Sequence record: PQ850593.1
Length of the DNA stretch: 64,000 bases
Reading direction: 5' to 3' (one strand)
Origin: Escherichia phage AidaStucki_Bas93
Each line of letters begins with the position of its first letter. Position 1 is the first letter of the stretch. Both the position numbers and the translations under genes were made by a program. Below, in pieces: positions 1 to 64,000 of the stretch. The notes under the pieces are model-generated. The model saw only the letters and a list, made by a program, of their open reading frames with translations. It was not told the origin of the DNA and made no database searches.

Positions 1-1542
1 ATGTCATTAGATAAACAAATTTATGAAGCTCTAACTGGTAACAACCTTAGTGTAGACGAAAAGAAAGCACTATTGAATATGTTGAAAGAGCGTGACCAAT
101 GGAGGAAGTATAATAAGATTTTGTCTTTCAAGGCGTATGACTTCCAAAAGAAATTTTATGCAGCAGGATTGAATCATCGCTTCAGATTCTTGTGTGCAGC
201 GAACCGTGTTGGTAAATCTTATAGCGAGGCATACGAGTTTGCTTGTCATGTCACAGGTCGCTACCCAACTTGGTGGACAGGGTATAAATTTAAAAGACCT
301 ATCTTAGCATGGGCAGTTGGTATTACAGGGGATTCAACAAGGAAGGTATTGCAAAAGGAGTTGTTTGGTACACCTATCGGAAAGGATACAAATTTATTAG
401 GGACAGGTGTCATTCCTCGTGATGCTATCGTCATTGATACGATAGAACGAGATGGTAACAAACTTCAAATCGTACAAATCAAACATCAAAATGAGAGAGG
501 AGAATTTGACGGTTTAAGTACATTAGAATTCCGTTCAACCCAACAGGGTGAACACACATTGATGGGTGCAACAGTTGACTACATTTGGTTAGACGAGGAA
601 GATCCATACGAGTCTATGGCTATATTCGCACAGTGCGTCACACGTACACTCACAACTAAAGGTCTAGTTACAATTACAGCTACACCAGAGAATGGTTTAA
701 CTGAACTGGTAGATAAATTTATGAAAGGTGAAGGAGATGAGAACACAGGTTCTCTATATTTCCAGAATGCTTCTTGGTGGGATGCTCATGTAGACCTAGG
801 TGGACACATCACTGACCAAGATATAAAAGATATGACTGAAGGTATTCCAGCGTGGCAGTTAGAGATGCGTTCAAAAGGTATGCCATTGTTAGGAAGTGGT
901 TTGATTTATGATATATCGGATGACATAATTAAATGTGAACCATTCGAAATTCCTGATACGTGGAAACGTGTCTGTGCAATTGATATTGGTATTGATCACC
1001 CAACTGCTGCTGTTTGGACAGCTTACGACGCAAACACGGATACTATCTATGTCTACGACTCATATAAAGAAGGTGGCTTTACTCCAGTGTATCATGCTCC
1101 AGCTATTAATGGTCGTGGTCAGTGGATTCCTGTCATCCTGCCGCATGATGCGGACAATATTGAGAAAGGTAGTGGTTCATCTGTTGCTCAATTCTATAAG
1201 AATGCAGGGGTTAATGTACAGAGTGAGACCTTCTACAACAAAATTGGAATGGATGGTAAAAAGAACTTCTTTGTAGAACCGGGAATCACAGATATCCGAG
1301 AAAGAATGATGAGTGGACGCTTTAAAATCTTTAACACAGCCGCTAACGCTAAGCTATTCGAAGAGAAAGCTAGATATCACCGTAAGGTTGGTAAGATTAT
1401 TAAAGAACACGATGACTTAATGGATGCAATGCGCTATTCAGCGTGTTCCGTTACACATCGTGGTCGCTCTAAGCATGATGCTAGCTACGGAAGCGCTTCT
1501 TTGTATGAGGCAAACGTAAGCAGATGGAATCAGAGCTACTAA
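1..1542 (+). CDS. terL: terminase large subunit
   Basis: 513-aa ORF starting exactly at window position 1 (upstream context unknown); P-loop-like NRVGKS near N-terminus; immediately followed by portal gene. Confidence 0.8.
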   Translation: MSLDKQIYEALTGNNLSVDEKKALLNMLKERDQWRKYNKILSFKAYDFQKKFYAAGLNHRFRFLCAANRVGKSYSEAYEFACHVTGRYPTWWTGYKFKRPILAWAVGITGDSTRKVLQKELFGTPIGKDTNLLGTGVIPRDAIVIDTIERDGNKLQIVQIKHQNERGEFDGLSTLEFRSTQQGEHTLMGATVDYIWLDEEDPYESMAIFAQCVTRTLTTKGLVTITATPENGLTELVDKFMKGEGDENTGSLYFQNASWWDAHVDLGGHITDQDIKDMTEGIPAWQLEMRSKGMPLLGSGLIYDISDDIIKCEPFEIPDTWKRVCAIDIGIDHPTAAVWTAYDANTDTIYVYDSYKEGGFTPVYHAPAINGRGQWIPVILPHDADNIEKGSGSSVAQFYKNAGVNVQSETFYNKIGMDGKKNFFVEPGITDIRERMMSGRFKIFNTAANAKLFEEKARYHRKVGKIIKEHDDLMDAMRYSACSVTHRGRSKHDASYGSASLYEANVSRWNQSY

Positions 1543-1547
1543 AGTAA

Positions 1548-1576
1548 GGGGAGGTTTGTCCTCCCTTCTTTTATTT
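1548..1576 (+). terminator. hairpin plus T-run between terminase and portal (possible attenuator)
   Basis: GGGAGG/CCTCCC stem with 5-nt loop followed by TTCTTTTATTT. Confidence 0.4.
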
Positions 1577-1602
1577 AAGCTATCAACCGAGGGAGAGAAT
1601 AG

Positions 1603-3846
1603 ATGGCTAAGCAAAAATATAGTGAAGAGGTGTTGGACGAGTTACGTGTTGACCTTCAACGTCGTTTTAATTACGCTCAAGGTTACGTTGACATGGCTGT
1701 TAAGGGCTATGCTCGTGAAGCTTGGGAATATTTCTATGGTAACTTACCTGCACCAGTAACTGCTGGCAGCTCTAGTTGGGTAGATCGTACTGTTTGGGAG
1801 TCTGTTAACGGTACGCTGCAAGATATTATTAACGTATTCTGTTCTGGTGATGAAGCAGTTATTTTCGTAGCTGATAACCAACAGGATTCTGATGCTGCTG
1901 ACGTAGCAACTAAATTAGTTAATCAAATTCTTCTGCGTGATAATCCGGGATACAACATTATCTCTTCTGCTGCACAAGAATGTCTGGTTACTCGTAACTC
2001 TTTTATCAAATATTATTGGGATGAGCACACTTCTACCCAAACCGAAGAAGCTGAAGGTGTACCACCGGAGGCATTGGCTGCATATGTTCAGGGATTAGAA
2101 GCTGGTGGACTCAAGAATCTGGAAATCTTCACTGAAGAAAACGAAGATGGTACAGTAGATGTTAAAGTTACTTATGAACAAACTGTTAAACGTGTGAAAG
2201 TTGAATATGTTCCTTCAGAGCAAATCTTTGTTGACGAACATGCTACCTCTTTTGCAGATGCACAATATTTCTGTCATCGTGTACGTCGTTCTAAAGAAGA
2301 TCTGGTTGCTATGGGCTTCCCTAAAGACGAGATTGAAGCATTCAACGACTGGACAGATACGATGGATACCACTCAATCTACAGTTGCTTGGTCTCGTACT
2401 GACTGGCGTCAGGACATTGATGCTGACATTGGTACAGATACCGAAGATATCGCTTCTATGGTTTGGGTTTATGAGCACTACATCCGTACTGGTGTTCTAG
2501 ATAAGAATAAAGAGTCTAAACTCTATCAGGTTATTCAAGCTGGTGAGCATATCCTTCACACTGAAGAAGTAACTCATATTCCGTTTGTAACCTTCTGCCC
2601 ATATCCGATTCCGGGTTCCTTCTATGGTCAGTCAGTCTATGACATTACGAAAGATATTCAGGATTTACGTACCGCGTTAGTTCGTGGTTATATTGATAAC
2701 GTCAACAATGCTAACTATGGTCGATACAAAGCACTCGTTGGTGCATACGATCGTCGCTCTCTGCTTGATAATCGTCCCGGTGGAGTGGTTGAAATGGAAC
2801 GTCAGGACGCTATTGACCTGTTCCCATACCATAACCTACCTCAAGGTATTGACGGCCTATTAGGTATGTCTGAGGAGCTTAAAGAGACACGTACTGGTGT
2901 AACTAAACTTGGCATGGGTATCAACCCTGACGTGTTTAAGAATGATAACGCTTATGCAACTGTAGGCTTGATGATGAATGCTGCACAGAACCGTCTCCGT
3001 ATGGTATGTCGTAATATTGCTCACAACGGCATGGTTGAATTGATGCGTGGTATTTACAACCTTGTCAGAGAAAACGGTGAAGTTCCTATTGAGGTACAAA
3101 CCCCTCGTGGTATGGTTCAGGTAAATCCGAAACAATTACCAGCTCGTCACAATCTTCAAGTTGTGGTAGCTATTTCTCCTAATGAGAAAGCAGAACGTGC
3201 ACAGAAATTAATTAGCTTGAAACAGCTGATTGCAGCAGATGCACAGTTAGCACCTCTCTTTGGTTTGGAGCAAGACCGTTACATGACTGCACAGATCTTT
3301 GAGTTGATGGGTATTAAGGACACTCATAAGTACTTACTGCCTCTGGAACAGTATCAGCCTCCTGAGCCGTCTCCGATGGAAATCCTCCAGCTCGAGATGA
3401 CTAAAGCACAGGTTGAGAACGTACAGGCTTCCTCTCAGAAAATGATTGCTGATGCATTCGACCAACGTGAACGTACTACATTCGAACAGCAGAAAGCTGC
3501 GGATGAGTTAAGTCTGCGTCAGGAAGAGTTGCAGTTCAAGCAAGAAAATGCAGCAGATGCTATGACTCTGGAAAACCGTAAAGAAGATAACAATGCAACT
3601 CTGGAACAAGCAAAGCACAAGTTAGCTCTTATGCAACAGCAGGTCCGTCAGTATGAGTCTGTACTGAAAGAATTGCAGATGGTTATGGAGCATCAGGTAG
3701 ACCAAGAGAAGATTGTTCAGCAATTTCGTGTTCAGGATAAAACTTTGGAACTCCAAAAGAAAGAAGCTAATGTAACTAAGAAAGAGCAACAAGCCTCTCT
3801 CAAAGATTCACGGATTCCAGGCAAACGTCTTGGAAGTAAAAAGTAA
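1603..3846 (+). CDS. portal protein
   Basis: 747-aa ORF directly after terminase; Q/E-rich coiled-coil C-terminus; gene order terminase-portal-scaffold-capsid. Confidence 0.7.
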   Translation: MAKQKYSEEVLDELRVDLQRRFNYAQGYVDMAVKGYAREAWEYFYGNLPAPVTAGSSSWVDRTVWESVNGTLQDIINVFCSGDEAVIFVADNQQDSDAADVATKLVNQILLRDNPGYNIISSAAQECLVTRNSFIKYYWDEHTSTQTEEAEGVPPEALAAYVQGLEAGGLKNLEIFTEENEDGTVDVKVTYEQTVKRVKVEYVPSEQIFVDEHATSFADAQYFCHRVRRSKEDLVAMGFPKDEIEAFNDWTDTMDTTQSTVAWSRTDWRQDIDADIGTDTEDIASMVWVYEHYIRTGVLDKNKESKLYQVIQAGEHILHTEEVTHIPFVTFCPYPIPGSFYGQSVYDITKDIQDLRTALVRGYIDNVNNANYGRYKALVGAYDRRSLLDNRPGGVVEMERQDAIDLFPYHNLPQGIDGLLGMSEELKETRTGVTKLGMGINPDVFKNDNAYATVGLMMNAAQNRLRMVCRNIAHNGMVELMRGIYNLVRENGEVPIEVQTPRGMVQVNPKQLPARHNLQVVVAISPNEKAERAQKLISLKQLIAADAQLAPLFGLEQDRYMTAQIFELMGIKDTHKYLLPLEQYQPPEPSPMEILQLEMTKAQVENVQASSQKMIADAFDQRERTTFEQQKAADELSLRQEELQFKQENAADAMTLENRKEDNNATLEQAKHKLALMQQQVRQYESVLKELQMVMEHQVDQEKIVQQFRVQDKTLELQKKEANVTKKEQQASLKDSRIPGKRLGSKK

Positions 3847-3855
3847 GGACGTCGA

Positions 3856-4092
3856 ATGAACATTAGGCATCAATTCAATAAAGAGCACGCCGCCGCTTTG
3901 GCGGCTCTCAACCTTAACGGCAGTCTTGACGCAGCATTAGAGGCATTGAAAGAGAGACTCATGACAGAAATAGTTCAAACTGAACCTCATGAGAATAAGA
4001 AACGCGAAGATTGTTATCAAAAGTATAAAATGGTGGGTAGCTTAAAAGAGGTCATAAAAGCTGCTATCAATAGTGCAGGAGATGTTTCATAA
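3856..4092 (+). CDS. hypothetical protein
   Basis: 78-aa ORF packed between portal and scaffold genes. Confidence 0.4.
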   Translation: MNIRHQFNKEHAAALAALNLNGSLDAALEALKERLMTEIVQTEPHENKKREDCYQKYKMVGSLKEVIKAAINSAGDVS

Positions 4093-5177
4093 TGCCACAA
4101 GATAATTATATTGACCCGAACGATTTTAAATCTTTCCTCCAACTGGATGACCTGAAGGGTTCTTTCAAAGAAGAACTTGGTCGATTAGAATCTGAACAAG
4201 AACCAGAAGTGGACATTGACGATGAGTTCCCGGAAAAAGATGGTGACGATTTCGACTTTGATACCGACCTTCTCGGTGAAAGCGATGAGCTTAAGTTCGA
4301 AGATGAAGATGGTTGGGAAGATCGTGATGAGGAAGGCGAAGTCGAAGAAGATGGGGACAACTCTGACGAAGGTGATGAAAACGCTGAAGTAGAAGAGGAA
4401 GACTCAAGCGATGCAGGATATGGAGATGATTCTGCTGACGGTGAAGGTGAAGTCTTTGATGTAGACTATGAAACCGTTATCACCCTTCCTGATGGACGTG
4501 AGATGACTATTGAAGAACTCTCCAATGGCTATCTTACTGGTGCTGATATGGCTGAACGTGAGACTACTCTTCAGCGTCACATGGAAGCATTTGAGGAACG
4601 TGTAGTAGGTTTGAAGGATGTATTAGAATTAGCGTCTTTAGAAGCAGACCGAGTAATTGAGGATTACAACGGTTTTGATTGGGACAAGCTTGCAGTAGAA
4701 GATCCTCAAGCATATGTTGAAAACAAACGTTTCCTAGAGAAGTATACAGCTCGTCGTAACCAGCTTGAACAGGCTCAGATCCGTATTAAGCAGGAAGCAG
4801 CAGCTAAAGAGCAGGAAGCTTTCCAAGCCAAGAGCATTGAATGTGTTAATATTCTGAAACGTGAGATTCCAAATTGGGATGAAAACTTATATCAAAACTT
4901 AATGCAATACGCAATTGACTTAGGTGCTACTGAAGAAGAAGTATTGAAGGAAAACCGTCCGTCTATTTTCCTAGCCCTTCACAAAGCATACCAATTTGAT
5001 AAAGGTAAGCAGCAGGTGATGGCTAAGATTAAACGTCCCGGTGCTCCACGCAAGGTTGTGAAGTCTGATGCTGCAAAGTCTCGCACTTCCAATAAGCCAG
5101 ACAACGCTAAGGTTGCCAAGGCATTCGCAGAGGGTCGCGTTAGTCACGAAGACGCATTCAAATTCCTCGTAGATTAA
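4092..5177 (+). CDS. putative scaffolding protein
   Basis: 361 aa with extremely acidic D/E-rich N-terminal half and helical C-terminal half; sits between portal and major capsid. Confidence 0.55.
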   Translation: MPQDNYIDPNDFKSFLQLDDLKGSFKEELGRLESEQEPEVDIDDEFPEKDGDDFDFDTDLLGESDELKFEDEDGWEDRDEEGEVEEDGDNSDEGDENAEVEEEDSSDAGYGDDSADGEGEVFDVDYETVITLPDGREMTIEELSNGYLTGADMAERETTLQRHMEAFEERVVGLKDVLELASLEADRVIEDYNGFDWDKLAVEDPQAYVENKRFLEKYTARRNQLEQAQIRIKQEAAAKEQEAFQAKSIECVNILKREIPNWDENLYQNLMQYAIDLGATEEEVLKENRPSIFLALHKAYQFDKGKQQVMAKIKRPGAPRKVVKSDAAKSRTSNKPDNAKVAKAFAEGRVSHEDAFKFLVD

Positions 5178-5218
5178 TCGACAAATTAATTATTTAATAG
5201 TATAGGAGCTAACATAAC

Positions 5219-6280
5219 ATGGCTAATCCAACTTTATTTGTATCGTATGACCAGAATGGTAAAAAACTTTCTTTTGCTAACTGGATTTCTGTTCTGTCCC
5301 CTCAGGATACCCCGTTCGTATCTATGACCGGTAAAGAGTCTATCAACCAGACTATCTTTAGCTGGCAGACCGATGCACTGGCAAGCGTTGACGGTAATAA
5401 CGCACACGTCGAAGGCTCTCGTGCTGAAGACGGCGAAATGAAACCGACTGTTATCAAATCTAACGTTACTCAGATTCTGCGTAAGGTTGTTCGTGTTTCT
5501 GATACTGCTAACACCACCGCTAACTACGGTCGTGGTCGTGAACTGATGTATCAGCTGGAGAAGAAAGGTAAAGAGATCAAGCGTGACCTCGAGAAAATCC
5601 TTCTGTCCGGTCAGGCTCGTACCGATGTTCTGGCTGACCAATACCTGACTAACTCCGCAACTGATCCTGCAGCTGTTGGTCTGAACGACACCCACGCAGC
5701 TCGTAAGACTGGTGCTTTCCAGTTCCTGTGTGCACACAACGGTGTTTCTGCTGGTGTTGTTAAGAAAGAAAATGGCCCTGCTGATCCGGATACTGGTGCA
5801 GTAACTGTTAAAGTTGCACAGAATGCTTCTAACCCGACCACTAACGTTGGTTTTGATGAAGCTGATATCTTTGATATGACTCTGCAACTGTACACTGCTG
5901 GTTCTGAAGCAGATATCATCATGATCAACCCTGCTCATGCTAAGATCTTCGCTGGTCTGCAAGAAAACACTCAGGGTTCACGTAAGCGTATCTTTGAGAA
6001 CACCAAGCAGTTCATCTACGAAGTTAACAGCATCACTGACCCGCTGGGCCAGAACTACAAAATCATCGTTAACCGTTGGATGCCTACCGATGCAGTTTAC
6101 TTCTTCCGTAGCGCTGACTGGACTCAGATGGTCCTGCGTGCTCCGAAACGTACTGAACTGGCAAAAGATGGTTCTTATGAGAAGTGGATGATTGAAATGG
6201 AAGTTGGTCTGCGTCACCGCAACCCTTATGCTTCCGGAGTTCTGTTCACTGCTGCGGGAAAGTTGGATCCGCAACAGTAG
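5219..6280 (+). CDS. major capsid protein
   Basis: 353-aa ORF with codon usage typical of a highly expressed gene, TAGGAG RBS, followed by a strong intrinsic terminator. Confidence 0.7.
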   Translation: MANPTLFVSYDQNGKKLSFANWISVLSPQDTPFVSMTGKESINQTIFSWQTDALASVDGNNAHVEGSRAEDGEMKPTVIKSNVTQILRKVVRVSDTANTTANYGRGRELMYQLEKKGKEIKRDLEKILLSGQARTDVLADQYLTNSATDPAAVGLNDTHAARKTGAFQFLCAHNGVSAGVVKKENGPADPDTGAVTVKVAQNASNPTTNVGFDEADIFDMTLQLYTAGSEADIIMINPAHAKIFAGLQENTQGSRKRIFENTKQFIYEVNSITDPLGQNYKIIVNRWMPTDAVYFFRSADWTQMVLRAPKRTELAKDGSYEKWMIEMEVGLRHRNPYASGVLFTAAGKLDPQQ

Positions 6281-6798
6281 ACAGTGTGACTGTTAGCCCT
6301 GCGTCTGTAGAAAGTCTAGAGACAGGGGCTACTCAGCAGTTTACTGCAAGCGCTGAGAAGAGTGACGGCTCTACCGAAACAACTGGCTTTACTTGGTCAG
6401 TAACAGGAGGCGGTTCTATCACTCAGTCTGGTTTGTATACTGCTCCGAGTGCGGCTCAATCCACTGATGTATCCATTACTGCGACTTTAGAGGGTGTTTC
6501 TGGTACAGCAACCATTTCTGAAATTGTTGATCCTGCCCCTACTATTGTAGCTAAGGGTCCAATTACAGGTAAAACTGGTGGTTCTTCCACTAACTTCACT
6601 ACCATGTTTACTGTAACTAATTCTACTGCTGCGGATTACACGTTTGTTGTAACCCCTGCAGAAGCTGGTACAGTAAGCGCTGCTGGTGCGTTAACCTTAG
6701 ATGATGCTGCAAGTGGCGAAGTTACTGTTCAAGCAAGTTTGACAGCTGACCCGTCCATCAATGCAACATGCACTTTTACTGGTGTAACACCTGCTTAA
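5219..6798 (+). CDS. putative frameshift product: capsid with C-terminal Ig-like (BIG2-type) extension
   Basis: -1 frame downstream of the slippery site encodes VTVSPASVESLETGATQQFTASAEK... (BIG2-like); the six-frame track only reports it as a GTG-initiated ORF 6286..6798 with no RBS of its own. Confidence 0.5.
6256..6262 (+). promoter_or_regulatory. candidate -1 programmed frameshift slippery heptamer G_GGA_AAG
   Basis: X_XXY_YYZ heptamer in capsid frame 6 codons before the capsid stop; the -1 frame is open from 6196 to 6798. Confidence 0.5.
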
Positions 6799-6805
6799 AA
6801 CTAGA

Positions 6806-6829
6806 CCCTGCCTTCGGGCGGGGTTTTTT
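6806..6829 (+). terminator. rho-independent terminator after capsid gene
   Basis: CCCTGCC-TTCG-GGCGGGG hairpin followed by TTTTTT. Confidence 0.75.
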
Positions 6830-6855
6830 CGTTTTAAGACCTATACAAGCCAGCG

Positions 6856-6868
6856 TGTAATGTATATT
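6856..6868 (+). promoter_or_regulatory. candidate phage promoter motif GTAATGTATATTC
   Basis: TAATGTATA core about 35 nt upstream of the 6900 start codon; same core recurs upstream of other genes. Confidence 0.4.
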
Positions 6869-6899
6869 CTTTGTCTACATATAACAAGGAGGACAACCT

Positions 6900-7652
6900 A
6901 TGGCAATGCCAGATGTTCAATACCCCATCAATACCTATGGGTGGCTAAAGAAGGCCGTGGCCCTCTGGGCAGATAGGGACGATGACGAATTTGTTAATCA
7001 AATTCCAAACTTTATTAACTTTGCAGAGAAAGAGATTTATCGTAACTTACGTATCCCTCCTCTGGAAAAAGAAGTGTACTTAGATATTAAAGATGGAGTA
7101 GCTTACATTCCTCCTGATTACTTAGAAGCTCAATGGATGATGAGAGCCAAAGATGGTACAATCTTCCAAGTAACATCTCCTGAAGAGATTAGCTATCGTA
7201 GACAGCATGGAACAATTAACCCATCTCATTGGAATAACCAACCTGTTAACTTTGCTCGTTTCGGTAGTCGTTTCATTTTCTACCCTAGCATCGAAGCAGA
7301 CACTCCGTACTATCCTGATGATGGAAGTCCTTTGATTCCAGCAGAAAACTCAGTAATTCTTAGTTATTATGCAGACCCACCGGAATTTCATGAAGATACA
7401 GATACCAGTGCTATCCTTACTATTGCACCAGAACTTCTTCTGTATTTCACTCTACGTCATGCTTGCTTGTTTGTTCAAGATGATAATGGAGTTCAGAAAT
7501 GGTCAGCATTAGGGAAAGCTATCCTTGATGAAATGGTAGAACAGAATAAGAAACAAGAGTACTCAGGTTCACCTATCGCAATTCCGAATAACATGACTCG
7601 ACTTCAGAGCAGCTTGCCTGATATTTATGGTATTCGTACTTCTCGTGTATAA
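6900..7652 (+). CDS. virion structural protein (possible head-tail adaptor or tail tube)
   Basis: 250-aa ORF with AAGGAGG RBS, first gene after the capsid terminator. Confidence 0.45.
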   Translation: MAMPDVQYPINTYGWLKKAVALWADRDDDEFVNQIPNFINFAEKEIYRNLRIPPLEKEVYLDIKDGVAYIPPDYLEAQWMMRAKDGTIFQVTSPEEISYRRQHGTINPSHWNNQPVNFARFGSRFIFYPSIEADTPYYPDDGSPLIPAENSVILSYYADPPEFHEDTDTSAILTIAPELLLYFTLRHACLFVQDDNGVQKWSALGKAILDEMVEQNKKQEYSGSPIAIPNNMTRLQSSLPDIYGIRTSRV

Positions 7653-7661
7653 GGAGATAAT

Positions 7662-10220
7662 ATGATCGTTTATAATAACCAAGCACCTGATGCAGTGAAT
7701 AACGTTGGGCAGTTTGGTGCTACTGAAGGCTCTATCGGAGCTTACAAGCAAGCGGCAGAATATGCAGCTGATTCTAAGTATTGGTCACTGTTGGCAGAGG
7801 CTAAGTTTGGTACAGTTGATGACTTGATTGCTCAGGTTGAGATTCTATACAAACAAGGTGTTCTATTAAGAGAAGATATTGAAGACTTAAAACAAGACTT
7901 CATTGCACAAGATGCTCGTTTGATGAACCTCATTGCTCAAACTAACGCAGCTGTAGCTGATGCAAATAATGCAGTTGCTCTGATTAATCAGAAACTTGTA
8001 GAAGTTCAGAATCAACTCGACGTTCTGTTGGGAATGTCTGTTGACGTAACTACACTTCCTCCGGGAACTCCGGCTACTGGCTCTTTTAATCCGAACACTG
8101 GTGTAATCTCTCTGGGTATCCCAGAAGGTGATCCCGGAAAGGATGGTTCTGTTACTGACCTATCTGCTGCTCCTACCGGTACACCGGAGCTGGGGGACAT
8201 CGGTTTCTATGTTGACAAAGATGATAACATTGTTCACAAAACAACTCTCGAAGATATTGCAAACCTGATCCCATCTGTTCGTTCTGTTTCAGTTAACGAT
8301 GGCCCTGCGCTTGATGGTGAAGTTGCTCTTACACTCAACAAAGAGACGGTAGGTCTTGGGAACGTTTTGAACGTGGCTCAGTACAGCCGCCAAGAGATTA
8401 ATGATAAGTTTGACAAAACAACTAAAACCTACCAATCGAAAGCCGAAGCTGATGCGGATGCTCAATACCGACAGGTAGGAGAAAAGGTTTTGGTGTGGGA
8501 CTCAACGAAGTATGAATTCTATACTGTTGCAGCGAATAAAACCCTTACTCCGGTTAAAACAGAAGGTCGTATCCTAACTGTTAACTCCCGTGCTCCTGAT
8601 TCAACTGGTAACATCGATATCGTAATCCCAACAGGAAACCCATCTTTGTATTTAGGGGAGATGGTAATGTTCCCTTATGACCCAGCTAAAGCTGTCTCCT
8701 ATCCGGGCATTCTTCCTGCGGACGGTCGTTTGGTGTCAAAAGAATCTGCTTTGGATTTAGGCCCATCCCTTATCAGTGGACAACTCCCTGTTGTTTCTGA
8801 AACAGAGTGGCAAGCTGGTGCTAAGCAGTATTTCTCTTGGGGTAAATTAGCCGATGGCATCACTGATGCAGATTCTACTAACTATATCAATATCCGTCTT
8901 CCTGATTGGACAGGCGGTGAGGCTATTCGATCCCCTGATTCTGTAAAAGATAGTGCATATAAAGGTAATGTTCAAAGTCAGGTCCCTTATGTAGTCACTG
9001 TAAATAACCAAGCTCCTGATGAGATTACAGGTAACGTCAATATCTCCAGATCTATCTTAGGTGCTGCTGCTGCTGGTGCAAACTCTGATATAACATCTCT
9101 CGCAGGGCTTACAACAGCGCTTTCTGTCACTCAGGGTGGAACAGGTGCAAAGAATTCCAATGATGCTAAGGTAAATTTAGATTTAGACAGAATAGAGCAA
9201 GGTTCTGGAGAGACTAAGATCCTATCTCCAAATAAAGAAACCTACATGTTTGTTGATAATGACGGGTGGGGTTGTTACCGTACCACGGCTGGGTTGGTCG
9301 GTACTGTAGCTTTGTCAGTTGAGAGAGGGGGCACTGGAGCAACAGATGTTGCTAGTGCAAGAGATAATCTAGGACTTAAATCTCTTTCTACATTAGATAT
9401 TGTTCCAGTAACAAAAGGTGGTACAGGTGCTAGTGATGCTGCCGGTGCAAGGTTTAATTTGGGGTTGGGAAATGTTTCTACTCTGGACAACGTACCAATC
9501 GCTAGTGGTGGTACAGGTGCTAGTGATGCTGCCGGTGCCCGAAGCAACCTCGGAGCGCTGAGTAACACTCCAGCAAACACAGGTGCAGGTAATACTGGTG
9601 CGCGAGTCCAACATGCCACCGGAAGAGGTCTGTTTACTTTAGACATGTTTAACTGCTACTGGTATATGCAGCCAGAGGATACTAACTTCTGGGTTGCCCA
9701 CGGTGTGTCATATGCAGGGCCTAATGGCGAAGCCTCAGAGTATGGTCGTATATCTTACGCAATAAAGATTGCAGATGGAACAACAAAATATGTCCATTGT
9801 CTTACAAACAAAAACACCATCATTGATACAGGCGGATTTATCAAAGCGGCATCTCCGGTAGTTAACATTTATGCCAACGGTCGGTATGAAACGAACGATG
9901 AGTCTGAGGGGGTTAGTGTCATCCGGCAGGGTATTGGTGAATATCTGATTACCGGTTGCCTCGGTCTTAACTCTGATGCAAGATGGGGTGGGGTGGATGG
10001 GGGGTTTGAAATCCCAACAGATCGCAACAAGCAACCTAGGATTTGGCTGGACTATGAGGTTAAAGAAGATGGTTCTATTTTAGTTAAAACCTATCACAGA
10101 ACTCACCCAACCTCTCCAGTTTTTGCTAGAAACGAGATAGAAGGTTTTTCTGATGGGGACCCTATTGATATTCCAAGTGATGCTTTTATCTCAGTTCGTG
10201 TAGAGATGCCAGCTGAGTAA
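7662..10220 (+). CDS. tail fibre/spike protein with GGTGA-type fibre repeats
   Basis: 852 aa; repeated GGTGA(T/S)D..ARxNLGL segments characteristic of phage tail-fibre repeats. Confidence 0.65.
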   Translation: MIVYNNQAPDAVNNVGQFGATEGSIGAYKQAAEYAADSKYWSLLAEAKFGTVDDLIAQVEILYKQGVLLREDIEDLKQDFIAQDARLMNLIAQTNAAVADANNAVALINQKLVEVQNQLDVLLGMSVDVTTLPPGTPATGSFNPNTGVISLGIPEGDPGKDGSVTDLSAAPTGTPELGDIGFYVDKDDNIVHKTTLEDIANLIPSVRSVSVNDGPALDGEVALTLNKETVGLGNVLNVAQYSRQEINDKFDKTTKTYQSKAEADADAQYRQVGEKVLVWDSTKYEFYTVAANKTLTPVKTEGRILTVNSRAPDSTGNIDIVIPTGNPSLYLGEMVMFPYDPAKAVSYPGILPADGRLVSKESALDLGPSLISGQLPVVSETEWQAGAKQYFSWGKLADGITDADSTNYINIRLPDWTGGEAIRSPDSVKDSAYKGNVQSQVPYVVTVNNQAPDEITGNVNISRSILGAAAAGANSDITSLAGLTTALSVTQGGTGAKNSNDAKVNLDLDRIEQGSGETKILSPNKETYMFVDNDGWGCYRTTAGLVGTVALSVERGGTGATDVASARDNLGLKSLSTLDIVPVTKGGTGASDAAGARFNLGLGNVSTLDNVPIASGGTGASDAAGARSNLGALSNTPANTGAGNTGARVQHATGRGLFTLDMFNCYWYMQPEDTNFWVAHGVSYAGPNGEASEYGRISYAIKIADGTTKYVHCLTNKNTIIDTGGFIKAASPVVNIYANGRYETNDESEGVSVIRQGIGEYLITGCLGLNSDARWGGVDGGFEIPTDRNKQPRIWLDYEVKEDGSILVKTYHRTHPTSPVFARNEIEGFSDGDPIDIPSDAFISVRVEMPAE
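9418..9538 (+). repeat. exact 32-bp direct repeat (two copies, 89 bp apart) inside the tail fibre gene
   Basis: ggtggtacaggtgctagtgatgctgccggtgc at 9418-9449 and 9507-9538. Confidence 0.8.
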
Positions 10221-10229
10221 ATAAAACAT

Positions 10230-10250
10230 GCTCCCTTCGGGGAGCTTTAT
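10230..10250 (+). terminator. terminator-like hairpin after tail fibre gene
   Basis: GCTCCC-TTCG-GGGAGC hairpin followed by TTTAT, then GGAGG RBS of the next gene. Confidence 0.45.
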
Positions 10251-10262
10251 GGAGGATTATAA

Positions 10263-12140
10263 ATGTCTAGAGAATTAATGCCCAAATCTGGGATAATGAT
10301 GCCTCATGTGGTAGTTACTAGAGATGCCGCAGTTGTGGGTGTGTCTACAGTTGATGGCGTGGCAGGTGCTGTTAATTTAACAGATAAATATCTACAAAAG
10401 TCTGATGCTGAAGCAACATATCAAACGAAAGCAGAAGGGGCTACTAAGCAATATGTAACCGATGCTATTAACCCTATTATGACAAATGCTCTGTTTAAAG
10501 ATGACCCTTTTGTCAATAATGATACACCTATCCGCTCTGGTGGCGGTAATGGTGTTGAATCAGTGGATATGATTAAAGTTACCCCCGAGAACTCTATCAA
10601 ACTAGGGAGTTATGCTTCTTCTGTTCAGGGGGTTGAGATTCACTCTGCTGGTCGTGTTCAGGTTGTTGATCAGAATGATGGTGGAGTAGAAACTAAGTAT
10701 CCTATCTATTCTAAAAGGTATCGTCCTGAGATTGAGGATTTGCCTTTCGCTGCAATTGGTTCTTATGTCAAGGATTCTCAAGGTCGTACTGTTGGTGTTA
10801 CTCGTACAGGGATTAACTCTGATATCAAACAGCTTACTCAGAAGGTGACTTTCACTCAACCAGTTACTGTTCCTGATGCAGTTGGAGATTATGATGCAGT
10901 TACTTTGAGACAGCTTCGTAACAGTGGTGGTGGCTCTGGCGGTCCTACCATGAGCGGTATTTCTAACTTTGGTATTGGTGATTTTCATTTACGTGACAGC
11001 CGTGCTTTCATTCCCGCTTTTGAAGTAACCTCTGATGGACAGCTTCTCAGTCGTTCAGAGTATCCAGACCTTTGGGCTTATGCTCAACTGTTGACACCTA
11101 TCTCGGATGCTGATTGGTTGGCTGATCCTCAGAAACGTGGTAAATACTCAACAGGTGATGGTTCTACTACTTTCCGTGTCCCTGACCGAAATGGTGTCCA
11201 ATCAGGTTCAATTAAAGAGTTGTTTGGGAGAGGGGACGGAGGATCTTCCTCTAACAATGGTACAATCTACGAAGCAGCAGCGCCAGACATTGGAGGGGCA
11301 GCAGCTGGCGTATCTCAAGGTACTTATGCGCAAATTTTTGGTACAGCATCAAGAGGTGCGTTTTTCGCAGATAACGGTTTATATCCACAAGGTCAAGGTG
11401 AAACTATTCCGGGCGGAGCTGGTGCTACAGAAGGTCGTCAGAATACTCTGAATTTCCTAGCAAGTAGATCTAATGCTACTTATGGGAGATACGGTGTTTC
11501 AGATAACATCCTCCCTCGTAACTTTATTGGTGTTTGGACTATCCGTGCGCATGGTGGTTTTACGGCAGCTAACACTTCTTGGTCTGTGATTAATAGTGGC
11601 ACTACTGTACCTCCACCTAACGCGGTTGTTTACGGCGGTCAAGTTTCCAGTGAGTACAGAGTCAACGGTGCACTACGTGTAGGCTCAAGCATCATGACGC
11701 GCTATACGGAAAATGGAGAAATTATCCCGATTGTTCGTGTTACTGATAACCGTACAGGTACGTCATCGTCTTATGACAGACCACTCCGTGATGCTTATCA
11801 GGTTACCAATACTGGAACAGGGGGTCGGTCACTTAACATCGTTAAAAACAATACTCGCGGTTGGCAAACTATATCGTGCCGTTTTCCTGTAACATGCCCT
11901 CCTAACTCAGCTACAAACTGGAACTGGAATTTTGTAAGCGAAGGAGCAACACCATTCGTCAACTATCCTGGGATATCGGCTAATGGGGAAAGTAGTAACT
12001 CTGCGGACTGGTTGGTTCAGGTGGAAGGTATTACAGGTAGTCAGTGTGCAGGCTTTATTCACAACAAATCATCAGCAACTTTGGTAGTATGGGTGATGTT
12101 AATCGCACACGGCATAATTGCCTCAACCTGGGAGGGATAA
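10263..12140 (+). CDS. putative tail fibre / receptor-binding protein
   Basis: 625-aa G/S/T-rich ORF within the tail gene block. Confidence 0.5.
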   Translation: MSRELMPKSGIMMPHVVVTRDAAVVGVSTVDGVAGAVNLTDKYLQKSDAEATYQTKAEGATKQYVTDAINPIMTNALFKDDPFVNNDTPIRSGGGNGVESVDMIKVTPENSIKLGSYASSVQGVEIHSAGRVQVVDQNDGGVETKYPIYSKRYRPEIEDLPFAAIGSYVKDSQGRTVGVTRTGINSDIKQLTQKVTFTQPVTVPDAVGDYDAVTLRQLRNSGGGSGGPTMSGISNFGIGDFHLRDSRAFIPAFEVTSDGQLLSRSEYPDLWAYAQLLTPISDADWLADPQKRGKYSTGDGSTTFRVPDRNGVQSGSIKELFGRGDGGSSSNNGTIYEAAAPDIGGAAAGVSQGTYAQIFGTASRGAFFADNGLYPQGQGETIPGGAGATEGRQNTLNFLASRSNATYGRYGVSDNILPRNFIGVWTIRAHGGFTAANTSWSVINSGTTVPPPNAVVYGGQVSSEYRVNGALRVGSSIMTRYTENGEIIPIVRVTDNRTGTSSSYDRPLRDAYQVTNTGTGGRSLNIVKNNTRGWQTISCRFPVTCPPNSATNWNWNFVSEGATPFVNYPGISANGESSNSADWLVQVEGITGSQCAGFIHNKSSATLVVWVMLIAHGIIASTWEG

Positions 12141-12141
12141 T

Positions 12142-12351
12142 ATGGTCACTACAAATGTTAATTACGCTAAGACGGCTGAAATGAGACTTGCAACATGTGT
12201 AACTAAAATACAGGAATGCACAGCAATGGCGAGTTTCGTTGATGAATATAAGGACAAACTGGTCGAGTGGCAGAACTACTACATTGCTGCAAAACCTTTG
12301 AGTGATGCAGGAAAGTTTGAAGAGCTTTTCAACATCCCACTTCCCGACTAG
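12142..12351 (+). CDS. hypothetical protein
   Basis: start moved to the MVTTNV methionine, which has a GGAGGG RBS. Confidence 0.4.
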   Translation: MVTTNVNYAKTAEMRLATCVTKIQECTAMASFVDEYKDKLVEWQNYYIAAKPLSDAGKFEELFNIPLPD

Positions 12352-12407
12352 TCTGGCAAGTAATCTACAGTCCTGCTATGATGCTCTGATTAACGGAGGA
12401 TGAAATC

Positions 12408-12566
12408 ATGGCAGGACGTCAAGTTACCTACACAACCCGTAGCTTAGGCGAGATTGTGAATCGCCTTGATCCTAAACGTTTAACGGAACCCAAAATAGTT
12501 TATATTCTGGATAACAGGAAGAGGGTCAAGAAGATTCTAATCTTTCTGATCCACGACTTTCGCTGA
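12408..12566 (+). CDS. hypothetical small protein (52 aa)
   Basis: hand-translated ORF below the track cutoff; GGAGGA RBS 6 nt upstream of ATG. Confidence 0.25.
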   Translation: MAGRQVTYTTRSLGEIVNRLDPKRLTEPKIVYILDNRKRVKKILIFLIHDFR

Positions 12567-12791
12567 ACAAAGGACTGGTGACCCCGGTTTAATCACAAAC
12601 TGGAGGTGGTTTTAATAAGGGACTTGAACACTAATGGAGGTGTTAATATTTTTGTTAAAATTGCATCATCTATAGCAGAACTTAAGTCTGATAAATAGTC
12701 TACTGCCCCTTCGGGGGCTTTAGTAGTAAGTATGTTCAAGAGGTAATGAAACTACTATATCACAAAAGGAATACACATAGGAGATACGAAG

Positions 12792-13010
12792 ATGAAAATG
12801 ATGAAACAAATCAGTTATGGGCTAGCTTGCGTTGCTACCGGTTTTGTTGTGTCAGTGGCTGTTCCTGTTAACGCAGTGCATCCTCTGATAACACAGCCTG
12901 CACCAGTTGAGAAGTTAAGTGCATCTTGTAAGCAGCGTACAATTCAGAATAATCTTGTGGTTATTTGTCCGGACTCTGATTCTAGTGCTCTGAGAAACAT
13001 GCTTCAGTAA
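12792..13010 (+). CDS. small membrane/secreted protein (holin candidate)
   Basis: 72 aa with one N-terminal hydrophobic segment; lies immediately upstream of the lysozyme gene. Confidence 0.4.
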   Translation: MKMMKQISYGLACVATGFVVSVAVPVNAVHPLITQPAPVEKLSASCKQRTIQNNLVVICPDSDSSALRNMLQ

Positions 13011-13039
13011 TTTAGAGCTAACTGGAAGGGAGGTGAAAA

Positions 13040-13531
13040 ATGGATAATGTCGCATTGCCACCGATACAGCTGAGCTTAAGCCCAGACGGGATGGAATTCA
13101 TCATGAAGCATGAAGGTATGAGAACTCGTGCTTACAAAGATTCCGCAGGTATCTGGACGATATGTGTTGGGGCTACGCGCGATATGAATGGGTATCCAGT
13201 TAGACAGGGATTAACGTATTCTATAGAGGATTGTCTAGCTCTGCTAGATAGAGACACACAAGACTCTGTTCGTGCCACTCAGAAAAATATTAGGGTTCCT
13301 TTGTTAACCCACGAGTTTGATGCTCTCACCTCTTTCAACTTCAACGTTGGTGGTGAGGCTTTATCAACTTCTAAACTTAGGAAAGTTATTAACGGAGATG
13401 TGAAGGGTGATGTTTATTCCGAATTTCTTCGTTGGGATAAAATAACGGTAAGGGGAGAGAAGCAGAGAAGTCAGGGTCTTCATAACAGAAGGGTTGCAGA
13501 AGCTGATCTTTACACCGAAGGTAAATATTAA
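13040..13531 (+). CDS. lysozyme (GH24, T4-lysozyme-like)
   Basis: N-terminal EGxRxxAYKDSAGIWTICVG motif typical of GH24 phage lysozymes. Confidence 0.75.
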   Translation: MDNVALPPIQLSLSPDGMEFIMKHEGMRTRAYKDSAGIWTICVGATRDMNGYPVRQGLTYSIEDCLALLDRDTQDSVRATQKNIRVPLLTHEFDALTSFNFNVGGEALSTSKLRKVINGDVKGDVYSEFLRWDKITVRGEKQRSQGLHNRRVAEADLYTEGKY

Positions 13532-13543
13532 TGGAGGTGCCTT

Positions 13544-14347
13544 TTGGCTATCGAAACTAATGCGGTAGTTGTTACCGATTTAAACCCGCTCTATCCTAGA
13601 GACAGGGATTACATCTACGAAGGGGCGGCTCAAATCCGCCTCATTAAACAAACATTACAGAACACATTCCCAAATGTTACAGAGCCAGTTCAGTTGGACT
13701 CAGATTCTCTCAATATTCTGGCTAGCAAAGTTACCTTTACTGGTGACTCTATGGATGTTGGTGGGTTGATGATCAAGAATGCCACTCCGGGTACAGGTGA
13801 TAGCGATGTTGTCACTAAAGGCCAGATGGAAGCTTTCATGCAGAACTGGATGGCTAATAAGCTTTACAGGATTGGCTCTTACTATATCACTGAAGAAGAT
13901 ATTAACCCCGGTGATAGTTCTTCTCTTGGTTTTGGCTCTTGGACTAAAGTGACTGGTGTTATTATGGGTACTGGTGTAGTAAACCCTGATGGCTCTGTTC
14001 CTAATGCTCAGAGGGTTGAATTCCAAGCAGGTGGTACTGGTGGTCGTGTATTCAATACCATTCGTACAGAGAACGTACCTTTGATGACAGTTAATGGCTC
14101 CAGCTTCTCTTTATCCAGCAACACCCACAGTCACAACATGGTATTTGGTCGTGGAGATGCTAGTGGTCATAACAGCTCACCTAACTGGTATAGTCCGGGT
14201 GGTGGTTACAGTCAGAGAACTGATAATGACACTCACACTCATACAATCTCTGGTAGTGTAAGTCTTGGTCGTGATGATATCTCTCGTCAACCTATTAACA
14301 CTTTGCCACCATTCAGAGCGGCTCACATTTGGAGACGTATTAGTTAA
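13544..14347 (+). CDS. putative tail fibre protein
   Basis: 267-aa ORF in the tail block, tightly packed with neighbours. Confidence 0.45.
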   Translation: MAIETNAVVVTDLNPLYPRDRDYIYEGAAQIRLIKQTLQNTFPNVTEPVQLDSDSLNILASKVTFTGDSMDVGGLMIKNATPGTGDSDVVTKGQMEAFMQNWMANKLYRIGSYYITEEDINPGDSSSLGFGSWTKVTGVIMGTGVVNPDGSVPNAQRVEFQAGGTGGRVFNTIRTENVPLMTVNGSSFSLSSNTHSHNMVFGRGDASGHNSSPNWYSPGGGYSQRTDNDTHTHTISGSVSLGRDDISRQPINTLPPFRAAHIWRRIS

Positions 14348-14356
14348 GGAGGAATT

Positions 14357-17300
14357 ATGGCGCTGTATCCAATAAAGTCACTAGGTGCTGTAGGCGTTAT
14401 CGCTGATCAGGCTCCGACAGACTTAGCTCCTAATGCTTTCACTAATGCTATAAATGCTCGATTTGTTGAGCAGAGAGTGTTTAAGACGGGGGGCAATGCC
14501 CCTCTTTCTTATGTAGATGAAGATAAGGATTTAACCCCTCTGTCTTTCGTGTCTATGCCTTTCGATTATTATAGCGCAGGTAATAGCTTTCTTGTTGTAG
14601 GTACGAATAAGAAGTTATATAAACTGACAGATGAAAGCTTGACTGACATTAGCCGTAAGGTTGCTACAGTCACTAAGAAGGCTTCTGCCTCAATTAAGAT
14701 CTATCCAGTTGTTTCTCAAATCGTTCCTAAAGAATCAACTATTTCAATGAACTTCAATCAGACTAAGAATCTAGAAGTTTCTCTTCTTCCTGCTGATGCT
14801 AACAATACCGACCTTGTTTGGGAGGTTAGTAATTCAACCTATGGAAGTATTGCAGTAGACCCTAATGATTCTAAACTTGCTACTCTAACATCTTTTGAGA
14901 GAGAGGGGAATCTTGTAGTAACCATCTCTACTGCTGATGATTCTGTAGTGGCTCAGATTGCTGTGAACATTATAGATGGTGATTCGGGAATCTTCTTGAG
15001 TCAGGACACTGTTACTATCCGTAAAGGAGGGACTACCACTCTTACGGCTGTTACTGGTAAAACCCCTGTTACTTGGTCTAGCAGTAATGCTTCTATTGTA
15101 TCCGTAACCCCTAACGCTAATTCTCTAACTTCTGTTATTACTGCTAATGGTGAGGGCAACGTAACAATCACTGCCGATAATGGAACGAAGACTGCTTCTT
15201 GTGAGGTTGTTTCTATACCTCAGATTGATAGCATCTCTTTAAGCCAGTCGGATGTTATTGTAAGCAGAGGTTCTCAGTACATCTTAACTGCTACCCTTTC
15301 TCCTGCTGATGCCCCTAATCAAAACATTACTTGGACCTCTTCTAATCCAAATATTGCAACAGTATCAGGGACTAGTACACAAGGGACGATCAATGCCTTA
15401 CTTGCTGGATTTACTGAGATTACGGCTACCACTGAAGAAGGTAACAGAGTTGCTGTCTGTACTGTACGAGTAGATTTAGCTGGAAGGGCGATGAGAACAA
15501 GTGCTATGGCATTTGCTGCACCTGCATCAGAACCAATTGAATCACAAGAGGAAGAAGTAGTAACTTCTCCTGAAAGTGAAGAGACGGTTTATTTTGCTGA
15601 TCCTGTGTCTGGTATCGATACGTCAGGGATGTATGAAGGTAATAACTTCTACGACTACTCTAACGTGAACGACATTGAAGGTTTTGCAAGAGCTTCTTTA
15701 CTAGAAACCCCTTTGTCATCCGTAACCTTGGATGTTGTCAGTGCTTCTCTTGATGTTGGTGAGGAAATAGTTATTACAGCTACAGCTTCTCCAGAAGGTG
15801 AGTATTCCTATCAGTGGTCTGTCGATAAGACTGGTTATGTTTCTACAACTTCAGTTACTGGTAAATCTATCAAACTGGTTGCTCTTCGTAAAGGAGAGAT
15901 TAACGTAACATGTACTGTCAGTCAGATGACCCAGAAAGATTACGATGCTTTTGATGACTACCCTTGGTATCACGCTGTTATCTCTAACTGTGCAGTTGCT
16001 ACAACTCACTATGAAACTCCTCAGGTAAAAGAGTTCGAATCAGAATACTTTGTAGACCTTCCGGGGTGGGGTGAGCAAACAGTTGTTGATAGTGATGGAA
16101 ACCCTTCAGTCAAAAAGTTTAACTGGAAATGTGAGAGAGTAAGATCTTTTAACAACCGTCTTTTTGCTCTGAATATGAGAGAGGCTAATGCTTCTGGTGT
16201 TACCACTAACTACCCTCTTCGTCTTCGTTGGTCTAATTTTGCCAACGAGAACAAAGCTCCTACTTTATGGGATGACTTTGCCTATGATCGAGTTGTGTCT
16301 TCGGACTTGGCTTCTAACATCGTAGGACAGACTCAGGCTTTAGAAAATGGATATGCTGGTTACATCGACTTAGCTGACTCTAACGGCAGCTTGATTGATA
16401 TCCTACCTCTTAAAGATTACTTGTTCGTTTATACAGAGTTTGAAACGTACATTGGTTCTCCAACTAATAACACGTACCAACCTCTGATGTTCAAGAAACT
16501 CTTTAACGATTCCGGTATCCTTGCTCCTGAGTGTGTAGTAGAAGTTGAAGGTAGTCATTTCGTAGTTACTCAGAACGATGTAATCTTACACAATGGTGCA
16601 ACTAAGAAGTCAATCGCTTCTAACCGTGTTAAGAATATGCTAATTAATGAGATATGTCTGGTTAACCCTTTAGCTACTCGAGTACATTTGCATCAGGATA
16701 AGAAAGAAGTTTGGATTCTGTACGTAGGTCCGGGAGAACCAAAAGAAAGCTTCGCTTGTACTAAAGCTGCTGTATGGAACTACGAGTTTGATACTTGGTC
16801 CTTCCGTACTATTCCTTATGCTCAGTGTATCGGTCTAGTTGACCCTCCTGTTTTAGAGAGAGGTCCAATCTGGTCTGACTTCCAAGAGATCACTTGGGAT
16901 GACCAATCTATCAAAGAACTCGTTTGGAGAAAGGATGCAACAAACTTTAGACAGAGGGTTACGATAGTAGGTTCGTTCTTGAGGGGGTTCTATCAAGTGG
17001 ATGTAGGTGCTCTTGATTATTTCTATGATAGGCTTAATGATAAGATTATAGAAAAACCACTGGAGATGAGGTTAGAGAGAACTGGCATTGATTTTGATAA
17101 CATCACTAATGAGTGGAATCAAAAGCATATCAATAGGTTCAGACCTCAGACGACAGGTTCTGGTACGTATACTTTTGAGGCGGGTGGTAGTCAATTCTCT
17201 AACGAGTATGGTCATCCACATACATCCAAGACGTATACGATTGGTGTTGATAGGCATGTCTCGGTGAGACTGAACCATCCATACCTTTTCTATAATGTTA

Positions 17301-17374
17301 TAGATAATGATGTTAACAGCAATGCTGCTATCAATGGATTAACGATAGAGTTTGCTGTTGGCGGGCGGAGATAA
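14357..17374 (+). CDS. large tail/host-specificity protein with Ig-like domains
   Basis: 1005 aa; tandem BIG2-like segments in the N-terminal third. Confidence 0.55.
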   Translation: MALYPIKSLGAVGVIADQAPTDLAPNAFTNAINARFVEQRVFKTGGNAPLSYVDEDKDLTPLSFVSMPFDYYSAGNSFLVVGTNKKLYKLTDESLTDISRKVATVTKKASASIKIYPVVSQIVPKESTISMNFNQTKNLEVSLLPADANNTDLVWEVSNSTYGSIAVDPNDSKLATLTSFEREGNLVVTISTADDSVVAQIAVNIIDGDSGIFLSQDTVTIRKGGTTTLTAVTGKTPVTWSSSNASIVSVTPNANSLTSVITANGEGNVTITADNGTKTASCEVVSIPQIDSISLSQSDVIVSRGSQYILTATLSPADAPNQNITWTSSNPNIATVSGTSTQGTINALLAGFTEITATTEEGNRVAVCTVRVDLAGRAMRTSAMAFAAPASEPIESQEEEVVTSPESEETVYFADPVSGIDTSGMYEGNNFYDYSNVNDIEGFARASLLETPLSSVTLDVVSASLDVGEEIVITATASPEGEYSYQWSVDKTGYVSTTSVTGKSIKLVALRKGEINVTCTVSQMTQKDYDAFDDYPWYHAVISNCAVATTHYETPQVKEFESEYFVDLPGWGEQTVVDSDGNPSVKKFNWKCERVRSFNNRLFALNMREANASGVTTNYPLRLRWSNFANENKAPTLWDDFAYDRVVSSDLASNIVGQTQALENGYAGYIDLADSNGSLIDILPLKDYLFVYTEFETYIGSPTNNTYQPLMFKKLFNDSGILAPECVVEVEGSHFVVTQNDVILHNGATKKSIASNRVKNMLINEICLVNPLATRVHLHQDKKEVWILYVGPGEPKESFACTKAAVWNYEFDTWSFRTIPYAQCIGLVDPPVLERGPIWSDFQEITWDDQSIKELVWRKDATNFRQRVTIVGSFLRGFYQVDVGALDYFYDRLNDKIIEKPLEMRLERTGIDFDNITNEWNQKHINRFRPQTTGSGTYTFEAGGSQFSNEYGHPHTSKTYTIGVDRHVSVRLNHPYLFYNVIDNDVNSNAAINGLTIEFAVGGRR

Positions 17375-17378
17375 CAAC

Positions 17379-17408
17379 AAGGGGCTTCGTGCCCCTTTTA
17401 TTGTTTTT
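17379..17408 (+). terminator. rho-independent terminator
   Basis: GGGGC-TTCGT-GCCCC hairpin followed by TTTTATTGTTTTT. Confidence 0.5.
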
Positions 17409-17418
17409 GGAGGAACTT

Positions 17419-18387
17419 ATGGGTGCAGGTGGTTTTCGTAAGAACACTGGTCGCAATAACACCACACTCCCGTACAACGTTGGGTTTCTCAATAATGTAC
17501 AGGACACAGAAACTTATAACGTAGCCGTTTATGATGAACTACAGAAAGTCAGCACAGCTACTAACCAAATGTTCCAAGCTATAGATGAAATTCACGAAGA
17601 GATTGATGTTCGTATCAAAGCTCTTCATGCGATGAATCTACAATTTGATGAGCTTGAGAATAGAATTACTACAGAGATAGAAACAGCTATTGCAGACATT
17701 CAAACACAGATGGGGAACCTCTCCACTGATGATATTTGGGATAACTCTGTTCAACCTCCGGTAAAGCTAGAAAGCACAGTATCTGGCTTTAAGACAAGTA
17801 TTGAAGGTAACACAACTAAAATACAGACTGTCGAAGGTATTGTTAATGATCAAGGTCAAGAGATTGCTTTAGTTCAGACAGAGATTCAAAACATTAATGG
17901 AAGCCTCTCTCAGTATATGAAGCTCTCTGAGTATGAAGCTACGTGGGGTGTTAACTCTACAGTCAACGGAAGATATGCTGGGGTCAAGTTAACTAACAAC
18001 GGAACAAACAGCCAATTCCAAGTAACAGCTAACAAATTTATTGTTGGTGATGGCAACTCTGGTAACACTCCCTTCGTGTTTGAAGGTGGGCGAGCTAGGA
18101 TGGAATTCGCTGACATAAAGAACGTCAATATCACAACAGCTCAGATTGCTAATGCTAGGATTCAGTGGGCACAGATTGATAACGTATCCATCTCCAACGC
18201 CCAAATTCAGAACTTGTCAGCGGATAAAATCACTGCTGGTTCTATGTGGGGTTCTAACTGGAGACTTACTGTTGGGGGTGACTTTGTTATGGGCGGCACA
18301 GGTGGGGCACAATTGTGGATGAATGGGAACAGGATAGACTTCTATGATGGAAGTGGTGCTCTGAGAATTAGGATAGGGAGTTGGTGA
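17419..18387 (+). CDS. putative tail protein
   Basis: start moved to MGAGG (GGAGG RBS), in frame with track ORF 17389..18387; the track N-terminus overlaps the terminator. Confidence 0.5.
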   Translation: MGAGGFRKNTGRNNTTLPYNVGFLNNVQDTETYNVAVYDELQKVSTATNQMFQAIDEIHEEIDVRIKALHAMNLQFDELENRITTEIETAIADIQTQMGNLSTDDIWDNSVQPPVKLESTVSGFKTSIEGNTTKIQTVEGIVNDQGQEIALVQTEIQNINGSLSQYMKLSEYEATWGVNSTVNGRYAGVKLTNNGTNSQFQVTANKFIVGDGNSGNTPFVFEGGRARMEFADIKNVNITTAQIANARIQWAQIDNVSISNAQIQNLSADKITAGSMWGSNWRLTVGGDFVMGGTGGAQLWMNGNRIDFYDGSGALRIRIGSW

Positions 18388-18388
18388 T

Positions 18389-19408
18389 ATGGCATATGGA
18401 ATATGGTGTCAACCGGTAGGTCCGGGGCCAGCCGCCCCTGCCTCTCTTTTTATAGATAGTAATTTAACATTTCCACAATATCTAGGAGCATACAATATAT
18501 CTCCTTCGTGGAGTGCTAGAAATGCTTCTTTTAACGTAGGCTCTTTTGATGGTCAAGGTGAGTTATTAATTGTCCCGACTAGTAGACTTATTCAAGATTA
18601 TTATGTAGGGACAGATTTAATGCCCAGTTTTAGTTATGTAACAGGTATAGGGACTTCTGGACAAACAGTAAATATTAACATAGAGCCTGCTGGAGCTAGT
18701 GGTAACAATAACAGAAACTTCCCAATGTCTTTCCAAGCATATAAACTCTGGCCTAGAGGTAATAGAAGCTACGGAATAACTTTCTCAAACTCAGCAGATT
18801 TCTTTTCTATCTCTGATAGTGGGGTTGTTGGTCAGTGTGTTTGGGCGTACAGAGGGGCTGTAGGAGACGGTTTTACTGTCCCTAATGCTGGCCCCAACGC
18901 TCTAGTATTTGCCAACTGGAATCAGGGTGGGGTGTGTGCTTCTTACAACGCAAGCAACGGTCAAATGATCATAACCCACGATAGATCAAACCAGTCTGGC
19001 AGTAACAGAGGTGCAGTAATATATGATATGAGAATTGCTGTTTTTGCTAGTGGTGTGGGTGTACCAGAACATAATGGAGGTCTGAATATATACTCTCCCG
19101 GAACTACAACTTGTGTATTCTCTACTTACAGGACTCCGTTTGCTATCAGCAGGTTCTTCCCATCTAGTGGGGGTTATACAGGTCTAGGCATTCCTATGAT
19201 GTGTATGAATGTCACTAATGGAGCCATAACAGCGCAAGGTGGTGGATGGATGTGGGTTCATGAAAGATCTCATACAATGAGTGGTACGTCAGTAGGAACA
19301 GGCTTTGGCCCACTCGTGGCTAACTGGACTGACCGATACCCAATCAACGTTAACATAAACCTAGGATTCAATTACCCAATGTTGGAAGGTTCTTTAATTT
19401 ATGCATAA
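18389..19408 (+). CDS. hypothetical virion protein
   Basis: 339-aa ORF in the structural block. Confidence 0.4.
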   Translation: MAYGIWCQPVGPGPAAPASLFIDSNLTFPQYLGAYNISPSWSARNASFNVGSFDGQGELLIVPTSRLIQDYYVGTDLMPSFSYVTGIGTSGQTVNINIEPAGASGNNNRNFPMSFQAYKLWPRGNRSYGITFSNSADFFSISDSGVVGQCVWAYRGAVGDGFTVPNAGPNALVFANWNQGGVCASYNASNGQMIITHDRSNQSGSNRGAVIYDMRIAVFASGVGVPEHNGGLNIYSPGTTTCVFSTYRTPFAISRFFPSSGGYTGLGIPMMCMNVTNGAITAQGGGWMWVHERSHTMSGTSVGTGFGPLVANWTDRYPINVNINLGFNYPMLEGSLIYA

Positions 19409-19417
19409 GGAGATATT

Positions 19418-20200
19418 ATGGCAATTAGAATGGGTATCGAAGAACTAGACCCAATGGTGCAACAGGCTTCAAAGAAGTATGGAATACCAGCTGCTTTGAT
19501 TCATGCTGTAATCCAAAGGGAGTCTAGTGGTCGTCCTACGGTGGCCTCTGGAACTGGTCCTGTAGGTTTAATGCAGATCAGTAAAGGAGTAGCCAAAGAT
19601 TATGGTTACAAACTAGAAGATAGACTTGACCCGGCAAAGAACATTGATATGGGTGCTCGTTACATCAGAGACAATCTGAAAGCTTTTAATGGTGATGTTA
19701 AGAAAGCGATGGTTGGTTATTCAGAAGGTATTAGTGGTGCTAAGCAGATGTTCGCTGGTAAAAGAGGTTTTACTTCTCAGGCTCTTGACTCAATGAATAA
19801 CAAACACTTTCTCCCTTTCTATGGTGACGCATCTTCTCAGATTGCTAACCCTATTGGAGCTTTACAAGCTGTTCAGCCCGTCAACCAGTTCAGTTCGGGC
19901 TATTTAGATAGAGAGAAGGCTGCACAAGCTCCAACCCAGGCAGAGATTGCTGCTTCTAAGACAGGTGCTTTAGGCGGTAATCCTGTAGGGTTTTACTCTG
20001 ATGAAGTGCAGGAAGGTGAAGACCAGAAGCCCCAACAGAACTTTGGTAATGCAGTATTAGGGTTGGCTGCTATGCTTGCTGGTAAACCTCCTACCTCTCA
20101 AACAGTTCAGAGGGCAAGTGCACCTCATGCAGCAGGTTCTCAGTACAGCCCACAAACACAAGCAGTGCTTAGACGTCTGGCTAGCATTGGTGTTAAGTAA
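19418..20200 (+). CDS. lytic transglycosylase (SLT domain), probably virion-associated
   Basis: QRESSGRP ... GLMQIS motif of the SLT family. Confidence 0.75.
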   Translation: MAIRMGIEELDPMVQQASKKYGIPAALIHAVIQRESSGRPTVASGTGPVGLMQISKGVAKDYGYKLEDRLDPAKNIDMGARYIRDNLKAFNGDVKKAMVGYSEGISGAKQMFAGKRGFTSQALDSMNNKHFLPFYGDASSQIANPIGALQAVQPVNQFSSGYLDREKAAQAPTQAEIAASKTGALGGNPVGFYSDEVQEGEDQKPQQNFGNAVLGLAAMLAGKPPTSQTVQRASAPHAAGSQYSPQTQAVLRRLASIGVK

Positions 20201-20219
20201 TAATCGTTAAGGAGGACTT

Positions 20220-21272
20220 ATGTCTTTATTTGGAAAATCAGCTTCTAGCAAAACCACAGTGGCTCCTTCCTCTCAGGTTGATGCCCTGCTGAAGCAGATT
20301 GTTGCTAATGCTCAGAATATGCAGAACAACGATCAGGGATTCATTTCCCAACAGCTGGCTGGGTTTAATGGCAACCAACAAGGTGCTCTGAACAACTTGG
20401 CAGCTTCTACTACTCAAAAGCAATTGGCTGATATGTACACACCTCGTACACAGCAAGGGCTAGACCAACTGAATTCTCTTGCCCAGCAGTATCAGAATAT
20501 TGTTAATGGTGGTGGCCTGACTGCTGACGGTGTTAATAACTTTAGTAGAGGTTTAAACAACTCAGCTCTTGCTCAAGCTACCAGTAAAGCAGCTTCCAAT
20601 GTATCTCTTGGAAATGGTTCTGACTCAGGATCTCTTCGTAGAGCTGCTGCTCAGGGTGCTGCTCTTAATGGTGCTAATACAAATCTCTCTCGTACCATCA
20701 ATGGTAAGAACATGGGAATTAGTGCTCTTCAACAAGATCAAAACTTCCAGAGAGGTTTGCTTGGTGCTCAGTCTGGTTTAGCTGGACAGAACCTCAATCT
20801 CGGTGCACAAGGTGTTCAGGCAACTCAGCAAGCTATCCAGAATCAACTCATGGCTGGTAATTTACAACAGCAACAAGCTCAAGATCAAGCAGATATCAAT
20901 TGGCAGAATACTATTGGTTCTCGGCAGTATGGGTGGAATCAGCTTAATAATCAGCTTAATGTATTAAACAGTGTAAGCCCGATGGCTGGATATACGATTA
21001 AGAATGCTGCTCCGGGTATCAATACAGGACAACAGCTCCTAGGTGCTGGTATTACTGGTTTAGGTATTGCAGGTCGTTTGGGTGCTTTCTCTCCTGACCA
21101 ACAGACTCAGAATGCTTGGAGTTCCTATAACAATTCAGGCGGGCAATCTGGAATGGCTGGTCCTATGATTGGGGGTTCTAATCTTTCTCAACAGAAAGGT
21201 CAGTCTAACTGGTTATCCACAATGGGTAATAATATCTTAGGTGGTGTCTTAGGGGCATTCGGAGCAAACTAA
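20220..21272 (+). CDS. Q/N/G-rich putative internal virion protein
   Basis: 350-aa low-complexity ORF in the structural block. Confidence 0.4.
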   Translation: MSLFGKSASSKTTVAPSSQVDALLKQIVANAQNMQNNDQGFISQQLAGFNGNQQGALNNLAASTTQKQLADMYTPRTQQGLDQLNSLAQQYQNIVNGGGLTADGVNNFSRGLNNSALAQATSKAASNVSLGNGSDSGSLRRAAAQGAALNGANTNLSRTINGKNMGISALQQDQNFQRGLLGAQSGLAGQNLNLGAQGVQATQQAIQNQLMAGNLQQQQAQDQADINWQNTIGSRQYGWNQLNNQLNVLNSVSPMAGYTIKNAAPGINTGQQLLGAGITGLGIAGRLGAFSPDQQTQNAWSSYNNSGGQSGMAGPMIGGSNLSQQKGQSNWLSTMGNNILGGVLGAFGAN

Positions 21273-21284
21273 AGGAGATTTGAT

Positions 21285-22253
21285 ATGGCTTTATTTGGAG
21301 GAGGGAATAGTAAAACTACTTCCCAAATGATTCGCCCTGAATACATTCAACAGTATATTGACCAGCTTAACCAACTGATTGGTAATACTAGTTCAGGGGA
21401 TTATGTTTATCGTGACAATGTAGGGTTTAATAATAACCAGACAGAAGCTCTTAACAACTTAGCACAATCTGGTGCTCTAGGGACTCTCTCGCAGCAATAT
21501 ATGGATGCAGCAGGTCAAGGGTTAGGTTATCTGGATAATGCCTATAAAGGTTATCAGAGCCTTTCTGGACAAGGCGGAGTTACTGGAGAACAGATTGGTG
21601 CTCTTGCTGGTCAACTATATGATGACGATGCTGTGCAAGCAGCTATTACAGCTAATAATGAACAAGTTCAACAAAACCTAGCACGTAATGCTCTTCCTCA
21701 GCTAGCTCAACAATATGCTGGTCAGCAGGGTTCAGGTGCTCGTATGGCTAAATCTTTTGCTCAAGGCGATGCTCTGAATCAGATGCAAGGACAAGCAACA
21801 GATATTACCAACAGTGCCTATAATTCGGCTATCAGTCAAGCTGAAAGCATTCTCTCTGGTAATAGACAGAATCAGGCAGCTGCTCTCTCAGGTCTTTCCA
21901 ATATTGGTTCTAACCTTTCTAACTTAGGTCAGCAAGGTGCTAATTTGTCTCAACAGCAAATGTTGAATCAATGGAATGCAGGGTTGCAGCAACAACAGCA
22001 ACAACAGAATGAATATGATAATGCCTACCAGAATGCCCAGAATGCAGCTAACTGGGGATGGCAGGATATCAATAACCAACTCGGTGCAGCAGGTGTACTT
22101 AACGGTGCTCTTGGACAAACTACAACTACCAAAACATCTGGTGGTGGCGGTGGCTTCTTAGGTGGAGCTATGAGTGGTGCAGCGGCAGGTTCTTCCTTTG
22201 GACCTTGGGGTGCATTGGCAGGGGGCGTAATCGGTGGGTTGGCTAGTAATTAA
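21285..22253 (+). CDS. Q/N/G-rich putative internal virion protein
   Basis: 322 aa, composition similar to the preceding ORF (possible paralogue). Confidence 0.4.
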   Translation: MALFGGGNSKTTSQMIRPEYIQQYIDQLNQLIGNTSSGDYVYRDNVGFNNNQTEALNNLAQSGALGTLSQQYMDAAGQGLGYLDNAYKGYQSLSGQGGVTGEQIGALAGQLYDDDAVQAAITANNEQVQQNLARNALPQLAQQYAGQQGSGARMAKSFAQGDALNQMQGQATDITNSAYNSAISQAESILSGNRQNQAAALSGLSNIGSNLSNLGQQGANLSQQQMLNQWNAGLQQQQQQQNEYDNAYQNAQNAANWGWQDINNQLGAAGVLNGALGQTTTTKTSGGGGGFLGGAMSGAAAGSSFGPWGALAGGVIGGLASN

Positions 22254-22266
22254 TTAGGAGACAAAT

Positions 22267-23922
22267 ATGCAACAGACAACTTACGCTCAGGTCAGAAGTC
22301 GTGACCCGAGAAATACTTTCTATGGTGTTAATCCGGGAGCGGCTTCGGCCTCTCCTTATATGGCTAGACCTATTCAGACAGCAGATGTTTCTATGTACCG
22401 ACGTCCTTCTGTACCTCCATCTCTCGCAGGTCTTATCTCTCAGGCAGAAGAAGATCAGAATGCTATGGTGAATCCGGGATTCCAGCAACGTCTTATGGAA
22501 CAACAGAATCGAGGAACCCCAACAAGTCTTCAGGGTATTGATATTGGAGCACCAGCCCCTGTAGCAGCTAATCCTAATTTATCCACTGATCAGGGTTTAC
22601 AAGATGCTGGACTTATGCCTAGCGACCCTCTTCCGGTAACGCCTCCTACTAAACCGCTAGAAGATGGCCCTATGGAGTTTACTCCTTCTCAAGTGGAACA
22701 GGCACAAGGTGTTGTTACTACTCTTGCTCAAGGTCAGGACACTGGAGACGGAATGGCTGGGGCTACTCGTATTAAAGATCAGGAACGTGTTAATAATGAT
22801 ATCATGCAAATTGCTAAAGCTAAAGACCCTTCCGAAGCTTGGAATAAACTACAGAAAGAACCTTTCTATCAGAATTCCAGTTTCTATACAGGTTTGATGG
22901 GTGTAGGTCTTTCTATCATGTCAGGTAAATCTCCTATCGAAGCATTCCAAATTGGTCAGGGAATGGCTAATCAAGATGAGACTAAGAAGCAACTAGAAGC
23001 TAACCGTGATGCTCTGATTGAACAAGGTTTCTCTCAAGATTCAATTGCAGCTGCTATTGCTAACGGAGATCCATCTCTTCTGAAGATGAAAGCTGTAGAC
23101 CCTGCTCAGAAAGAAGCGTTGTATGCTGCTCGTGAAGAACGACAGAATGCTGAATGGGACAGACGTCAACAGATTCAAGAGCAGACTATGCGTGAGCGTG
23201 CTGAGGAAACTCGTCGTGCCGCTGAAGAAAGGGCTAATATGAACTTTGAACGTCAGAAAGAGTTGATTGGATATCGTGATCAAGTTAAGGCTGAACGTGC
23301 CGAACAAGCTGCTCAGAGTTTTAACTTTAACCCGAAAGAAGTTCGTCTTGCTCAGAATACAGCTGAAGGTACGGTTGCTAAGCAGTGGGCAGAGAAAGGT
23401 GGCCTGTTTAACCAGTCTAACAAAGACTTGGATTTGGCTGACAAAGCAGTTAAAGATAAAGATTATCAGACAGCTCGTTCTGCTTACATGCAGGCTATTA
23501 TGAACTCCGCAAGGGCTGAAATCGGTGCTACTCGTTCTCTTACCGAAGAAGACTTGGGGCACTTTGCAGAAGACCCATCAATCTTCATTCGTGTTGGCAA
23601 CAAGTTTGCACTGAAATCTGGATGGCGTCCTACTGATTCTGCTCTTGCTTATGCTCGTAAGCAAGCTAACGTTGGTCACACCTCTGCAATGAAAGGTGTT
23701 GCTGATGCTAAGAGAGCTACGATTGAAGCTTACATCGGTTCTGGTATGGATAAGAAGAGAGCTACTGCATTGGTTAACCGTGCAATCCCTTCTGGCGGTT
23801 TCTATGATCCTCTCGGTGTTTTCTCTGAGGAAGCAGAAGAGGCAGTTGGTGGTGCAGCAACCAATCCTAAACTGAATGGTGCTTTATCAGCTGTTGAAGA
23901 CACTAGCTGGTTCACTGAGTAA
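22267..23922 (+). CDS. hypothetical virion protein
   Basis: 551-aa ORF with a charged coiled-coil region. Confidence 0.4.
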   Translation: MQQTTYAQVRSRDPRNTFYGVNPGAASASPYMARPIQTADVSMYRRPSVPPSLAGLISQAEEDQNAMVNPGFQQRLMEQQNRGTPTSLQGIDIGAPAPVAANPNLSTDQGLQDAGLMPSDPLPVTPPTKPLEDGPMEFTPSQVEQAQGVVTTLAQGQDTGDGMAGATRIKDQERVNNDIMQIAKAKDPSEAWNKLQKEPFYQNSSFYTGLMGVGLSIMSGKSPIEAFQIGQGMANQDETKKQLEANRDALIEQGFSQDSIAAAIANGDPSLLKMKAVDPAQKEALYAAREERQNAEWDRRQQIQEQTMRERAEETRRAAEERANMNFERQKELIGYRDQVKAERAEQAAQSFNFNPKEVRLAQNTAEGTVAKQWAEKGGLFNQSNKDLDLADKAVKDKDYQTARSAYMQAIMNSARAEIGATRSLTEEDLGHFAEDPSIFIRVGNKFALKSGWRPTDSALAYARKQANVGHTSAMKGVADAKRATIEAYIGSGMDKKRATALVNRAIPSGGFYDPLGVFSEEAEEAVGGAATNPKLNGALSAVEDTSWFTE

Positions 23923-23940
23923 GACCTAAGTCCTGCCTTC

Positions 23941-23955
23941 CATAATGTATATAGG
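23941..23955 (+). promoter_or_regulatory. candidate phage promoter motif CATAATGTATATAGG
   Basis: TAATGTATA core about 40 nt upstream of the ATG at 23990. Confidence 0.4.
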
Positions 23956-23989
23956 AGGTAGGACATTTTTATTTATAAAAGGAGACGTT

Positions 23990-26900
23990 ATGGCTAACAT
24001 TAAACCGTGGGAAGAAGCTTCCAAAGCTCCTGCGTATCTGAATGCCTCTCCGGAGCAACAGGCTCAAATGAGAGAACAATATAAGGCAGCAGGTGGCTTT
24101 ATTCCTGAGGAACAACCAGTAGCACAACCACAACAAGAAGAACGTGGTGTTATAGGTGAGTTTGCTCAAGGTGTGTCAAATGCTCTTCAATCTGGTGGTG
24201 CAAACATTGCAGCTAGTGCTGCTAAAGGTATTGGTGGTTTAGTTGAGATTGGTGAAGACCTAATTGGAGCACAAACTAGTTATGGTAAGCGTATCCAAGA
24301 GAACTCTCAGAACCTTCTGAAAGAACGTATGGATAAGATTGAGGATGGGATTGGTAAAACTGCTGGGCAATATGCTGGGGTTGTTGGTGATATTGGTTTG
24401 ACAGTTACTAATCCGTTAGCTGCCGCTGCTATCATCGCAGGTCGTGAGACAGGTCGTGCATATGCGGATCAAACCCCTGAAGAGGGAGAAGACAAGTCTG
24501 TTCTGGATGCAGCCTTAGTTGGTGGTGCTAACTATGCAGCTCAGAGAATTCTTCCGGGTGCTGTTGGTACAGCTGAATCTACACTTGGTCGTATCGGTCA
24601 GAACGTTGTTACTAACGCAGTGGCTGGTGCTAAAGGCGGTGCTCTTGTAGGTGCTGCTGAAGCTCAGAACAAATATGGTGATGACACAACCTTTGCTAAT
24701 GTCTTAGAAGGCGCTATTGAAGAAGGTGCTATTGGTGCTGCATTCGGTGGTGCAGTGGGTGGTGTTCACGGTTTGATCAGCCGTCCAGATTCTGCTGTCT
24801 TCAAGAATACTCCAGAATATGCAAAGACTGACATTGCTGCTGACGATGAGCTGATTCGTAGTGCTAAGACTGTTGATGAACTGAAAGAAGCCTACTCTAA
24901 AGCTGAAACTGCTAACGCCGCTTCCGCTCTTAATCTTCTGGATGAGAATGGATTCCGTATTACTGATGCTGTTGCTGTAGATTCTCCTGCTGCTCAGCGT
25001 ATTCTTAATACAGACCAAGCTCGTGCTGAGAAAGCTGCTTCTGTTCAGAAAGAACATTCTAATATTCCGGGCCTTAATCCTTTGGCTTCTCCTGCTAAGA
25101 CTCGTGGTAAAGCATTCGCTGATAATGAGCACAACCAGAAGCAAGCTGTTGCTATGAAAGATGCAATGGCTGACTACACCAAGGATAACACGAAAGCTCT
25201 TACAGATGTTCTAGATAACCTAGACCGTGAATTAACTGCTTACCGAGCTGCTGATGATTTTACTGGCAATCCACTTGATGTCAAGAATCGCACACAAGCT
25301 GACCGTGACTTCGTTGATGCTTATAAGACTTTCTATAATGAAGCAAATCGATTCAAAGCTCGTGATGGTGAAGACTTTAACAACTTTGTAGAGAAAGCTA
25401 CTGAGCTACGGAAGATGGCTGATAACGTTTCTCCAGAGATGAAGAAAGCTATTAGTGGGTTGAAGAAACTGAAAGGTATGCCTGAAGGTTTTAACCCTAT
25501 TCAAGATGCTTATACTCTGAACAATGCAGCTAAGTTCATGAGCAACCAAGACCGTGGTTGGACTTCCCTGACCGATGATGGATTCCGTGAGGCTTCTTCT
25601 CCTAGTCTGGTTATGAACACACTCGGTGCTGCTAAGTATGCTCTGAATCGCTTCTCTTCTCAGCGTGCTCGCTCTCAACGTGTTAAGCAACAAGAAGCTA
25701 ACAGCGAAGCTATCCGCTCTCTGGCTCGTGGTGATTTGGAAGTTGCTCGTGCTAAATCTACTGCTGATGAAGCTCGTGCTAAAATGGAAGAAGAACCAGT
25801 TGTTGATGACATTAAATTTAAGACGCAAAATGACGTGGAAACCGAACCGGTTCGGGAGCCTTCTTCTAGTACTGTGACGGAAGAAAATCTTCCTTCTTCC
25901 ACTCCTCAAGAAGCCCCTCTTACAGCTCGCGATTTAGTTGCTCAAAGACGTGCAGTTAAGCAGGCAGAACAGCGTCGTGCTCAAGAAGAGGCCGCACAGG
26001 CTCCAGAACCCACTGTAGAGGAACCAACAGTCAAAGCCGAGCCATTACCTGCCCGTGCTCCTAAAGCTCCTAAGGAGTCTATACAGGACGTTAAACCGGC
26101 AAGTGGTGTAGAACGTTTAGCTGCCATGTCTAGTGCTGCTCGTCAGGCTACTATAGATCGTGCAGAACGTTTTGCTCGTTCTCTGTACTCTCAGACTGCT
26201 AAGGCTAAGGCCACTGCTGAAAACTTCTTGGCTTACAAGGGAAGTTATAGGGAGTTGATGCGTCGGATTCGTCAGGAAGATAATGCTATCAACACTGAGC
26301 GTCATGAAGAGATGGCTCGTAATCAGCTAGCTTCTCAGCAAGGTATTGCTACTGCTAAGAACAACACTGTACGAACTAACTTTGCTGAATGGGTTAAGGA
26401 ACGTGGTCTGCCAGAAGACATTGCTACTAAGGCATTACGTGCTGAAGAGAAGGGTTTAGGTGGGAACGTGACTAACTTAGATAGTCTGAAACGTCGTGCT
26501 GAAAGGTTGTATCAGAAGCAGCGTGAGGATGAGTTTGATAGACTGTATCAACAGGCTCTGGAAGAGAATAAAGCTTTTGATAAGAAGAATGCTCCTAAAC
26601 TGGCTGACCAGAAGAAAGAGCTTCAATCTGAGATTGACACTTTGATTGATTCAGAACCTTTACGTCCTGCTCAGAAAGATGCTGTGCGTAAACTGATGAA
26701 TGACTTTGTAGATGAGAAGTTTAAATCTTCAGAGAAGGCTGGTAGGGAAGAAGCTTTGGAAGTAGGTCAGATGAAGGATATTTGGGATGGGTTTATTAAC
26801 ACCTATAACAGAGAAGTGAATGCCTTCAACAAAGCTAACAAGAACTCTCAGTATGAGGCTGCTGCTAAACACTTGCAGGCTCGTGAGGAGCGTCTTATCT

Positions 26901-28297
26901 CTTTACGTAACAGAGCAGAAGCTCGTGCTCAAGCGAAAGCTACAGCAGAAGCTGAACGTCAGTTACTCGAAGCTATTGCTGGTCAGAAGACTGAGATAGA
27001 GAAGATGTTTGATGAGTTACCTAAACCTGTCCGCGAGGCTCAGGAAAGCCGTACTCTGAAACAGCTTGCAGCTCACCATGATAAGAACTCCCCTGTTCCT
27101 CCAGAACGTTTCCGTAGTATTATCGAACGTATCCACAACGCCGAGTCAGATTACCTTGATCGTCAGCGTCGTTTAACTGATGCAGAAGAAGATGCTCGTC
27201 AGGCTAAGTGGAACAAAATGTATGAGCAAGCGGAAGAGATGGACCGTAAGTTTGAGATAGACAAAAGGGTTAAGCGCAGTGAAGAGCTTAAAGCGGCTCA
27301 GAAGCGTGAGAATGACCTTATGGCGGTACAACGTCAACGTGACGACATCCATCGTCGCCTGATGCATACTTTGGAGGATAGGGGCATATCTAAAGAGGAT
27401 GCTGAAGCATTTGCTGGTTCCTACATGGATAACCGTTATGCACTTCTTGATAAGCCTATGACTCCTACTGAACATCAGAATGCTCGTTCTCGTATTGAGG
27501 CTGATGTTGAGAAGTTTGCTAAGAAGTACGAATCAATGACTCCTATTGAGAAAGAGATTGTTAAGGTTACTGGAGATACTGAAGGTAAGCTTGATAACTT
27601 GGATGCGGATACTAGGAAGGCTATTGAGGAGGCTCAGAAGGTGGACTCTGATATTAAGAAACTGCAAGAGGAAGAGATGGAGATGGAGAAGATTCGTTCT
27701 GCTCTGCCTGATGATGAAAGATCTCAAGCAAATTCTGATATCTTGGAAAGCATTAAACAGCAGGAAGAAGCCTTTGCTGATAAAGCAGAGAAAGCTTTCT
27801 TGAATGGGAAGAGCTTGGATGAGTTGGCTAGTGTGGCTGAAGTTTTAGACAGGGTTCATGGTGCAGACAAGGCTGGTAACAACCGTCGCTTTGTACGTGC
27901 ATTGCAGACTGCTGCTGAAAACAAGAAGAAGTATGGTGATAATCCGGTAGCTTGGTTTAGTGCTGATGATTATTCTGCTATTGCTAAACTTGGTGCTTCT
28001 TCCGCAGGTGGTAACAAATCTAGAGCACTGGAGAAAATCTTTGGTTCTACAGCTGAACAAGCTAAGAGTAAGTTGCTTGGCAGGGATGATGTAGCGAAGA
28101 TGAGACGTGTAATTGAAGAGAACCCTGATATTAAGATTCCTTCTTACAAGACAACGAATCGTACTGAGTACTTGCAGTTCTTGGAGAAGTTTAATGACGA
28201 AGGGAAGCCGAAGATTAAACGTGGCTCATTGTCAGAGAAGCTTGAACGCAGTAAGCGTCAATCGAGACTCCGTGTAAGAGTTCGATCTAAGGAGTGA
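23990..28297 (+). CDS. large putative internal virion/ejection protein
   Basis: about 1435 aa, charged and helical; start moved to MANIKPW (AAAGGAG RBS); last gene of the plus-strand arm. Confidence 0.5.
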   Translation: MANIKPWEEASKAPAYLNASPEQQAQMREQYKAAGGFIPEEQPVAQPQQEERGVIGEFAQGVSNALQSGGANIAASAAKGIGGLVEIGEDLIGAQTSYGKRIQENSQNLLKERMDKIEDGIGKTAGQYAGVVGDIGLTVTNPLAAAAIIAGRETGRAYADQTPEEGEDKSVLDAALVGGANYAAQRILPGAVGTAESTLGRIGQNVVTNAVAGAKGGALVGAAEAQNKYGDDTTFANVLEGAIEEGAIGAAFGGAVGGVHGLISRPDSAVFKNTPEYAKTDIAADDELIRSAKTVDELKEAYSKAETANAASALNLLDENGFRITDAVAVDSPAAQRILNTDQARAEKAASVQKEHSNIPGLNPLASPAKTRGKAFADNEHNQKQAVAMKDAMADYTKDNTKALTDVLDNLDRELTAYRAADDFTGNPLDVKNRTQADRDFVDAYKTFYNEANRFKARDGEDFNNFVEKATELRKMADNVSPEMKKAISGLKKLKGMPEGFNPIQDAYTLNNAAKFMSNQDRGWTSLTDDGFREASSPSLVMNTLGAAKYALNRFSSQRARSQRVKQQEANSEAIRSLARGDLEVARAKSTADEARAKMEEEPVVDDIKFKTQNDVETEPVREPSSSTVTEENLPSSTPQEAPLTARDLVAQRRAVKQAEQRRAQEEAAQAPEPTVEEPTVKAEPLPARAPKAPKESIQDVKPASGVERLAAMSSAARQATIDRAERFARSLYSQTAKAKATAENFLAYKGSYRELMRRIRQEDNAINTERHEEMARNQLASQQGIATAKNNTVRTNFAEWVKERGLPEDIATKALRAEEKGLGGNVTNLDSLKRRAERLYQKQREDEFDRLYQQALEENKAFDKKNAPKLADQKKELQSEIDTLIDSEPLRPAQKDAVRKLMNDFVDEKFKSSEKAGREEALEVGQMKDIWDGFINTYNREVNAFNKANKNSQYEAAAKHLQAREERLISLRNRAEARAQAKATAEAERQLLEAIAGQKTEIEKMFDELPKPVREAQESRTLKQLAAHHDKNSPVPPERFRSIIERIHNAESDYLDRQRRLTDAEEDARQAKWNKMYEQAEEMDRKFEIDKRVKRSEELKAAQKRENDLMAVQRQRDDIHRRLMHTLEDRGISKEDAEAFAGSYMDNRYALLDKPMTPTEHQNARSRIEADVEKFAKKYESMTPIEKEIVKVTGDTEGKLDNLDADTRKAIEEAQKVDSDIKKLQEEEMEMEKIRSALPDDERSQANSDILESIKQQEEAFADKAEKAFLNGKSLDELASVAEVLDRVHGADKAGNNRRFVRALQTAAENKKKYGDNPVAWFSADDYSAIAKLGASSAGGNKSRALEKIFGSTAEQAKSKLLGRDDVAKMRRVIEENPDIKIPSYKTTNRTEYLQFLEKFNDEGKPKIKRGSLSEKLERSKRQSRLRVRVRSKE

Positions 28298-28304
28298 TAA
28301 AAGA

Positions 28305-28349
28305 AAAGCCCTCAAGGAGAAAATCTCTTTGAGGGCTTTATTTGTTTTT
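28305..28349. terminator. bidirectional rho-independent terminator at the convergence point
   Basis: AGCCCTCAAGGAGA / TCTCTTTGAGGGCT hairpin flanked by A-run upstream and T-run downstream. Confidence 0.7.
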
Positions 28350-28602
28350 AGATTAAATCATAATACTGAATAATGTCAGAGAGTTTGAACTCTCGAATCT
28401 CATCTTTCTCTATATCTATCGCTGTCATAATCCAACAAGGTTTGCCACCGTTATGAAAACGGGAGCTAGCAACGGAGGTTCGGAGTGGAATAACGGACCG
28501 GTCAGCAACCTCGCCTCTCCAATTGCGATAGCGAAAGCGAAGCACTTGTTGCGTAGATTTTTGATCATCATTCATTTCCTTTCTTGAATTGTTTTCTTGC
28601 AT
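28348..28602 (-). CDS. hypothetical protein
   Basis: 84-aa ORF, last gene of the minus-strand arm. Confidence 0.4.
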   Translation of the reverse strand: MQENNSRKEMNDDQKSTQQVLRFRYRNWRGEVADRSVIPLRTSVASSRFHNGGKPCWIMTAIDIEKDEIREFKLSDIIQYYDLI

Positions 28603-28969
28603 CGTTTTCCATCTTTGTTTTTAGTTTATGACAAGGGTCTTTACACAGAACCTGAAAACCTTCTTTCTCACACAGAGCACGAGAGATGATTTCATCCCAA
28701 GTTGCTTCATGGTCAAGAGGTACTATAGGCTCTATGTGGTCAATAGCCATATCCTTTACAGGGTGGTCAGAACCACACATGGCACACCTAAAGTGCATTG
28801 CCAGTCTACCTGTCTTTGGATTAATCTTCTGCTCTGTCTTGGCTTCTGCTAGTGCATCGAACATGGGCTTCCACTTTCTAGTCAGAGAACGAATCCCTGA
28901 CTTAATGAAAGAGTTGTAACGAGCTTCAGTCCAAGTTCCACTACAGCGTGTCTTCTCAGACTTCGCCAT
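28568..28969 (-). CDS. HNH endonuclease
   Basis: CAMCG ... AIDHIEPI ... QVLCKDPCHKLKT HNH/zinc motif. Confidence 0.75.
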   Translation of the reverse strand: MAKSEKTRCSGTWTEARYNSFIKSGIRSLTRKWKPMFDALAEAKTEQKINPKTGRLAMHFRCAMCGSDHPVKDMAIDHIEPIVPLDHEATWDEIISRALCEKEGFQVLCKDPCHKLKTKMENDARKQFKKGNE

Positions 28970-29135
28970 AATCAGCTTCTTCCCAAACTCGTTTGTTTAC
29001 ACGATGACTCACTTTGCCCTCACGAGGAATACGACCTGTCCTCTGATCAAACAGTTGATGTTTAATCTTTTGATCTTTACGAGATTCACGATTGGAGGAG
29101 TTTTCATCATATGAACGATAATCAAATTTACCCAT
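28956..29135 (-). CDS. hypothetical small basic protein (59 aa)
   Basis: hand-translated ORF below track cutoff, AAGGA RBS; stop overlaps the HNH start. Confidence 0.25.
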   Translation of the reverse strand: MGKFDYRSYDENSSNRESRKDQKIKHQLFDQRTGRIPREGKVSHRVNKRVWEEADYGEV

Positions 29136-29148
29136 TATAATATCCTTA

Positions 29149-29967
29149 TTACCAAGATTTATCTAACCATGTCCAGTCGAACAGGTCTTCCGGAGCCTGA
29201 CCAACAAAGAGAAGCCGAGCATTCTCAAGCATTTTCTCTTCATCTTCAGTATCGAACTTCTTATAATATTCCATTCGTACTATATGATACATGGTCCACT
29301 TATCTGTAACCCCAGCCAACAACTTAGCTGCTGCTTTCTTCCCTATCCCTTGACGTCGAAGCTGGAGCTTACCGCCCCACATCACTTCTTTACGTTCACC
29401 ACATCCGGGAATATTATCTGTTCCATCTCCAATCAGCATCTGATAGAAGAAATTTTGCCATGAAACTAAATCAGATACGTAGTGAGGAGGAACCTCTTTT
29501 TGTCTTTCTCCACAAGCCCAACGGTAATGCCATCCGGGAGTTATTAACAAATCTTTGTCTCTAGTACAGATGATAGTGTTCTTATCTCTACGTTGCCTTT
29601 CAGCTAGTGCATCATCAGCCTCTCTCCCAAATACATCTATGTATTCATACTTACCTTTAATATAATCACCGACATTTTGCCAGTGAAAAGGTCTTTCTCC
29701 GGGAGGTCTGTTTGCTTTGTAGTCTTGCTGCTTAGCAACATCGAAACGGAAGTTACCGCCTTCGCTGAAGTAGAACACAACCTTACTGCAACCTGAGCGA
29801 GCAATGATAGTATCTATCTTGTACTGAAGTCGTTCAATCATGAAATTATAATCAACTGGAACACGTCCTGTGTCAAGAAAGGGATGCTCCTGAGTAAGGG
29901 CACCCACTTCATATCGAAGAACATCTCCGTCCACAATCGCTACTTCTGGATAAGATATATCACTCAT
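29149..29967 (-). CDS. 5'-3' exonuclease / flap endonuclease (FEN family)
   Basis: N-terminal AIVDGD and GIGKKAAAKLL helix-3-turn-helix motif; start moved to MSDISYPEV with GGAGG RBS. Confidence 0.75.
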   Translation of the reverse strand: MSDISYPEVAIVDGDVLRYEVGALTQEHPFLDTGRVPVDYNFMIERLQYKIDTIIARSGCSKVVFYFSEGGNFRFDVAKQQDYKANRPPGERPFHWQNVGDYIKGKYEYIDVFGREADDALAERQRRDKNTIICTRDKDLLITPGWHYRWACGERQKEVPPHYVSDLVSWQNFFYQMLIGDGTDNIPGCGERKEVMWGGKLQLRRQGIGKKAAAKLLAGVTDKWTMYHIVRMEYYKKFDTEDEEKMLENARLLFVGQAPEDLFDWTWLDKSW

Positions 29968-30403
29968 GATTTCCTCCATGGTGTCGGATAAGGTGACAAT
30001 TAGCACAGAGCATGACACATTTATCTAACTCTGCCTTAAGTTTAGGCCAGTACCGATAGTATGAAGGGTTTTCGTCTTTTGTTTGTTCATCCAGATGATG
30101 GAACTGCATAACACAAGGTGGGTATTCTTTTTTACAATCTAAGCAAACACCTCCCATGTATTCTATTGCTTTTATCTTAAGATCTCTATTTGCCTTATTA
30201 GCAACCTCTTGCCGTCTTTTTCTATTGGCAGCATACCAAGCTCTTTTCTTTTCTGCGGTACAAATCCTACAAGTTCCAGTAACACCCTTAGTACACATCT
30301 TATTGGGGTGATATTCTGTTATGGCTTTTTCAACCCCACAAACGTTACACACCTTAGTATCAGCATCCACTATAGCTACTTCAGGGAGCTTAACGTCTTC
30401 CAT
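29960..30403 (-). CDS. HNH endonuclease, free-standing
   Basis: Cys-rich zinc-binding N-terminus and QFHHLD ... NCHLIRHH motif; stop overlaps the FEN start codon. Confidence 0.7.
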   Translation of the reverse strand: MEDVKLPEVAIVDADTKVCNVCGVEKAITEYHPNKMCTKGVTGTCRICTAEKKRAWYAANRKRRQEVANKANRDLKIKAIEYMGGVCLDCKKEYPPCVMQFHHLDEQTKDENPSYYRYWPKLKAELDKCVMLCANCHLIRHHGGNHE

Positions 30404-30404
30404 A

Positions 30405-30928
30405 TTATTCTCCTAATAACTTACGAATTTCAATACGGAAATTATCATACTCTTCAGGGTATTCAAACCCACATTCAAGAAGAGCATAGTGAACAACCTT
30501 CAGCAAATCCTGAACCTTATTCTTATCTTTGTGTCGATAAGCATATTTGATCATGTTGGTTTGTTGAAAGTTCAACTGAGGGTTTGCATGATAAAACTCG
30601 ATAGGTTGAATCTTCTTGCTATCAGGGTTATAGTGGGAACCTCCCACCATAGAAACTAATGCTGGGTTACCTTGAGATGCCATTTCTAACTTCTCCGTGT
30701 GGTCATGTGAGTAGTCTACTGGAGAGGTTTTGTTACCAGTAATTTTAGGTAAAATCGCTCTAACTGTTTCTATGTACTTACCGCCATCAACATTAATTTG
30801 AAACTCCACAAGTTCATCCTGTAGTTCATACCCTGATAAGCTTGATAGTTCCTCTAGCTCGTCTCTGAGGAAGTTTGTGTGCTTTCTTTGGGTTGCAAGC
30901 GCTTTCTTTAAAAGAACTATTTCTTCAC

Positions 30929-30938
<10 letters not shown>
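30405..30938 (-). CDS. hypothetical protein (DUF3310-like C-terminus?)
   Basis: GSHYN ... IKYAYRHKDK ... VHYALLE resembles phage DUF3310 proteins as I recall them. Confidence 0.4.
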
Positions 30939-32222
<1,284 letters not shown>

Positions 32223-32470
32223 AATGCATCTCTTTATAAATAGTTTCCGTGTTCTTCTTCCAGTTAGATAAACCGGTAAGAACCCTCTGAGCAACTTCAT
32301 CAGCTGCCTTACTTCTTTCAATCTCTAACTCTTGTTGATGCTTTTCTTTATCCAGATTGTTACTATCTGTTCTGTACTCATTAAACTTCATTCCGCCAAA
32401 GAACACCAGAGCAGAGAAGATAACAAATCCTAGATTATCACTTAAAGTGCTTTGCATATTGACCCCAACG

Positions 32471-32492
32471 AAAAAAGCCACCCGAAGGTGGC
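32471..32492 (-). terminator. rho-independent terminator after SSB gene
   Basis: minus-strand GCCACC-TTCG-GGTGGC hairpin followed by TTTTTT. Confidence 0.6.
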
Positions 32493-32514
32493 TAAGCTAT
32501 AACAAGGAGAGTTA

Positions 32515-33261
32515 TCAGAAAGGCGAATCGTTATCGTCTTCATAAGTAGAAGCAGGTTCTTTATCAATCGTAGGGATCGAAGGGGTAGCTTCTTTCTGTT
32601 CTGTTTCAGAAGCACGAGTAATTTCACGACCAGCCAGAGGTATGTTCTTAGCGTCATTAGCTTGAGTAAGCAGGTTGCGCTGGAACGGGAACATCAGTTG
32701 ATAAGATGCTACGTTCTCATCGGTTTCAGCATACGGTTCGAAGAATACCAGAGGACTACGAGCTTCACCAACTGCTGCACGATATTTGGTTGGGATTGGA
32801 GAAATGGTTTTGATGGAGTTTTTAACTTCACCAGCTTTGTTAGTGTAGGAGTTAACCAGAATGTTAACAGGCTGACCTAACAGCACATCCTTAAACCAAG
32901 ACAGATCACCTTTCAGTGCTTGAATGCTTGGGTCAATCATCTTGCAAAGATCAAGGATACCAGAGTTCTTAGCTCGTGGGTTTACATCATAACTCTTGAA
33001 CTGGCAAGCAGGACGTGGTTCTAATGCCTTACCATCGGAATCTTTACCCGTAGCATCAACACCAATCAGCTCGAAAGCCAAATCCATACGGAAAGCTGGA
33101 TTCTTAGGAGTTACTGCTTTGGTCTTCGGGTCAATCCAAGGGTCGCGATTGTGAACACCCAAACCTACTACACGAACAATACGTGCTTCGTATTCACCAT
33201 CAGGGATTACATCGTAGTTAGATTTACGGGAAGAAGTTGCGATAGTTGGAATCATGCTCAT
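32515..33261 (-). CDS. single-stranded DNA-binding protein (T7 gp2.5-like)
   Basis: acidic C-terminal tail ending ...YEDDNDSPF, the hallmark C-terminal Phe of gp2.5-type SSBs. Confidence 0.6.
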   Translation of the reverse strand: MSMIPTIATSSRKSNYDVIPDGEYEARIVRVVGLGVHNRDPWIDPKTKAVTPKNPAFRMDLAFELIGVDATGKDSDGKALEPRPACQFKSYDVNPRAKNSGILDLCKMIDPSIQALKGDLSWFKDVLLGQPVNILVNSYTNKAGEVKNSIKTISPIPTKYRAAVGEARSPLVFFEPYAETDENVASYQLMFPFQRNLLTQANDAKNIPLAGREITRASETEQKEATPSIPTIDKEPASTYEDDNDSPF

Positions 33262-33681
33262 TGTTAATTTCCTTATTTAATTTGAAAGATTGTTGCTCTC
33301 TTTGAGCGGTTATGTATAATATACATTACGCTTATACCGATAAGAGTACTATATAATATAAGTATCTTTGGTAGTAGATATAACACACTAGTAATGTATA
33401 TATTGTATAGCTGATAAAGTTATTGCAGGCTTGTACATTGGGCAATTCATAGAATCCCTTGCAAGTACCGAAGGGCAGGAGCCACCTGCGAGATAAAAAT
33501 AGAGAATTAAGGAATCCTTGATTTAGGTTGTAGGGACTCCTAGGGACTTTGATTCTCTATTTAAAAGAATAAATAATTACTATATCTAATACTAAACAGA
33601 CTGAAACAAAGATAAGAAACTTCTTATAAATACTCATTACTTATCATCTAAATAGTTAACTAATCTCTGATATAAAGAAGT
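33262..33681. promoter_or_regulatory. 420-bp AT-rich non-coding region with promoter-like motifs on both strands
   Basis: TAATGTATA cores at about 33310-33328 (minus sense, upstream of SSB) and 33390-33405 (plus sense); direct repeat tagggact x2. Confidence 0.4.
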
Positions 33682-33870
33682 TTAAATCAAGCATCCATCA
33701 CAAACATAGTCTCCACTAAGAGACTCTTGTAACAAACGATTTTGTTCCTCTGAATATAGAGAATTTACTAATTCTTTTAACTCTGAAAGAGTGATGAAAT
33801 CAATAGTATTTCCATTATCTAAAATAGAAGAGTTAAGTAAATATTCATTGTCTTTAATTTTATTAATCAT
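33682..33870 (-). CDS. hypothetical protein
   Basis: 62-aa ORF. Confidence 0.35.
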   Translation of the reverse strand: MINKIKDNEYLLNSSILDNGNTIDFITLSELKELVNSLYSEEQNRLLQESLSGDYVCDGCLI

Positions 33871-34037
33871 TCTTCATTTCCTTTTACTTCAGCGTAGACT
33901 TTGATAATGCCCTTAAGAACTTCCTTAGAAGCAATAGCACTTTCTTCAGAGGTGTGAATAGTAGAAAACTCTTTCTTTCCAATCTTGTAAGTGTGAACCC
34001 AAATCATACTTATTCCTCGTATTCCCAATTTCTTTCA
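33867..34037 (-). CDS. hypothetical small protein (56 aa)
   Basis: hand-translated; stop overlaps the next start (ATGA). Confidence 0.25.
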
Positions 34038-34167
34038 TAATATCCAGAGTTATAATTTAGAGCGCATCTCTCAGCCTCCTCTATGTCATCAGTGTTTAGG
34101 ATATTTACCCACCCACCAACTTCATCAAAACCTTCTTCTACTTCATTAAACCATACGCTATACTTTT

Positions 34168-34560
34168 TCATCGAATCACCAAAGGCTCTTCAGAGTACAC
34201 AGGAGCGGCTATTTCTACAGGAGGTGCTGCCCTAAGGTCATTAAGTCTTACGCCCTTCAGCATTCCATCTAGGTGGTCCTTTTTGGGTATTCCAACAGGG
34301 AAGTCGTCAATCCAGATATCTACAAAGAAACCTAACTGGCGACATACGTCATCTTTCTGAACACCATTGCAAAAGATGATAGGAATCTGCAAACGCTCTG
34401 CATCAATCTTAATGTCGTGATTATCATACCCATTAGGCTCTGCAAAGCGGTAAGTTACAAAACGTACATCATAACCTTTGGCTTGCATTAATGCCACCAC
34501 AGATCGCCACAGCTCTTTATCTGAGGTGTAAGTATCATCGTAATCTAAACCAATATTCAT
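34168..34560 (-). CDS. HAD-like phosphatase (possible 5'-nucleotidase)
   Basis: N-terminal GLDYDDT (DxDxT) and downstream DD motif. Confidence 0.45.
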   Translation of the reverse strand: MNIGLDYDDTYTSDKELWRSVVALMQAKGYDVRFVTYRFAEPNGYDNHDIKIDAERLQIPIIFCNGVQKDDVCRQLGFFVDIWIDDFPVGIPKKDHLDGMLKGVRLNDLRAAPPVEIAAPVYSEEPLVIR

Positions 34561-34798
34561 GTTGAATCCTTTTAGACAAGAAAAGCCGCCCTAAGGCAGC
34601 TTCTTATTTAACTATTCACTTTAGCTTCAAGTGTTTCATTTTCAATACTCAAGTCAATCACTACGCCAGTAAGCTCAACGACTGCTTGGCGAAGGGCGTC
34701 TTTACCCATAGAATGTACTTGAGATAAGAAGAAAGCTTTACCTTCTTCCGTGGATAGGGTTTCTTTTAATTCAGAAGCAGTCATTGATATTCCTTATT

Positions 34799-34990
34799 TT
34801 ACATTGTATAAATTCGCATGATTGTACCACCATCAGCTTCAATAGTAGAAACAACTTCATCTCGTTCTTCATCCGTGTACACTAGTACACTTTTAAACGA
34901 GCCAGTCACATCTGTGTACAAAATGTTGTACTTGGGAGGTGGTTTACGGTAAATACCTTCCATCATTCTTTCTCCTCTCGTTCTTTCCAC
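34799..34990 (-). CDS. hypothetical protein
   Basis: 63-aa ORF. Confidence 0.35.
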   Translation of the reverse strand: MERTRGERMMEGIYRKPPPKYNILYTDVTGSFKSVLVYTDEERDEVVSTIEADGGTIMRIYTM

Positions 34991-35160
34991 AGTTCAGCAA
35001 GCTCTAGGTAGAACTCAGCTTCATCAGGACGTCCTTGTTCATTACAGATGGCGCTTTGACGATAACACCAATCCGATGGCATCTCTTCCACTTCAATCTC
35101 CTTGTTATGAACTAATCAATAAGACTAGTTCATTTGTATTTCAATCTTTCAGTTCTGAAT

Positions 35161-35654
35161 TTAGTGTGTATGCATCCAATTTAACCCAATCTGACAATCA
35201 GAAGCCAGAGGACATTCCATGTTCAAGTACTCACCAGCCTTCTTAACACAAAGCTCGGTGTACTCTTTGAGTTTCTGTACATCATTACGGTTCACTGAGA
35301 ACTGGCCCTCATCGTGCATATCAATTACCTTAGCACAACGAACTCCATCTTTCTCAATCCACTTGTTAAGGAACATCATAGCATATTTCATAACAACAGC
35401 ACCAGCACATTGCAGGAGTGTGTTAAGGGCTTTATGAACCATAACCTTACCAGTGGCATCCCGTCTCATTGTAATCTTACGACCATCAACGCCAATCAAA
35501 TACCCTTGAGCAGCTTTCTCTGTCATACGATCAATGAGGATTGCAATACATGGGTTCTCTGCCAAGAAGCGTGCTCGCATCACTGAACCTTCGTCAGCTC
35601 CACCACCTACGATTGAACCAAGTTTAGCATCACCAGCACCATAGTTAAACGCAT
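35161..35654 (-). CDS. DNA polymerase (family A, T7 gp5-like), exon 2
   Basis: frame reads ...YGAGDAKLGSIVGG ... ALNTLLQCAG ... VIDMHDEGQF, matching motif B end through motif C; the frame is open upstream of the track's GTG start. Confidence 0.75.
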
Positions 35655-36360
35655 CTCATATATTCGACAAGAGCCGCAACACTCTCGCCCGTTCTCTTAT
35701 GAACTGCTACATGTCGCCATGTAGGATAGACTATATCATCACCCTCTATCGAGGGGTTGGGCGCTTCCACCGGCATTAGCTTCCGGCGTACTCCTTTCGG
35801 ATAGTCGTTGCACCTTCAAGTATTCTATAGCTGTTTCTAATCGGCTAACATCATCTTTCAATAGCCCTAAAGCTCTGTTGCAGTTGTGACACAACAGACC
35901 GCGTATTACTCCGGATTCATGGCAATGATCAACCACAAGTTTAATTCTGTGATGTGTTGCCATTACAAACCCTTCGCCCTTACAGATAGCACACTTCCCA
36001 TCCTGATCAGCGTACATCTTTTCGTAATCGCTGGCTGTGATTCCATAAATTCGTTTGAAGTAGGAATTTCTCCAGCCCCTATCTTTGCATTCATCAGAGC
36101 AATAATGTTCAGATGGTGCATTTGGTTGAAAATCTTTTGAGCAATTACGACAAGGTTTTGGATTGAACCGACCTTGAGGGTATTTACTTGCCTCAGCAGT
36201 CTGTTCTTCTTTAGTTTTAGTTACAGTTGTATATTCCATAAGCACCTCCATGTTGAGTTGCTATAGAATACTTGCTTGGCTCAGGATTGTCTACTAGAGA
36301 GTTTCCCTGAGTTCACCCAATTTAATCGACGAGATTACTCTCGAAGTATCCATTTACGTC
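35655..36360 (-). mobile_element. putative group I intron in the DNA polymerase gene
   Basis: 706 nt between exon 1 ending on a U (first base of the in-frame TGA) and exon 2 beginning after a G; joining gives RDNAKTFI-Y-AFNYGAGD, a continuous motif B. Confidence 0.55.
35739..36251 (-). CDS. intron-encoded HNH homing endonuclease
   Basis: 170 aa with HNH/Endo-VII-like CAICKG ... DHCHESG ... CHNCN motif, located inside the polymerase interruption. Confidence 0.7.
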   Translation of the reverse strand: MEVLMEYTTVTKTKEEQTAEASKYPQGRFNPKPCRNCSKDFQPNAPSEHYCSDECKDRGWRNSYFKRIYGITASDYEKMYADQDGKCAICKGEGFVMATHHRIKLVVDHCHESGVIRGLLCHNCNRALGLLKDDVSRLETAIEYLKVQRLSERSTPEANAGGSAQPLDRG

Positions 36361-37711
36361 AGATAAACGTTTTAGCGTTGTCACGAGTAGGAAGACCAGC
36401 AAGTTTCTGGTTGTGGGAGTGGATATCACCTTCAAGAAGGATATCACGATACATAATAGCAGAAGCTAAACCACGTTCTGCCAGAGCTTTCTTAGCTGGA
36501 TTATTCTCTTCGATTGCTTCAGCAAGCATATCCCTACACTCTTTAATGAGGTAGTGAGCGAGCATACGAAGTTCAAGTCCAGAACCATCATACCCTAAGA
36601 ATACTTCTTTACCAGCGGGTATGTAATATTTGTAAGCACCTACAGGCTTATCTTTCTTCCCCGGCTTACCTTTCTCGTAAATTACGTTAGTACCTTTTCG
36701 TATATAACAACCATCAGGAACAACGTTAGTAATAACGAAAGGACGAGAGTGATCACTGTCTGAATTATAGTCAGACTCAAACAAACTGCGACACTCATGA
36801 CCAAACAAACCACGAGAGGGAATATTAACCACGATACGATGTTTGAATCGAAAAGTTGGCGTAGCGCAGCTGTTAGCTTCTGCCGAAAGTTTACCATCTT
36901 CGCGTTCCTTTGCTATGAGTCCACTGATAAGACCTAGCCTGTGAGCCGCTACAACGCGCCTCTTAAGCAAACTTCCAACACTCCCTAGCTCGCCCCCTAA
37001 CCCTTCTTCAAGAGTCTCCTCGAGGTTTGTAGGAGCTGTAGGCCACTTGTTTGAGGTAGCTAGTGCTATCTTAATCTCATCAAACGTGATAGGTCTACGT
37101 CGGTTAGGGTTTAAACCTAAACCAAACACATAAGCCTTCATATAGTTCTTAGTCTTAAACCTAAAATGCTTCTCTAAGAACCTCCTAATATCTGCGTCAA
37201 CCATCTCGGCTGTCTGCTTCTGTTTAGCATTACCTCGCATCCAAGCTGAATACCACGCTTGGTATGTTCCATACTTTCGTATATCTTTCTTGATTTCAAA
37301 AGTATTCCAAGGTTTCTTTGATACGTTAAACTCTGGAGGAAGAAAACCCTCATCCATAAGGGCTTCTTTAACTCGTGCATCTTTCGATGGGTCAAAGTCC
37401 ACGTATTCAACACAGGTGAATGCTCCACCAATGTCTTCTCTCTTAAGGCCAACTCTATCACAATAGGCTTGAGGCCACTTCTGTAAAGCTCCAGACTTCT
37501 TAAATGGCTTCATATAAGTAGAGCCATCTAATCTCATCTTAGGTAAGAGAGGGATCAGTTCTTTGTCGATATTAACAATAATCTCTTTAAGGAGGTGAAC
37601 ATACCACCGAGCATTTCTTCGGTTGAAACTCACTCCGTGCTTCGCTTGCTTAGAGATTATATCAGCGACAGTCATCTCTGTCAAAAATGGGAGAGCGTCC
37701 GGGTTGCTCAC
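36361..37711 (-). CDS. DNA polymerase (family A, T7 gp5-like), exon 1
   Basis: YDGSGLELRMLAHY (motif A) and ...LPTRDNAKTFI (start of motif B); colinear with the T7 gp5 polymerase domain but lacks the N-terminal exonuclease domain. Confidence 0.8.
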
Positions 37712-37727
37712 TTTATACTCCTTTAAA

Positions 37728-38150
37728 TTATTGGTAAAGTAAATCTGTAAATGCTTGGTTGTCTTCTACTACATCTAACAAGGTTGCTTCGTTACTATAA
37801 GACCTAACCGTCCCGTTGACAACTGTCCGAGTAGGAGAGGGAGGTGGTGTATGGTTAGCCCTAGCTTCGCGAGGTTGCTCTCGTACTAAATGAGCCATAG
37901 CCATTTGGTTAGCGACTTCTTCTCTTTCTCGAATAGCTCTCTGAATATAAGCTAGCTTCATGCCCCAAGCTTCTTCAAATTCTTGAGGATGTTTGTCACT
38001 GATAACCACATATTGACGTTCAGGGATACCAGAGCGAATCTCTGATAAGAGTTCACAGAACAAATCCAGTTCGTGTTCAGTGAGATTCATTTCGATATCA
38101 TCCCACTTGAGAACTAGGAAACGGTTTTGATATCTAGTCGGTAATGACAT
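37728..38150 (-). CDS. hypothetical protein
   Basis: 140-aa ORF. Confidence 0.4.
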   Translation of the reverse strand: MSLPTRYQNRFLVLKWDDIEMNLTEHELDLFCELLSEIRSGIPERQYVVISDKHPQEFEEAWGMKLAYIQRAIREREEVANQMAMAHLVREQPREARANHTPPPSPTRTVVNGTVRSYSNEATLLDVVEDNQAFTDLLYQ

Positions 38151-38153
38151 AGC

Positions 38154-38408
38154 TTAACCTTTAGGGAATGGGATGAGGTTTTCTACTGCAACACGGAATT
38201 CTTTCTCTACATCTTTATTCTTATAAGAAATGAATTTCCCATCAGTACCACGGAGGATTACGTTAGTGCGAGCTGTTTTTGGGTTATGACTGATTTGGTT
38301 TGCAATGAGACTAATGTTGAGTTTAGTGTTGTGGTTATTGGTGAATTTCCACTTAGCCAGACGATTAGTCATTACATCAATGATAGTTACAGTTTTTACA
38401 ATAGACAT
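38154..38408 (-). CDS. hypothetical protein
   Basis: 84-aa ORF. Confidence 0.4.
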   Translation of the reverse strand: MSIVKTVTIIDVMTNRLAKWKFTNNHNTKLNISLIANQISHNPKTARTNVILRGTDGKFISYKNKDVEKEFRVAVENLIPFPKG

Positions 38409-38443
38409 AGTTATTACCTAAGAAGTTTAGTTTGGTTTATATA

Positions 38444-38471
38444 AAAGAAAAGGCCACCCATTTGGGTAGCC
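38444..38471 (-). terminator. rho-independent terminator
   Basis: minus-strand GGCTACCC-AAAT-GGGTGGCC hairpin followed by TTTTCTTTT. Confidence 0.5.
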
Positions 38472-38476
38472 TCATA

Positions 38477-38794
38477 TTACGATGAGCTTAAAGCTCCTTT
38501 GCGTGCTCCAGCTGCCTTCCCAGTTCGATCTCCACTTTTGCCGCCAGCTGAACGATTTCCGCTGACTGTTTCAACACGTAAGTTGCTTGACGCATTAGAG
38601 CCTCCTGACTTGATAGCTCGTTTGTGTCCAACGTCTTTACCTCTGACAGCAGCTTTTCCATCGCGCTTTTCAACGATGCGACGTGCACGGTGGCGCTGAG
38701 CATCTCCGCTCTTGCTACCAATTCCCGTTTCACCCCTTGCGATGGCGGTACGTCTTTCTTGTGCATAATCTCTCTTTCCTACATGGTCTGCCAT
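38477..38794 (-). CDS. basic Gly/Lys/Arg-rich protein
   Basis: AAGGAG RBS 7 nt upstream of ATG; a 92-aa alternative-frame ORF (38488..38766) overlaps and cannot be excluded. Confidence 0.4.
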   Translation of the reverse strand: MADHVGKRDYAQERRTAIARGETGIGSKSGDAQRHRARRIVEKRDGKAAVRGKDVGHKRAIKSGGSNASSNLRVETVSGNRSAGGKSGDRTGKAAGARKGALSSS

Positions 38795-38829
38795 TTAGAA
38801 CTCCTTAATATATCAGTGTACACTAAGGA

Positions 38830-38841
38830 GTATACATTATG
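38830..38841 (-). promoter_or_regulatory. candidate phage promoter motif (minus sense CATAATGTATAC)
   Basis: TAATGTATA core about 40 nt upstream of the 38794 start. Confidence 0.35.
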
Positions 38842-38848
38842 AATGATG

Positions 38849-39094
38849 TTAAAACTCTGCTAAGTATTTAATATCAGAGGCATATACCTCATCAAAGGAA
38901 ATAACTTCTCCATTGTAAAGAAGTTCTATCTTCAATATACCAGAGCATTTGGTGTCTTTAGAATCAACCCTGATAGAGAGCTTATCAACTATCTGAGCTT
39001 TAATCTCTTCTATCATTAACTCTTGAGTGTTATTCACTCCACCCTCCCGGTGGTACAAAATCATCAGGAACGTCAATGATAGTAGGTTCTCCAT
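38849..39094 (-). CDS. hypothetical protein
   Basis: 81-aa ORF; 5' end overlaps the upstream ORF, true start uncertain. Confidence 0.3.
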   Translation of the reverse strand: MENLLSLTFLMILYHREGGVNNTQELMIEEIKAQIVDKLSIRVDSKDTKCSGILKIELLYNGEVISFDEVYASDIKYLAEF

Positions 39095-39215
39095 TATTCA
39101 TGCAGGTGTCTTCATTGAACTCTTCACACTCAAAGCATGCTCGTTCGATATTTTTGTAGAAGTCGATGGTTGCTGAACCATCACCACAATCTCGGATAAC
39201 TAGAGCTACTTTCAT
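39030..39215 (-). CDS. hypothetical Cys-containing small protein
   Basis: 61-aa ORF. Confidence 0.3.
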   Translation of the reverse strand: MKVALVIRDCGDGSATIDFYKNIERACFECEEFNEDTCMNNGEPTIIDVPDDFVPPGGWSE

Positions 39216-39955
39216 TTCTCTTGTCCTTTTTCCATTGCTTTAACAATAGCTTTACAGAAACCAGAACGAACAATGTCATCTGATTCACCATCTACAATCT
39301 CAGCGAACTCATACAGATCATGTTCATCAATAAAGTTAGTAGCCCAAGTAAGACCACTCTCACGACCACGCATGTCATGCTGGTTAGTATCACCCATGCA
39401 GAACAGTTGAGAGGTTTCTCCCAATCGAGTCATGATTGAGAAGGCTTCATCTTTAGTGGTGTTCTGGAATTCATCAACAATAACAACAGCATCATTGAAA
39501 GAACGACCACGGAGATATTCCAGAGGTACGAACTCAATATTACTGTTACCAAGCTGGCATTCATAGAACCCCTTACCATATCGCTGAGTAATAACATCGA
39601 TGATAGGCATCAGGTATGGTTCAAACTTCTCACGCATCCCTCCCGGAAGTAACCCAAGAGAGTTGCCCATACCAACTGAAGGACGGCTAAGAATGATCTT
39701 CTGAATCTTACCACTCTTCAGAGCATCGATAACTGTAGAAGTGATTACATAGGTCTTACCACAGCCCGCAGGAGCGTCTGTGAACACCACTTGTTTAGTC
39801 TTGATAGCATTGAGTAGCTCAGATTGAAACTGATTCTGAGGAACCACTGGCTTCGCTAAAACAACCTCTTCATACTCACGCTTACCTTTCTTAGTGACCA
39901 AGGCTTCACGACGTAAATCTTTACGAGATTCTCTACGGGACTGTCTACGGCTCAT
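39212..39955 (-). CDS. phoH: PhoH-like ATPase
   Basis: Walker A DAPAGCGKTY and conserved PhoH core. Confidence 0.8.
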   Translation of the reverse strand: MSRRQSRRESRKDLRREALVTKKGKREYEEVVLAKPVVPQNQFQSELLNAIKTKQVVFTDAPAGCGKTYVITSTVIDALKSGKIQKIILSRPSVGMGNSLGLLPGGMREKFEPYLMPIIDVITQRYGKGFYECQLGNSNIEFVPLEYLRGRSFNDAVVIVDEFQNTTKDEAFSIMTRLGETSQLFCMGDTNQHDMRGRESGLTWATNFIDEHDLYEFAEIVDGESDDIVRSGFCKAIVKAMEKGQEK

Positions 39956-40137
39956 TTGCGCTCTCCTAGCTCTTCGTAATTAAATACAGAGGTTCGACAA
40001 TCTTTACATGTTGTTGTATAGACTCGAACATTAATGTACTTCTTGTTCTTCCCTTTGGTTGGAGAGCCTTTAGCAAGCTCTCTGATAACCTTGTTACTTG
40101 AGTGAAGGTTTGTGCCTTCGCATTTAGAGCACTTCAC
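39952..40137 (-). CDS. zinc-ribbon small protein
   Basis: CxxC ... CxxC arrangement, 61 aa. Confidence 0.4.
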   Translation of the reverse strand: MKCSKCEGTNLHSSNKVIRELAKGSPTKGKNKKYINVRVYTTTCKDCRTSVFNYEELGERK

Positions 40138-40358
40138 TCAGGCTCACCAACAGTAACTTCCCATACAACTTGAGAGATGATATTGTTGATCTGTTTGATT
40201 TGCTCGTAAGTCAGTTGCATACCTTTCATCTTCCGAGAGGCATTGCTTCGTGCTCTTCGCTGACGGTAGAAGTTATTCTTTTTAGTAGAGTGTAATCTAC
40301 TCATTTCACAAGCTCCACTTCTTCAATACTGTACCCTTCAAAATACTCACCATCTTGA

Positions 40359-40715
40359 TCATACTGGTTGATTGCTCTTGTTAGTACCCACACTTTCATT
40401 ATTCTTCTCTTTATGAAGTCTATAAACAGCTGTCGCCATGCAAGCAACAGCTTCATTGTGTGGGAGATGCATCCCTGTAGAACCATCCCAATCTTTGAAC
40501 TCATTGTCAAAGACTCCGGTAGGCTCTGGATACAGAGCTTGCAGCTCAACCAAATCATTAGCAACTTGTTGCCATTTATCATCAGACCAGATAGGGTCAT
40601 CCAACCAGTAATACAAATAGGAATGGATGATTAATTGCCTTCTGTGCCGATTAATTACTTCAGCGGGACTTATCTCACTTCCATTTGAAGTCCTAAATGT
40701 ATTACTGTCAATCAT
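40359..40715 (-). CDS. hypothetical protein (weak resemblance to NAD-ligase domain Ia)
   Basis: HSYLYYWLDDPIWSDDKWQQ ... ELQALYPE pattern; too short for a ligase, so resemblance is tentative. Confidence 0.35.
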   Translation of the reverse strand: MIDSNTFRTSNGSEISPAEVINRHRRQLIIHSYLYYWLDDPIWSDDKWQQVANDLVELQALYPEPTGVFDNEFKDWDGSTGMHLPHNEAVACMATAVYRLHKEKNNESVGTNKSNQPV

Positions 40716-40717
40716 GA

Positions 40718-41374
40718 TTAATTATTCCAAGTAGTTGATAAGGCTTTCCAAGAGATAGGATAAAGTTTCTTCATTTCTTCATCAATAGTTTGTGCAAACA
40801 GTCGGACCTCATACTGAGCGTGCTCTGACAGACGTTGACGGCACACATCTGACCAGCCATATAGAGAGCCAGTCCACACCCACTCAGTGATCATCCCCTG
40901 AGGAAGAACAAATCGAGCTTGCTCTGGTGCAACAAATTCAATCAACTTATCATATGCTGCTAGAGAGGATTCATATGCATCGTTAATCAGCATTAATGCT
41001 TCAGCTCGTTCTCCATCGATGAGTTGAATCCCTGAACCTGCATGGAGGTCCGAAGGTCTCGCAAAAATCTCTTTAGGGATGAAGACTTCAACTGCTCCAT
41101 CTTTATACCGACGGGACATTTCGTTCCACGAGAATCCAACCTGATGCTTGCCCAGCTGTCTCGCAATTGCGATAGGTGCTTTGCATCGGAAACTGACTTG
41201 TGGGTGTCGGAATGGAGTAACATGCTTTTCTCTTGCGAGGAAGTTGATGAGACGTTCATCACGTTCATTTAAATCACCTTCACGGGTTACGCCAAAGGAA
41301 ACTCGAGCTGCGTTTACTACGCTACGATCACTTCCCATAGCTTCGATTAATGTTGCTTGTAGTTGTTCATTCAT
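40718..41374 (-). CDS. thyX: flavin-dependent thymidylate synthase ThyX
   Basis: ThyX signature region ...ARQLGKHQVGFSWNEMSRRY. Confidence 0.75.
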   Translation of the reverse strand: MNEQLQATLIEAMGSDRSVVNAARVSFGVTREGDLNERDERLINFLAREKHVTPFRHPQVSFRCKAPIAIARQLGKHQVGFSWNEMSRRYKDGAVEVFIPKEIFARPSDLHAGSGIQLIDGERAEALMLINDAYESSLAAYDKLIEFVAPEQARFVLPQGMITEWVWTGSLYGWSDVCRQRLSEHAQYEVRLFAQTIDEEMKKLYPISWKALSTTWNN

Positions 41375-41389
41375 CCGTGAATATCCTTA

Positions 41390-41665
41390 TTATTTATTGC
41401 TCAGTGCTGTGTCCAAAAATGCTTTCAGGTTTGCTTCAGTCTGCATACCAGAGAGGCTGTAATGTGCGCCACTATTCCGGTCAGGCACAACGAAAGCAGG
41501 AATGCTTCGTACACCATACTTAACAGCTTGTTCACGACCGTCACCCTCAAGGATATTAATCTCTTCCACTTCTACATCGAACTCCTTAACAACCTTCTCA
41601 AAGATAGGAGCCATTGCTTTACATGGAGCACACTGATCACTATAAAACTTAATTACTTTAGACAT
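41390..41665 (-). CDS. thioredoxin/glutaredoxin-like protein
   Basis: 91 aa with CAPC redox motif near the N-terminus. Confidence 0.6.
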   Translation of the reverse strand: MSKVIKFYSDQCAPCKAMAPIFEKVVKEFDVEVEEINILEGDGREQAVKYGVRSIPAFVVPDRNSGAHYSLSGMQTEANLKAFLDTALSNK

Positions 41666-41673
41666 GTAAATCC

Positions 41674-49994: not shown

Positions 49995-52025
49995 TTAACC
50001 TCTATTCAATGAACATTTAGGAGAATTACAATAAACTTGATTCATAGAACCAAGCGTACAACTTTCAGCATCGCGCCACGGAATCTGCTTAAAACACCCT
50101 GAGCAGTAGCCGAGGGTTGACCACATTGCTTTGGTGAAGTCAGTGCTTCGATTTCCGTCGAAGCTGACAACAGTTTTGCGGAGAGCTGTTCGTGATTCAG
50201 GAAACACACCTGCTTTCTCAGCAGGTTCCTCCTTTTTTGGCTTAGTTGAGATTGCAAAAATACTGTTGCTACGTTTCTCAACATAAGCATCAACAACATC
50301 CTCCAGAGTAATGCCTGTCTGTTTCGCTGAGGAAGGTAATACAGTCATACGACCAATCATATCTTCAGTTACACGTAAAGCAAATTCAGGACGACGGGCG
50401 TTTGTTGTATCTGTTGCTTTAATCCAGACATAACCATCTTTGATCGTAGCATTAGATACTTTCTTCTTTATATCTACAGCGCAGACTTTACAGATGTCTT
50501 CACCACGAAGACGACTGAGTTCATCATCAAACTCGTTCTCTGTTTTAACTTCACCACAGATTTCACAAACACCAATAGGAGTTTCCTCCTCTTCTTCATC
50601 TTTAGGCTTAGTCAAACCTTCCAGACATTCAGGGTGCCAGTAGCATTGATATGCGAAGACTGCTTTAGGTGCATCCTTCCAATCAATGTGTTTATCACAA
50701 CCGCCACAATCACCATGAGAATGTGCTTCCCAGAATTTACGAGTGATAGTAACGCCATTCTTGTTGACGAAACTATCATTCATATCAAAAGGGATATCAT
50801 CATCAAAGTCAGCAGTAGTTGACTCAGGCTCCTTTTTCTCCAGAGATGGGTCAACAAAACGACCTGCTGTGATCACTAAACGAACCATAGCATTAACTTC
50901 GGAGATACAGGATACTGTCCCACGGTAAACAATTTTAGGGTCTTTCAGGGCATCCTGATAAGCCTTAATGTCTACGTTATGAACATCACCTTCGATATAC
51001 TCTTGAGATTTCTCATCGTAGATATAACCAATCATCTTACCACGAGAAGGAACAGCACCAGCAGTTGCATAAGGGACAAACTCATGTGGTGTGATCTCCA
51101 CAGTCATGTCGCGGCGAATGTCAATGTTTCGATCGCTTGCGATTTTGTTTTGACTTACCACTGCGTTTCTTCGACGAACGTCTGCCGCTGTCACTCCCGG
51201 CTTCGTGTCGTAAGGATTGCTTGTACTGCTTTTTGAGGAACTTTGATAGTTGCTTTGGCTGTAGTTGTTCGAGTAGTAATTGCCCCAACGATTGATTACC
51301 GTAAAAACCGGAAGCTCGTGGGCGACCTCTTCAACTAGAGTCATGCTGTTGTTTGACACATCAAAGATGTATTCTGTACCAACTTTACATTCAAAGTGCT
51401 CATCAATGCGATTCTTGTGAGACCTAGAACGCTTCAGAATCCACATCAACATATCTTCTTCAGAAGCACCAAACCAATCTCTGTTACAACGTGCAAGATG
51501 GAAAGGACGCTCTTCATTACGGATGATATGAAGACGATTATCAGAAGCATCGTGCCAGATTAAGGTGAAAGCACCATCCAGCTTTTGAATAGTCTCTGCT
51601 GCACCAATAGTGTTAATAGAGTGGCAGATGTTTTCACTGTCTACCTCGAAGTTTTTACTGTCAGGTAACAGGTCTTGGTTCATCAAGGTTCCGTTATGAA
51701 CCAGAGTGATGTTACCGTGTTGGAAAGGATGGGCGTTCTTGGCGTTAACTGCACCTTTCGTTGCATGACGGCTGTGACCAACAATCCATGAAGGTGCTAC
51801 AGTGTAAGCTGTTTCACCAGTGGTGTGCTTCTTGTACTCATCTTTAAGGATGAATGCGAAAGAAGGAAGTGCCTCTTTATAAGTGAAGACCTCTTTAGTG
51901 CTTTTACGCTGACCAAAGATACCAGAGGAGTGCTGTCCTCGGAATACTCCAGCATAAAAGAGTTGGTTAAATATATCTAAATCAGTGCTTGACAGATTAC
52001 CGCCAGCTAATACGATGCCACAAAT
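49995..52025 (-). CDS. class-II (Ntn) glutamine amidotransferase domain fused to a Cys-rich C-terminal region; apparent non-AUG start
   Basis: frame is open upstream of the track's TTG start back to a TAG at 52029-52031 and begins K-I-CGIVLAGG (catalytic N-terminal Cys); AGGTGG sits 8 nt upstream of the ATT preceding the Cys codon. Confidence 0.5.
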   Translation of the reverse strand: MCGIVLAGGNLSSTDLDIFNQLFYAGVFRGQHSSGIFGQRKSTKEVFTYKEALPSFAFILKDEYKKHTTGETAYTVAPSWIVGHSRHATKGAVNAKNAHPFQHGNITLVHNGTLMNQDLLPDSKNFEVDSENICHSINTIGAAETIQKLDGAFTLIWHDASDNRLHIIRNEERPFHLARCNRDWFGASEEDMLMWILKRSRSHKNRIDEHFECKVGTEYIFDVSNNSMTLVEEVAHELPVFTVINRWGNYYSNNYSQSNYQSSSKSSTSNPYDTKPGVTAADVRRRNAVVSQNKIASDRNIDIRRDMTVEITPHEFVPYATAGAVPSRGKMIGYIYDEKSQEYIEGDVHNVDIKAYQDALKDPKIVYRGTVSCISEVNAMVRLVITAGRFVDPSLEKKEPESTTADFDDDIPFDMNDSFVNKNGVTITRKFWEAHSHGDCGGCDKHIDWKDAPKAVFAYQCYWHPECLEGLTKPKDEEEEETPIGVCEICGEVKTENEFDDELSRLRGEDICKVCAVDIKKKVSNATIKDGYVWIKATDTTNARRPEFALRVTEDMIGRMTVLPSSAKQTGITLEDVVDAYVEKRSNSIFAISTKPKKEEPAEKAGVFPESRTALRKTVVSFDGNRSTDFTKAMWSTLGYCSGCFKQIPWRDAESCTLGSMNQVYCNSPKCSLNRG

Positions 52026-52104
52026 TTTCTAATCCACCTGAAGGGTAAACCCTTTCATCTAATTAACCTTTAAATTATGCCCCTTCGTCAGAGGCACCCA
52101 TTGA

Positions 52105-53208
52105 TTACAGCGCTTGCTCTAACTGATTTTCCAGATGATCTGGAATATATCCTGTGATGTTGTTATCACTGTGTCCTGACTCACGTAGCAAGTCAAAAAT
52201 AGCACGGATACGCTGTTCTGATGCAGATCGTACAGTAGATAGGTCAGTTGTACGAAGCATAACCAGAATTTCTTGGTACAAGTTGTTAGCGTTCCCTCGA
52301 ATATACCCAAGGAACCCATAGAAGTCTGGAATAAGACGTAAGTCAACAAGGACTTCTCCGTTGGAGTCGGTTCGACGTAAACGAATACGACCAGACTGCT
52401 CTACTTCATGAGAACGACAATACAAAACATCACGGGCCATACAATACCCTGAATGCAAATCCGATTCGTCCAGATTGTAATCCAGAGGAAGATAAGGAAG
52501 CATTGGGGCAAATCGTACAGTATTTAAATGCTCAATAAACTGGTCATTGCTCATCTCTGCGTTATCTAAAGCCAGCTTCTTCAACATTAAGAAGCGGTTA
52601 ACCAGATTGAGAAGTTGACCACGTTTCCACTTAGGCTCGCTGATACGAAACTCAATTGAGCCGTATTGGGCAAGTGGCAGAAGGTTCAGAGATGTATACT
52701 TATCCCATGAACGAACCAGACGGTTGAAGAACTCTTCACCGTCGTAGTTAAATGCGTCAGAGGCGTTCATTACCTGTGCTTGTACCACTGCGAAAGCAGG
52801 GCAGAAGTTGCTACGGTAACGATGATAGCCTGAACACTTGAACAACATTTTTTCATAGAAGGTCCAAGCGAGGATGGTTTTCTTGAGGATATTACTATCA
52901 GCATCCCTCATATCCATATGAACGTGAGTAGAGCAACGCCAAGTCCCCTCGGCGTGCGATTCAGCTACTGCTTCACTCAGGTTGTTGATAGCGTCTAACA
53001 ACTCCTGTCCATTGTAAGGTCGTGAACATACCATTTCACAACCATTACGCAGGGAACCATCCTCTGTACAATCCCACATATCTGCTTCAATATGGTCGGA
53101 ACCTTCGAGTTCTAGTTCGATACCGATACCGCACTGAAGTGCAATTGAACTATGCGCCTCAGTTAAACGACCTTCTCGGTATCCAAAAGTTTGCGCTACA
53201 GTTGTCAT
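52105..53208 (-). CDS. candidate GS-like amidoligase
   Basis: GIGIELELEG near N-terminus and CSTHVHMD downstream; assignment needs profile search. Confidence 0.4.
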   Translation of the reverse strand: MTTVAQTFGYREGRLTEAHSSIALQCGIGIELELEGSDHIEADMWDCTEDGSLRNGCEMVCSRPYNGQELLDAINNLSEAVAESHAEGTWRCSTHVHMDMRDADSNILKKTILAWTFYEKMLFKCSGYHRYRSNFCPAFAVVQAQVMNASDAFNYDGEEFFNRLVRSWDKYTSLNLLPLAQYGSIEFRISEPKWKRGQLLNLVNRFLMLKKLALDNAEMSNDQFIEHLNTVRFAPMLPYLPLDYNLDESDLHSGYCMARDVLYCRSHEVEQSGRIRLRRTDSNGEVLVDLRLIPDFYGFLGYIRGNANNLYQEILVMLRTTDLSTVRSASEQRIRAIFDLLRESGHSDNNITGYIPDHLENQLEQAL

Positions 53209-53822
53209 AACGAATCCACCAACGTAATATTATAATTGCTAAGATTTTCAGAGATGTGATGAAAATGTTCCAGAAGTCGCATCGGTTGCTGACCATAAGA
53301 GTCACGAGGTGCTTCTAGATCTACTTGTCCTACCAGTGCACCTTTATAATGCACTTTACCATCTGTAGGATTGATGTAAATGTAACGAGTGACCAATCCA
53401 TCAAACTCTGGATTGAACAAACTGTAAACCATCTCCCCAGAGATAGAACGACCAATCCCAGGAGCATTTCGAATCTTATTACCCATTAAACCCTTTGCTC
53501 TCTGACGAACAGGGTTAATATGAGTCCAGCTCACAGTGTTACCGTTATGGAACAGATAACCAACATCAGGTGATTCAAGAATCAAGGTTGGGTCGAACAC
53601 TGGAATATTCATCACAGTGTTTCGAAGATTCCCATGCTCGTTCTTGTACCACTGCTCTACAACAAAATACAGAGCCTGCTCTGCTTCGTGAGAGAAGTCA
53701 TCGCTGCGGAAGTTACCGCTCTGCTCAACACCAATCACAAAACATGGAAGGTTGATATTACCTGCTCGTTTAGCAATCCATGTACCGTTATAGTAATGAG
53801 AAAAATCAGATACTAAGCTCAC
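53205..53822 (-). CDS. hypothetical protein
   Basis: 205-aa ORF overlapping neighbours by 4 nt (operon-like). Confidence 0.4.
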   Translation of the reverse strand: MSLVSDFSHYYNGTWIAKRAGNINLPCFVIGVEQSGNFRSDDFSHEAEQALYFVVEQWYKNEHGNLRNTVMNIPVFDPTLILESPDVGYLFHNGNTVSWTHINPVRQRAKGLMGNKIRNAPGIGRSISGEMVYSLFNPEFDGLVTRYIYINPTDGKVHYKGALVGQVDLEAPRDSYGQQPMRLLEHFHHISENLSNYNITLVDSL

Positions 53823-53831
53823 GATAACCTC

Positions 53832-54638
53832 TTATGCTACCTGAAGGCGTTTAATCTGCTGGTCCGCTTCTTTAACGTTATTACCGTTAATGATTTCATG
53901 AAGCTTCTCAATCGGAAGGCGAGAGTGCAATGCCATCAGAGTGGACATGTCACACTGCTGAACAACCTTGTCAACCTGATCATAAACAAACTTACGGTTT
54001 TCACGATCACTAATCCAGAAGTTAGACAGGGAACGATATTCAATACCATAGTCCTTGTAGCGGATTGCAGATGCTTTACCGTAGAGTTCTTTACGGCGAG
54101 TGTCTTTATCCATAATAACTGCTGGGAGGGATAGGAAGTAGTCACACAGCACACCCAGCATCATCTGAGTTTGCAGGGTGATATCCAAAGCACCAACTAC
54201 GCCAAGATGTACGTGACCACCGGCAGTACGAAGCCCCTTATTTTGAGAAGTCGGGGATGGGTTCTTCTGACCAGTGAAAGCGTTGAAATCAGGAGTACAT
54301 CCAAAGATGAACGCTGATTCATTGAAAGTCTTCATCTCTTCTTCAGTGAAGATGTGAGAGCTAACACCCGGAGCTGTTTCCATGTCCAGTTTGTTCAGGA
54401 CATTATTGGTGAGATCGATACCACGTTGCATGTTGTCATTAAACGCTTCAAAACCACTCTGTGGGTCAATATCAAACTCAGCCAGTACGTTGTCCTCTTG
54501 AAGACGAACATCCTTAGCCAGAGCGATCTTATCGTCCTTAGAACAACCTAACAGACCAGCTACAGAAGTGATGATTCCTTTGCTGGTACGAACGAACATT
54601 TCCGGATCCGATCCTATTAAGAATTTGCGCTTAGTCAT
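53832..54638 (-). CDS. hypothetical protein (second candidate GS-like amidoligase)
   Basis: FLIGSDPEMFV near N-terminus and AGGHVHLGV downstream; tentative. Confidence 0.35.
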   Translation of the reverse strand: MTKRKFLIGSDPEMFVRTSKGIITSVAGLLGCSKDDKIALAKDVRLQEDNVLAEFDIDPQSGFEAFNDNMQRGIDLTNNVLNKLDMETAPGVSSHIFTEEEMKTFNESAFIFGCTPDFNAFTGQKNPSPTSQNKGLRTAGGHVHLGVVGALDITLQTQMMLGVLCDYFLSLPAVIMDKDTRRKELYGKASAIRYKDYGIEYRSLSNFWISDRENRKFVYDQVDKVVQQCDMSTLMALHSRLPIEKLHEIINGNNVKEADQQIKRLQVA

Positions 54639-55602
54639 TGTAATACTCCACTAGTTCAGAAAAGAGAGATGAGATTGTGTTACCGATTTCTTCAGGATTA
54701 AGACCAGAATCTATTCCAGTACGCTGAATTATTCGTGCTGTAAAGTTTTGTACTGTAATGTTTTCCAACTTATTATCTATTGCTTCACGTTTGTGACCAT
54801 AACAGTTGGACCAGAGTTTTAACCACTCTGACATTGTTTCATACTCATCTGGATCTTGATCTTTAGCACGAGCAAATCTTCGTAAGACATCTGTGTTGTG
54901 GTTACGAACATAACCATTCTCGTTGTCACCAACACCGAAGGGGTTTTGAACCCATACTTGCTTCGTGTATTCATCAGAGTCAACAACCAAAGGAAGGAAT
55001 GCTGCTGCTGACATATTGTTGTCAATAACAACAGACGTGCTTTCACTACTCCCATTGGAAGCTCCTCGTTGAGACCACCTACCAAAGAAGTCACGACCCA
55101 ACCCAGCTAACAACAGAGCGATGCCAATGCGTTTACGCTTCAGCCACTCTTCCCTGTCTTCAATTCCTTCTGCTAGGAAATCCATTCCACGATACTGCCC
55201 TTCCAAAATGCTACGGAAGAGCATAAGTCCTGTGAAGATTTGATCTGCTGGATGCTCACGGAGGTTGACAGCTACGCTATTCGCTGAAGTGATTGTGAAT
55301 ACATCGCGATAGCAAGACATGGAGTTCATAATATCTGCTGTTTCAACCAAGTTCTTTTCAATATAAGATGCATCATGACCGTGAAAAGAGTGAGTCCAGT
55401 AATTCAGCATCTCCAGTTGCAAGTTGATATCACGGTTGAAGCGTCTATAACGCCCCTCTTCCATGATAACTTCGCCATTAATATCGCTTACACATTGGCC
55501 TTGCATGTAGTTGTGAATACCGAAGCACCCACGACCTAAGAACTTCTGTTCCCCTAAATCTTGTTGAAGATTCAGAGGTACGATCGTTGTGGAGATTGAC
55601 AT
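54631..55602 (-). CDS. hypothetical protein
   Basis: 323-aa ORF with no motif I recognise. Confidence 0.4.
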   Translation of the reverse strand: MSISTTIVPLNLQQDLGEQKFLGRGCFGIHNYMQGQCVSDINGEVIMEEGRYRRFNRDINLQLEMLNYWTHSFHGHDASYIEKNLVETADIMNSMSCYRDVFTITSANSVAVNLREHPADQIFTGLMLFRSILEGQYRGMDFLAEGIEDREEWLKRKRIGIALLLAGLGRDFFGRWSQRGASNGSSESTSVVIDNNMSAAAFLPLVVDSDEYTKQVWVQNPFGVGDNENGYVRNHNTDVLRRFARAKDQDPDEYETMSEWLKLWSNCYGHKREAIDNKLENITVQNFTARIIQRTGIDSGLNPEEIGNTISSLFSELVEYYND

Positions 55603-55612
55603 AACTAACCTT

Positions 55613-56809
55613 TTATTTTCCTAAAAATAATCCGCTCATAATACCATCCCACTCAGAGGATGGAATCACTGAATACTCCGAACTTTGGTCCAGAGTTCCA
55701 CTACTAAATCTCTGAACAATGTTATAGATGTTGAACAGGTCTTTAGCCTCAGTACGGATACCGTAGACTAATTTATCAGATGTTCTTTCATCTTTAGATA
55801 CCCGACGAGCAAAATTAACCAGAAGGTTGTCACATTTAAGCGTTTCTGACCCACTCTCTACCAAATCAGGGTGCATCACAGGCAAGAACATCGAGTTATT
55901 GACTCGCAACTCTGCTGTTTCGTCATTCTCATAATGAATCCACTTAAAGTCTTCATCACGGAAGTGACCACAACCGTCTCTGTACGACTGCTGACGCCAA
56001 GGCACTTTAAATGCTTTAGCATACTTATCAGCCATGCCAACTGTAAACAACGACGCTGGGAAGATGCAAGCATCCCAATCATTACCGACCAGAGTTGCTT
56101 TCGTTTCACCCAAGAGGTTAGTATAAGTGCTAATCATTCGGGAATAAATATAAGCCTGAAGGATTGTCCAACCTTCAATCAACCATTTATGAAGGAAGGT
56201 TTCAACTTGACTCTCTTCGTCTTCGCAATAGAAGGTTCGGTCTAGCATTAAATAGAACAGACAACGATCAGCAGGGATGTTCTCAGTTGCTACACCCATA
56301 AAACCTTTCTCGTGCCAGCGTAAACAGGAGGGACGATCTTTGTCCACAAATGCTTCCATAGCTTCCAGTACAGCACGAGGTGAGGTTTGGTATTCAGGGT
56401 TTTTACTATTCCAACGATCAATGTTGTTCTTAGGAGGTGTGTCTTCATCTTCATACGAACACCAACTTAAAGCTTCAGATACGTGCTTTTCATCACACCA
56501 ATGCCTAAAACCTAACATCTTCATGTGAGTTCCGGAGTTCCAGATATGCTTGATTTTACACATATCCATCTCTCGGCTTAACAGGAACTCTTCCCCATCA
56601 GCGCTACGAACGTTAGCTTCTTCATTCCACACTCGAACGTGCATATTCCACCCATAAGTTGCCTCATACGTGTTAGGGTCGAAGTATTCATATTCGTCAT
56701 CATCTTCATCAACGCCACCGTTATAGTTGCGGAGCTGAAGGAATCCATAGCAAGGAGGATAGACCGTTAAAACTCTACCTTCAATATCTTCTAATGTTAC
56801 TGGAAACAT
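55613..56809 (-). CDS. hypothetical protein
   Basis: 398-aa ORF, Cys/His/Trp-rich, no motif I recognise. Confidence 0.4.
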   Translation of the reverse strand: MFPVTLEDIEGRVLTVYPPCYGFLQLRNYNGGVDEDDDEYEYFDPNTYEATYGWNMHVRVWNEEANVRSADGEEFLLSREMDMCKIKHIWNSGTHMKMLGFRHWCDEKHVSEALSWCSYEDEDTPPKNNIDRWNSKNPEYQTSPRAVLEAMEAFVDKDRPSCLRWHEKGFMGVATENIPADRCLFYLMLDRTFYCEDEESQVETFLHKWLIEGWTILQAYIYSRMISTYTNLLGETKATLVGNDWDACIFPASLFTVGMADKYAKAFKVPWRQQSYRDGCGHFRDEDFKWIHYENDETAELRVNNSMFLPVMHPDLVESGSETLKCDNLLVNFARRVSKDERTSDKLVYGIRTEAKDLFNIYNIVQRFSSGTLDQSSEYSVIPSSEWDGIMSGLFLGK

Positions 56810-56820
56810 TATACCAACCT

Positions 56821-57183
56821 CTATTGGTTTTTAATCAACTCAATAGACTTACGGATATAAAGAATATCTCGGAAGTTTCTGTAGTTGTTCATAAATTGAT
56901 GCTTCTGGAACTCAGCTTCTTCCAGAGCTTTCTTTGCGTCTGCATAGCCCTTACGAGCAAGATATACAACACGCTCTGGTAACATGTTTGCACGATGGAT
57001 TAGATACTTGTGAGCTTTCATGTTGCTTTGCTCACGAGCAATCTTACCTTTAGCAACTTTGATACCATTTGCAATCCAAGCAAGTTCTTGCTCAAGCTCA
57101 TCGTTGGACATTCCACCGAGGTTTGATGCAACCTTGTTCAGAGTTTCAATATTAACGTTGCCCTTGATGGGACGTGTATTCAT
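56821..57183 (-). CDS. hypothetical protein
   Basis: 120-aa ORF. Confidence 0.4.
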   Translation of the reverse strand: MNTRPIKGNVNIETLNKVASNLGGMSNDELEQELAWIANGIKVAKGKIAREQSNMKAHKYLIHRANMLPERVVYLARKGYADAKKALEEAEFQKHQFMNNYRNFRDILYIRKSIELIKNQ

Positions 57184-57185
57184 AC

Positions 57186-57338
57186 TTACTCCTGTTGTTT
57201 ACACTCGTCAATAACCCACTGATAAGTGGATTGCCCAGAAAAGAAACACTGAATAAATCCAGACGTTCTCTGCGTTACCAGTGCTAGTGCACAAATCACT
57301 ACCGCTGCTGCTAGCAGTTTTAAATCTAATTTAGACAT
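57186..57338 (-). CDS. small membrane protein
   Basis: start moved to MSKLDLK (AGAGAGGAAAT RBS); one hydrophobic helix. Confidence 0.4.
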   Translation of the reverse strand: MSKLDLKLLAAAVVICALALVTQRTSGFIQCFFSGQSTYQWVIDECKQQE

Positions 57339-57568
57339 ATTTCCTCTCTTTGAATTTAAAAAAGGACTCTCCGAAAAGAGCCAAGCTTTAAATCCAAAAA
57401 AGATATTACCCAATATCTGTGGATAACCTGCTCTTAAAATATCTATCCGACGGATGTTTGAGGAACACTCCTCGCCCTAGCATCGGCCCCATACGGGAAA
57501 TAAATTAAGATTAGGTTAGTTGAGTCAGAATAACTCACATAGCCTTCTCCGGAAGAAGGCTATAGATG

Positions 57569-57802
57569 TTACTCGCCTTTCTTAGCACGATCTTTGGCAG
57601 TTTTGCCAGTGCGGATGCGGTGTGAAACGTTAACCAGAGTGCCGCCATCAACTACGGTAACGCTCTTGTTTTTAGCCAGATCAAACACAGCCTTCTCTGT
57701 GCCACCCAAGCGAATTTGCTTAGGCTCACTGAAGGTTTGGGTTGATTTGGATTGGAACTGGAACGGTTGACGGATTGCATCAATTGCACTTACTTTAGAC
57801 AT
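57569..57802 (-). CDS. hypothetical protein
   Basis: 77-aa ORF. Confidence 0.4.
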   Translation of the reverse strand: MSKVSAIDAIRQPFQFQSKSTQTFSEPKQIRLGGTEKAVFDLAKNKSVTVVDGGTLVNVSHRIRTGKTAKDRAKKGE

Positions 57803-58102
57803 AGGGGAAATTCCTTAAAAAGTCATGGCTGCGTAGAGGGAATTCCCTACGCAAATTGGGCCGCCTAAAAAGAGGCGTCATAGTACTAAAAGGAGGAGAG
57901 AAGAGGGCTTATTTAGCTACCTTTTTCTGACCATTTACGAACCAGATAATTGTGCCATCAGGCTGCCGTTGACCGAAGCCTTTAATAGTTAGCATGTCTT
58001 CCGAAAACTCTTTAAAAGTAATCATTTACTTATCCTTACATTAGAGTTAATATGATCTCTGCTTTGGCAAACTTCTCACCAACTTCGAGAGTATCAGCAA
58101 TC

Positions 58103-58348
58103 CTACTCCTGAACCACAGACATACGAATCATTTCCACCGGAGTGTCACCCTTCATAACACCCAGCACACCAGACATAAGGTTAACTGTGGTAATCCAGT
58201 CTTTTTCTACAGAGATTTTGCTGGACACATTGGCAACACGCATATAATACTGAGGTGATGCTGAACCTCGCTGGACTACGAAAGGATTTCCGGGGATGAT
58301 AGTATCCAGCGGATGTGTGTTATCTTTAATCTTAGGGATAATTTTCAT
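58103..58348 (-). CDS. hypothetical protein
   Basis: 81-aa ORF. Confidence 0.35.
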   Translation of the reverse strand: MKIIPKIKDNTHPLDTIIPGNPFVVQRGSASPQYYMRVANVSSKISVEKDWITTVNLMSGVLGVMKGDTPVEMIRMSVVQE

Positions 58349-58356
58349 CTTGATTC

Positions 58357-58668
58357 CTATTTAAGTTTGAGGCTGATATTAAGGTGCATACACGCCCTGT
58401 TCTGTACAGCGGCATAACTTCTGCCGAGCATGTCTGCCATTCTCTGAATAGGCATGAACCCAGCATTACGAATAACAAACTGATCTTCTTCTTCCGTCCA
58501 CTTGACACGAAGAGTAGCTCTGGAAATTTTGAACTTGGTACAGGCTGTGTTAACAGCATTCTCTGTAACATTCATAATCTGAGCAACCTCTTGAACCGAG
58601 TACTCTTTGATCAGTCTCCGAAGATTTTCAATCTGCATCGGAGTCCATATAGTTCTTCGTGCTTTCAT
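58357..58668 (-). CDS. putative helix-turn-helix DNA-binding regulator
   Basis: two HTH-like segments (YSVQEVAQIMNVTENAV and IQRMADMLGRSYAAVQNR). Confidence 0.4.
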   Translation of the reverse strand: MKARRTIWTPMQIENLRRLIKEYSVQEVAQIMNVTENAVNTACTKFKISRATLRVKWTEEEDQFVIRNAGFMPIQRMADMLGRSYAAVQNRACMHLNISLKLK

Positions 58669-59162
58669 ATACCCTCCAATTAAACATTTATATAAGACTT
58701 GCTTAGATAAAGATTCAATAAAATAGGGGGAGGGGACGAATCCTCCCTTATCCTATTAATTAGTATTGCATGTAAGATCTAACAATCGGTTTCCTTTGTA
58801 GGAATAAGCGTTATGCTCATCCAGCACTAAACTCCCGCCCCCTTAGTGGGCTGGGTTATTAAAGGGTAACGCCCTTATGGGCTAGTTACGTGAATGTTAG
58901 TTTGATAGGAGATCTGAAGTCCTATCTCAAAGGACTCTCGTAAGAATCCTTCACGATAAGCTCTTAATATACTAATCCGTGTAAGAGAAACACTCTCTTA
59001 GTTAACTCTGCTTTAGCTCTGTAATAAGCCGTAGAACCTAACAGGCGGCTCTTAACAAAGAACTTGATGTCATTGCTTACGTCTTGTATTAAACGCTCCT
59101 GTACAGCTTCTGAGGAGCTATTAATTGAATCAATTAACACCTTTGTAGATGTGTAATTCACA

Positions 59163-59444
59163 TCACCACTCCTTACCGGTTGTAGTTGTAGAGCCACCAC
59201 ACCACTGTGCATTAGATAAGGTTTTAGTCTCCTCATCCATTGCTGCACCATTCATGCATGAGATACCATTGTAACGCATATCAATTTCGCCAGAAGGAAC
59301 CTTCTCACCTTTATGCCAGCGAGATACACAAATACCTTCCACTGCTACTGCACACCATCCATCAGGACGGCTCTGTACACAGCCTGTAAGGGCCACACAG
59401 ACAAGGAAGATACAGATTAAGGATATTACACCACCCCAACTCAT
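59163..59444 (-). CDS. putative lipoprotein
   Basis: signal peptide with lipobox ALTGC; GGAGGT RBS 7 nt upstream of ATG; start moved from the track's 59501, which runs through the upstream inverted repeat. Confidence 0.5.
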   Translation of the reverse strand: MSWGGVISLICIFLVCVALTGCVQSRPDGWCAVAVEGICVSRWHKGEKVPSGEIDMRYNGISCMNGAAMDEETKTLSNAQWCGGSTTTTGKEW

Positions 59445-59456
59445 AACACACCTCCA

Positions 59457-59558
59457 AGAGCTTCTAGCGAGGATGACAGGGTTCGAACCTGCATACTCCA
59501 ATTACTTCTTTAACGACCGCTTAGAAGGCGGGGAAGATACATCCTCGCTAGAAGCTCT
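59457..59558 (-). ncRNA. structured element: 19-bp perfect inverted repeat enclosing a 64-nt loop with tRNA-like T-arm (not a canonical tRNA)
   Basis: AGAGCTTCTAGCGAGGATG (59457-59475) pairs with 59540-59558; loop contains GCAGG-TTCGAAC-CCTGT and CCGC-CTTCTAA-GCGG hairpins; no D-arm could be folded. Confidence 0.35.
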
Positions 59559-60064
59559 TATTTATTATTGAAACCCTTGCTCCAGTAATACTTACCATTG
59601 CAAGACCTACTACAAAAATGATTTTGGTTTTCTTTGTGGACCTTGTTACTCCTTCTCTCAAAAGATGTGCCACAATTACTGCAAACCAAAGTTATGACCA
59701 CACCCTTAGGTCTGTTCTCTAAGGTCTTCTTTAAGTGATCATTTGTGCTTAGAATCTGAAGGTTAGATATCTCATCATTGGTTGGATTTTGATCAACATG
59801 ATCTACCTCTTCCTCTGTAGTGAGATATCTTCCTATGTGGCAGGACATTAAGTACCTAGCATAAGAAACAGTAGACCTGTCTTTATCAGAGTTGTAAAGA
59901 TCTACAACCCTTCTCCCCTCTCGATTTTGACGAAGATATCCCCACCTCCAGTCATTGCAGTAGGGATAATCTAATTGTATTTTCAAATTACCTCCTGCTC
60001 TATCCATTGAGCTAAGAGCGCTTAATTTATTTAGATCATATCTCGCTTGGTGATAGGACCACAC
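59558..60064 (-). CDS. HNH homing endonuclease with C-terminal zinc finger
   Basis: HVDQNPTNDEISNLQILSTNDH HNH motif plus CSNCG ... CSRSC; stop abuts the inverted-repeat element. Confidence 0.7.
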   Translation of the reverse strand: MWSYHQARYDLNKLSALSSMDRAGGNLKIQLDYPYCNDWRWGYLRQNREGRRVVDLYNSDKDRSTVSYARYLMSCHIGRYLTTEEEVDHVDQNPTNDEISNLQILSTNDHLKKTLENRPKGVVITLVCSNCGTSFERRSNKVHKENQNHFCSRSCNGKYYWSKGFNNK

Positions 60065-60084
60065 ACTTTACATTCATACCAACC

Positions 60085-60336
60085 TTAAGCACATGCAGGG
60101 AGTGTGATGATTTCAGGTTTACCTTCGAACTCTTCAAACAAACCCAAGAATGTAGGGCTATACGTACCAGTACAAACAAACTCATCAAAGAGTTCATTGT
60201 ATGAGGGCTTAATCTTCCAAGCCCACACATAGCCCATCTTATCAATTGCAATGTAACGAGTGTTTAGAGGAACAGTCATCATCACACCATCAACTTCGAC
60301 CACTTTAGTGATTGGTGCAGCTTGGAAGTTTTTCAT
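60085..60336 (-). CDS. hypothetical protein
   Basis: 83-aa ORF. Confidence 0.4.
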   Translation of the reverse strand: MKNFQAAPITKVVEVDGVMMTVPLNTRYIAIDKMGYVWAWKIKPSYNELFDEFVCTGTYSPTFLGLFEEFEGKPEIITLPACA

Positions 60337-60362
60337 ACTTTACCCTTAATTAAAACAACAAA

Positions 60363-60388
60363 GGCCACCCGATTGGGCAGCCTTTTTT
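60363..60388. terminator. terminator-like hairpin
   Basis: GGCCACCC-GATT-GGGCAGCC hairpin with T-run on plus and T-rich run on minus; same hairpin motif as at 38452. Confidence 0.45.
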
Positions 60389-60835
60389 ATTTGTTAACTG
60401 TTATAGATCCAATTACCTTGCTTGTTACGGATAGTGGACATTGCATGAACCCAGAAGCCTTCCAGTTTCAGAGCACCATTAGTTACTGCATCCATACGTT
60501 CAGGGCGGTTCATACGTTTGGTTGATACTTTCATACCTATCTCTCTCTTTGTTAGTGGAGGCATTATTGCCAGTTGATATAGCAGATAACCCTATTAAAA
60601 GGACTACCGACTATCTAAACTGGTGAAGACTCCCTACCCCTAGAGAGTCTCCTGAATCCCAAACCAATATGTACCCCTACATATCGGAAAGTCTACCGAA
60701 AATTAACAGGTTTTAGTCTAACACCGGATGTTCGAGCAAGCTCTCCCTAGCGGTGTGGCATATGCCTGATTTAATAAGTTAATGAGGAACACCCTCACAT
60801 AGCCCTCTGATAAGCACAAGGGCTATAAGTCGGTG

Positions 60836-61132
60836 TTACTTGTCGGCTTCAATCTCTTGATGCTTAGCTATAGCTACTCTCAAGTCCTCATTAGCACGAG
60901 TAAGGCGTAATACTTCATGGTTGAGATTCTGAAGACGCTTGTTTCTATCTTCAACTTGCGTAATAAGATCATTAAGAGTTTCTTTAACTTTCTCACTATA
61001 CATCTCATCCACTCGGACTAGAGATTTGTACATTCTCTCCCAGCTTGCTGCTTTGTTCCTAAGGATAATAAATCCTATAACGCTGATAGTTAAACAGCTT
61101 ACAAAAAGGAATTTATATATCTCTAAAGTCAT
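60836..61132 (-). CDS. membrane-anchored coiled-coil protein
   Basis: N-terminal transmembrane helix then charged helical region. Confidence 0.4.
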   Translation of the reverse strand: MTLEIYKFLFVSCLTISVIGFIILRNKAASWERMYKSLVRVDEMYSEKVKETLNDLITQVEDRNKRLQNLNHEVLRLTRANEDLRVAIAKHQEIEADK

Positions 61133-61331
61133 ATTATTTACCCTTTATCAGAGATTAAAAGTAATATTATTTAAGTAAGTTATATTTAGTAAACTTATTT
61201 TCTAAGAAATTTTCAAAGGGTCTATATACAGAGCATTACCCATAGTCCCAGAACACTACCATCTTTTTCAATAAATTTACTAAGTGGTTGGTTTATAAAG
61301 GAATTTAGTTTGTCAAATCTGGCACTAGAGA

Positions 61332-61721
61332 TTATTCCCTAGAGCTATTATCGAACACTAAATCACCACAATACATAGGATTGGCATACCATTTTGGCAC
61401 CCCTTCGCTCTTACTCTGAAAGTAAGTCCCACTATACAGCGGAACATAATTCTTCTTAAGGGCACGTTTAGCAAGTCGCTCGCTTTCTCCAATGGCTTGC
61501 TTAGTCATCGGATTTTTATCACGAATCAGCTTTACATAACGTTTATAAGGTTTCTCCTGTTTTAATAGTACCGGAATCCACTCAAACTGGTTCTTTTGTC
61601 TTATCACCTGTTCAGCGGTCAGTTTTCGTTGGGCCATTCTATTTATCACGGTATCCGCAACTAAAGCCTTACATGCGGTTGGCTGATTCCCTGCCTCATA
61701 ATAAATAGTCAATGTCAACAT
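61332..61721 (-). CDS. cell-wall hydrolase (SleB/Hydrolase_2-like), endolysin candidate
   Basis: LTIYYEAGNQPTACKALVADTVINRM resembles the Hydrolase_2 N-terminal motif. Confidence 0.5.
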   Translation of the reverse strand: MLTLTIYYEAGNQPTACKALVADTVINRMAQRKLTAEQVIRQKNQFEWIPVLLKQEKPYKRYVKLIRDKNPMTKQAIGESERLAKRALKKNYVPLYSGTYFQSKSEGVPKWYANPMYCGDLVFDNSSRE

Positions 61722-61770
61722 TAGCTGGGCCGTTGTTATCAGAACTTGCTACCTCCTGTTTTACGGGCAT

Positions 61771-61796
61771 AAAAAAGCCCCAGCCGTAGCCGGGGC
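61771..61796 (-). terminator. rho-independent terminator
   Basis: minus-strand GCCCC...GGGGC hairpin followed by TTTTTT. Confidence 0.5.
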
Positions 61797-61856
61797 AAAC
61801 CTGAAAGCAACGCATGACCATTGCTATAAATACACTCGCAAATGCACTTACAGCAA

Positions 61857-61881
61857 CGCAAAAAGCCGCTCAAAGGCGGCT
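61857..61881 (-). terminator. terminator-like hairpin
   Basis: minus-strand AGCCGCC-TTTGA-GCGGCT hairpin followed by TTTTT. Confidence 0.4.
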
Positions 61882-61961
61882 ATGTGGAAGCTTCAAATGG
61901 GGAGAGGGCACGACGCGGCAGAAAGAGCGTCATAGTACTAAAAGAGGGGGCTGCATTCCTA

Positions 61962-62405
61962 CTACTTAACCCTTGCTTCTTTGATGGGGTCAATGTATTT
62001 TTCAACTCCCCACTTGCGTTTACTGTCAGCGTAGAAAACATCAGGTGCACACTGGCTTGTCTTAGGAAATGCTTGCGGGTCTTTCGTGCTACCTTTAAAC
62101 TTCTGTTTACCACGGGTGCGACCATTACAGAAGATCTCTAACTTCTTCTCTTCTTCTGTTTTAGCTCCACCGCTCCGTAATAAAGAGCGTTTATGATCGG
62201 CTAACAATAACGCATCAGCACGATGGACACGATGACCTAAACGTTTTGCCACACTGGAAGGAATAGGAGATTCAGCTTCAGCCTTTGCAGCACGACGTTT
62301 TAAACTACGCTTGCTAATGTGATTAGTTGCCTTTGGTTTCTCTTTCTCCAATTCAGAAATAGAAAAACAACGCCCGCCCTTCATGCTGATTTTAGATTTA
62401 GCCAT
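61962..62405 (-). CDS. hypothetical basic protein
   Basis: 147 aa, K/R-rich. Confidence 0.4.
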   Translation of the reverse strand: MAKSKISMKGGRCFSISELEKEKPKATNHISKRSLKRRAAKAEAESPIPSSVAKRLGHRVHRADALLLADHKRSLLRSGGAKTEEEKKLEIFCNGRTRGKQKFKGSTKDPQAFPKTSQCAPDVFYADSKRKWGVEKYIDPIKEARVK

Positions 62406-62474
62406 TATCTTATTCCTTTCAGTGATAAGTTATATCGGGCAAGCCCATCAAGGCGATAGGCTTGAACAAATAAC

Positions 62475-62684
62475 TCAACCAAGTAAACCAAATGATTTCC
62501 AACTACGCAGTAAGATCGTACCATCATCCATAGTTACGCATAATTTTAGTAGTCGCTTACTGGTACTGCTCACCGTTGTGATTCGTCCGGTTGTGCATTT
62601 ACCTTTATTGCTATAAAGATATATAACACGATGGCCTAACAAGCGGGAAGGAGCTTTCTTAAATTCTGAGATGTTAGTGATCAT
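62475..62684 (-). CDS. hypothetical protein
   Basis: 69-aa ORF. Confidence 0.3.
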   Translation of the reverse strand: MITNISEFKKAPSRLLGHRVIYLYSNKGKCTTGRITTVSSTSKRLLKLCVTMDDGTILLRSWKSFGLLG

Positions 62685-62902
62685 TATCCATATACCTTAA
62701 CATGATTGATTCGACGTGAATGATGATAAGAAGACTCAACAGCCATTGCCTTTAATTCTTCTTTTCGTTGGTTAGTGTGTACAATATCCCAATGATTATG
62801 ATCGTGTTGGCGCTGTAATATCTTACTACATTTGCGATGGTTTCCCGTGCTGCGACGTTTCTCACAAATAGGACACTTGCCAAAATTATTACTGAATATC
62901 AT
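62684..62902 (-). CDS. zinc-finger small protein
   Basis: CPICEKRR ... H-rich segment. Confidence 0.35.
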   Translation of the reverse strand: MIFSNNFGKCPICEKRRSTGNHRKCSKILQRQHDHNHWDIVHTNQRKEELKAMAVESSYHHSRRINHVKVYG

Positions 62903-63126
62903 TTTCTCAATCCTAACTTTCTTAAGACACGGCCTAACGTTGTTTCTTGGGTGATAGTATACCTGACCGCTTCACGTTCCAACGTTTCAATCTTCATTGG
63001 CGACGGATACCATTCACCGGTAAGCATACACCTATACTCAACGCCATACTTTTTAGATAGGCGGTAATGTTGACCGTTGACAAGATTCCTATAAATCGTG
63101 GTATGCGTCGTTAACATAATCGTCAC
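62899..63126 (-). CDS. hypothetical protein
   Basis: 75-aa ORF. Confidence 0.35.
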   Translation of the reverse strand: MTIMLTTHTTIYRNLVNGQHYRLSKKYGVEYRCMLTGEWYPSPMKIETLEREAVRYTITQETTLGRVLRKLGLRK

Positions 63127-63229
63127 CTTTGATTAGATTCTTTGATTAGTACACTGAATCAATGCACTGATAAAAGAAAAGGCGCTACCCGTTAAAGATA
63201 GCGCCTTATGTTTATTTAGATTGTCTTAC

Positions 63230-64000
63230 TTATGCCGCCTGACGTGCCGCCATAATTTCAGCCGCTTTGCGCAATACTTCTTCTTCTTCTGCTTTCGCCG
63301 CTTGTTCGGTACGGGTAGCAACCGTTGAAGAGATACGACCGCGCAGATTATCTAACTTCTCTTGCATAGCTGCGATGGTCTTTTCCATTTCATCAGCGTA
63401 TGAGTCCAGTGATTCTAGTTCCTTGCTCGATGCGTTCATCAGATAATCATCCGAGATCGCTACCGTCGAGGCCGTGACTTTCTTGATCAGTGAGTCAAAG
63501 GATTTTTTAACCTTCCCTACTTCTTCACTTAAGGCAATAGTGTTATCACTGGTAGCGCCGTTGCGCTCGTCAGCCAGCAATTTAGCTTCAATACGGATTG
63601 CATTCAAGCGGTCAACTAAAGCGTAAATATCCTGATTAAAATCTTCCTTGTTTTTCGCCGGGATTTGCAGGTGTGCCGCCACGTTGTCATTGCAACCTTT
63701 ATAGAAGTTAGGATTATCTACTTCAATTGCACGACCTAACGCAAAGTTTTCGAAAGCATTTGACCAGCGAGCGCGGTTTTGTTCCATTTTGGCCTTAATT
63801 TGCGCTTCTTTCGCATCTTCTTTCGCTTTCGCTTCACCTTCCAGATTAATCCATTTTTTACGACCGTTTGCCGCACCAGTATTAAACTTGATTGGAGTTA
63901 AGAAAGTAATTGCAGTGGCAATAACATCCATATCGCGGAAACGTTCAGTTAACAGAAAATCGACCGCCGCTTGCAATACATCTAACTTTTTACCGTTGCT
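63230..64000 (-). CDS. hypothetical protein, 5'-truncated by the window edge
   Basis: frame stays open to position 64000; K/E/A-rich helical protein; sequence looks more GC- and CG-rich than the rest of the window. Confidence 0.4.
   Translation of the reverse strand, partial: SNGKKLDVLQAAVDFLLTERFRDMDVIATAITFLTPIKFNTGAANGRKKWINLEGEAKAKEDAKEAQIKAKMEQNRARWSNAFENFALGRAIEVDNPNFYKGCNDNVAAHLQIPAKNKEDFNQDIYALVDRLNAIRIEAKLLADERNGATSDNTIALSEEVGKVKKSFDSLIKKVTASTVAISDDYLMNASSKELESLDSYADEMEKTIAAMQEKLDNLRGRISSTVATRTEQAAKAEEEEVLRKAAEIMAARQAA

Follow-up and report, generated by a model that had tools for sequence, protein, structure and literature searches.

Probable -1 programmed ribosomal frameshifting joins two predicted Ig-like domains to the major capsid protein of Escherichia phage AidaStucki_Bas93

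At the end of the major capsid protein gene of Escherichia phage AidaStucki_Bas93 (PQ850593.1) a second open reading frame, in the -1 register, runs across the capsid stop codon and encodes an Ig-like sequence, and the question raised by this arrangement is whether the two frames are separate genes or a single gene whose second part is reached by a change of reading frame. An initial annotation of the 64,000 nucleotides analysed here (the window) favoured a -1 programmed ribosomal frameshift, and that reading has strong comparative support in sequence conservation, dN/dS ratios and the in-frame fusions of relatives, and is backed by the literature. The source phage is a Kuravirus-like (phiEco32/SU10-type) prolate podophage: Pfam SU10_portal, SU10_MCP and SU10_adaptor are all matched, the gene order is portal-scaffold-capsid-adaptor, Bas92 and LAMP are 98.6% identical to it at the capsid-extension locus, and phiEco32-like phages share 95-98% nucleotide identity over the capsid-Ig locus. 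The capsid-Ig frameshift has been known in this phage group since 2008, and nothing at the present locus is new in kind. It has been described for SU10 and phiEco32 (PMC4281155) and covered for YF01 and the whole phiEco32-like group (PMC9965538), and a trans-frame capsid product of phiEco32 has been reported, as cited in PMC7881722 and PMC4281155. Virions of phage Privateer give two capsid bands in SDS-PAGE, with the long form detected by mass spectrometry (PMC7881722). The GenBank record of phage Paul annotates a joined capsid CDS, citing PMID 18294652; those of Bas92, Bas94 and LAMP enter the capsid gene and the Ig ORF as two separate genes.

The zero-frame product matches Pfam SU10_MCP (E 6e-78) and the solved SU10 major head protein 7z45 (E 1e-227), and the AGGAG ahead of its gene (Table 1) is the only ribosome entry site, serving short and long capsid products alike. 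As initially described, G_GGA_AAG stands six codons before the capsid stop, its AAG being the sixth, in a register in which tRNA-Gly (GGA) and tRNA-Lys (AAG) could pair again one base upstream, with GGG and AAA. The -1 frame is indeed open from 6196, immediately after TGA 6193-6195, and continues to 6795, ahead of TAA 6796-6798; the 179 codons first counted past the capsid stop were an overestimate, the actual figures being 178 after the slip site and about 172 beyond the stop. A slip at the heptamer is predicted to join 348 capsid residues to these 178 in a product of 526 aa and 55.7 kDa, in agreement with the species of about 525 aa that had been anticipated, and the computed junction peptide, ...FTAAGK-VGSATVDSVTVSP..., matches the one proposed. 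Because the tryptic peptide VGSATVDSVTVSPASVESLETGATQQFTASAEK has its first residue 8 positions upstream of GTG 6286, the frameshift product is its sole possible source; LDPQQ, the peptide at the C terminus of the capsid frame, would identify the short form. Among 43 in-frame XXXYYYZ heptamers in window ORFs of at least 150 aa, the one at 6256-6262 alone has over 30 open -1 codons after it and alone has a -1 frame that extends beyond the zero-frame stop; the coincidence of a heptamer with a long -1 ORF exceeds chance. The intrinsic terminator sits after the stop of the extension and not after that of the capsid gene, which argues for one mRNA carrying both, and a terminator is annotated at the equivalent place in the SU10, Paul and Privateer records.

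Table 1. Features of the capsid-extension locus, in window coordinates
Feature	Position	Strand	Details and basis
Shine-Dalgarno AGGAG of the capsid gene	5204..5208	+	read from sequence; duplex with 16S rRNA 3' end, -6.5 kcal/mol
Major capsid protein gene, zero frame	5219..6280	+	353 aa, 39.0 kDa; ATG 5219, stop TAG 6278-6280
Slippery heptamer G_GGA_AAG, X_XXY_YYZ register	6256..6262	+	zero-frame codons GGA 6257-6259 and AAG 6260-6262
Extension in the -1 frame	6262..6798	+	178 codons and TAA; predicted to be translated only after the slip
Linker VGSAT, capsid body to first Ig-like domain	6262..6276	+	junction peptides, alignment
Hairpin 1, weak (AACAGU / ACUGUU)	6273..6294	+	-3.8 kcal/mol
Ig-like domain 1 (extension residues 6-87)	6277..6522	+	AlphaFold2, Foldseek, weak Pfam Big_2 match
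GTG, annotated as start codon of an independent 'Ig domain containing protein' CDS	6286..6288	+	GenBank relatives, e.g. Bas92_0006
Hairpin 2, stable	6295..6330	+	-19.1 kcal/mol; conserved; starts 32 nt past the heptamer
Ig-like domain 2 (extension residues 92-177)	6535..6792	+	AlphaFold2 secondary structure and confidence; Foldseek two-domain Ig/Big_2 tandems
Intrinsic terminator	6803..6836	+	terminator scan; 10-bp stem, then T-run

The extension matches PHROG 13745 (E 2e-81), annotated 'Ig domain containing protein'; AlphaFold2 models it as two beta-sandwich domains with a mean pLDDT of 96.7, and Foldseek ranks Leptospira LigA first, through its tandem Big_2 domains (E 3.5e-11), with Big_2-CBM56 next. 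On these models the extension is a pair of tandem bacterial Ig-like domains. The proposal of a BIG2-type Ig-like domain was thus correct as to the fold and requires amendment on two counts, since there are two domains and the match to Pfam Big_2 (PF02368), at 18.2 bits and E 0.0025, lies under the 22.8-bit gathering cut-off; some homologues of the extension carry PF02368 as a precomputed assignment. A sequence search against solved structures returned a single marginal match, 2l0d (E 0.032), and for this reason the fold is given as predicted. In the AlphaFold2 model the first beta-strand of domain 1 begins at 6277, overlapping the capsid stop codon and upstream of GTG 6286. The spacer 3' of the heptamer, read in the -1 frame across the aligned relatives, is a Gly/Ser linker, VGSA here as against GGG or GSGG in other phiEco32-like phages, and its changes in length are multiples of 3 nt.

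The arrangement was compared across 24 Gordonclarkvirinae loci. The heptamer is in register in every one of them, the -1 ORF is 178-545 codons long in 23, and in their alignment conserved coding sequence starts directly at the heptamer. Measured against phiEco32, the -1 frame has a dN/dS of 0.31, where the other two frames give 1.9 and 0.96, a pattern that points to purifying selection on the extension in the -1 frame only. More distant phages preserve the same layout: the capsid genes of Privateer and vB_CsaP_009 end with GGGAAAG followed by an Ig-like -1 ORF, and PJNS034, at 42% capsid identity, has C_CCA_AAA in the same place, again followed by an Ig-like -1 ORF. Few additional lineages were gained from metagenome and IMG/VR scans, and a literature search on slippage in these phages brought up no more relevant work. 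The one short case of the 24 loci is SU10, in which a -1 stop 11 codons past the heptamer puts the extension out of reach. In the SU10 sequence as recorded, the weak quasi-palindrome 3' of the heptamer has turned into a perfect palindrome of 23 nt that includes an additional base, and this base is what shuts the -1 frame. No extension is visible in the cryo-EM structure of that phage (PMC9509320), as is explained by the premature -1 stop, which is specific to SU10 (PMC9965538).

Three other accounts of the locus have to be weighed against frameshifting. In one, the Ig ORF is a gene in its own right, translated from GTG 6286, possibly by termination-reinitiation, into a free 170-aa protein that decorates the head non-covalently. 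The GTG is in frame and follows the capsid stop by 6 nt, such a gene is annotated in the GenBank records of Bas92, LAMP, phiEco32 and SU10, and the authors of the SU10 cryo-EM structure considered that gp10 might be a minor capsid protein in its own right (PMC9509320). The codon itself, however, is judged not to be a real start: a Shine-Dalgarno sequence is missing (duplex of -0.5 kcal/mol, against -6.1 to -11.4 at six real gene starts in the window), other clades have GTA or ATA in its place, and it falls inside beta-strand 1, on which grounds an independent start at GTG 6286 was rejected. The initial annotation had held that the ORF possesses neither an ATG nor a ribosome-binding site of its own; the second part stands, whereas the first needs qualifying, as there is this GTG and an in-frame ATG, the earliest of the -1 ORF, at 6604. 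No start codon or Shine-Dalgarno sequence for the Ig ORF is conserved among the relatives compared. In the clades with GTA or ATA the first candidate start comes 45-138 nt past the heptamer, where its use would remove strands of domain 1, and the starts chosen by gene callers yield proteins of 110-254 aa from the same ORF. Conserved coding sequence and the Gly/Ser linker already begin at the heptamer, and where relatives lack a frameshift site the domain is covalently joined to a paralogue of the capsid protein, all of which makes a separate gene very unlikely.

The heptamer and the open -1 frame could instead be a non-functional leftover, with the extension unexpressed, as it apparently is in SU10. 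That phage is viable despite having lost access to its extension (PMC9965538), so the extension seems dispensable in the laboratory. Against decay here stand a -1 frame intact for 178 codons, and intact in 23 of 24 relatives, a dN/dS of 0.31 confined to that frame and the confidence with which the fold is predicted; we regard a relic as less probable still than a separate gene. Least probable of all is a long product arising by transcriptional slippage, in which RNA polymerase would drop or add a base within GGGAAAG and no ribosome would slip. The protein outcome would be the same, and sequence alone cannot tell the two mechanisms apart. The runs available are nevertheless of just three G and three A, and productive transcriptional slippage in bacteria requires homopolymer runs of roughly at least 7 A or T. 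In every relative, moreover, the exact X_XXY_YYZ pattern is retained in register with the codons, and PJNS034 has another tandem-slippage heptamer rather than a longer homopolymer. Taken with what the DNA itself establishes, namely a heptamer in the right register, an open -1 frame, the missing start signal, and the predicted fold and conservation of the extension, these considerations leave -1 programmed ribosomal frameshifting as very probably the means by which the Ig-like extension is fused to the major capsid protein.

In the mechanism that we propose, initiation would occur at the capsid ATG 5219 and most ribosomes would stop at TAG 6278-6280 to give the 353-aa capsid protein. A minority would slip back by one base with GGA in the P site and AAG in the A site (6256-6262), and would then read the linker and both Ig-like domains as far as TAA 6796-6798, giving the 526-aa product. 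The long form would co-assemble with the short one, and a fraction of the subunits would thereby expose their Ig-like domains at the surface of the head. By analogy with the relatives in which it has been described, the long form is probably produced here and incorporated into virions, and a frequency of a few per cent is suggested by the lambda G/GT frameshift. The heptamer of lambda G/GT, G_GGA_AAG, is identical to the one here. Lambda G/GT slips without a known strong stimulator, and a stimulatory element is thus not obligatory. Slippage there, quoted in PMC9965538 as about 3.5%, indicates that G_GGA_AAG works in E. coli at the level of a few per cent. The two systems differ in that lambda G/GT lies in a tail assembly chaperone gene and not a capsid gene, and the role of the trans-frame product is a different one.

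The initial annotation had proposed a prediction of RNA structure 5-9 nt downstream of the heptamer, the usual distance for a stimulator, and the predicted folds contain no stable structure in that interval. Hairpin 1 starts 10 nt past the heptamer (13 nt in some relatives); its stem is invariant and hence shows no covariation, and its 3' arm has alternative pairings. Hairpin 2 is stable and conserved, with 99.6% of alignment cells paired as against 26-55% in slid controls and with compensatory changes at two base pairs, of which 6306-6320 is UA, GC or AU; at the varying pair one partner is a synonymous Ser position and the other is non-synonymous (E/Q, P or L). Its distance of 32 nt from the heptamer is too great for a classical stimulator. 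On the upstream side no Shine-Dalgarno-like stimulator is conserved in relatives, and GGAG at 6236-6239, considered as such, is confined to this clade, the relatives having GGCG or GGTG. An Rfam search of the site, with E up to 1, returned no frameshift element and gave only terminator-driven noise at 6732-6847. The stem-loop enclosing the slip site that was proposed for SU10, CTGCTGC...GGCGGCGG (PMC4281155), cannot form here, where the spacer is TTGGATCC, and is therefore not a conserved feature. One speculative explanation is that hairpin 2 acts as a distant tuner of frameshifting or as a control of mRNA stability, and that the weak quasi-palindrome between the heptamer and hairpin 2 may serve as a mutational off-switch. 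Tuning could operate, for example, through a paused leading ribosome behind which a trailing one is queued near the slip site. As a whole we consider this scheme improbable. The observations on hairpin 2 and on the SU10 palindrome are absent from the papers on the frameshift that were consulted.

In phiEco32, SU10 as first described, Paul and YF01, all Gordonclarkvirinae, the element is the same: an SU10_MCP capsid gene with GGGAAAG in its last codons, a -1 Ig extension and a terminator. Where phiEco32 has the capsid stop TAA, the clade of LAMP, Bas92 and Bas94 has CAA, so that the short form there gains 2 residues and terminates at a TAG located within hairpin 1, and the extensions of Paul and YF01 are about 545 codons long as against 178 codons and two domains here. 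The Proteus phage Privateer (Grimontviridae) likewise has GGGAAAG at the capsid end and an Ig-like -1 extension (I-set, Big_2), but its capsid identity is about 57%, its heptamer directly abuts the stop codon and its predicted hairpin begins 6 nt downstream, at classical spacing. The parallel drawn from the outset with T7 10A/10B, to which T3 can be added, is a fair one as regards mechanism, for there too ribosomes shift to the -1 frame shortly before the major capsid gene ends, at about 10% for gene 10 as quoted in PMC9965538, and so make a minor, C-terminally extended species that co-assembles; the slip site and the extension differ, and no homology is claimed. Salmonella phage 7-11 and Cronobacter phage GAP52 have SU10_MCP and Big_2 in one in-frame ORF, and the same tandem second capsid gene, again with an in-frame Ig fusion, recurs in ECO319P1 and PKM.Lu.22.1. 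These four phages resemble the present one in pairing a short capsid protein with a long capsid-Ig protein of the same capsid family, and differ in having duplicated the capsid gene, the second copy being equipped with a separate Shine-Dalgarno sequence and ATG; their tandem capsid genes contain no frameshift site. A short and a long capsid protein appear to have been reached in three ways in the wider lineage, by a canonical heptamer, by a non-canonical G_GUA_AAG site and by gene duplication. The addition of Ig-like domains to phage structural proteins by frameshifting was recognised by Fraser et al. (2006), as cited in PMC9965538, and the capsid-Ig case described here is one more instance of that pattern, with no difference in kind.

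The value of the finding is mainly practical. Read as a single frameshifted gene, the locus has been split, with arbitrary starts, in the GenBank records of Bas92, Bas94, LAMP and many others, and a joined CDS, as in the Paul and Privateer records, would be the proper annotation for phages of the Bas92, Bas94 and LAMP type. A weak adhesion role has been proposed for Ig-like domains of this sort in virions (PMC9965538), and we infer both surface display and such a role here: displayed on the prolate head, the domains may influence how the phage adheres to mucus or cell-surface glycans. This is of relevance because Kuravirus-like phages are under development for therapy, and the BASEL isolates of this clade offer a tractable K-12 system in which the adhesion idea could be tested.

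Re-reading of the coordinates places the heptamer G_GGA_AAG and the open -1 frame where the initial annotation had them (Table), and its proposal, that -1 programmed ribosomal frameshifting fuses an Ig-like extension to the major capsid protein, is supported by the conservation of the site, the lack of a start signal belonging to the extension, coding constraint and the position of the domain boundary. Slippage at the heptamer would join 348 capsid residues to 178 more, for a computed product of 526 aa and 55.7 kDa with the junction ...FTAAGK-VGSATVDSVTVSP..., alongside a short form of 353 aa and 39.0 kDa (computed). The extension does run past the capsid stop, but not by the 179 codons claimed: 178 follow the slip and about 172 lie beyond the stop. 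Across the whole window, ORFs of at least 150 aa contain 43 in-frame XXXYYYZ heptamers, and because GGGAAAG at 6256-6262 is the only one with more than 30 open -1 codons after it, the frameshift signal is more than a chance match.

Table. Features of the capsid gene and its -1 frame extension
Feature	Coordinates	Strand	Remarks
Capsid ORF	5219-6280	+	ORF read from the window sequence
Open -1 frame	6196 to TAA at 6796-6798	+	Read from the window sequence
Slippery heptamer GGGAAAG	6256-6262	+	Zero-frame codons GGA, AAG
Hairpin 1 (AACAGU/ACUGUU)	6273-6294	+	Weak, -3.8 kcal/mol; 10 nt past heptamer, 13 nt in some clades
Hairpin 2	6295-6330	+	Strong, -19.1 kcal/mol; conserved; 32 nt past heptamer
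Intrinsic terminator	6803-6826 + T-run	+	

The source of the window is a prolate podophage of the phiEco32/SU10 type (Kuravirus-like, Gordonclarkvirinae). Nucleotide identity over 5219-6798 is 98.6% with phages JacquesWildberger_Bas92 and LAMP and 95-96% with phiEco32 and SU10, and ManiMatter_Bas94 is identical to the window over 6200-6480; its portal, capsid and adaptor proteins match Pfam SU10 families, and a search with the capsid protein hits 7z45, the solved head protein of SU10 (E 1e-227). A motif of about 20 residues, GGTGA(S/T/K)...A(R/K)xNL(G/D)(L/A), recurs at least four times around residues 495-630 of the 852-aa long tail fibre (7662-10220). ARAGORN detects neither tRNA nor tmRNA genes in the 64-kb window (1-64000).

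All 24 Gordonclarkvirinae loci compared, drawn from GenBank phages, IMG/VR and metagenomes, carry GGGAAAG in register 3-5 codons ahead of the capsid stop, and in 23 of the 24 it is followed by 178-545 open -1 codons. In Privateer and vB_CsaP_009 (about 57% capsid identity) GGGAAAG abuts the stop, with 169 -1 codons, and in PJNS034 (42% identity) C_CCA_AAA stands in the same place, with 132; all three extensions are Ig-like by Pfam. In Lahexavirus-like relatives (loci L016, L017, L018 and L008/L019, the last being Aeromonas phage LAh_8) an Ig-like -1 ORF, labeled by GenBank as a short separate 'tail protein', overlaps the capsid gene end, at about 3905-3950 in L016, L017 and L018; it comprises two Big_2 domains in L016 (E 9e-35) and an I-set domain in LAh_8. 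No canonical heptamer is present at these capsid gene ends, where the sole candidate is G_GUA_AAG, possibly a -1 site of non-canonical type; L016-L018 have a 6-bp GC-rich tetraloop hairpin that begins 6 nt 3' of it. The capsid gene of a more distant relative, L021 (IMGVR_UViG_3300033688_000038), ends with A_AAA_AAG (3921-3927), the heptamer on which E. coli dnaX frameshifts, followed by just 42 open -1 codons.

The extension had been described as having no ATG or ribosome-binding site, which is correct as to the Shine-Dalgarno sequence but overlooks an in-frame GTG at 6286 and a first in-frame ATG at 6604. This GTG has virtually no Shine-Dalgarno pairing (-0.5 kcal/mol vs -6.1 to -11.4 at six real starts), and other clades have GTA or ATA in its place, their first candidate start being 45-138 nt past the heptamer. 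Lacking its own start signal, the ORF is therefore called at anything from 110 to 254 aa by gene callers; annotated starts in GenBank records of relatives fall 24 to more than 140 nt past the heptamer, under labels such as 'Ig domain containing protein', 'hypothetical protein', a second 'major head protein', or none. Coding constraint begins at the heptamer. Relative to phiEco32, the -1 frame has a dN/dS of 0.31, compared with 1.9 and 0.96 for the remaining frames. The spacer reads in the -1 frame as a Gly/Ser linker whose length varies by 3 nt, GGG or GSGG elsewhere and VGSA, encoded across a GGATCC site, in the window's clade. In that clade the phiEco32 capsid stop TAA is CAA, the short form ends ...GKLDPQQ (6263-6280), and its TAG stop falls within hairpin 1.

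An AlphaFold2 model of the 178 extension residues is very confident (pLDDT 96.7) and contains two beta-sandwich domains (residues 6-87 and 92-177), the first strand beginning at nt 6277, which overlaps the capsid stop and lies upstream of the GTG. The top structural match is a tandem Big_2 pair of Leptospira LigA (E 3.5e-11); the Pfam Big_2 sequence match is sub-threshold on its own, and PHROG 13745, 'Ig domain containing protein', is matched at E 2e-81. Because the intrinsic terminator comes after the extension and not after the capsid stop, both would be carried on one mRNA. GC3 is much lower in the extension (6262-6795) than in the capsid gene (5219-6277), 0.275 vs 0.448, at equal overall GC (0.47), a difference that would fit either a separate origin of the extension or a low load on translation. 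The codon optimization of the capsid gene is not shared by the extension.

The initial annotation also suggested predicting RNA structure 5-9 nt downstream of the heptamer, and structure prediction finds no stable element at that classical distance. The stem of hairpin 1 is invariant across relatives, which speaks neither for nor against its formation, and its 3' arm has an alternative downstream pairing. For hairpin 2, 99.6% of cells are paired across 14 distinct sequences, vs 26-55% with partners slid, and at two pairs both partners have changed. One of these, 6306-6320, is found as U-A, G-C or A-U; changes at 6306, the third position of a Ser codon, are synonymous, and 6320 is a second codon position whose residue alters among E/Q, P and L. 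Because the sequences form only a few clades, this covariation is suggestive, not conclusive, and because hairpin 2 lies 32 nt from the heptamer it cannot be a classical stimulator. The stem-loop proposed around the slip site of SU10 (PMC4281155) is unable to form in the window. An upstream GGAG is confined to the window's clade, and an Rfam search finds no family at the slip site. Since the identical heptamer of lambda G/GT slips with a frequency of a few per cent and is not known to have a strong stimulator, the heptamer by itself may suffice.

In SU10 (L002, KM044272) the -1 frame meets a stop 11 codons past the heptamer, in agreement with PMC9965538, and the SU10 cryo-EM study has neither extra density nor an extra band, consistent with this stop. 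The change sits exactly within hairpin 1, where the consensus AACAGTAGACAGTGTGACTGTT becomes AACAGTAGACACTGTCTACTGTT, a perfect 23-nt palindrome (AACAGTAGACA-C-TGTCTACTGTT; 2558-2580, corresponding to 6273-6294 of the window) that differs by two substitutions and one inserted base, the latter causing the stop, and folds at -11.6 vs -3.8 kcal/mol. The change bears the marks of a templated 'quasi-palindrome correction', a mutation that would have switched the Ig extension off. The SU10 mass spectrometry table has been quoted as support for the fusion (PMC4281155, Table 2: '9+10', 50.29% coverage, 22 peptides; gp9, 78.1%, 23 peptides). Assuming 526 aa (by phiEco32 analogy) and 352 aa, covered residues number about 264 and 275, figures that need not include any Ig-domain peptide and are consistent with the premature stop.

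Salmonella phage 7-11, GAP52, ECO319P1 and PKM.Lu.22.1 have no slip site and two tandem capsid paralogues. The first is short, with a hairpin and T-run after it that are annotated in 7-11 as a terminator; the second starts from an ATG and Shine-Dalgarno sequence of its own and continues in frame into an Ig-like C-terminal extension, as in 7-11 gp009 (SU10_MCP plus Big_2, 585 aa) and GAP52_011. Gene duplication thus stands in for frameshifting in these four phages and gives the same product pair; since they fuse Ig domains in frame to a capsid paralogue, the domain appears to be meant for covalent attachment to the capsid subunit. In the window's phage, most ribosomes would stop at the capsid stop codon and a minority would shift -1 on G_GGA_AAG, yielding a capsid-linker-Ig-Ig protein. 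The frequency of the shift and the protein's incorporation into heads, surface exposure and role in adhesion are what we infer from T7 10A/10B, lambda G/GT and the phage Ig-domain literature (PMC9965538).

Frameshifting in the capsid gene is already known for the phiEco32-like group. Mirzaei et al. 2014 (PMC4281155) noted that the capsid gene of SU10 contains GGGAAAG, 'as in phage phiEco32'; the Privateer study (PMC7881722) describes two capsid bands, with the minor form detected by mass spectrometry, and states that the frameshift product had been observed in both phiEco32 and SU10; and the YF01 study (PMC9965538) describes two capsid isoforms for the whole group. Among the GenBank records compared, a joined frameshift CDS occurs only in Paul, where PMID 18294652 is cited, and Privateer; the YF01 record has a single 'major capsid protein' across the site, the Bas92 and Bas94 records have two genes, and the BASEL paper that introduced these two phages does not mention the frameshift. 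What the finding still offers is thus a corrected annotation of the LAMP/Bas92/Bas94 clade, together with side observations on the covarying hairpin far from the heptamer, the palindrome of SU10 and alternative routes to capsid-Ig fusion in relatives.

Follow-up and report, generated by a model that had tools for sequence, protein, structure and literature searches.

How does a free-standing endonuclease gene come to begin with the same amino acids as the replication gene directly downstream of it? The question is raised by the HNH endonuclease and flap endonuclease (FEN) genes of the Kuravirus-like E. coli phage AidaStucki_Bas93, both of which lie on the minus strand of the window (the whole 64,000-nucleotide stretch of DNA analysed here, from record PQ850593.1). 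The first-pass annotation had pointed to the similarity of the first residues, estimated at about 20 of 27 identical nucleotides, and to an HNH stop codon overlapping the FEN start codon, and had read these features as the footprint of an HNH gene that entered FEN at its 5' end, the FEN start being duplicated or repaired in the process. The descriptive part of this account holds, as the common core PEVAIVD(A/G)D of the two starts agrees at 8 of 9 residues and at 21 of 27 nucleotides, and stop and start overlap in ATGAGTGA at 29967-29960. The FEN protein matches PHROG 107 'exonuclease' (2.9e-64), and its relatives carry 5'-3' exonuclease annotation; its match to Pfam 5_3_exonuc_N (26.6 bits) falls under the 34.3 cut-off.

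The DNA similarity of the two starts alone is unconvincing and was rejected as stand-alone evidence, because an unrelated 20/27 match is found at position 51787 of the window. At the protein level, a search of the six-frame translation of the 64-kb window for PEVAIVDAD at a threshold of at least 7/9 residues returned no further match. What makes a FEN origin of the HNH start certain is that the first 15 HNH codons are the native FEN start of relatives lacking the HNH gene. In Paul, Ptacy1479 and SU10, FEN is uninterrupted and begins M-E-(D/E)-VKLPEVAIVDAD-VLRYEVG, and its first 15 codons are those that now head the HNH open reading frame (ORF). Over 42 aligned bases, this HNH start (copy A) is identical to the native FEN start at 42/42 positions in Ptacy1479 and 40/42 in Paul, and the upstream TTAGGAGAATAATATG is the same in the window and in both of these genomes. 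The window carries 436 extra bases after codon 15, and the alignment gap against the HNH-less relatives corresponds exactly to this inserted cassette. The locus is organized as follows:

30403..29960, minus strand: HNH ORF, 147 amino acids, beginning MEDVKLPEVAIVDADTKVCNVCG
29967..29149, minus strand: FEN ORF, 272 amino acids, beginning MSDISYPEVAIVDGDVLRYEVG
30410..30413, minus strand: native FEN ribosome-binding site GGAG, now used by the HNH ORF; TTAGGAGAATAATATG precedes the FEN ATG in Paul and Ptacy1479
30359..30403, minus strand: copy A, codons 1-15 of the native FEN (MEDVKLPEVAIVDAD), which here open the HNH ORF
29923..30358, minus strand: inserted cassette, 436 nt, after FEN codon 15, missing at exactly that point in Paul, Ptacy1479, Bas88 and TH42
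29960..30358, minus strand: HNH body, codons 16-147 and TGA stop
29973..29977, minus strand: cassette-borne FEN ribosome-binding site GGAGG, within the HNH H-G-G codons, read from CATGGAGGAAATCATG
29960..29967, minus strand: ATGAGTGA, FEN start codon overlapping the HNH stop; the overlap is also found in ECBP2
29923..29967, minus strand: copy B, the cassette's substitute for FEN codons 1-15 (MSDISYPEVAIVDGD), identical to ECBP2 at 45/45 positions
29149..29922, minus strand: FEN body, from codon 16 through the stop, assigned to the local Kuravirus type by block identities with Paul, Ptacy1479 and ECBP2 and by PHROG 107

The cassette comprises HNH codons 16-147, the GGAGG, a new ATG that shares bases with the HNH stop, and the substitute FEN start; its boundaries are ambiguous by 3 nt because GAT is present at both junctions. 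From the substitute ATG, FEN is a single uninterrupted ORF of 272 codons. A scan of 28900-31400 gave no convincing cassette-internal promoter or terminator, with counts near the shuffled expectation.

Comparison across genera bears out the insertion of the HNH gene in the FEN 5' end. Neither the Kuravirus phages Paul, Ptacy1479 and SU10 nor the Suseptimavirus-like Bas88 and TH42 contain the cassette, which is present in the window and, with the same GAT/GTT junction and at the same point, in ECBP2, a phage of another genus. The junction falls directly after the D-x-D codons, where (V/I)-D-(A/S)-D is found in each of the 78 loci classified within one FEN clade, and every start found by a D-x-(D/E) pattern search falls at the same place as the junction. 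Between the window and ECBP2, the HNH body is identical at 385 of 391 positions (98.5%) and copy B at 45/45, whereas identity outside the cassette is 53-83% (copy A, 71%; upstream genes, 53-60%; FEN body, 70-83%). In blocks of 100-274 nt, the FEN body of the window shares 89-97% identity with Paul and 93-98% with Ptacy1479, and only 70-83% with ECBP2. The ECBP2 HNH protein starts with MPDVIYPEVAIVDAD, the FEN start of the HNH-less Bas88 and TH42 (with P or S at residue 2), and HNH starts accordingly differ by lineage, reading MEDVKL... in Kuravirus and M(P/S)DVIY... in Suseptimavirus. The observation that would have refuted the proposed insertion, namely the same HNH N-terminus in genomes without a FEN neighbour, was not encountered here, as the HNH of each lineage bears the FEN start of its own relatives. 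The aligned genomes thus demonstrate how the cassette is built, that related phages differ in whether they have it, that two genera have it at the identical point, and that it bears a signature of horizontal transfer.

The suggestion that the FEN start was duplicated or repaired holds, with a refinement as to the origin of the second start. Copies A and B share 27/45 nucleotides, with a longest common run, by our count, of 8 nt. In the alignment, the closest sequences to copy B are native Suseptimavirus FEN starts (MSDVIYPEVAIVDAD); we counted 34/45 identities between copy B and the native start of IME267 (Suseptimavirus), against 27/45 with the native-type start of the window. On the junction side, copy B has GGA GAT where the native Kuravirus allele of Paul and Ptacy1479 has GCT GAC. 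Copy B is a foreign sequence travelling with the cassette, not a local duplicate.

The transferred tract is sharply delimited. Between the window and ECBP2, sequence type switches within about 3-6 nt on either side of it, with almost no co-converted flank, which is unusual for simple break repair and counts against a homing account; recombination with local relatives at a later time, or separate acquisition of the cassette from a third donor, may be responsible. ECBP2 is the only matching Gordonclarkvirinae phage in the phage collection, and the cassette is rare in cultured phages. The HNH protein of ECBP2 carries C129Y at a family-invariant cysteine, and some copies of the cassette may therefore be decaying.

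The copy in the window looks intact, as judged from its invariant residues, profile matches and AlphaFold model, its nuclease activity being inferred. The protein matches PHROG 2255 'HNH endonuclease' (1.1e-39) and several other HNH and endonuclease VII PHROGs. A Pfam scan of the same protein matched no HNH model and gave only a meaningless weak ALKL1_2 match, so the HNH label, and the putative membership of the beta-beta-alpha-metal endonuclease superfamily, is based on the PHROGs and on conserved residues. A search of the HNH family profile against PDB sequences likewise yielded nothing significant (E only 0.04-0.26). In a 93-sequence family alignment, the catalytic His/Asn/His motif is present and invariant or nearly so (F101-H102-H103-L-D, N112/N135 and C136-H137...H141), together with invariant cysteines suited to zinc binding (CxxC at 19/22, 45/48 and 87/90, plus C129, C133 and C136), and the window protein keeps 15/15 family-invariant residues. 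Mean pLDDT of the AlphaFold model is 91.6, with about 61 for residues 1-10 and 94-98 for residues 21-140.

Several other explanations of the locus have to be weighed. Group I introns and inteins are, as is well established, the usual carriers of endonuclease genes within coding sequences (bioRxiv 10.1101/2022.08.31.505936), and the insert could in principle be removed from the FEN message or protein in the same way. This is already contradicted and hardly deserves credence: no Rfam intron match was found in 29000-31000, the HNH ORF and copy B fill the 436 nt and leave no room for a ribozyme core, and protein splicing is impossible because HNH ends in a stop and FEN is read in a different frame, from a separate ribosome-binding site and ATG. 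Comparably implausible is a FEN-like N-terminus that is intrinsic to the HNH family, convergent or a chance match, with no capture from FEN. Many family members do begin M-x-P-L-I-D-(A/G), and longer members have an internal ...LLFDGK... or ...FLVDGK... ahead of the first CxxC, which leaves the source of the motif unproven in some distant members. For the window locus this reading is nevertheless contradicted by the 42/42 match to the Ptacy1479 FEN start, which extends to the non-conserved first six codons and is accompanied by the upstream ribosome-binding site, by an HNH N-terminus that varies with the FEN start of the host lineage, and by members with their own short start (MKV-CxxC), which place the conserved beginning of HNH at about residue 16. 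A local tandem duplication of the FEN start beside an unrelated HNH neighbour, without any mobile cassette, would account for an HNH body flanked by two similar 45-nt segments, yet it is very improbable and is likewise contradicted by the identities of copy B, which matches its ECBP2 counterpart perfectly and copy A poorly, lies nearer to Suseptimavirus starts and moves between genera together with the HNH body.

More serious, if still unlikely, is the possibility that the cassette, once brought in by homing, is now an immobile relic, with an HNH protein that is no longer an active homing enzyme. It would be kept either because FEN translation depends on the start signals supplied by the cassette (ribosome-binding site and ATG) or because the nuclease has acquired a different function. 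The rarity of the cassette among sequenced Gordonclarkvirinae and the C129Y substitution in ECBP2 are compatible with such a state, as are the low similarity of the two 45-nt copies (27/45), which would have to recombine for the cassette to be lost precisely, and a metagenomic relative (L186) in which HNH is deleted and the substitute start kept. Against it stand the retention of every family-invariant residue in the window copy, the 98.5% identity to the copy of another genus within flanks of 53-83%, which points to recent movement, and the occurrence of related sequences on other Kuravirus-type contigs, one encoding a 98% identical protein (P0001) and one carrying a sister cassette of 61% identity (P0006).

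The reading that we prefer, with a probability of roughly 85%, is that a free-standing HNH homing-endonuclease cassette was inserted in the FEN coding sequence after codon 15 and that neither gene was lost; that the protein is an active nuclease, where it cuts, and that homing, immunity and translational coupling occur are all inferred. The HNH body is joined in frame to FEN's own ribosome-binding site, ATG and first 15 codons, so that the nuclease would be made from the signals of the host gene and bear a 15-residue FEN-derived tail. The 3' end of the cassette in turn gives FEN a new GGAGG, an ATG overlapping the HNH stop and substitute codons 1-15; FEN would therefore still be full length and probably coupled to HNH translation, the true N-termini of both proteins being predicted. 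In a mixed infection, the nuclease might cut or nick an HNH-less FEN near the conserved D-x-D-V-L codons, and repair from the cassette-bearing genome would copy the cassette into the cut allele. Self-protection can be envisaged at both junctions, as the carrier's site is broken by the HNH body on the left and altered on the right, where GGA GAT replaces GCT GAC and additional synonymous changes lie upstream. The divergence of copies A and B may also lower the loss of the cassette by recombination between repeats.

The arrangement is no one-off, as the notion of a single insertion footprint might suggest, and recurs across a large HNH family. A search of viral contigs with the single HNH protein recovered only 5 loci, and the family alignment was needed for the wider set; among the loci examined, 52 of 91 HNH-profile matches have a FEN gene immediately downstream. 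In the more distantly related PKM.Hi.22.6, HNH begins MRILID/TKTC and FEN begins MRILLDAD; in the related loci L172 and L173, HNH begins MEDVKLPEVAIVDAD/ITKTC and FEN MSNETPAPPEIAIIDSD, and L175 and L176 show the same pattern of a host start on HNH. The placement of GGAGG in the H-G-G codons seen in the window is repeated in L172, L175 and L176. In Vibrio phage Phriendly, the HNH and FEN genes are both mis-called, and the junction reads GAC ATT CTT TGA C CTA CGT.

At 33 of the 52 related loci, a stop codon or a change of frame lies between the substitute start and the FEN body, in a short block impassable to normal translation (e.g., CTT TAG CTN, GAT TAG (A/G)T, CTT TGA C CTA and single extra bases). 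In two FEN clades, the linkage of this interruption to the cassette is strict, and the interruption is reminiscent of the T4 mobA/gene 60 bypass. Reassignment of TAG was considered for the in-frame TAG codons and rejected, because FEN itself ends in TAG, at conserved length, in 68/79 loci. It remains a tentative proposal, for which we see slightly less than an even chance, that the window cassette belongs to a large undescribed family of FEN-targeting mobile elements supplying substitute 5' ends, in which the interrupting blocks would be short-range ribosome hops or frameshifts that destroy the nuclease target, as a miniature T4 gene 60, and of which the window would represent a simpler form protected by base substitutions alone. 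According to a 2016 review, no natural in-frame 'stop-hop' was known (PMC5009743).

Among known systems, fungal mitochondria harbor mobile ORFs (mORFs) that bring a substitute gene end, reported from atp6 of Allomyces macrogynus and from atp6, atp9, cox2 and nad3 of Glomus (PMC3630166, with reference to the first description in Allomyces). Like the window cassette, they place an endonuclease ORF within a protein-coding gene with neither intron nor intein as a vehicle (PMC3630166), a foreign diverged copy of the displaced end keeps the host gene intact, and the native end stays adjacent as a near-duplicate. However, mORFs replace the 3' (C-terminal) end, encode LAGLIDADG or GIY-YIG enzymes and reside in organelles, whereas the window cassette replaces a 5' end, encodes an HNH enzyme and resides in a phage; mORFs leave a dead remnant, whereas here the displaced native start is reused as the start signals and first 15 codons of HNH. 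The cassette works like mORF elements but is not a member of that group. The T4-type MobA/gene 60 cassette and MobE in nrdA of Aeromonas phage Aeh1 provide a second parallel (bioRxiv 10.1101/2022.08.31.505936 and PMC5009743, which both cite Bonocora 2011, the former also Friedrich 2007). They too are free-standing HNH homing endonucleases that have entered a lytic phage's essential replication gene, with added coding sequence that keeps the host gene working, and MobA also carries sequence protecting the carrier from its own nuclease. In both, the host gene product is divided between two polypeptides that have gained new tails, and ribosomes must bypass 50 nt in gene 60; the host protein encoded in the window, by contrast, is one full-length chain and requires no recoding. 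The interrupted relatives of the window cassette look like short-range gene 60 arrangements.

The T4 Seg and Mob genes exemplify intronless homing by free-standing phage endonucleases. Collaborative homing is represented by the endonuclease-plus-intron pairs of T3 or cyanophages (PMC10448857). In both forms, as at the present locus, the endonuclease gene adjoins the conserved gene that is targeted, is polymorphic in presence among close relatives and marks a boundary of genetic exchange. Those genes are intergenic, or a neighbouring intron disrupts the target, whereas the window cassette lies inside the coding sequence, where it both interrupts the target and supplies its replacement. The literature, of which coverage was incomplete, yielded no account of a phage endonuclease that has captured the start of a host gene; this absence is no proof.

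To our knowledge, the safe entry of endonuclease genes into coding sequences has been thought to be limited to introns, inteins or the splitting of a gene into two working pieces. The present locus represents a further route, in which the start of a gene is replaced and the old start is reused to express the endonuclease. Given a defined cassette of 436 nt and HNH-less partners in culture collections (e.g., Paul, 172-1 and SU10), a clean test system is at hand in which homing, target recognition and self-protection are directly testable. For genome annotation, HNH proteins of this kind have host-derived N-termini, and the start of the neighbouring gene is foreign. Should the proposed mode of translation apply to the interrupted relatives, they would constitute many natural short hops and frameshifts of clear origin, and such recoding, if true, would bear on the origin and uniqueness of the T4 gene 60 bypass.

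Judged from sequence, the window region is that of a Kuravirus-like E. coli phage, with phages PH444, Paul and 172-1 as its top DNA matches (91-94% identity). The genes concerned are arranged as follows:

30938..30405, minus strand: DUF3310 protein (dNMP kinase by annotation of relatives), first in gene order
30403..29960, minus strand: HNH ORF, 147 aa, after the kinase gene
29967..29149, minus strand: FEN ORF, 272 aa, after the HNH ORF
Minus strand, after FEN: 59-aa ORF
28568-28969, minus strand: second HNH gene, two genes downstream of FEN (PHROG 3106, 1.9e-38), conserved in relatives

The 147-aa protein matches PHROG 2255 'HNH endonuclease' (1.1e-39), and the 272-aa protein, whose name FEN is taken over from the first-pass annotation, matches PHROG 107 'exonuclease' (2.9e-64) and is annotated as a 5'-3' exonuclease in relatives. 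The kinase gene adjoining the cassette upstream (30405-30938, minus strand) is highly variable among Kuraviruses: the window copy is 92% identical to that of Paul and only 72% to that of Ptacy1479, and its position in SU10 is taken by a gene of 894 nt. A boundary of mosaic exchange adjoins the endonuclease gene.

The HNH ORF starts with MEDVKLPEVAIVDADTKV and FEN with MSDISYPEVAIVDGDVLR, and the HNH stop does overlap the FEN start codon (ATGAGTGA), as had been claimed. Across the shared core, estimated earlier at about 20 of 27 identical nucleotides, 8/9 residues and 21/27 bases agree, and the full 45-nt starts agree at 27/45. Six-frame translation of the 64 kb reveals no other occurrence of the core peptide at 7/9 or better in the window; since an unrelated 20/27 DNA match is also present, the DNA similarity of the two starts alone proves little. 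Comparison with HNH-less Kuravirus relatives (Paul, Ptacy1479 and SU10) finds the uninterrupted FEN 5' region that was anticipated: the kinase gene directly adjoins FEN with no gene between, and FEN begins M-E-(D/E)-VKLPEVAIVDAD-VLRYEVG. The upstream ribosome-binding site, ATG and first 15 FEN codons of these relatives align with the start of the window HNH ORF (42/42 for Ptacy1479, 40/42 for Paul), followed by one gap and resumption at GTTCTTCG..., FEN codon 16. After FEN codon 15, the window thus has 436 nt of inserted DNA (30358..29923), which comprise:

HNH codons 16-147
A GGAGG ribosome-binding site, inside the codons for the HNH H-G-G residues
A new ATG, overlapping the HNH stop
Copy B, FEN codons 1-15 for a second time

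The HNH protein now begins with the residues of the native codons 1-15 (copy A). In the AlphaFold model (mean pLDDT 91.6), for which 93 family members were used, residues 1-10 score about 61 and blocks over 21-140 score 94-98, so the copy A-encoded residues fit a captured tail rather than a part of the predicted folded enzyme.

Evidence of mobility comes from ECBP2, a Suseptimavirus and thus of a different genus. Its FEN is immediately preceded by a gene for an HNH protein 95% identical to that of the window, with the same 8-nt overlap.

Nucleotide identity between the window and ECBP2 along the locus
Upstream region: 60%
Kinase gene: 53%
Copy A: 71%
HNH body: 98.5% (385/391)
Copy B: 100% (45/45)
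FEN, in blocks: 70-83%
Downstream: 78%

The switch from lineage-specific to shared sequence falls within a few bases of each junction. The ECBP2 HNH ORF starts with MPDVIYPEVAIVDAD, and in its HNH-less relatives Bas88 and TH42 the FEN start, M(S/P)DVIYPEVAIVDAD, runs directly into VLRYEVG, placing the gap between GAT and GTT, the identical point to the Kuravirus comparison. One and the same cassette thus occupies an identical codon position in two FEN alleles that have diverged, with the local start captured in each. The nearest matches to copy B are native Suseptimavirus starts (34/45 to IME267 vs 27/45 to window copy A, by our own count on the alignment), which suggests that the cassette formed in a Suseptimavirus-like phage. 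Overall, the locus is a precisely bounded, recently transferred HNH cassette that invades coding sequence by replacing and re-using the gene start.

The observation in the first-pass annotation is thereby confirmed and its interpretation, insertion of the HNH gene into the FEN 5' end with duplication or repair of the start, is supported: the insertion holds, given the single gap after codon 15, but local duplication of the FEN start is excluded, as copy B is of foreign origin and moves together with the HNH gene. A chance match or an intrinsic HNH N-terminus is ruled out at the window locus by base-for-base identity to native FEN starts and by an N-terminus that varies by lineage, and an intron or intein is excluded because a stop codon and a frame change intervene, no space is left for non-coding sequence, and Rfam gives no match. 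An immobile relic, retained though no longer active, remains possible but improbable. In ECBP2, HNH residue 129 is Tyr, where Cys129 is invariant in all 93 aligned family members including the window protein, and this copy may be inactive. The cassette is rare in cultured phages.

The anatomy of the mobile cassette is demonstrated directly; nuclease activity, homing, self-protection and expression are inferred from the established behaviour of free-standing homing endonucleases, without biochemistry. In a mixed infection, the HNH nuclease would cut or nick FEN alleles without the cassette, close to the codons of the conserved D-x-D-(V/I)-L motif, and repair from the carrier genome would copy the cassette in. 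The carrier would be immune to its own nuclease, since the site is split on the left by the HNH body and altered on the right, where GGA GAT replaces native GCT GAC (Ala14 to Gly), with synonymous changes further upstream. Because FEN's own start signals drive the HNH gene, it would be expressed together with the replication genes, and FEN would depend on the cassette-borne ribosome-binding site and ATG. Loss by repeat recombination should be rare, as the longest identical run between the copies is at most 8 nt (our own count). Weak points of the homing account are the rarity of the cassette in cultured phages, the altered cysteine of the ECBP2 copy, and the near absence of co-converted sequence beside the transferred tract, which would not be expected from simple break repair.

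A search of 5.8 billion proteins returned 276 HNH relatives at E<=1e-8, many of them starting M-x-x-L-I-D-(A/G) before a conserved T/x-K-x-C-x-x-C; short members starting MKV-CxxC mark where the HNH proper begins. Of 91 HNH-profile matches in the examined loci, 52 immediately precede a FEN gene, and the other 39 are mostly more distant homologues. The window architecture recurs in the closer examples, and the middle codon of D-x-D differs between copies A and B in three of four close cassettes.

Starts of the HNH and FEN genes in closer examples
Salmonella phage PKM.Hi.22.6 (Grimontviridae, 48% identical): HNH MRILID then TKTC; FEN MRILLDADILRYQ
Related loci L172 / L173: HNH MEDVKLPEVAIVDAD then ITKTC; FEN MSNETPAPPEIAIIDSD
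Related locus L175: HNH ...YDYTLALIDAD then STKTC; FEN MEMYDYTVALLDAD
Related locus L176: HNH MEDITLPTLAMIDAD then TKIC; FEN MSDITLPKIATIDGD

A further HNH_3/AP2 gene directly follows FEN in L172/L173 (2767-3252) and L175 (2785-3243), and endonuclease genes seem to have a hotspot around FEN.

A tiny insertion separates copy B from the FEN body in 33 of the 52 HNH-FEN loci, even though copy B has a strong AAGGAGG-type ribosome-binding site and an ATG there.

Interruptions between copy B and the FEN body
CTT TAG CTN, in-frame stop after the HNH stop: 20 loci (L050-L054, L056, L062-L066, L043-L046, L049, L060, L074, L041, L015)
CTG TGA CTA, in-frame stop: L023
GAT TAG (A/G)T, 5 nt, frame change: L013, L014, L016, L021
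CTT TGA C CTA, 7 nt: Vibrio phage Phriendly (L006, ~1950-1990)
Single extra base, frame change: L017-L020 (GAT T CAC); L025, L026 (CTT C TAT)
CGA TAG T, frame change: L024

Apart from that of Phriendly, the frame-changing insertions measure 1, 4 or 5 nt, and most of them place a stop codon where the frame shifts; the short start peptide, M-x-P-L-I-D-x-D, is conserved between these loci despite synonymous changes. The link between interruption and cassette is close to absolute. In the first clade, of closely related FEN genes (comparison set for CTT TAG CTN, L092-L171), all 66 HNH-less loci read GAC TTT CTT GTC TAC uninterrupted and all 12 HNH-bearing loci read ...CTT TAG CTN GTC...; in the second, 61 HNH-less loci are uninterrupted and 5/5 HNH-bearing loci are interrupted, with four exceptions. 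One of these (L244) runs into the end of its contig. Another (L186, ~1100-1215) has lost the HNH except its last few codons and kept the substitute start and a GAT TAG AT interruption, and a third (L227, ~1150-1215) shows a +1 interruption but lacks an endonuclease in its vicinity; both look like cassettes with a decayed endonuclease, resembling the mobA pseudogene of T4. The fourth (L189, ~500-1215) carries a different endonuclease at the same FEN site, which by motif alone looks like the HNH_3/AP2 type, with a captured N-terminus ...QPLIDADVLR. Because this endonuclease is paired with a 3' module of the same kind (ribosome-binding site, MQALIDGD, then GAC TAG TC), endonuclease swapping inside a conserved cassette frame is suggested.

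Among cultured phages, Phriendly reads GAC ATT CTT TGA C CTA CGT vs GAC ATC CTA CGT TAT GAG in HNH-less BA6 (L179) and phivp506 (L180), a 7-nt insertion; its CTT TGA C is identical to the frameshift site of E. coli release factor 2. In the deposited annotation, the Phriendly HNH is truncated and FEN is given an internal start and the label 'hypothetical protein'. TAG is a genuine stop in the TAG group, since it also terminates FEN at the conserved length in 68/79 loci. Cassettes of this group have an HNH gene with its own start, just downstream of a near-consensus promoter-like site (TTGACA, 17 nt, TATAAT, TG before; L092/L094 alignment columns ~315-345); unlike the window architecture, they replace the intergenic region and first FEN codons without fusion to them. 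In several classes the stop is flanked by matching or synonymous codons (CTT...CTT, CTT...CTA, GAT...GAT), and a peptidyl-tRNA hop over it would therefore restore the exact native protein. Such junctions have the 'stop-hop' layout of synthetic constructs, of which, according to a 2016 review (PMC5009743), no natural example is known. Whether the interrupted relatives are recoded in translation is put at roughly even odds from sequence alone; intact downstream ORFs do not prove translation, because a cassette can reach many intact FEN backgrounds by homing.

Mechanistically, the closest parallel is provided by fungal mitochondrial mobile ORFs, which insert into atp6, atp9, cox2 or nad3 with a foreign C-terminal segment and leave the native one alongside (PMC3630166). 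The window cassette is their mirror image, acting at the 5' end, with the extra twist that the displaced native start is re-used for endonuclease expression. The nearest phage systems are T4-type MobA and Aeh1 MobE, which place new tails on split genes, MobA also carrying the gene 60 bypass as protection from its own nuclease (bioRxiv 10.1101/2022.08.31.505936; PMC5009743); the window cassette, unlike these, splits no gene and needs no recoding. It works like both groups and is a member of neither, and a literature search of incomplete coverage found no earlier description of such a start-capturing arrangement in phages. The interruption is absent from the window and seen only in relatives. 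The window cassette is a good experimental entry point, and its interest would be greater still should recoding be demonstrated in the interrupted relatives.

Follow-up and report, generated by a model that had tools for sequence, protein, structure and literature searches.

Genomic Context of the Gene 40 Upstream Region

The sequence analyzed here, hereafter the window, comprises 64,000 nucleotides of Escherichia phage AidaStucki_Bas93 (PQ850593.1) and belongs to a phiEco32-like Kuravirus, phage LAMP being 99% identical. The region under study (33262-33681) is bordered on one side by the start of gene 40 (32515-33261, minus strand) and on the other by the stop of gp40.1 (33682-33870, minus strand). 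When gaps are defined as stretches without cover by a co-oriented open reading frame (ORF) of at least 40 amino acids, this is the longest noncoding stretch of the window, as the first-pass annotation had indicated (420 bp; the runner-up has 300 bp). The same annotation described the region as AT-rich. This is true of the whole, with a GC content of 30% versus 42.6% in the window, and not of every part, since GC content is 26% at 33262-33406, rises to 39% in a core at 33407-33572, and falls to 22% at 33573-33681. An AT-rich spacer (33567-33681, approximately 22% GC) adjoins gp40.1; it is found in some lineages only and lies outside the conserved unit described below, with gene 41 or other sequence taking its place in most Kuraviruses.

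Gene 40 itself had been called an SSB gene, a label whose only basis is one GenBank annotation together with an acidic C-terminus (...EDDNDSPF). Sequence searches of PHROGs, Pfam, and PDB returned no function for its product, and the single-sequence AlphaFold model of gp40 is unusable (pLDDT 36). A further minus-strand ORF, at 31318-31962, encodes the sigma factor gp36 (phrog_1740, RNA polymerase sigma factor, 1.9e-45), and its homologue in LAMP is annotated as gp36, a putative ECF sigma factor. The comparison with T7-type phages from which the first-pass annotation had argued does not apply here, as a Kuravirus uses the host RNA polymerase together with the phage sigma factor gp36.

Divergent gp36-Type Promoter Elements

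phiEco32 serves as the model for phage reprogramming of the host RNA polymerase, by means of its own sigma factor gp36 and the co-factor gp79. Promoters read by the host RNA polymerase with gp36 have TAATGTATA as their -10 element, with transcription start sites (TSSs) 6-8 nt downstream of it (PMC8948821), and their geometry places AATGTA at -14 to -9 (PMC12276001). The published lists contain six such promoters (PMC4331800; PMC8948821 Table S3), which have so far been taken as the phiEco32 set and all of which serve protein-coding operons. At least one of the published promoter searches was limited to the direct strand (PMC4331800).

Five exact copies of TAATGTATA are present in the window against 0.66 expected, and none of 100 shuffles reached this count. 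Four are co-oriented with the genes, at the positions of the published promoters P13, P26, P40, and P58, while the fifth lies on the plus strand (33392-33400). The gap thus holds exact cores in both orientations, at 33320-33328 on the minus strand and at 33392-33400 on the plus strand, and the divergent control region proposed earlier gains substance: the minus-strand core is the published P40 and the plus-strand core is part of a complete -35/-10 arrangement of the P68 type. Two additional plus-strand copies with one mismatch each, TTATGTATA (33310-33318) and TATTGTATA (33401-33409), are not conserved in relatives and for this reason were not counted as promoters. The TATAAT hexamers mentioned in the first-pass annotation do occur as exact copies (33315-33320 and 33352-33357, plus strand), but they are no more frequent than expected by chance and are poorly conserved in relatives. 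A scan of the region for sigma-70-type promoters gave four matches versus 5.3 expected, and we consequently give these hexamers no weight.

The minus-strand promoter is already known. P40, upstream of phiEco32 gene 40, is among the listed gp36-dependent middle promoters (PMC4331800; PMC8948821 Table S3), and the copy at 33320-33328 is identical to it by position and sequence. This -10-like element is an exact match to TAATGTATA and invariant in relatives. The corresponding -35 region (-39 to -26; 33339-33352, minus strand) reads ATAGTACTCTTATC, a weak form of the GGTAGT box; in ES17-type phages an insertion replaces this stretch and supplies CGGTAGTT at the same spacing. By the published AATGTA geometry (PMC12276001), P40 would start the gene 40 mRNA on the minus strand at approximately 33313, with A33313 as +1. 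The predicted 5' UTR (33262-33313) includes a hairpin suggested by fold prediction (GCTCAAAGAGAGC, 33295-33307), a Shine-Dalgarno sequence (AAGGAAA, within 33268-33278), and a block, AACCGCTCAAAGAGAGCAACAATCT, that is invariant in relatives. P40 explains only some 70 bp of the 420-bp island.

The plus-strand copy appears to be an unlisted promoter, absent from the published lists of six. Its -10-like element (33392-33400; -15 to -7) is preceded by the -35 box TTGGTAGTAGATAT (33368-33381), in the arrangement TTGGTAGTAGATAT-N10-TAATGTATA over 33368-33400. This 14-mer occurs only twice in the 64 kb, each time separated by exactly 10 nt from a gp36 -10 element downstream; the other copy (42856-42869, minus strand) belongs to the P68-like promoter of the window, and phiEco32 P68 carries an identical box. 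P68 is a gp36-dependent middle promoter activated by gp79, and its cryo-EM structure has the C-terminal domain of gp36 contacting -37G and -34A, mutation of which abolishes transcription (PMC12276001). Both contact bases are matched here, by G33370 (-37) and A33373 (-34). The candidate promoter therefore shares with phiEco32 P68 the -35 box, the 10-nt spacer length, the -10 core AATGTATA, and G-37 and A-34, and its predicted transcript would likewise begin with A and form a 5' hairpin at once. The first base of the -10 element is T, as in P13, P26, P40, and P58, whereas P68 has A. The two also differ in setting: P68 reads along the gene flow into gene 68, whereas the plus-strand promoter would read against it, into a noncoding stretch. 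Every gene between 28.5 and 64 kb is oriented the other way, and the promoter does not stand upstream of a co-oriented middle or late gene.

To compare the promoter across relatives, we considered 34 related loci, which represent 13 promoter haplotypes. Within the -35 box, TGGTAGTA is invariant in all 34 loci; the spacer is constant in length and variable in sequence; the predicted +1 is A throughout; and the plus-strand TAATGTATA 9-mer is invariant in 33 of the 34. One metagenomic relative (L023) has TAATATATA, which changes the critical -11G. In ES17-type phages the insertion mentioned above parts P40 from the plus-strand unit, which is intact from the -35 box on. P40 and the plus-strand promoter would then stand back to back, both for gp36 and the host core RNA polymerase, and the latter would offer a ready test substrate for the -35 rules derived from cryo-EM.

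A Predicted Structured RNA on the Plus Strand

The transcript predicted from this promoter would run from A33407 to approximately 33562 and contain, in order, a hairpin (H1), a structured cassette of either of two types (H2), and two further hairpins (H3 and H4). A divergent pair of gp36 promoters together with a new structured noncoding RNA of approximately 156 nt on the plus strand is the reading that we favor, with a probability of about 0.6. The first-pass annotation had named a plus-strand small RNA as one alternative, and it is the one best supported by the comparative data. Should it be correct, a seventh, fully consensus promoter and a conserved noncoding RNA would add an RNA component to the phage program.

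The predicted +1, A33407, is also the first base of the 5'-terminal hairpin H1 (33407-33423; ATAGC-TGATAAA-GTTAT). Compensatory changes affect two of its six pairs (C:G/A:U/U:A at one, U:A to G:C at another) and a third alternates between G:C and G.U. The covariation score and the count of double-change cells were each reached by none of 500 shuffles, and as the sequences are closely related these changes reflect only some three to four independent events. The next segment, H2 (33428-33467), is of type A here, with a stem formed by 33429-33435 and 33460-33466 and an apical hairpin. Among 98 phage records, 12 have an unrelated cassette in its place, type B, which is approximately 26 nt longer; helices are predicted for this cassette too, and a single pair in it shows a compensatory change (U:A to C:G in ECBP2).

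Hairpin H3 (33475-33489; GCAGG-AGCCA-CCTGC) has an invariant stem, and the only variation, a C/A polymorphism, is in the loop. Two pairings proposed by single-sequence minimum free energy folds, UUGCAGG/CCUGCGA and a GGC/GCC mini-hairpin, were rejected; H3 was preferred, since the mini-hairpin would be disrupted by the C/A polymorphism, which in H3 is confined to the loop. The long hairpin H4 (33497-33562, 66 nt) is formed by arms at 33497-33510 and 33549-33562, with up to 16 pairs when G.U is included. The direct repeat that had been noticed earlier, TAGGGACT, is present twice (33531-33538 and 33541-33548), and both copies lie inside H4. Variants of H4 carry indels in the predicted loop or bulge. 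A G-quadruplex in H4 was also considered and set aside, type-ii variants having lost both GGG tracts at once. Outside H1 and the one cassette B pair there is no covariation; the stems of H3 and H4 never vary, and they are therefore silent for or against pairing.

An encoded small protein, on one strand or the other, would be a different explanation for a conserved stretch of this size. Short ORFs exist on both strands (20-21 amino acids on the plus and 20-37 on the minus strand), and some GenBank records annotate minus-strand coding sequences in the homologous stretch (for example, 4E8 g037c and ES17 gp037). Yet not one of these reading frames is maintained among relatives, 1-nt indels and the replacement of the whole cassette fall inside them, and they use TTG or GTG starts with neither a Shine-Dalgarno sequence nor a conserved start codon. 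Moreover, the plus strand of the unit contains no ORF of 22 amino acids or more, and no ORF spans H3-H4, its most conserved part. We consider a small protein very improbable.

Conservation and Distribution

Identity to relatives is 93-100% for H3-H4 and 82-97% for the coding sequence of gene 40 next to it; H3-H4 still shows 93-100% where that coding sequence shows just 82-86%. In all lineages conservation stops just past H4. Pattern scans of IMG/VR and metagenomes recovered only Kuravirus-type contigs and chance matches of 17-28 nt, and no similarity to E. coli genomes was found. In more distant relatives of gp40 (68-70% identity; L034-L036) the element is absent, and another conserved block is found instead. 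The element is a feature, so far unannotated, of some 100 sequenced coliphages, several of them in phage-therapy collections.

A scan of the region and of two cassette B relatives against Rfam 15 produced only chance-level matches (E >0.5), that of the whole window nothing relevant, and ARAGORN reported no tRNA or tmRNA. We also calculated RNA duplex energies against 156 phage translation-initiation regions; since the best value (-50.3) equals the best of 30 shuffles, there is no target signal in this search.

Transcript Ends and the Opposite Strand

On the plus strand, no terminator was called by the scan between 32800 and 34200, and from there downstream to 40 kb we found no canonical intrinsic terminator, only weak ones. 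H4 is followed by UUUAAAAG rather than by a U-tract, and does not present the combination of a G+C-rich stem-loop and a U-tract. As there is no canonical terminator, a discrete plus-strand 3' end is something that we infer. The corresponding minus-strand sequence looks different: there H4 is followed by TTTTTAT (UUUUUAU in RNA), a terminator-like arrangement, with a 66-nt hairpin and an AU-rich stem base.

In an alternative scenario the function would reside on the minus strand. H4 would be a terminator and/or an RNase III-type processing site that ends the upstream operon (genes 41 on, or gp40.1) before P40, and the plus-strand promoter would do no more than insulate or cause transcriptional interference, its RNA being functionless. 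The position of H4 agrees with this, as in every relative it is found precisely between P40 and the end of the upstream gene, and so do the UUUUUAU after it and an A-tract before it. Folding also provides as good a case for this strand: H4 reaches -18.2 kcal/mol (z -3.2) on the minus strand compared with -23.5 kcal/mol (z -3.0) on the plus, and further folding z-scores are alike for the two strands (-2.4 and -2.2 in the window, -2.75 and -3.47 in ES17). However, the terminator scan does not call H4 on the minus strand, because its loop is far above 8 nt and its stem is AU-rich. H4 has two G.U pairs that never vary and one change from A:U to G.U; like the G:C to G.U change in H1, these are standard pairs on the plus strand only and become C-A mismatches on the minus strand. 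Furthermore H1, where the covariation is found, begins at the plus-strand +1 and 70-150 nt past the would-be minus-strand terminator, where minus-strand RNA should be rare, and a complete and invariant promoter of the P68 type is left unexplained. An exclusively minus-strand function is in our view improbable, and this scenario leaves room for a bidirectional role for H4.

Such a bidirectional role can be accommodated by the favored reading, a plus-strand noncoding RNA divergent from P40. H4 would sit at the meeting point of this transcript and the convergent minus-strand operon and might represent a shared end signal: on the minus strand a good terminator, on the plus strand a weak terminator or a stabilizer of the 3' end. 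Termination on the minus strand would insulate gene 40 and therefore render it dependent on P40. The situation would resemble that of bidirectional terminators of convergent units, in which a transcript likewise meets the neighboring operon and ends at a shared hairpin.

Possible Roles of the Predicted RNA

Nothing was found in favor of the replication origin that the first-pass annotation had suggested for this region. The cumulative GC skew changes direction solely with gene orientation, at approximately 28.3 kb, and shows no more than a local blip at the locus; as it follows gene orientation, and hence the direction of transcription, it is uninformative as an origin test. There are no iteron arrays and, apart from a single 8-nt pair, no iterons; TAGGGACT shows no enrichment across the window. 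A search of the literature on a Kuravirus origin was also negative.

A transcription-primed origin deserves separate mention. The structured RNA from the plus-strand gp36 promoter would form an R-loop, or serve as a primer, close to the AT-rich DNA past H4 and be extended by the phage Pol I-type polymerase. Comparable origins are the T7 primary origin, T4 ori(uvsY) and ori(34), which combine a middle promoter with a downstream unwinding element, and the ColE1 system with its RNA II. A promoter that opposes the genes around it and leads into no ORF would be in keeping with this model, and the neighborhood is a block of replication genes, with the putative SSB gene adjoining and DNA polymerase and 5'-3' exonuclease genes near. 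That no plus-strand terminator is present would suit a primer RNA, and the DNA just past H4 is very AT-rich in every lineage, although the sequences are unrelated. In this the locus parallels the T7 and T4 origins, which also have a phage-specific middle-type promoter in a replication-gene region with AT-rich DNA downstream. But the promoter and the AT-rich DNA are set apart at this locus by a segment that is conserved, structured, and 39% GC: the first 156 nt past the promoter are the GC-richer and most conserved part and do not form an unwinding element. The AT-rich zone past H4 (22% GC) is not conserved, and because conservation ends at H4 the same applies to the proposed initiation zone. 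Considering all of this, we regard an origin as unlikely. If the RNA did prime replication, the origin of this phage group would have been located.

Returning to the plus-strand noncoding RNA, sequence and comparison establish the two promoter boxes with their geometry and conservation, the covariation in H1, the absence of a conserved ORF, and the boundaries of the modules, whereas its transcription, its exact 5' and 3' ends, and its function are inferred; our literature search found neither RNA-seq data nor a map of TSSs for any Kuravirus. Synthesis of the RNA would fall in the middle phase, alongside the replication genes. Given the near-invariant H3-H4 and the swappable cassette, it would most likely act through a bound protein or another fixed partner and not by simple antisense pairing. 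A more specific proposal, which we put forward only tentatively, is that of a functional, modular phage noncoding RNA made solely after the phage sigma switch, in which an invariant H3-H4 handle is combined with an exchangeable H2 cassette (A or B). This RNA could be the primer or R-loop RNA of a phiEco32-like replication origin, or else it might bind a protein of the host or the phage, as a decoy or a regulator whose specificity, for example against host defense, would depend on the cassette.

We detected no sequence or Rfam kinship of the predicted RNA to any described RNA. In general organization the nearest parallels are lambda OOP and P22 sar, which are likewise short, ORF-free, and structured, with a promoter of their own and an orientation opposite to that of the neighboring genes, all properties predicted here. 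These RNAs overlap the coding or leader sequence of their targets, whereas the predicted RNA overlaps noncoding sequence only, and they end at canonical terminators, whereas the latter has no U-tract. Unlike OOP and sar, it would also be transcribed from a promoter for a phage sigma factor and carries a swappable internal cassette.

The intergenic island and the published gp36 promoters

Megablast with 32400-34600 matched 98 records, each of an Escherichia or Shigella phage. Escherichia phage LAMP ranked first (99.2% identity), and the matches further include phiEco32, SU10, 172-1 and the BASEL phages Bas86-94. The matched phages fall within the Gordonclarkvirinae (Kuravirus, Suseptimavirus, Nieuwekanaalvirus), and the window phage is a phiEco32-like podovirus. 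The T7-type framework of the first-pass annotation does not apply; middle and late genes are here transcribed by host core RNA polymerase with the phage sigma factor gp36 (ORF 31318-31962, minus strand; LAMP annotation, phrog_1740). Genes lie on the plus strand from 1 to 28.3 kb and on the minus strand from 28.5 to 64 kb.

The island (33262-33681) is bounded by the gene 40 start codon (33261) and the gp40.1 stop (33682). Taken as a stretch without co-oriented ORFs of 40 aa or more, its 420 bp do form the longest non-coding stretch of the window, the runner-up having 300 bp. It is AT-rich overall (30% GC versus 42.6% for the window) but not uniformly, as the core at 33407-33572 has 39% GC. The proposal that gene 40 encodes an SSB rests only on one GenBank record and an acidic ...EDDNDSPF tail; no function is assigned by PHROGs ("unknown function") or by Pfam and PDB searches, which gave no match.

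TATAAT hexamers are present as reported (33315-33320, 33352-33357), but sigma-70-type promoter matches show no excess over chance (4 versus 5.3 expected), and the first hexamer is unconserved, phiEco32 and LAMP reading TATAGT. The cores described on both strands proved to be exact copies of TAATGTATA, one on the minus strand (33320-33328) and one on the plus strand (33392-33400). Five such copies occur in the window against 0.66 expected, and none of 100 shuffles had as many.

The published single-element consensus of gp36-dependent promoters is tAATGTAtA, and transcription starts 6-8 nt past it (PMC8948821); the listed promoters precede phiEco32 genes 6, 13, 26, 40, 58 and 68 (PMC4331800; PMC8948821 Table S3). 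Order and orientation identify counterparts of P13 (6858, plus), P26 (23943, plus) and P58 (38831, minus), each with TAATGTATA, and of P68 (42837-42845, minus), with AAATGTATA. By the same match to the published lists the minus-strand core of the island is P40, already known from the literature. From its predicted +1, A33313, the leader would span 52 nt and include a Shine-Dalgarno sequence as well as a small hairpin (33295-33307).

A probable P68-type promoter on the plus strand

The plus-strand copy, the fifth exact one, opposes every gene in its genome half and is absent from the published gp36 promoter lists. Neither this promoter nor its predicted RNA was found in the accessible literature, a set that excludes the original promoter-mapping paper. 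The 14-mer TTGGTAGTAGATAT (33368-33381) lies exactly 10 nt 5' of the 9-mer here and in the P68-like promoter, and these are its only two copies in the 64-kb window. In phiEco32 itself, the promoter separating genes 69 and 68 (P68) shows the identical architecture attggtagtagatat-N10-AAATGTATA. In the 2025 cryo-EM structure of the gp79/gp36 open complex on P68, AATG occupies -14 to -11, and the gp36 C-terminal domain touches the T across from -34A as well as -37G; transcription is abolished by mutations at these contacts (PMC12276001). With P68 numbering, G33370 is -37, A33373 is -34 and A33407 is +1. Judged by its sequence, the plus-strand motif is a complete P68-type promoter.

Among 34 related loci, which represent 13 distinct haplotypes, the stretch from -38 to -31 always reads TGGTAGTA, the 10-nt spacer varies in sequence at constant length and +1 is always A. 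This combination of conserved boxes with a spacer free in sequence but fixed in length is the classical promoter signature. The 9-mer is invariant too, except in the metagenome contig L023 (ERZ1034915 NODE-75, ~8936-8944), the sole relative with TAATATATA as -10 element; the gp36-contacted -11G is altered, which could reflect real promoter loss or a sequencing error. In ES17-type phages a ~150-bp insertion with a small ORF splits P40 from the plus-strand unit, which nevertheless stays complete from the -35 box onward, and thus the unit is not a by-product of P40. We regard the plus-strand promoter as very probably functional. The insertion (~480-640 in the ES17 sequence; 8750-8915 in L023) carries an ORF of 47 aa and brings CGGTAGTT to -38 to -31 of P40, where it resembles the P68-type -35 box more closely than the displaced sequence does.

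The gp36 promoters show two -35 box classes at fixed spacing (6820-6866 plus, 23905-23951 plus, 42837-42869 minus, 33368-33400 plus). The late-type P13-like and P26-like promoters have TAAGACCTA-N14-TAATGTATA in common, and the P68-like and plus-strand promoters TTGGTAGTAGATAT-N10-(A/T)AATGTATA; at -39 to -33, P40 reads ATAGTAC and the P58-like promoter TTAGCAG, both weaker forms. The class difference might underlie middle versus late timing. The P26-like -10 element (23943-23951, plus) includes ATG 23945, where the ORF finder begins a 1450-aa ORF; the gene presumably starts instead ~45 nt downstream, at the ATG that follows AAAGGAGA. The predicted P68-like transcript (42800-42830, minus) opens with a hairpin at +1 (ACAA-UAAGAGU-UUGU) followed by UAUUUU, and a hairpin at or near the 5' end is common to the predicted P68-like, P40 and plus-strand transcripts.

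A predicted modular structured RNA

The segment 33264-33581 is homologous to the phiEco32 stretch between genes 41 and 40, and most Kuraviruses share it with 98% identity. We aligned 23 distinct sequences from isolates, IMG/VR contigs and metagenome contigs. The first predicted plus-strand hairpin, H1 (33407-33423; ATAGC-loop-GTTAT), starts at the predicted +1. For its closing pair, 18 sequences have C:G, three U:A and two A:U; at another pair U:A has become G:C in two sequences, and a third pair is split between G:C (12) and G.U (11). The observed covariation score or number of double-change cells was reached by 0/500 shuffles, and in slid registers paired cells fall to 33-52%.

An exchangeable cassette follows (H2; 33428-33467, plus), of type A in the window and most phages, with a variable apical loop (AUA, ACA, UCA) on a constant adjoining stem. 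Type B, found in 12/98 records, is unrelated and ~26 nt longer; each type has its own predicted helices, with one compensatory pair in type B. H3 (33475-33489, plus; GCAGG-AGMCA-CCTGC) has its sole polymorphism in the loop. H4 (33497-33562, plus) spans 66 nt, folds into a predicted hairpin whose stem reaches at most 16 pairs, and contains the previously noted direct repeat, TAGGGACT, at 33531-33538 and 33541-33548. Deletions of 2 nt and 1 nt map to its predicted apical loop and bulge, and GGGA becomes GGA in both repeat copies jointly. Phages such as rybdy3, Paul, MN05 and ECBP2 combine the hairpin (H) variants, the cassette types and the H4 variants in differing ways, which indicates that the modules recombine.

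Conservation stops a few bases past H4 in every lineage, and H3-H4 identity is 93-100% versus 82-86% for the gene 40 coding sequence in the same relatives. The family of the RNA unit is narrow. Extra matches in IMG/VR pattern scans were chance, and the unit is missing in more distant relatives (gp40 68-70% identical), which have a different conserved block at the same position. About 60-130 nt upstream of the gp40 homologue, these relatives, the IMG/VR contigs L034, L035 and L036 (82-90 kb), share the invariant block GGAAGCATCTAGCAAAGCTAGCATATCAAAGCTAAGCTAAGCTATATGCTTTATCCAT and a leader hairpin in which GTCCA..TGGAC alternates with GTTCA..TGAAC, a compensatory change.

Coding potential, strand and 3' end

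The plus strand of the unit has no ORF of at least 22 aa. We also considered a small-protein reading, which we judge very unlikely: short ORFs on both strands are disrupted in relatives by 1-nt indels and the cassette swap. The unit matches no Rfam family, tRNA or tmRNA, and E. coli genomes contain nothing similar.

Folding is more stable on the plus strand in 23/23 sequences (mean difference 6.7 kcal/mol), but z-scores against own-strand shuffles are alike on both strands (-2.4 and -2.2 in the window; -2.75 and -3.47 in ES17), so folding energy alone does not decide the strand. The plus-strand call comes instead from the promoter orientation, with H1 at its +1, and from G.U pairs: the G:C to G.U changes in H1 (11 sequences), the A:U to G.U change in H4 (XT32) and the invariant G.U pairs in H2 and H4 would all be C-A mismatches on the minus strand.

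The plus-strand sequence directly after H4 is UUUAAAAG, and terminator scans found no canonical terminator downstream; on the minus strand an A-tract precedes H4 and UUUUUAU follows. From these flanks we infer a role of H4 in both convergent units. Transcription of the upstream minus-strand operon would stop there efficiently, which would make gene 40 dependent on P40, and for the plus-strand RNA H4 would be a weak terminator or a hairpin protecting the 3' end.

We rate the plus-strand promoter as a seventh gp36 promoter and its predicted RNA (33407 to ~33562) as a candidate phage small non-coding RNA without an Rfam family. For the whole model, that is a functional promoter, a discrete structured non-coding RNA and H4 as shared end, comparison among closely related genomes suggests a probability of about 0.6. 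Promoter and candidate RNA are a concrete, readily testable addition to a well-studied transcription system.

Possible function and other features of the window

Duplex energies against 156 phage translation-initiation regions were no better than shuffles. In our judgement, the near-invariant H3-H4 primary sequence beside a swappable cassette suggests a fixed macromolecular partner. Less probably, the island may be a replication origin, as the first-pass annotation proposed. T7 and T4 origins are transcription-primed, and a middle promoter without a gene, placed in the replication block with AT-rich DNA past a structured RNA, resembles such origins; on the other hand, GC skew is uninformative, the island has no iteron array and we found no literature on the origin of phiEco32-like phages.

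Elsewhere, an Rfam tRNA model scores at the gathering threshold at 59468-59546 (minus; 29.7 bits versus 29, E 0.038), and ARAGORN predicts no tRNA across the whole window. A 170-aa HNH-type ORF (35739-36251, minus) is flanked by DNA-polymerase ORFs 35161-35583 and 36359-37711, the latter the N-terminal part of the gene, and the LAMP polymerase is annotated as a two-piece joined CDS. Just within the 5' end of ORF 36359-37711 sits a perfect sigma-70 consensus promoter (37656-37684, minus; TTGACA-17-TATAAT, extended -10 TG, 12/12 matches).

Follow-up and report, generated by a model that had tools for sequence, protein, structure and literature searches.

Group I introns of subgroup IA2 with the I-TslI open reading frame (ORF) in P6a were reportedly described by Bonocora and Shub, in 2004 and 2009, in the T7-like polymerase gene of PhiI and W31, and these introns are said to be self-splicing and mobile. 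In the 2009 work, I-TslI was reportedly found to be homologous to T3 gene 5.3. According to this literature, PhiI and W31 resemble the locus described here in the IA2 subgroup, the T7-type polymerase and the P6a ORF, but the type of the nuclease is different. Two later papers (PMC3428280; PMC6083498) cite T7-type polymerase genes as known since 2004 to contain self-splicing IA2 introns that carry a nuclease ORF in P6a. The polymerase gene of Pf-WMP3, again of the T7-like kind, likewise contains an IA2 intron, which encodes I-PfoP3I; this intron shares with our element an ORF running from P6a into P7, P7.1 and P7.2, a stop codon at the 5′ junction, a U·G pair in P1 and a terminal G; it differs in its insertion site, in the absence of P2 and in its canonical HNH nickase (PMC3428280).

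Two further groups of introns are close to the element studied here (insertion points are marked below by ^). The gene 5 introns of the Yersinia phages Berlin, Yepe2 and YpP-G and of the Klebsiella phage RCIP0053 interrupt motif B, as ours does, have P7.1, P7.2 and an ORF in P6a, use the conserved AIEYL codons of that ORF as the 3′ strand of P6a, and encode a nuclease ~59–60% identical to that of our locus; however, the cores are just 48–63% identical, and the Berlin-type ORF stops ahead of P7. The Berlin and YpP-G proteins are listed as homing endonucleases encoded in polymerase-gene introns (PMC6083498). The introns of Berlin, Vi06 and RCIP0053 lie 5 nt upstream of our site (…ACGTT^TATCT…) and have P1 GACGUU/G(G/A)CGUC (GGCGUC in the Berlin group) without P2, whereas our element has P1 UAUCU/GGAUA and a P2. 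The Berlin-type nuclease cassette otherwise occurs in T7-like introns at this upstream position. The other close relative is intron 1 of the Aeromonas phage MQM1, a phage of a different family, which occupies exactly our site (…ACGTTTATCT^…^ATGCG…) with the same P1 UAUCU/GGAUA; its P2, GGGGA-GUAA-UCCCC, has the same GUAA loop with compensatory changes in the stem, and its core is 77–79% identical to ours. The MQM1 intron differs in being 289 nt long, in having no nuclease gene in P6a and in a 3′ peripheral region of only 52% identity. Judged by these sequences, our element and the T7-like motif-B introns belong to the same ribozyme family but have different homing sites.

The window analysed here is a 64,000-nucleotide stretch of Escherichia phage AidaStucki_Bas93 (PQ850593.1), a phiEco32-like podovirus of the genus Kuravirus (subfamily Gordonclarkvirinae, small-genome clade) and not a T7-like phage. 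Its best matches over 24 kb were ManiMatter_Bas94 (98.2% identity, 95% coverage), JacquesWildberger_Bas92 (98.6% identity, 89% coverage) and LAMP (97.6% identity). The intron itself is already known, since a near-identical annotated copy exists in Bas94 (PQ850617.1), and it belongs to a well-described class. The Bas94 copy lies at the same site and is 99.6% identical over all 706 nt, with three substitutions, of which the two located turn a G·U into an A-U pair in P7.2 and replace one base of the P8 loop; in the record, the polymerase CDS is a join of two parts, and a CDS labelled “endonuclease VII” is nested in it. Bas94 belongs to the BASEL collection (PMC11990801). The word “intron” is absent from the paper on that collection (PMC11990801), and no publication dealing with introns of phiEco32-like or Gordonclarkvirinae phages turned up in our search of the literature. 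The main features of the locus, as we read them, are the following.

35655..36360, minus strand: group I intron with IA2 features, 706 nt, first base G36360, terminal (omega) G35655
36361..37711, minus strand: first exon of the gene for the family-A DNA polymerase, 450 codons from a GTG start and the first base of a Tyr codon
35161..35654, minus strand: exon 2 of the polymerase gene, AT GCG TTT AAC TAT GGT onward, through VIDMHDE (motif C) to the stop codon
35739..36239, minus strand: gene for a predicted Endonuclease VII-motif (DHHRN) homing endonuclease, 166 aa and stop, PF02945

Based on the results given below, we hold it very probable that motif B of the essential family-A DNA polymerase gene is interrupted by a mobile group I intron showing IA2 features. 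The original prediction had the polymerase ORF stopping just after RDNAKTFI, inside motif B, and resuming in frame downstream through VIDMHDE, and both statements were borne out. The ORF at 37711..36359 ends in …LPTRDNAKTFI (…HNQKLAGLPTRDNAKTFI) followed by TGA, the 3′ end of exon 1 on the minus strand being …AAA ACG TTT ATC T, and exon 1 has the same length and register as in the Bas92 CDS. The frame is picked up again at 35654 with (T)AT GCG TTT AAC TAT GGT GCT GGT GAT, translates as …YAFNYGAGDAKLGSIVGG… and then VIDMHDE, and reaches the stop at 35161. Pfam DNA_pol_A matched exon 2 (1.6e-16); exon 1 by itself gave no Pfam match at E ≤ 0.01, and its identity as polymerase comes from the PDB alignment of the spliced protein and from annotated homologues.

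The predicted borders of the insert, 36360..35655, agree exactly with the intronless allele of Bas92. There the polymerase gene is unbroken, …GCTAAAACGTTTATCTACGCGTTTAACTATGG…, and the site reads …ACGTTTATCT^ACGCGTTTAAC…; the window has …GCTAAAACGTTTATCT, 706 nt, and ATGCGTTTAACTATGG…. The outermost bases of the insert are G and G, unlike the neighbouring T (before) and A (after), so the 706-nt indel can be placed solely at 36360..35655. If the exons are joined directly behind T36361 and G35655, the result is …TFIYAFNYGAGD…, identical to the intronless Bas92 sequence. The spliced coding sequence of 1845 nt equals the Bas92 CDS in length and differs from it at 12 nucleotides; the 614-aa spliced protein differs at 1 of the 614 residues (R205S). 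Colinearity with motif B of T7 gp5 was likewise confirmed, the alignment running without a gap over the junction: LPTRDNAKTFIYAFNYGAGDAKLG against LPTRDNAKTFIYGFLYGAGDEKIG, or, in the PDB alignment, lptrdnaktfiyafnygagdaklgsivg against LPTRDNAKTFIYGFLYGAGDEKIGQIVG (whole-protein E=3e-33). Moreover, 338 phage records, T7 gene 5 included, contain the 101-nt spliced junction as unbroken DNA along 80% or more of its length, which speaks against a chance resemblance. The predicted RNA junction would read …ACGTTTATCT^ATGCGTTT…, and the predicted junction-spanning peptide would be TFIYAFNYGAGDAK. Splicing at another position, with the 5′ cut following …TTTAT, P1 CGUUUAU/GUAAAUG, the 3′ cut following G35657 and the product TFI-D-AFNYG, was considered and rejected, since the boundaries are set by the intronless allele and the Tyr at this position agrees with T7 gp5. 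For annotation, the two polymerase ORFs need to be joined as join(37711..36361, 35654..35161) on the minus strand; without this join the essential polymerase appears truncated.

The structure of the intron RNA was drawn by hand along the Rfam alignment, and every element was then located in the sequence:

36347..36365, minus strand: P1, exon UAUCU (36365..36361) with the internal guide GGAUA (36351..36347)
36355..36360, minus strand: proposed P10 guide GACGUA (intron nt 1–6), with UGCGUU of exon 2 (nt 2–7, 35653..35648)
36330..36343, minus strand: P2 hairpin CGAGA-GUAA-UCUCG, from the sequence
36279..36320, minus strand: 5′ half of the core, from the Rfam alignment and pair counts
36320..36314, minus strand: 5′ strand of P3, UUGGGUG, partner CGCCCAA
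36310..36305 with 36286..36281, minus strand: P4, UCAGGG/UCCUGA
36300..36290, minus strand: P5, a short hairpin, from the Rfam alignment
36280..36279, minus strand: 5′ strand of P6, GC, partner GU
36263..36274, minus strand: 5′ strand of P6a, CAAGUAUUCUAU, a perfect 12-bp match with 35828..35817
35817..35828, minus strand: 3′ strand of P6a, AUAGAAUACUUG, part of the nuclease gene, formed by the codons for the conserved …AIEYLK
35729..35813, minus strand: 3′ half of the core, from the Rfam alignment and covariation
35813..35812, minus strand: 3′ strand of P6, GU
35806..35802, minus strand: 5′ strand of P7, GACUA, with UAGUC
35801..35792, minus strand: P7.1, UCC-GAAA-GGA, followed by the GUA linker at 35791..35789
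35788..35768, minus strand: P7.2, CGCCGG…CCGGUG, from covariation
35763..35757, minus strand: 3′ strand of P3, CGCCCAA, from the Rfam alignment
35755..35742, minus strand: P8, CCCUC-GAUA-GAGGG, from the Rfam alignment and covariation
35741..35734, minus strand: J8/7, which holds the nuclease stop codon
35733..35729, minus strand: 3′ strand of P7, UAGUC, from the Rfam alignment
35666..35724, minus strand: 3′ peripheral hairpins P9, P9.1 and P9.2, from pair counts of helices 11–13 and the minimum free energy (MFE) fold
35724..35707, minus strand: P9, with a GCGA loop
35704..35691, minus strand: P9.1
35689..35666, minus strand: P9.2

The check proposed with the original prediction, namely folding the 706-nt segment and comparing it with the Rfam group I model, thus located elements from P1 to P9 and matched RF00028. 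The two hallmarks predicted for the termini were found as well: P1 is 5 bp long, with the last exon base, U36361, in a U·G wobble with G36351 of the guide, and the terminal G of the intron is at 35655. The nuclease ORF is enclosed in the loop of P6a, and the P6a complementarity is retained in 5 of 5 homologues, ORF-containing or ORF-less, in which the sequences themselves differ. A P4 register of CUCAGG/CCUGAG clashed with P6, and the Rfam register UCAGGG/UCCUGA was adopted instead. The MFE fold of the ORF-deleted intron recovered 62 of the 69 drawn nested pairs, and in the MFE structure of this mini-intron (ViennaRNA) intron nt 1–6 pair with exon 2 nt 2–7, which makes the P10 pairing GACGUA/UGCGUU plausible.

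In the whole-window Rfam scan, RF00028 was matched over the full model (positions 1–253) at 35707..36375 on the minus strand, with 43.9 bits and E=6.7e-8; the curated gathering score, taken as the operational threshold, is 50 bits and is thus not reached, likely because the model must bridge the ~430-nt ORF insertion in P6a. The ORF-less relatives all score above 50 bits (MQM1 75.1, HP1 75.5 and LAMP 100.8). When only 35300..36700 was scanned, the match broke into two halves, both below the threshold and each with half of its alignment straying spuriously into the ORF, and the single full-model match of the whole-window scan is the Rfam result relied on here. No other group I introns were found within the 64-kb window, and a promoter and terminator scan of the intron gave nothing that exceeded shuffled sequences.

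The group I core that the original prediction called for is supported by covariation among homologues in addition to the RF00028 match. Homologous introns were obtained by blastn from the Aeromonas phage MQM1, the Salmonella phage Vi06, the Yersinia phage Berlin, the Klebsiella phage RCIP0053 (two introns) and the Pseudoalteromonas phage HP1; seven ORF-deleted mini-introns were aligned, and the P3–P9.2 structure of the window intron, including the P3/P7 pseudoknot, was projected onto the alignment. Standard pairs occupied 93.5% of the cells, a value inflated by the fact that the structure was taken from a single one of the aligned introns; this bias does not act in the same way on the compensatory counts, and changes on both sides were seen at 39 of the 64 pairs among the 7 introns. 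The covariation score was 0.513 compared to 0.198 in shuffles, none of 500 of which reached the observed value, and when the 3′ partners were slid by 1–3 columns as a control, only 34–42% were paired. Helices 1–4 were 96–100% paired, with compensatory changes present, while P7 is uninformative in this respect because it is invariant. The IA2 subgroup is characterized by two extra helices, P7.1 and P7.2, which follow P7, precede P3′ and are linked to each other by G-U-A (PMC3428280). Both hairpins are present in our intron, the GUA columns of the alignment are invariant, and both helices (helices 8 and 9) covary.

The 170-aa HNH endonuclease of the original prediction (35739..36251) is a real ORF, with 170 codons confirmed at 36251..35739, and its product is a nuclease according to Pfam, but two points of that description have to be changed. 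The start is probably the second ATG, at 36239, which yields 166 aa, rather than the upstream alternative at 36251; the Shine-Dalgarno sequence GGAGGT at 36249..36244, ahead of ATG 36239, the annotated start in Bas94 and the N-terminus of the Berlin homologue point to this choice. The label “HNH” holds only at the superfamily level. Pfam Endonuclease_7 (PF02945) was matched with 82.9 bits against a cut-off of 23.6 bits (E=1.5e-23), and the nearest PDB structures were the restriction enzyme Hpy99I (5.7e-7), with the end of which the C-terminal IEYLK motif aligns, and T4 endonuclease VII (3e-5). The “DHHRN” family was defined by Fang et al. (PMC6083498). With the family pattern applied as CX2-4C … DH(D)H … R … CX2C-N, the motif CAIC…VVDHCHESGVIRGLLCHNCN contains both Cys pairs and all five named DHHRN residues, and the residue pattern CAIC…DHCH…R…CHNCN is intact. 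The window nuclease showed no similarity to T3 gp5.3 in a BLASTP comparison (best E=4.1), the same comparison with the Vi06 nuclease was negative too, and owing to this lack of homology the window nuclease was not classed with the HNH type of I-TslI and T3 gp5.3. In terms of sequence, the enzyme belongs to the beta-beta-alpha-metal superfamily, which it shares with HNH nucleases, yet it is not a canonical HNH protein, and in annotation the nested ORF is best called an intron-encoded homing endonuclease of the Endonuclease VII type. All of the best relatives of the protein are encoded within gene 5 of T7-like phages of Yersinia, Klebsiella and Pectobacterium, and its identity to the intron ORF protein of Yersinia phage Berlin is 60%.

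The splicing steps of group I introns follow an established pathway. In the window phage the polymerase gene would be transcribed as a single pre-mRNA, in which the intron RNA would fold into a standard ribozyme and P1 (UAUCU/GGAUA) would set U36361 in the U·G wobble. Exogenous guanosine would then cleave after U36361, and the freed exon 1 would attack after the terminal G35655, probably assisted by P10 (intron nt 1–6 with exon 2 nt 2–7). The ligated exons, …TTT ATC T^AT GCG…, would restore K-T-F-I-Y-A-F-N-Y-G; as the UGA across the 5′ junction ends translation of unspliced RNA, only the spliced mRNA should lead to active polymerase. The nuclease gene in the P6a loop would be translated separately, from its own Shine-Dalgarno sequence and ATG 36239. 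During mixed infection the nuclease should cleave polymerase alleles that lack the intron, close to the insertion site (ACGTTTATCTAC), and repair from the intron-containing copy would spread the intron.

The only live alternative to a mobile intron is one in which the ribozyme splices but the element no longer moves, the ORF being inactive, decaying or non-homing and the intron being inherited only vertically. We consider this quite unlikely. The C-terminus of the nuclease could be taken as a sign of decay: the ORF reads ~23 codons beyond the stop of the Berlin homologue, because the window has CAA where Berlin has TAA, and this ribozyme-encoded tail runs through P6′, P7, P7.1, P7.2, P3′ and P8 to a UGA stop in J8/7. 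Such a tail, however, seems to be tolerated, since the nuclease of Vi06, an unrelated protein whose matching with that of the window is confined to the ribozyme-encoded part, has the same kind of read-through. The 166-codon ORF is also intact and retains every residue for zinc binding and catalysis (CxxC, DHxH, R, CxxC-N); the Shine-Dalgarno sequence is conserved as well.

The distribution of the intron bears on the same question from both sides. Of the phage collection searched, only one other genome carries the intron, which is in keeping with vertical inheritance alone, while the patchy presence among near-identical phages (in the window phage and Bas94, absent from Bas92 and, at this site, from LAMP), 98–99% identical genome-wide, fits recent gain or loss. 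A multi-marker co-conversion tract against Bas92 is not visible. The alleles are separated by a single exon marker, TAC→TAT at +2, so no clear co-conversion tract attests to recent homing. The split Tyr codon is T^AT in the intron-plus alleles (window, Bas94 and MQM1) and TAC in the two intronless Kuravirus alleles examined, a small sample. Through this synonymous change at 35653 the proposed P10 gains one A-U pair; the T could be explained by that pair or equally by a co-converted marker or protection against cleavage.

A fractured gene without RNA splicing, in which a free-standing nuclease gene has split the polymerase and two polypeptides assemble into the active enzyme, is very improbable. 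Exon 1 does end in a stop codon and is followed downstream by a 140-codon ORF with a GTG start (35583..35161), and phage genes split by nuclease inserts are known from metagenomes (PMC2677866). Yet motif B itself is broken, K and Y of K-T-F-I-Y being separated, and a polypeptide begun at the earliest start available in exon 2, GTG 35583, would lack YAFNYGAGDAKLGSIVGGGADEGS entirely, with YAFNYGAGDAKLG… deleted. Moreover, the insert is an exact 706-nt indel whose removal restores the reading frame, and its group I core is complete and backed by covariation. As for an intein or a group II intron, both of which interrupt conserved motifs of phage replication genes, the sequence excludes them and we give them practically no weight: the insert cannot be an intein, as 706 nt is no multiple of 3, an in-frame stop opens it (TGA across the 5′ junction) and the polymerase frame is full of stops, and for a group II intron there was neither an Rfam group II match in the whole-window E-value scan nor a reverse transcriptase ORF.

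With the mobile group I intron as the preferred reading, the comparison by segment shows that the core of the window intron is nearest to those of MQM1 and Vi06 (77–79%) and far from that of Berlin (48–57%), whereas its nuclease is Berlin-like. The combination of a Berlin-like nuclease with an MQM1/Vi06-like core, together with the unrelated nuclease of Vi06, suggests modular assortment of ribozymes and nucleases. Three group I insertion sites lie within 17 nt of motif B. We tentatively propose, though we regard it as somewhat more doubtful than probable, that the element is a natural chimera of a “site-B” MQM1-like ribozyme (P1, P2 and core) and a Berlin-type Endonuclease VII cassette, and that these 17 nt of motif B serve as a landing pad; in the same reading, and with the same reservation taken jointly with the landing pad, one motif-B-targeting nuclease lineage may have joined different ribozymes independently. 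Introns and homing endonucleases are said, in the model of Bonocora and Shub, to converge separately on the same conserved sequence, and the locus, if our proposal is true, would provide a new natural case on which to test this model.

Biologically, the locus is one further case of the well-described IA2 introns with nucleases in motif B of T7-type phage polymerases. Its sole added value is comparative, in that related culturable E. coli phages differ in their intron content within 17 nt. For crosses, E. coli phages are available with no intron here (Bas92), with this intron (Bas94) and with a downstream one (LAMP), and such a set would be convenient for studies on the choice of homing sites and on the assortment of introns and nucleases. 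The third intron, that of the sister phage LAMP, is ORF-less, lies 12 nt downstream (…TTTAACT^ATGG…) and is flanked by a cluster of synonymous exon changes. In the PE006-type Kuraviruses, yet another intron is located in motif C.

The nucleases encoded by the introns of the window and of phage Vi06 both continue through the ribozyme core (at 35739-35813, minus strand, in the window and at ~1945-2021 in Vi06). These two proteins, the former of the Endonuclease VII type, are unrelated, and both terminate at the same UGA in J8/7; their C-terminal tails, encoded by P7.2, P3' and P8, are therefore alike (…STPEANAGGSAQPLDRG and …STSEANADGSAQPLETE, respectively). Berlin differs in having TAA at the position where the window and Vi06 have CAA.

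A different group I intron was observed in a sister Kuravirus, Escherichia phage LAMP (MG673519, 1753-2056). It is 304 nt long, lacks an ORF and scores 100.8 bits against Rfam. Its insertion site is also in motif B of the polymerase, 12 nt downstream of that of the window (junction …CCTTTAACT|…|ATGGGGCAGG…), and together with the T7-like site this places three group I insertion sites within 17 nt. Comparison of LAMP with the intronless allele of Bas92 revealed synonymous differences clustered in the exon codons that flank the intron, a pattern that resembles a co-conversion tract.

In other Kuraviruses the polymerase gene carries a further intron, observed in phage vB_EcoM_PE006 (PQ812250, ~3290-3885). 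It is inserted in motif C (VIDMH|DEGQF), contains a "homing endonuclease" ORF and has a sub-threshold Rfam score of 28.7 bits; in GenBank, the exons are two separate CDSs, "DNA polymerase" and "DNA polymerase-like protein."

The polymerase gene of the T7-like Klebsiella phage RCIP0053 appears to have three group I introns, two of which contain nuclease ORFs:

Candidate introns of RCIP0053 (OR532847)
~1340-1590, first candidate intron
1821-2495, second candidate intron
~2880-3520, third candidate intron

This polymerase is unannotated in the record, because every piece of the gene is labelled only as "hypothetical protein."

The polymerase of the window is only 614 aa long, its alignment to T7 gp5 begins near gp5 residue 290, and the N-terminal 3'-5' exonuclease domain that gp5 has seems to be missing from it. 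Exon 1 (36361-37711, minus strand), searched alone, gave no Pfam match at E ≤ 0.01. Elsewhere in the window, Rfam placed a borderline tRNA at 59468-59546 (minus strand), whose score of 29.7 bits (E = 0.038) barely clears the cut-off of 29 bits; ARAGORN found no tRNA across the whole window.

A core homologous to that of the window's intron was also observed in Pseudoalteromonas phage HP1 between gp50 and gp51, both "hypothetical," with a second core downstream:

Intron cores of HP1 (NC_048630, Rfam)
1946-2290, first core, 75.5 bits
2720-3040, second core, 57.9 bits

Neither core is annotated as an intron in the record. When translated, gp50 and gp51 look like a primase-helicase whose Walker A motif is the point of the split (…YYFGSGV / MGKSVV…).

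Follow-up and report, generated by a model that had tools for sequence, protein, structure and literature searches.

Gene content of the locus

The stretch of DNA analyzed here (the window, 64,000 nucleotides of sequence record PQ850593.1, Escherichia phage AidaStucki_Bas93) belongs to a phiEco32-like podophage (Kuravirus) that is ~99% identical to the BASEL phages Bas92 and Bas94. Its minus strand carries a gene for a small thioredoxin-like protein (Table 1), with the gene for the thymidylate synthase ThyX directly downstream after a gap of 15 bp. A short hydrophobic ORF ends 8 bp before the start codon of the thioredoxin gene, and the two genes are probably co-transcribed. Further neighbors encode a Dps-like protein, whose family alignment shows invariant H, H, D, and E residues at what we take to be the Dps ferroxidase site; a protein like phiEco32 gp68; dCTP deaminase; the exonuclease subunit of a split DNA polymerase; and a primase-helicase whose acidic C-terminal tail ends, in translation, with Trp. 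Searches of the window by phmmer and tblastn with seven ribonucleotide reductase (RNR) queries found no RNR, in line with the original prediction, and the annotation of the complete genome of phage Bas92, to which the window is ~99% identical, lists none. That annotation likewise contains no peroxiredoxin or other thioredoxin-dependent peroxidase.

Table 1. Positions of the features discussed, in window coordinates
Feature	Coordinates	Strand	Basis
DNA polymerase, family A, whole locus including intron	35161..37711	-	Best sequence and structure match, T7 gp5
DNA polymerase exon 2: fingers and C-terminal part of palm	35161..35652	-	blastn against Bas92 polymerase gene, 99.6% identity
Group I intron, 704 bp	35653..36356	-	Rfam RF00028, E=2.1e-9, 43.9 bits (gathering score of 50 not reached); insertion relative to Bas92
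HNH/EndoVII-type homing endonuclease ORF inside intron	35739..36251	-	ORF
DNA polymerase exon 1: thumb, motif A of palm, beginning of O helix	36357..37711	-	blastn against uninterrupted Bas92 polymerase gene; phmmer against PDB
Thumb-tip insertion, polymerase residues 58-105, ~49 aa by alignment boundaries	37397..37540	-	Translation; HMMER, MAFFT, and HHalign against T7 gp5
ThyX, flavin-dependent thymidylate synthase	40718..41374	-	Pfam Thy1 PF02511, E=8.9e-44; NCBIfam thyX, 127 bits (cut-off 87.9)
Thioredoxin gene, phiEco32 gp65 ortholog, 91 aa	41390..41665	-	ORF; Pfam PF00085; PHROG 22; AF2; Foldseek; phiEco32 and Bas92 annotation
Active-site codons C-A-P-C, residues 12-15	41621..41632	-	Translation
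Hydrophobic ORF, 59 aa	41674..41853	-	ORF; PHROG 9296 (function unknown); annotated in Bas92 and phiEco32
Dps-like ferritin-fold protein	41912..42475	-	Pfam Ferritin, E=3.2e-7; NCBIfam Dps, E=2.4e-8 (below cut-off); PHROG 3636; alignment
Conserved 109-aa protein, like phiEco32 gp68	42468..42797	-	PHROG 10984; synteny
dCTP deaminase, member of nucleotide-metabolism module	43080..43613	-	Pfam DCD, E=3.6e-34
3'-5' exonuclease subunit of split polymerase, separate gene	44872..45426	-	PHROG "DNA polymerase exonuclease subunit," E=2.9e-75; phiEco32 and Bas92 annotation
T7 gp4-type primase-helicase	45420..47210	-	Pfam DnaB_C, E=1e-10; translation

The phage protein is a thioredoxin with a shortened N terminus

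The ORF, whose translation begins MSKVIKFYSDQCAPCKAM, matches the Pfam thioredoxin family PF00085 (E=3.5e-13, 49.9 bits, cut-off 23.5) and PHROG 22, "thioredoxin domain." Its AlphaFold2 (AF2) model, at a pLDDT of 92, has a minimal β-α-β-α-β-β-α fold (strands at residues 3-8, 32-37, 57-61, and 68-72; helices at 13-27, 43-49, and 77-89), and the best structural match found for this model by Foldseek is Escherichia coli TrxA, with a TM score of ~0.8, a root mean square deviation of 1.7 Å, and ~30% identity. A thioredoxin-like gene with a CAPC motif beside thyX, as originally described, is therefore borne out by these family, fold, and gene-order data. The score against the NCBIfam thioredoxin equivalog TIGR01068 is below its cut-off (50.7 versus 96.8 bits), as is that against NCBIfam TrxA, and the Pfam Glutaredoxin match is also under threshold (E=0.008, 16.8 bits, cut-off 22.9).

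The phage protein shares with E. coli TrxA the fold, the CxPC motif, the cis-Pro loop, and equivalents of I60 and G92. It differs in lacking the N-terminal β1-α1 and an equivalent of W31: in the alignment it begins at about TrxA residue 22, so that the first ~20 residues are absent, G74 is replaced by Ser, and the buried D26 is replaced by Lys. Residues R53-S54-I55-P56 align with TrxA R73-G74-I75-P76, the cis-Pro loop that faces the active site, and by this alignment R53 and P56 are invariant among homologs. The active-site pentapeptide is noncanonical, QCAPC rather than WCGPC, and homologs have Q, S, or T in place of the Trp before CxxC. Among the closer homologs, C12, P14, and C15 do not vary; across the wider set the two cysteines remain invariant and P14 nearly so. 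The invariance of the two cysteines, the cis-Pro, R53, and G73 holds down to 31 to 41% identity, a range that takes in Kuravirus, phage 7-11, Privateer, and metagenomic relatives. Absence of the N terminus has been described as typical of a clade of phage thioredoxins (PHROG 22; Syn5 type), and the present protein fits that description in being ~20 residues short, in its CxPC motif, and in its location within a replication and nucleotide-metabolism cluster. It resembles the redoxins linked to RNR (T4 NrdC, NrdH, and glutaredoxins) as a small dithiol protein of thioredoxin fold in a nucleotide-metabolism context, but its motif is CAPC rather than CVQC, CPYC, or CVYC, it scores below the Glutaredoxin threshold, and no RNR gene was found adjacent to it or elsewhere in the window.

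By sequence, the gene is that of phiEco32 gp65, which has carried an annotation ("thiol-disulfide isomerase and thioredoxin") since 2008 and is hence already known; the product shares 98.9% amino acid identity with its phiEco32 counterpart and 100% with that of Bas92, and in both phages the position and neighbors of the gene are the same. SU10 CDS65, phage 7-11 gp079, and Privateer QIN94863 are orthologs. In SU10 the product has been detected by mass spectrometry with 52.8% coverage, and the same paper lists CDS65, 67, and 68 for all C3 phages. A role for the phage thioredoxin in polymerase processivity is not a new idea either, having been published for the phiEco32-like (C3) group in the 2021 Privateer paper, which also classes the protein under stress response. 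In the literature searched we found no experiments on gp65 and none on the need of Kuravirus for host trxA. Whether phage-encoded thioredoxins act as processivity factors is a modest question on which work is in progress, for instance in Syn5.

The polymerase is of the T7 clade and carries a shortened thumb-tip insertion

The recruitment of host thioredoxin by T7 DNA polymerase for processivity is a textbook case of host-factor use. The polymerase of the present phage belongs to the T7 clade, as the original prediction had proposed: in phmmer searches of the PDB it matches T7 gp5 with E=3e-33 and Klenow with 4e-6; HHalign aligns its residues 7-614 with T7 gp5 212-704 at a probability of 100%; and Foldseek gives E=2e-25 for T7 gp5 compared with ~1e-15 for Bst and other Pol I-type enzymes. 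The primase-helicase, gp4 type with an acidic tail, is a further likeness to T7. T7 polymerase has a fused 3'-5' exonuclease, whereas the phage polymerase has no exonuclease domain, the exonuclease being encoded ~7 kb away, and its gene is split by an intron after ...PTRDNAKTFI. Separate exonuclease and polymerase genes combined with a shortened thioredoxin-binding domain (TBD) are also found in the split T7-like PolAs with half-length TBD (cluster 5, S-SBP1-like; Czernecki et al. 2023). In S-SBP1, however, a frameshift gave rise to the two genes, which adjoin each other, unlike the widely separated genes of the present phage.

To compare the thumb regions, T7 gp5 and Klenow were added to the family alignment as polymerase domains alone, and HHalign was run in addition; a global MAFFT alignment with full-length T7 gp5 and Klenow was set aside because it misaligned the N terminus to the exonuclease domain. 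At the site of the T7 TBD (residues 262-338; ~76 residues between thumb helices H and H1), the phage polymerase has 49 aa by alignment, compared with 72 in T7, 3 in Klenow, and 30 in Syn5. The original prediction had called for aligning the thumb with T7 gp5 in search of a thioredoxin-binding insertion and had held that lack of the loop would count against it. Such an insertion is present at exactly this site between the thumb helices, and both flanking strands are kept (entry GSTYMKP versus GSWYQPK in T7; exit REDIGGAFTCVEYVDF versus REYVAGAPYTPVEHVVF in T7), although ~23 T7 loop residues are missing, including T7 ~263-280 and part of the basic loops. T99, on the exit side, aligns with T7 Thr327, which is reported to lie beside thioredoxin Cys32 in the T7 complex; the neighboring Glu319 of T7 gp5 is likewise said to be a suppressor site for trxA G74D. 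The AF2 model places a strand at residues 59-66, a short helix (a point of difference from the T7 TBD) at 78-87, and a strand at 98-104, with pLDDT values of 85 to 90, so that, as modeled, the insertion is ordered even on its own.

The insertion and the thioredoxin gene are distributed differently

The 49-aa insertion is also conserved in LUZ24-like phages. These share the polymerase, exonuclease, and helicase and are without the nucleotide-metabolism module; the complete LUZ24 genome yielded no thioredoxin. The insertion is likewise kept in Aeromonas phage BUCT695, in which the sole gene of thioredoxin fold in the 40 kb examined adjoins RNR. Comparable insertions of 22 to 46 aa are general among marine T7-like polymerases, as judged from a profile search with the polymerase alignment that returned mostly marine T7-like contigs and few close relatives. 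Because it is shared by LUZ24-like, BUCT695, and marine T7-like polymerases, the insertion is, on these alignments, a feature of the clade that is independent of the presence of a phage thioredoxin; LUZ24-like phages may nonetheless use the thioredoxin of their host.

Wherever the thioredoxin gene was present among the relatives examined, it lies in a block with dCTP deaminase, ThyX, PhoH, Dps, and NrdD genes, away from the polymerase gene; thioredoxin and this polymerase are found together in all enterobacterial C3 podophages. Each genome region examined has one redoxin of thioredoxin fold, either at this locus (Kuravirus, phage 7-11, Privateer, which has a T4-like NrdAB, and the relatives L091, L092, and L093) or directly beside class I RNR genes (BUCT695 and the relative L090). 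The gene for the gp68-like protein accompanies those for thioredoxin and the Dps-like protein in C3 podophages, as seen by synteny in phage 7-11, Privateer, and L091. ThyX adjoins thioredoxin in Kuravirus and L093 and is missing from the neighborhood in L091 and Privateer; in phage 7-11 and Privateer the neighbor is PhoH or dCTP deaminase rather than ThyX.

Two candidate associations were rejected on this distribution. ThyX uses NADPH and FAD, and a chemical link between it and thioredoxin was discarded since the adjacency is not kept in phage 7-11, Privateer, or L091. A general phage module of thioredoxin and Dps was also discarded: of 47 viral contigs with a Dps-like gene, 10 have a thioredoxin within 6 kb of it, and all 10 are related to this phage lineage, to which the adjacency is confined.

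Role of the phage thioredoxin

The original prediction had offered two roles, a dedicated processivity factor or a reductant. We consider it more likely that the protein is a redox enzyme in DNA-precursor supply than that it is a dedicated polymerase clamp. The usual account of such proteins as reductants for a phage RNR is not directly applicable because phiEco32-like phages are without RNR. We propose instead that gp65 would act as a cytoplasmic, redox-active thioredoxin without β1-α1, expressed alongside the replication and nucleotide-metabolism genes. Host thioredoxin reductase (TrxB) would regenerate the reduced CAPC dithiol, which in turn would reduce disulfides in enzymes that limit DNA-precursor supply. 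The chief target may be the host class Ia reductase NrdAB, proposed because the phage has no reductase of its own, and the resulting rise in dNTP flux would act alongside the phage dCTP deaminase and ThyX. Any thioredoxin on the polymerase thumb tip would, by analogy with Syn5, more probably be host TrxA. We regard this role in redox chemistry and dNTP supply as plausible, if still short of probable. In its favor, the fold and catalytic apparatus are present (PF00085, the AF2 fold, TrxA as the nearest structure, and the invariant residues), the protein is made in SU10, the gene sits in a nucleotide-metabolism block rather than beside the polymerase gene, and the single redoxin has a complementary placement, either at this locus or beside RNR. 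The polymerase and its insertion also occur in LUZ24-like phages, which do without the module, and in LUZ24 itself without a detected thioredoxin. A further argument comes from Syn5, whose thioredoxin (gp25) is likewise N-truncated, with CxPC, and encoded in the replication cluster of a phage whose T7-clade polymerase has only a short insertion in the thumb; it is redox active and raises genome replication, and experiments together with AlphaFold3 models favor host thioredoxin as the partner of the Syn5 polymerase, with the phage protein serving in redox chemistry. The two are likened by these features, and they differ in that Syn5 has its own class I RNR and a thioredoxin gene between the helicase and polymerase genes, whereas the present phage has no RNR and a thioredoxin gene ~3.7 kb from the polymerase gene and adjoining thyX. 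On the other side, E. coli TrxA, TrxC, and glutaredoxins already serve NrdAB, and with no phage RNR the gain from an extra reductant is not obvious. QCAPC in place of WCGPC, along with the NCBIfam score below cut-off, makes recognition by TrxB putative. T7 polymerase binds the active-site face of thioredoxin, and because the contacts are made to this same face, the conserved cysteines are compatible with polymerase binding too. As a reductant, the protein fits better than as a processivity factor, given the insertion in LUZ24-like phages, the invariant redox motif, and the Syn5 analogy. If it is a plain reductant, gp65 is an ordinary auxiliary metabolic gene.

Alternatively, gp65 might bind the shortened thumb-tip insertion of the split T7-clade polymerase and take the place of host TrxA in tethering the polymerase to primer-template, with no need of redox chemistry. 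The T7-clade polymerase, the conserved insertion exactly at the TBD site, the match of T99 to T7 T327, the T7-like helicase tail, acidic with an aromatic last residue, and the co-occurrence of thioredoxin and polymerase in enterobacterial C3 podophages all speak for this role, and the missing β1-α1 lies off the active-site face. Moreover, AlphaFold3 still docks a thioredoxin on the even shorter Syn5 insertion (30 aa); therefore, a short insertion can suffice. The docked protein, however, is not the phage one, which in Syn5 is predicted off the TBD, and AF2 did not dock host thioredoxin on the split T7-like polymerases with half-length TBD (Czernecki et al. 2023). Equal conservation of the insertion in LUZ24-like phages, its retention in BUCT695, and the general occurrence of comparable insertions in marine T7-like polymerases all separate it from the phage thioredoxin; it is predicted to fold alone, with part of the T7 basic loops missing; and the active-site cysteines, needless in a redox-independent clamp, are invariant. 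The thumb comparison is thus intermediate, with an insertion at the T7 site that is shorter than the T7 domain, and the processivity proposal itself we judge unlikely. A more specific form, which appears quite unlikely, is that gp65 is a self-supplied processivity subunit on a minimal hairpin of ~49 aa and that the conserved GGPF(T/S) hairpin is an ancestral thioredoxin dock of the T7-like clade, for which LUZ24-like phages would use host thioredoxin. Were the processivity role true, phiEco32-like phages would encode for themselves the factor that T7 takes from its host, a thioredoxin-binding element could be far smaller than that of T7, and a compact, self-contained processive polymerase could become available for biotechnology. 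In another alternative, thioredoxin and the Dps-like ferroxidase might jointly protect the replication compartment from oxidative damage, such as that caused by H2O2 from the flavoenzyme ThyX or by infection stress, and keep phage or host proteins reduced. The conserved trio of thioredoxin, gp68-like, and Dps-like genes in C3 podophages, the retained His, His, Asp, and Glu of the presumed ferroxidase site, the position next to thyX in Kuravirus and L093, and the stress-response classification in the Privateer paper are consistent with such protection, which nevertheless seems rather improbable: the adjacency to Dps is lineage confined and may be inherited synteny, ThyX is not in the neighborhood in L091 and Privateer, and the annotation has no thioredoxin-dependent peroxidase. 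Finally, by analogy, the phage thioredoxin could rewire host thiol-redox chemistry to the detriment of the host, for example by reducing MsrA, with no specific link to DNA synthesis. The redox-active Syn5 thioredoxin is reported to be toxic to its host, and a proteome-scale predictor paired one phage thioredoxin with host MsrA; such a takeover function would nonetheless be very unlikely for gp65, the gene for which lies in the middle (replication) block and not among the early host-takeover genes.

A bona fide phage thioredoxin

The gene under study in this phiEco32-like podophage (Kuravirus, Gordonclarkvirinae) is a real open reading frame (ORF), whose 91-aa product begins MSKVIKFYSDQCAPCKAM and carries CAPC at residues 12 to 15. 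The protein matches Pfam Thioredoxin (E=3.5e-13) and PHROG 22 ("thioredoxin domain"); its phiEco32 counterpart, gp65, bears the annotation "thiol-disulfide isomerase and thioredoxin" and the Bas92 one "thioredoxin domain." The stop of an upstream 59-aa ORF lies 8 bp before its start codon, with an AAGGA Shine-Dalgarno sequence between them, and ThyX starts 15 bp past its stop codon, a spacing that places the gene tightly packed within the middle, replication-class operon. An AlphaFold2 (AF2) model built from 15 homologs (pLDDT 92) has the minimal thioredoxin fold b-a-b-a-b-b-a, and among solved structures, E. coli TrxA and its mutants come closest (TM ∼0.8, rmsd 1.7 Å, ∼30% identity). Relative to TrxA, the phage protein lacks the first ∼20 residues (b1-a1), its active site reads QCAPC rather than WCGPC, the G74 position is Ser, and the buried D26 is Lys; it retains TrxA I60, a cis-Pro loop (as R53-S54-I55-P56), and G92 (as G73). 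Its score against the NCBIfam thioredoxin equivalog, 50.7 bits, falls below the cutoff of 96.8. No substitution of either cysteine, the cis-Pro, R53, or G73 occurs in a homolog alignment (31 to 77% identity to the window protein) that takes in phage 7-11, Privateer, metagenomic relatives, a BUCT695 redoxin, and E. coli TrxA.

This thioredoxin is found in 126 GenBank phage records, nearly all from enterobacterial C3-morphotype podophages (hosts include Escherichia, 92; Proteus, 8; Salmonella, 7; Cronobacter, 6; and Shigella, 3). In the phage SU10 paper, the protein was seen by mass spectrometry (52.8% coverage) and its gene was listed among those common to all sequenced C3 phages. We conclude that the gene encodes a bona fide, expressed, N-truncated thioredoxin, confirming the original prediction of a CAPC-bearing thioredoxin-like ORF beside ThyX.

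Features of the window and of one related contig
Feature	Position	Strand	Remarks
Thioredoxin	41390-41665	-	
DNA polymerase	35161-37711	-	Intron-split
Polymerase insertion (intron)	35653-36356	-	704 bp
HNH/EndoVII-type endonuclease ORF	35739-36251	-	Inside intron
TBD-site insertion	37397-37540	-	Polymerase residues 58-105
Large helical thumb insertion	∼37001-37333	-	Polymerase residues ∼127-237; not in T7 gp5, shorter in LUZ24-type enzymes
Beta-rich insertion before motif A	∼36602-36724	-	Polymerase residues ∼330-370
Helical insertion in fingers	∼36452-36544	-	Polymerase residues ∼390-420
Nlig-Ia protein	40359-40715	-	Stand-alone, 118 aa; only the N-terminal Ia (NAD+-binding) domain of NAD-dependent DNA ligase; Pfam Nlig-Ia, E=2.5e-35
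Dps-like ferritin-fold protein	41912-42475	-	H, H, D, E positions invariant
gp68-like conserved protein	42468-42797	-	109 aa
Nucleotidyltransferase-like ORF	43623-44927	-	434 aa; PHROG 12715
Exonuclease	44872-45426	-	
Primase-helicase	45420-47210	-	gp4-like
Helicase acidic tail	45420-45520	-	
Gamma-glutamyl cyclotransferase	47430-47849		Goes with amide-bond enzyme cluster
Peptide/amide-bond-forming enzyme cluster	48356-56809	-	ATP-grasp/RimK-like, glutamine amidotransferase, amidoligase, phiEco32-type COOH-NH2 ligase
Mini-thioredoxin, contig L092	7523-7735	+	70 aa; CGPC; AIPT cis-Pro loop; close downstream of dUTPase/DCD gene, near syntenic position

A putative shortened thioredoxin-binding domain in a T7-clade polymerase

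The polymerase gene is interrupted after the codons for ...PTRDNAKTFI, within the conserved TRDNAKTFIY (O-helix) motif, by an insertion whose match to the group I intron model (Rfam RF00028, E=2e-9), at 43.9 bits, does not reach the gathering score of 50; the insertion is present in Bas94 but not in Bas92 or LAMP. The uninterrupted protein has 614 aa. Its top PDB sequence match is T7 gp5 (E=3e-33, versus 4e-6 for Klenow), profile-profile alignment pairs residues 7 to 614 with T7 212 to 704 at 100% probability, and its AF2 model (pLDDT 90) matches T7 gp5 structures at E=2e-25 versus ∼1e-15 for Bst and other Pol I-type enzymes. By all three comparisons, the polymerase belongs to the T7 clade. 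Unlike T7 gp5, it lacks an exonuclease domain, which a separate gene encodes. The primase-helicase has a zinc finger at its N terminus and, at its C terminus, an acidic tail whose last residue is Trp. The label "T7-type replisome" is thus fair, the separate exonuclease and the intron-split polymerase being the differences.

In T7 gp5, the thioredoxin-binding domain (TBD) is located between thumb helix H and the FNPSS motif, an interval of 72 residues in T7, 49 in the window polymerase, and 3 in Klenow. HMMER, MAFFT, and HHalign placed the insertion at this site in the same register against T7 gp5. The entry strand, GSTYMKP, aligned to T7 GSWYQPK and the exit strand, REDIGGAFTCVEYVDFDPSK, to T7 REYVAGAPYTPVEHVVFNPSS, so that polymerase T99 stands opposite T7 T327, which we take to be the residue next to thioredoxin Cys32 in the T7 complex; nearby E319 is presumably a suppressor site for trxA G74D. 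The T7 loops are shortened by about 23 residues, in whose place the AF2 model has a short helix (residues 78 to 87); the whole element is predicted as ordered (pLDDT 85 to 90). Judged from these alignments, the polymerase appears to carry a shortened TBD homolog rather than no TBD, and the lack of a thioredoxin-binding loop that would have counted against the original prediction is not what we found.

The insertion is kept in 43 polymerases from this family, in which P57, G74, G96, F98, and F106 are invariant. LUZ24-type polymerases have an insertion of ∼47 aa at the same site, and marine T7-like polymerases have comparable ones (22 to 46 aa, with a similar PF(S/T) core); in cyanophage Syn5, the insertion measures 30 aa. 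The TBD-site insertion is thus a clade feature.

Placement of redoxins and the role of the thioredoxin

Of the 245 GenBank phage records with this type of polymerase thumb region, 105 belong to Pseudomonas (LUZ24-like), 11 to Aeromonas, and 3 to Vibrio phages; none of the 126 thioredoxin records comes from phages of these three genera. Neither an HMM search (E<=1) nor a scan for the CxxC...cis-Pro motif detected a Trx-fold ORF in the complete LUZ24 genome, from which the whole nucleotide-metabolism block is also missing. Wherever present in the relatives examined, thioredoxin sits within that block: the order is helicase, exo, dCTP deaminase, Trx, x, Dps in Privateer and contig L091; PhoH then Trx in phage 7-11; and Dps, Trx, ThyX in Kuravirus and contig L093. 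The mini-thioredoxin of the metagenomic relative L092 belongs to this series too; it is absent from the precomputed Pfam annotation, which implies that standard annotation under-calls thioredoxin in this phage group. In Aeromonas phage BUCT695 and contig L090, the sole Trx-fold gene of the region examined directly adjoins class I ribonucleotide reductase (RNR) genes. A single redoxin per genome region, located here or beside RNR, is the pattern expected of a hydrogen donor for deoxynucleotide synthesis.

We therefore tentatively favor, as the most likely role, a redox function in deoxynucleoside triphosphate supply. The thioredoxin would be recycled by host thioredoxin reductase, and its reducing equivalents would feed deoxynucleotide synthesis. 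As originally predicted, the window yielded no RNR, and the annotation of the complete Bas92 genome (∼99% identical) lists none either, so the target would be host NrdAB, with dCTP deaminase and ThyX of the phage working in parallel. This reading is weak on one point: E. coli has TrxA, TrxC, and glutaredoxins of its own, and it is hard to see why an extra thioredoxin would be kept after the loss, or lack, of a phage RNR. The closest analogue studied is the thioredoxin of T7-like cyanophage Syn5 (Tahan, Shitrit and Lindell, bioRxiv, 2026 version), which is redox active and raises genome replication; these authors report that most phage thioredoxins lack ∼20 N-terminal residues and keep CxPC, and they favor phage RNR as the protein reduced. 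In their AlphaFold3 predictions, host thioredoxins, not the phage one, are placed on the Syn5 polymerase despite its short insertion. A short insertion may therefore still bind thioredoxin, and by this analogy its partner would be the host's.

The puzzle of the extra thioredoxin keeps alive the alternative that the protein is a dedicated processivity factor of the polymerase, which we nevertheless consider unlikely. The insertion extends to LUZ24-type and marine T7-like enzymes, the polymerase type occurs in phage groups outside the thioredoxin list and in LUZ24 itself, and the thioredoxin gene lies among nucleotide-metabolism genes. The invariant redox residues, which a redox-independent clamp does not need, argue against it only moderately, since T7 polymerase binds the same face of thioredoxin. 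Corban and Ramsey (2021), who found thioredoxin kept in every C3 phage examined, explicitly hypothesized that it couples with the T7-like polymerase for better processivity, and Czernecki et al. (2023) described split exo/pol T7-like PolAs with the TBD shortened by half, on which AF2 did not dock host thioredoxin. Both the gene and this hypothesis were thus already in the literature; new in our analysis are a residue-level map of the putative half-length TBD homolog, the finding that this element extends past the phages that encode thioredoxin, and the observation that redoxins in relatives are placed in a complementary way. Still less probable is a role as antioxidant partner of the adjacent Dps-like protein, whose invariant residues presumably form the Dps ferroxidase site: thioredoxin lies within 6 kb of a Dps-like gene in 10 of 47 viral contigs with such a gene, and all 10 are relatives, so the adjacency is confined to this lineage and the reading lost support. 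Takeover of host redox by the phage thioredoxin seems the most improbable. Of the two functions first proposed, the reductant role is thus the likelier, and that of dedicated processivity factor is not established even with an apparent TBD homolog present; the original prediction is partly supported in its interpretation.

Neighboring genes and genome mosaicism

The thioredoxin, Dps-like, and gp68-like genes form a syntenic trio across C3 podophages. Relatives annotate the Nlig-Ia protein as "DNA ligase"; lacking adenylation and OB domains, it cannot be a complete ligase and might modulate host LigA. The exonuclease gene, ∼7 kb from the polymerase gene, overlaps the start of the nucleotidyltransferase-like ORF, which sits between it and the dCTP deaminase gene. 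With its terminal aromatic residue, the helicase tail is reminiscent of the one with which T7 gp4 docks on the basic loops of the T7 TBD; the window polymerase lacks most of these loops. Each of the three further insertions in this polymerase could, with no cofactor involved, influence how it binds DNA or how processive it is.

The region from 33500 to 48000 is mosaic relative to sequenced phages: 38000 to 48000 is nearest Escherichia phage JacquesWildberger_Bas92 (99.3% identity; 92.8% to phiEco32), and 33500 to 38200, including the intron, is nearest Bas94 (99.5%, full coverage). Among GenBank phages, the whole intron element is shared with Bas94 only; a 51-nt piece matches the gene 5 region of T7-like Yersinia phages (e.g., Berlin and Yepe2), and the polymerase genes of LUZ24 and BUCT695 are likewise interrupted by an endonuclease gene. 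The amide-bond enzyme cluster is kept from LUZ24 to Privateer.
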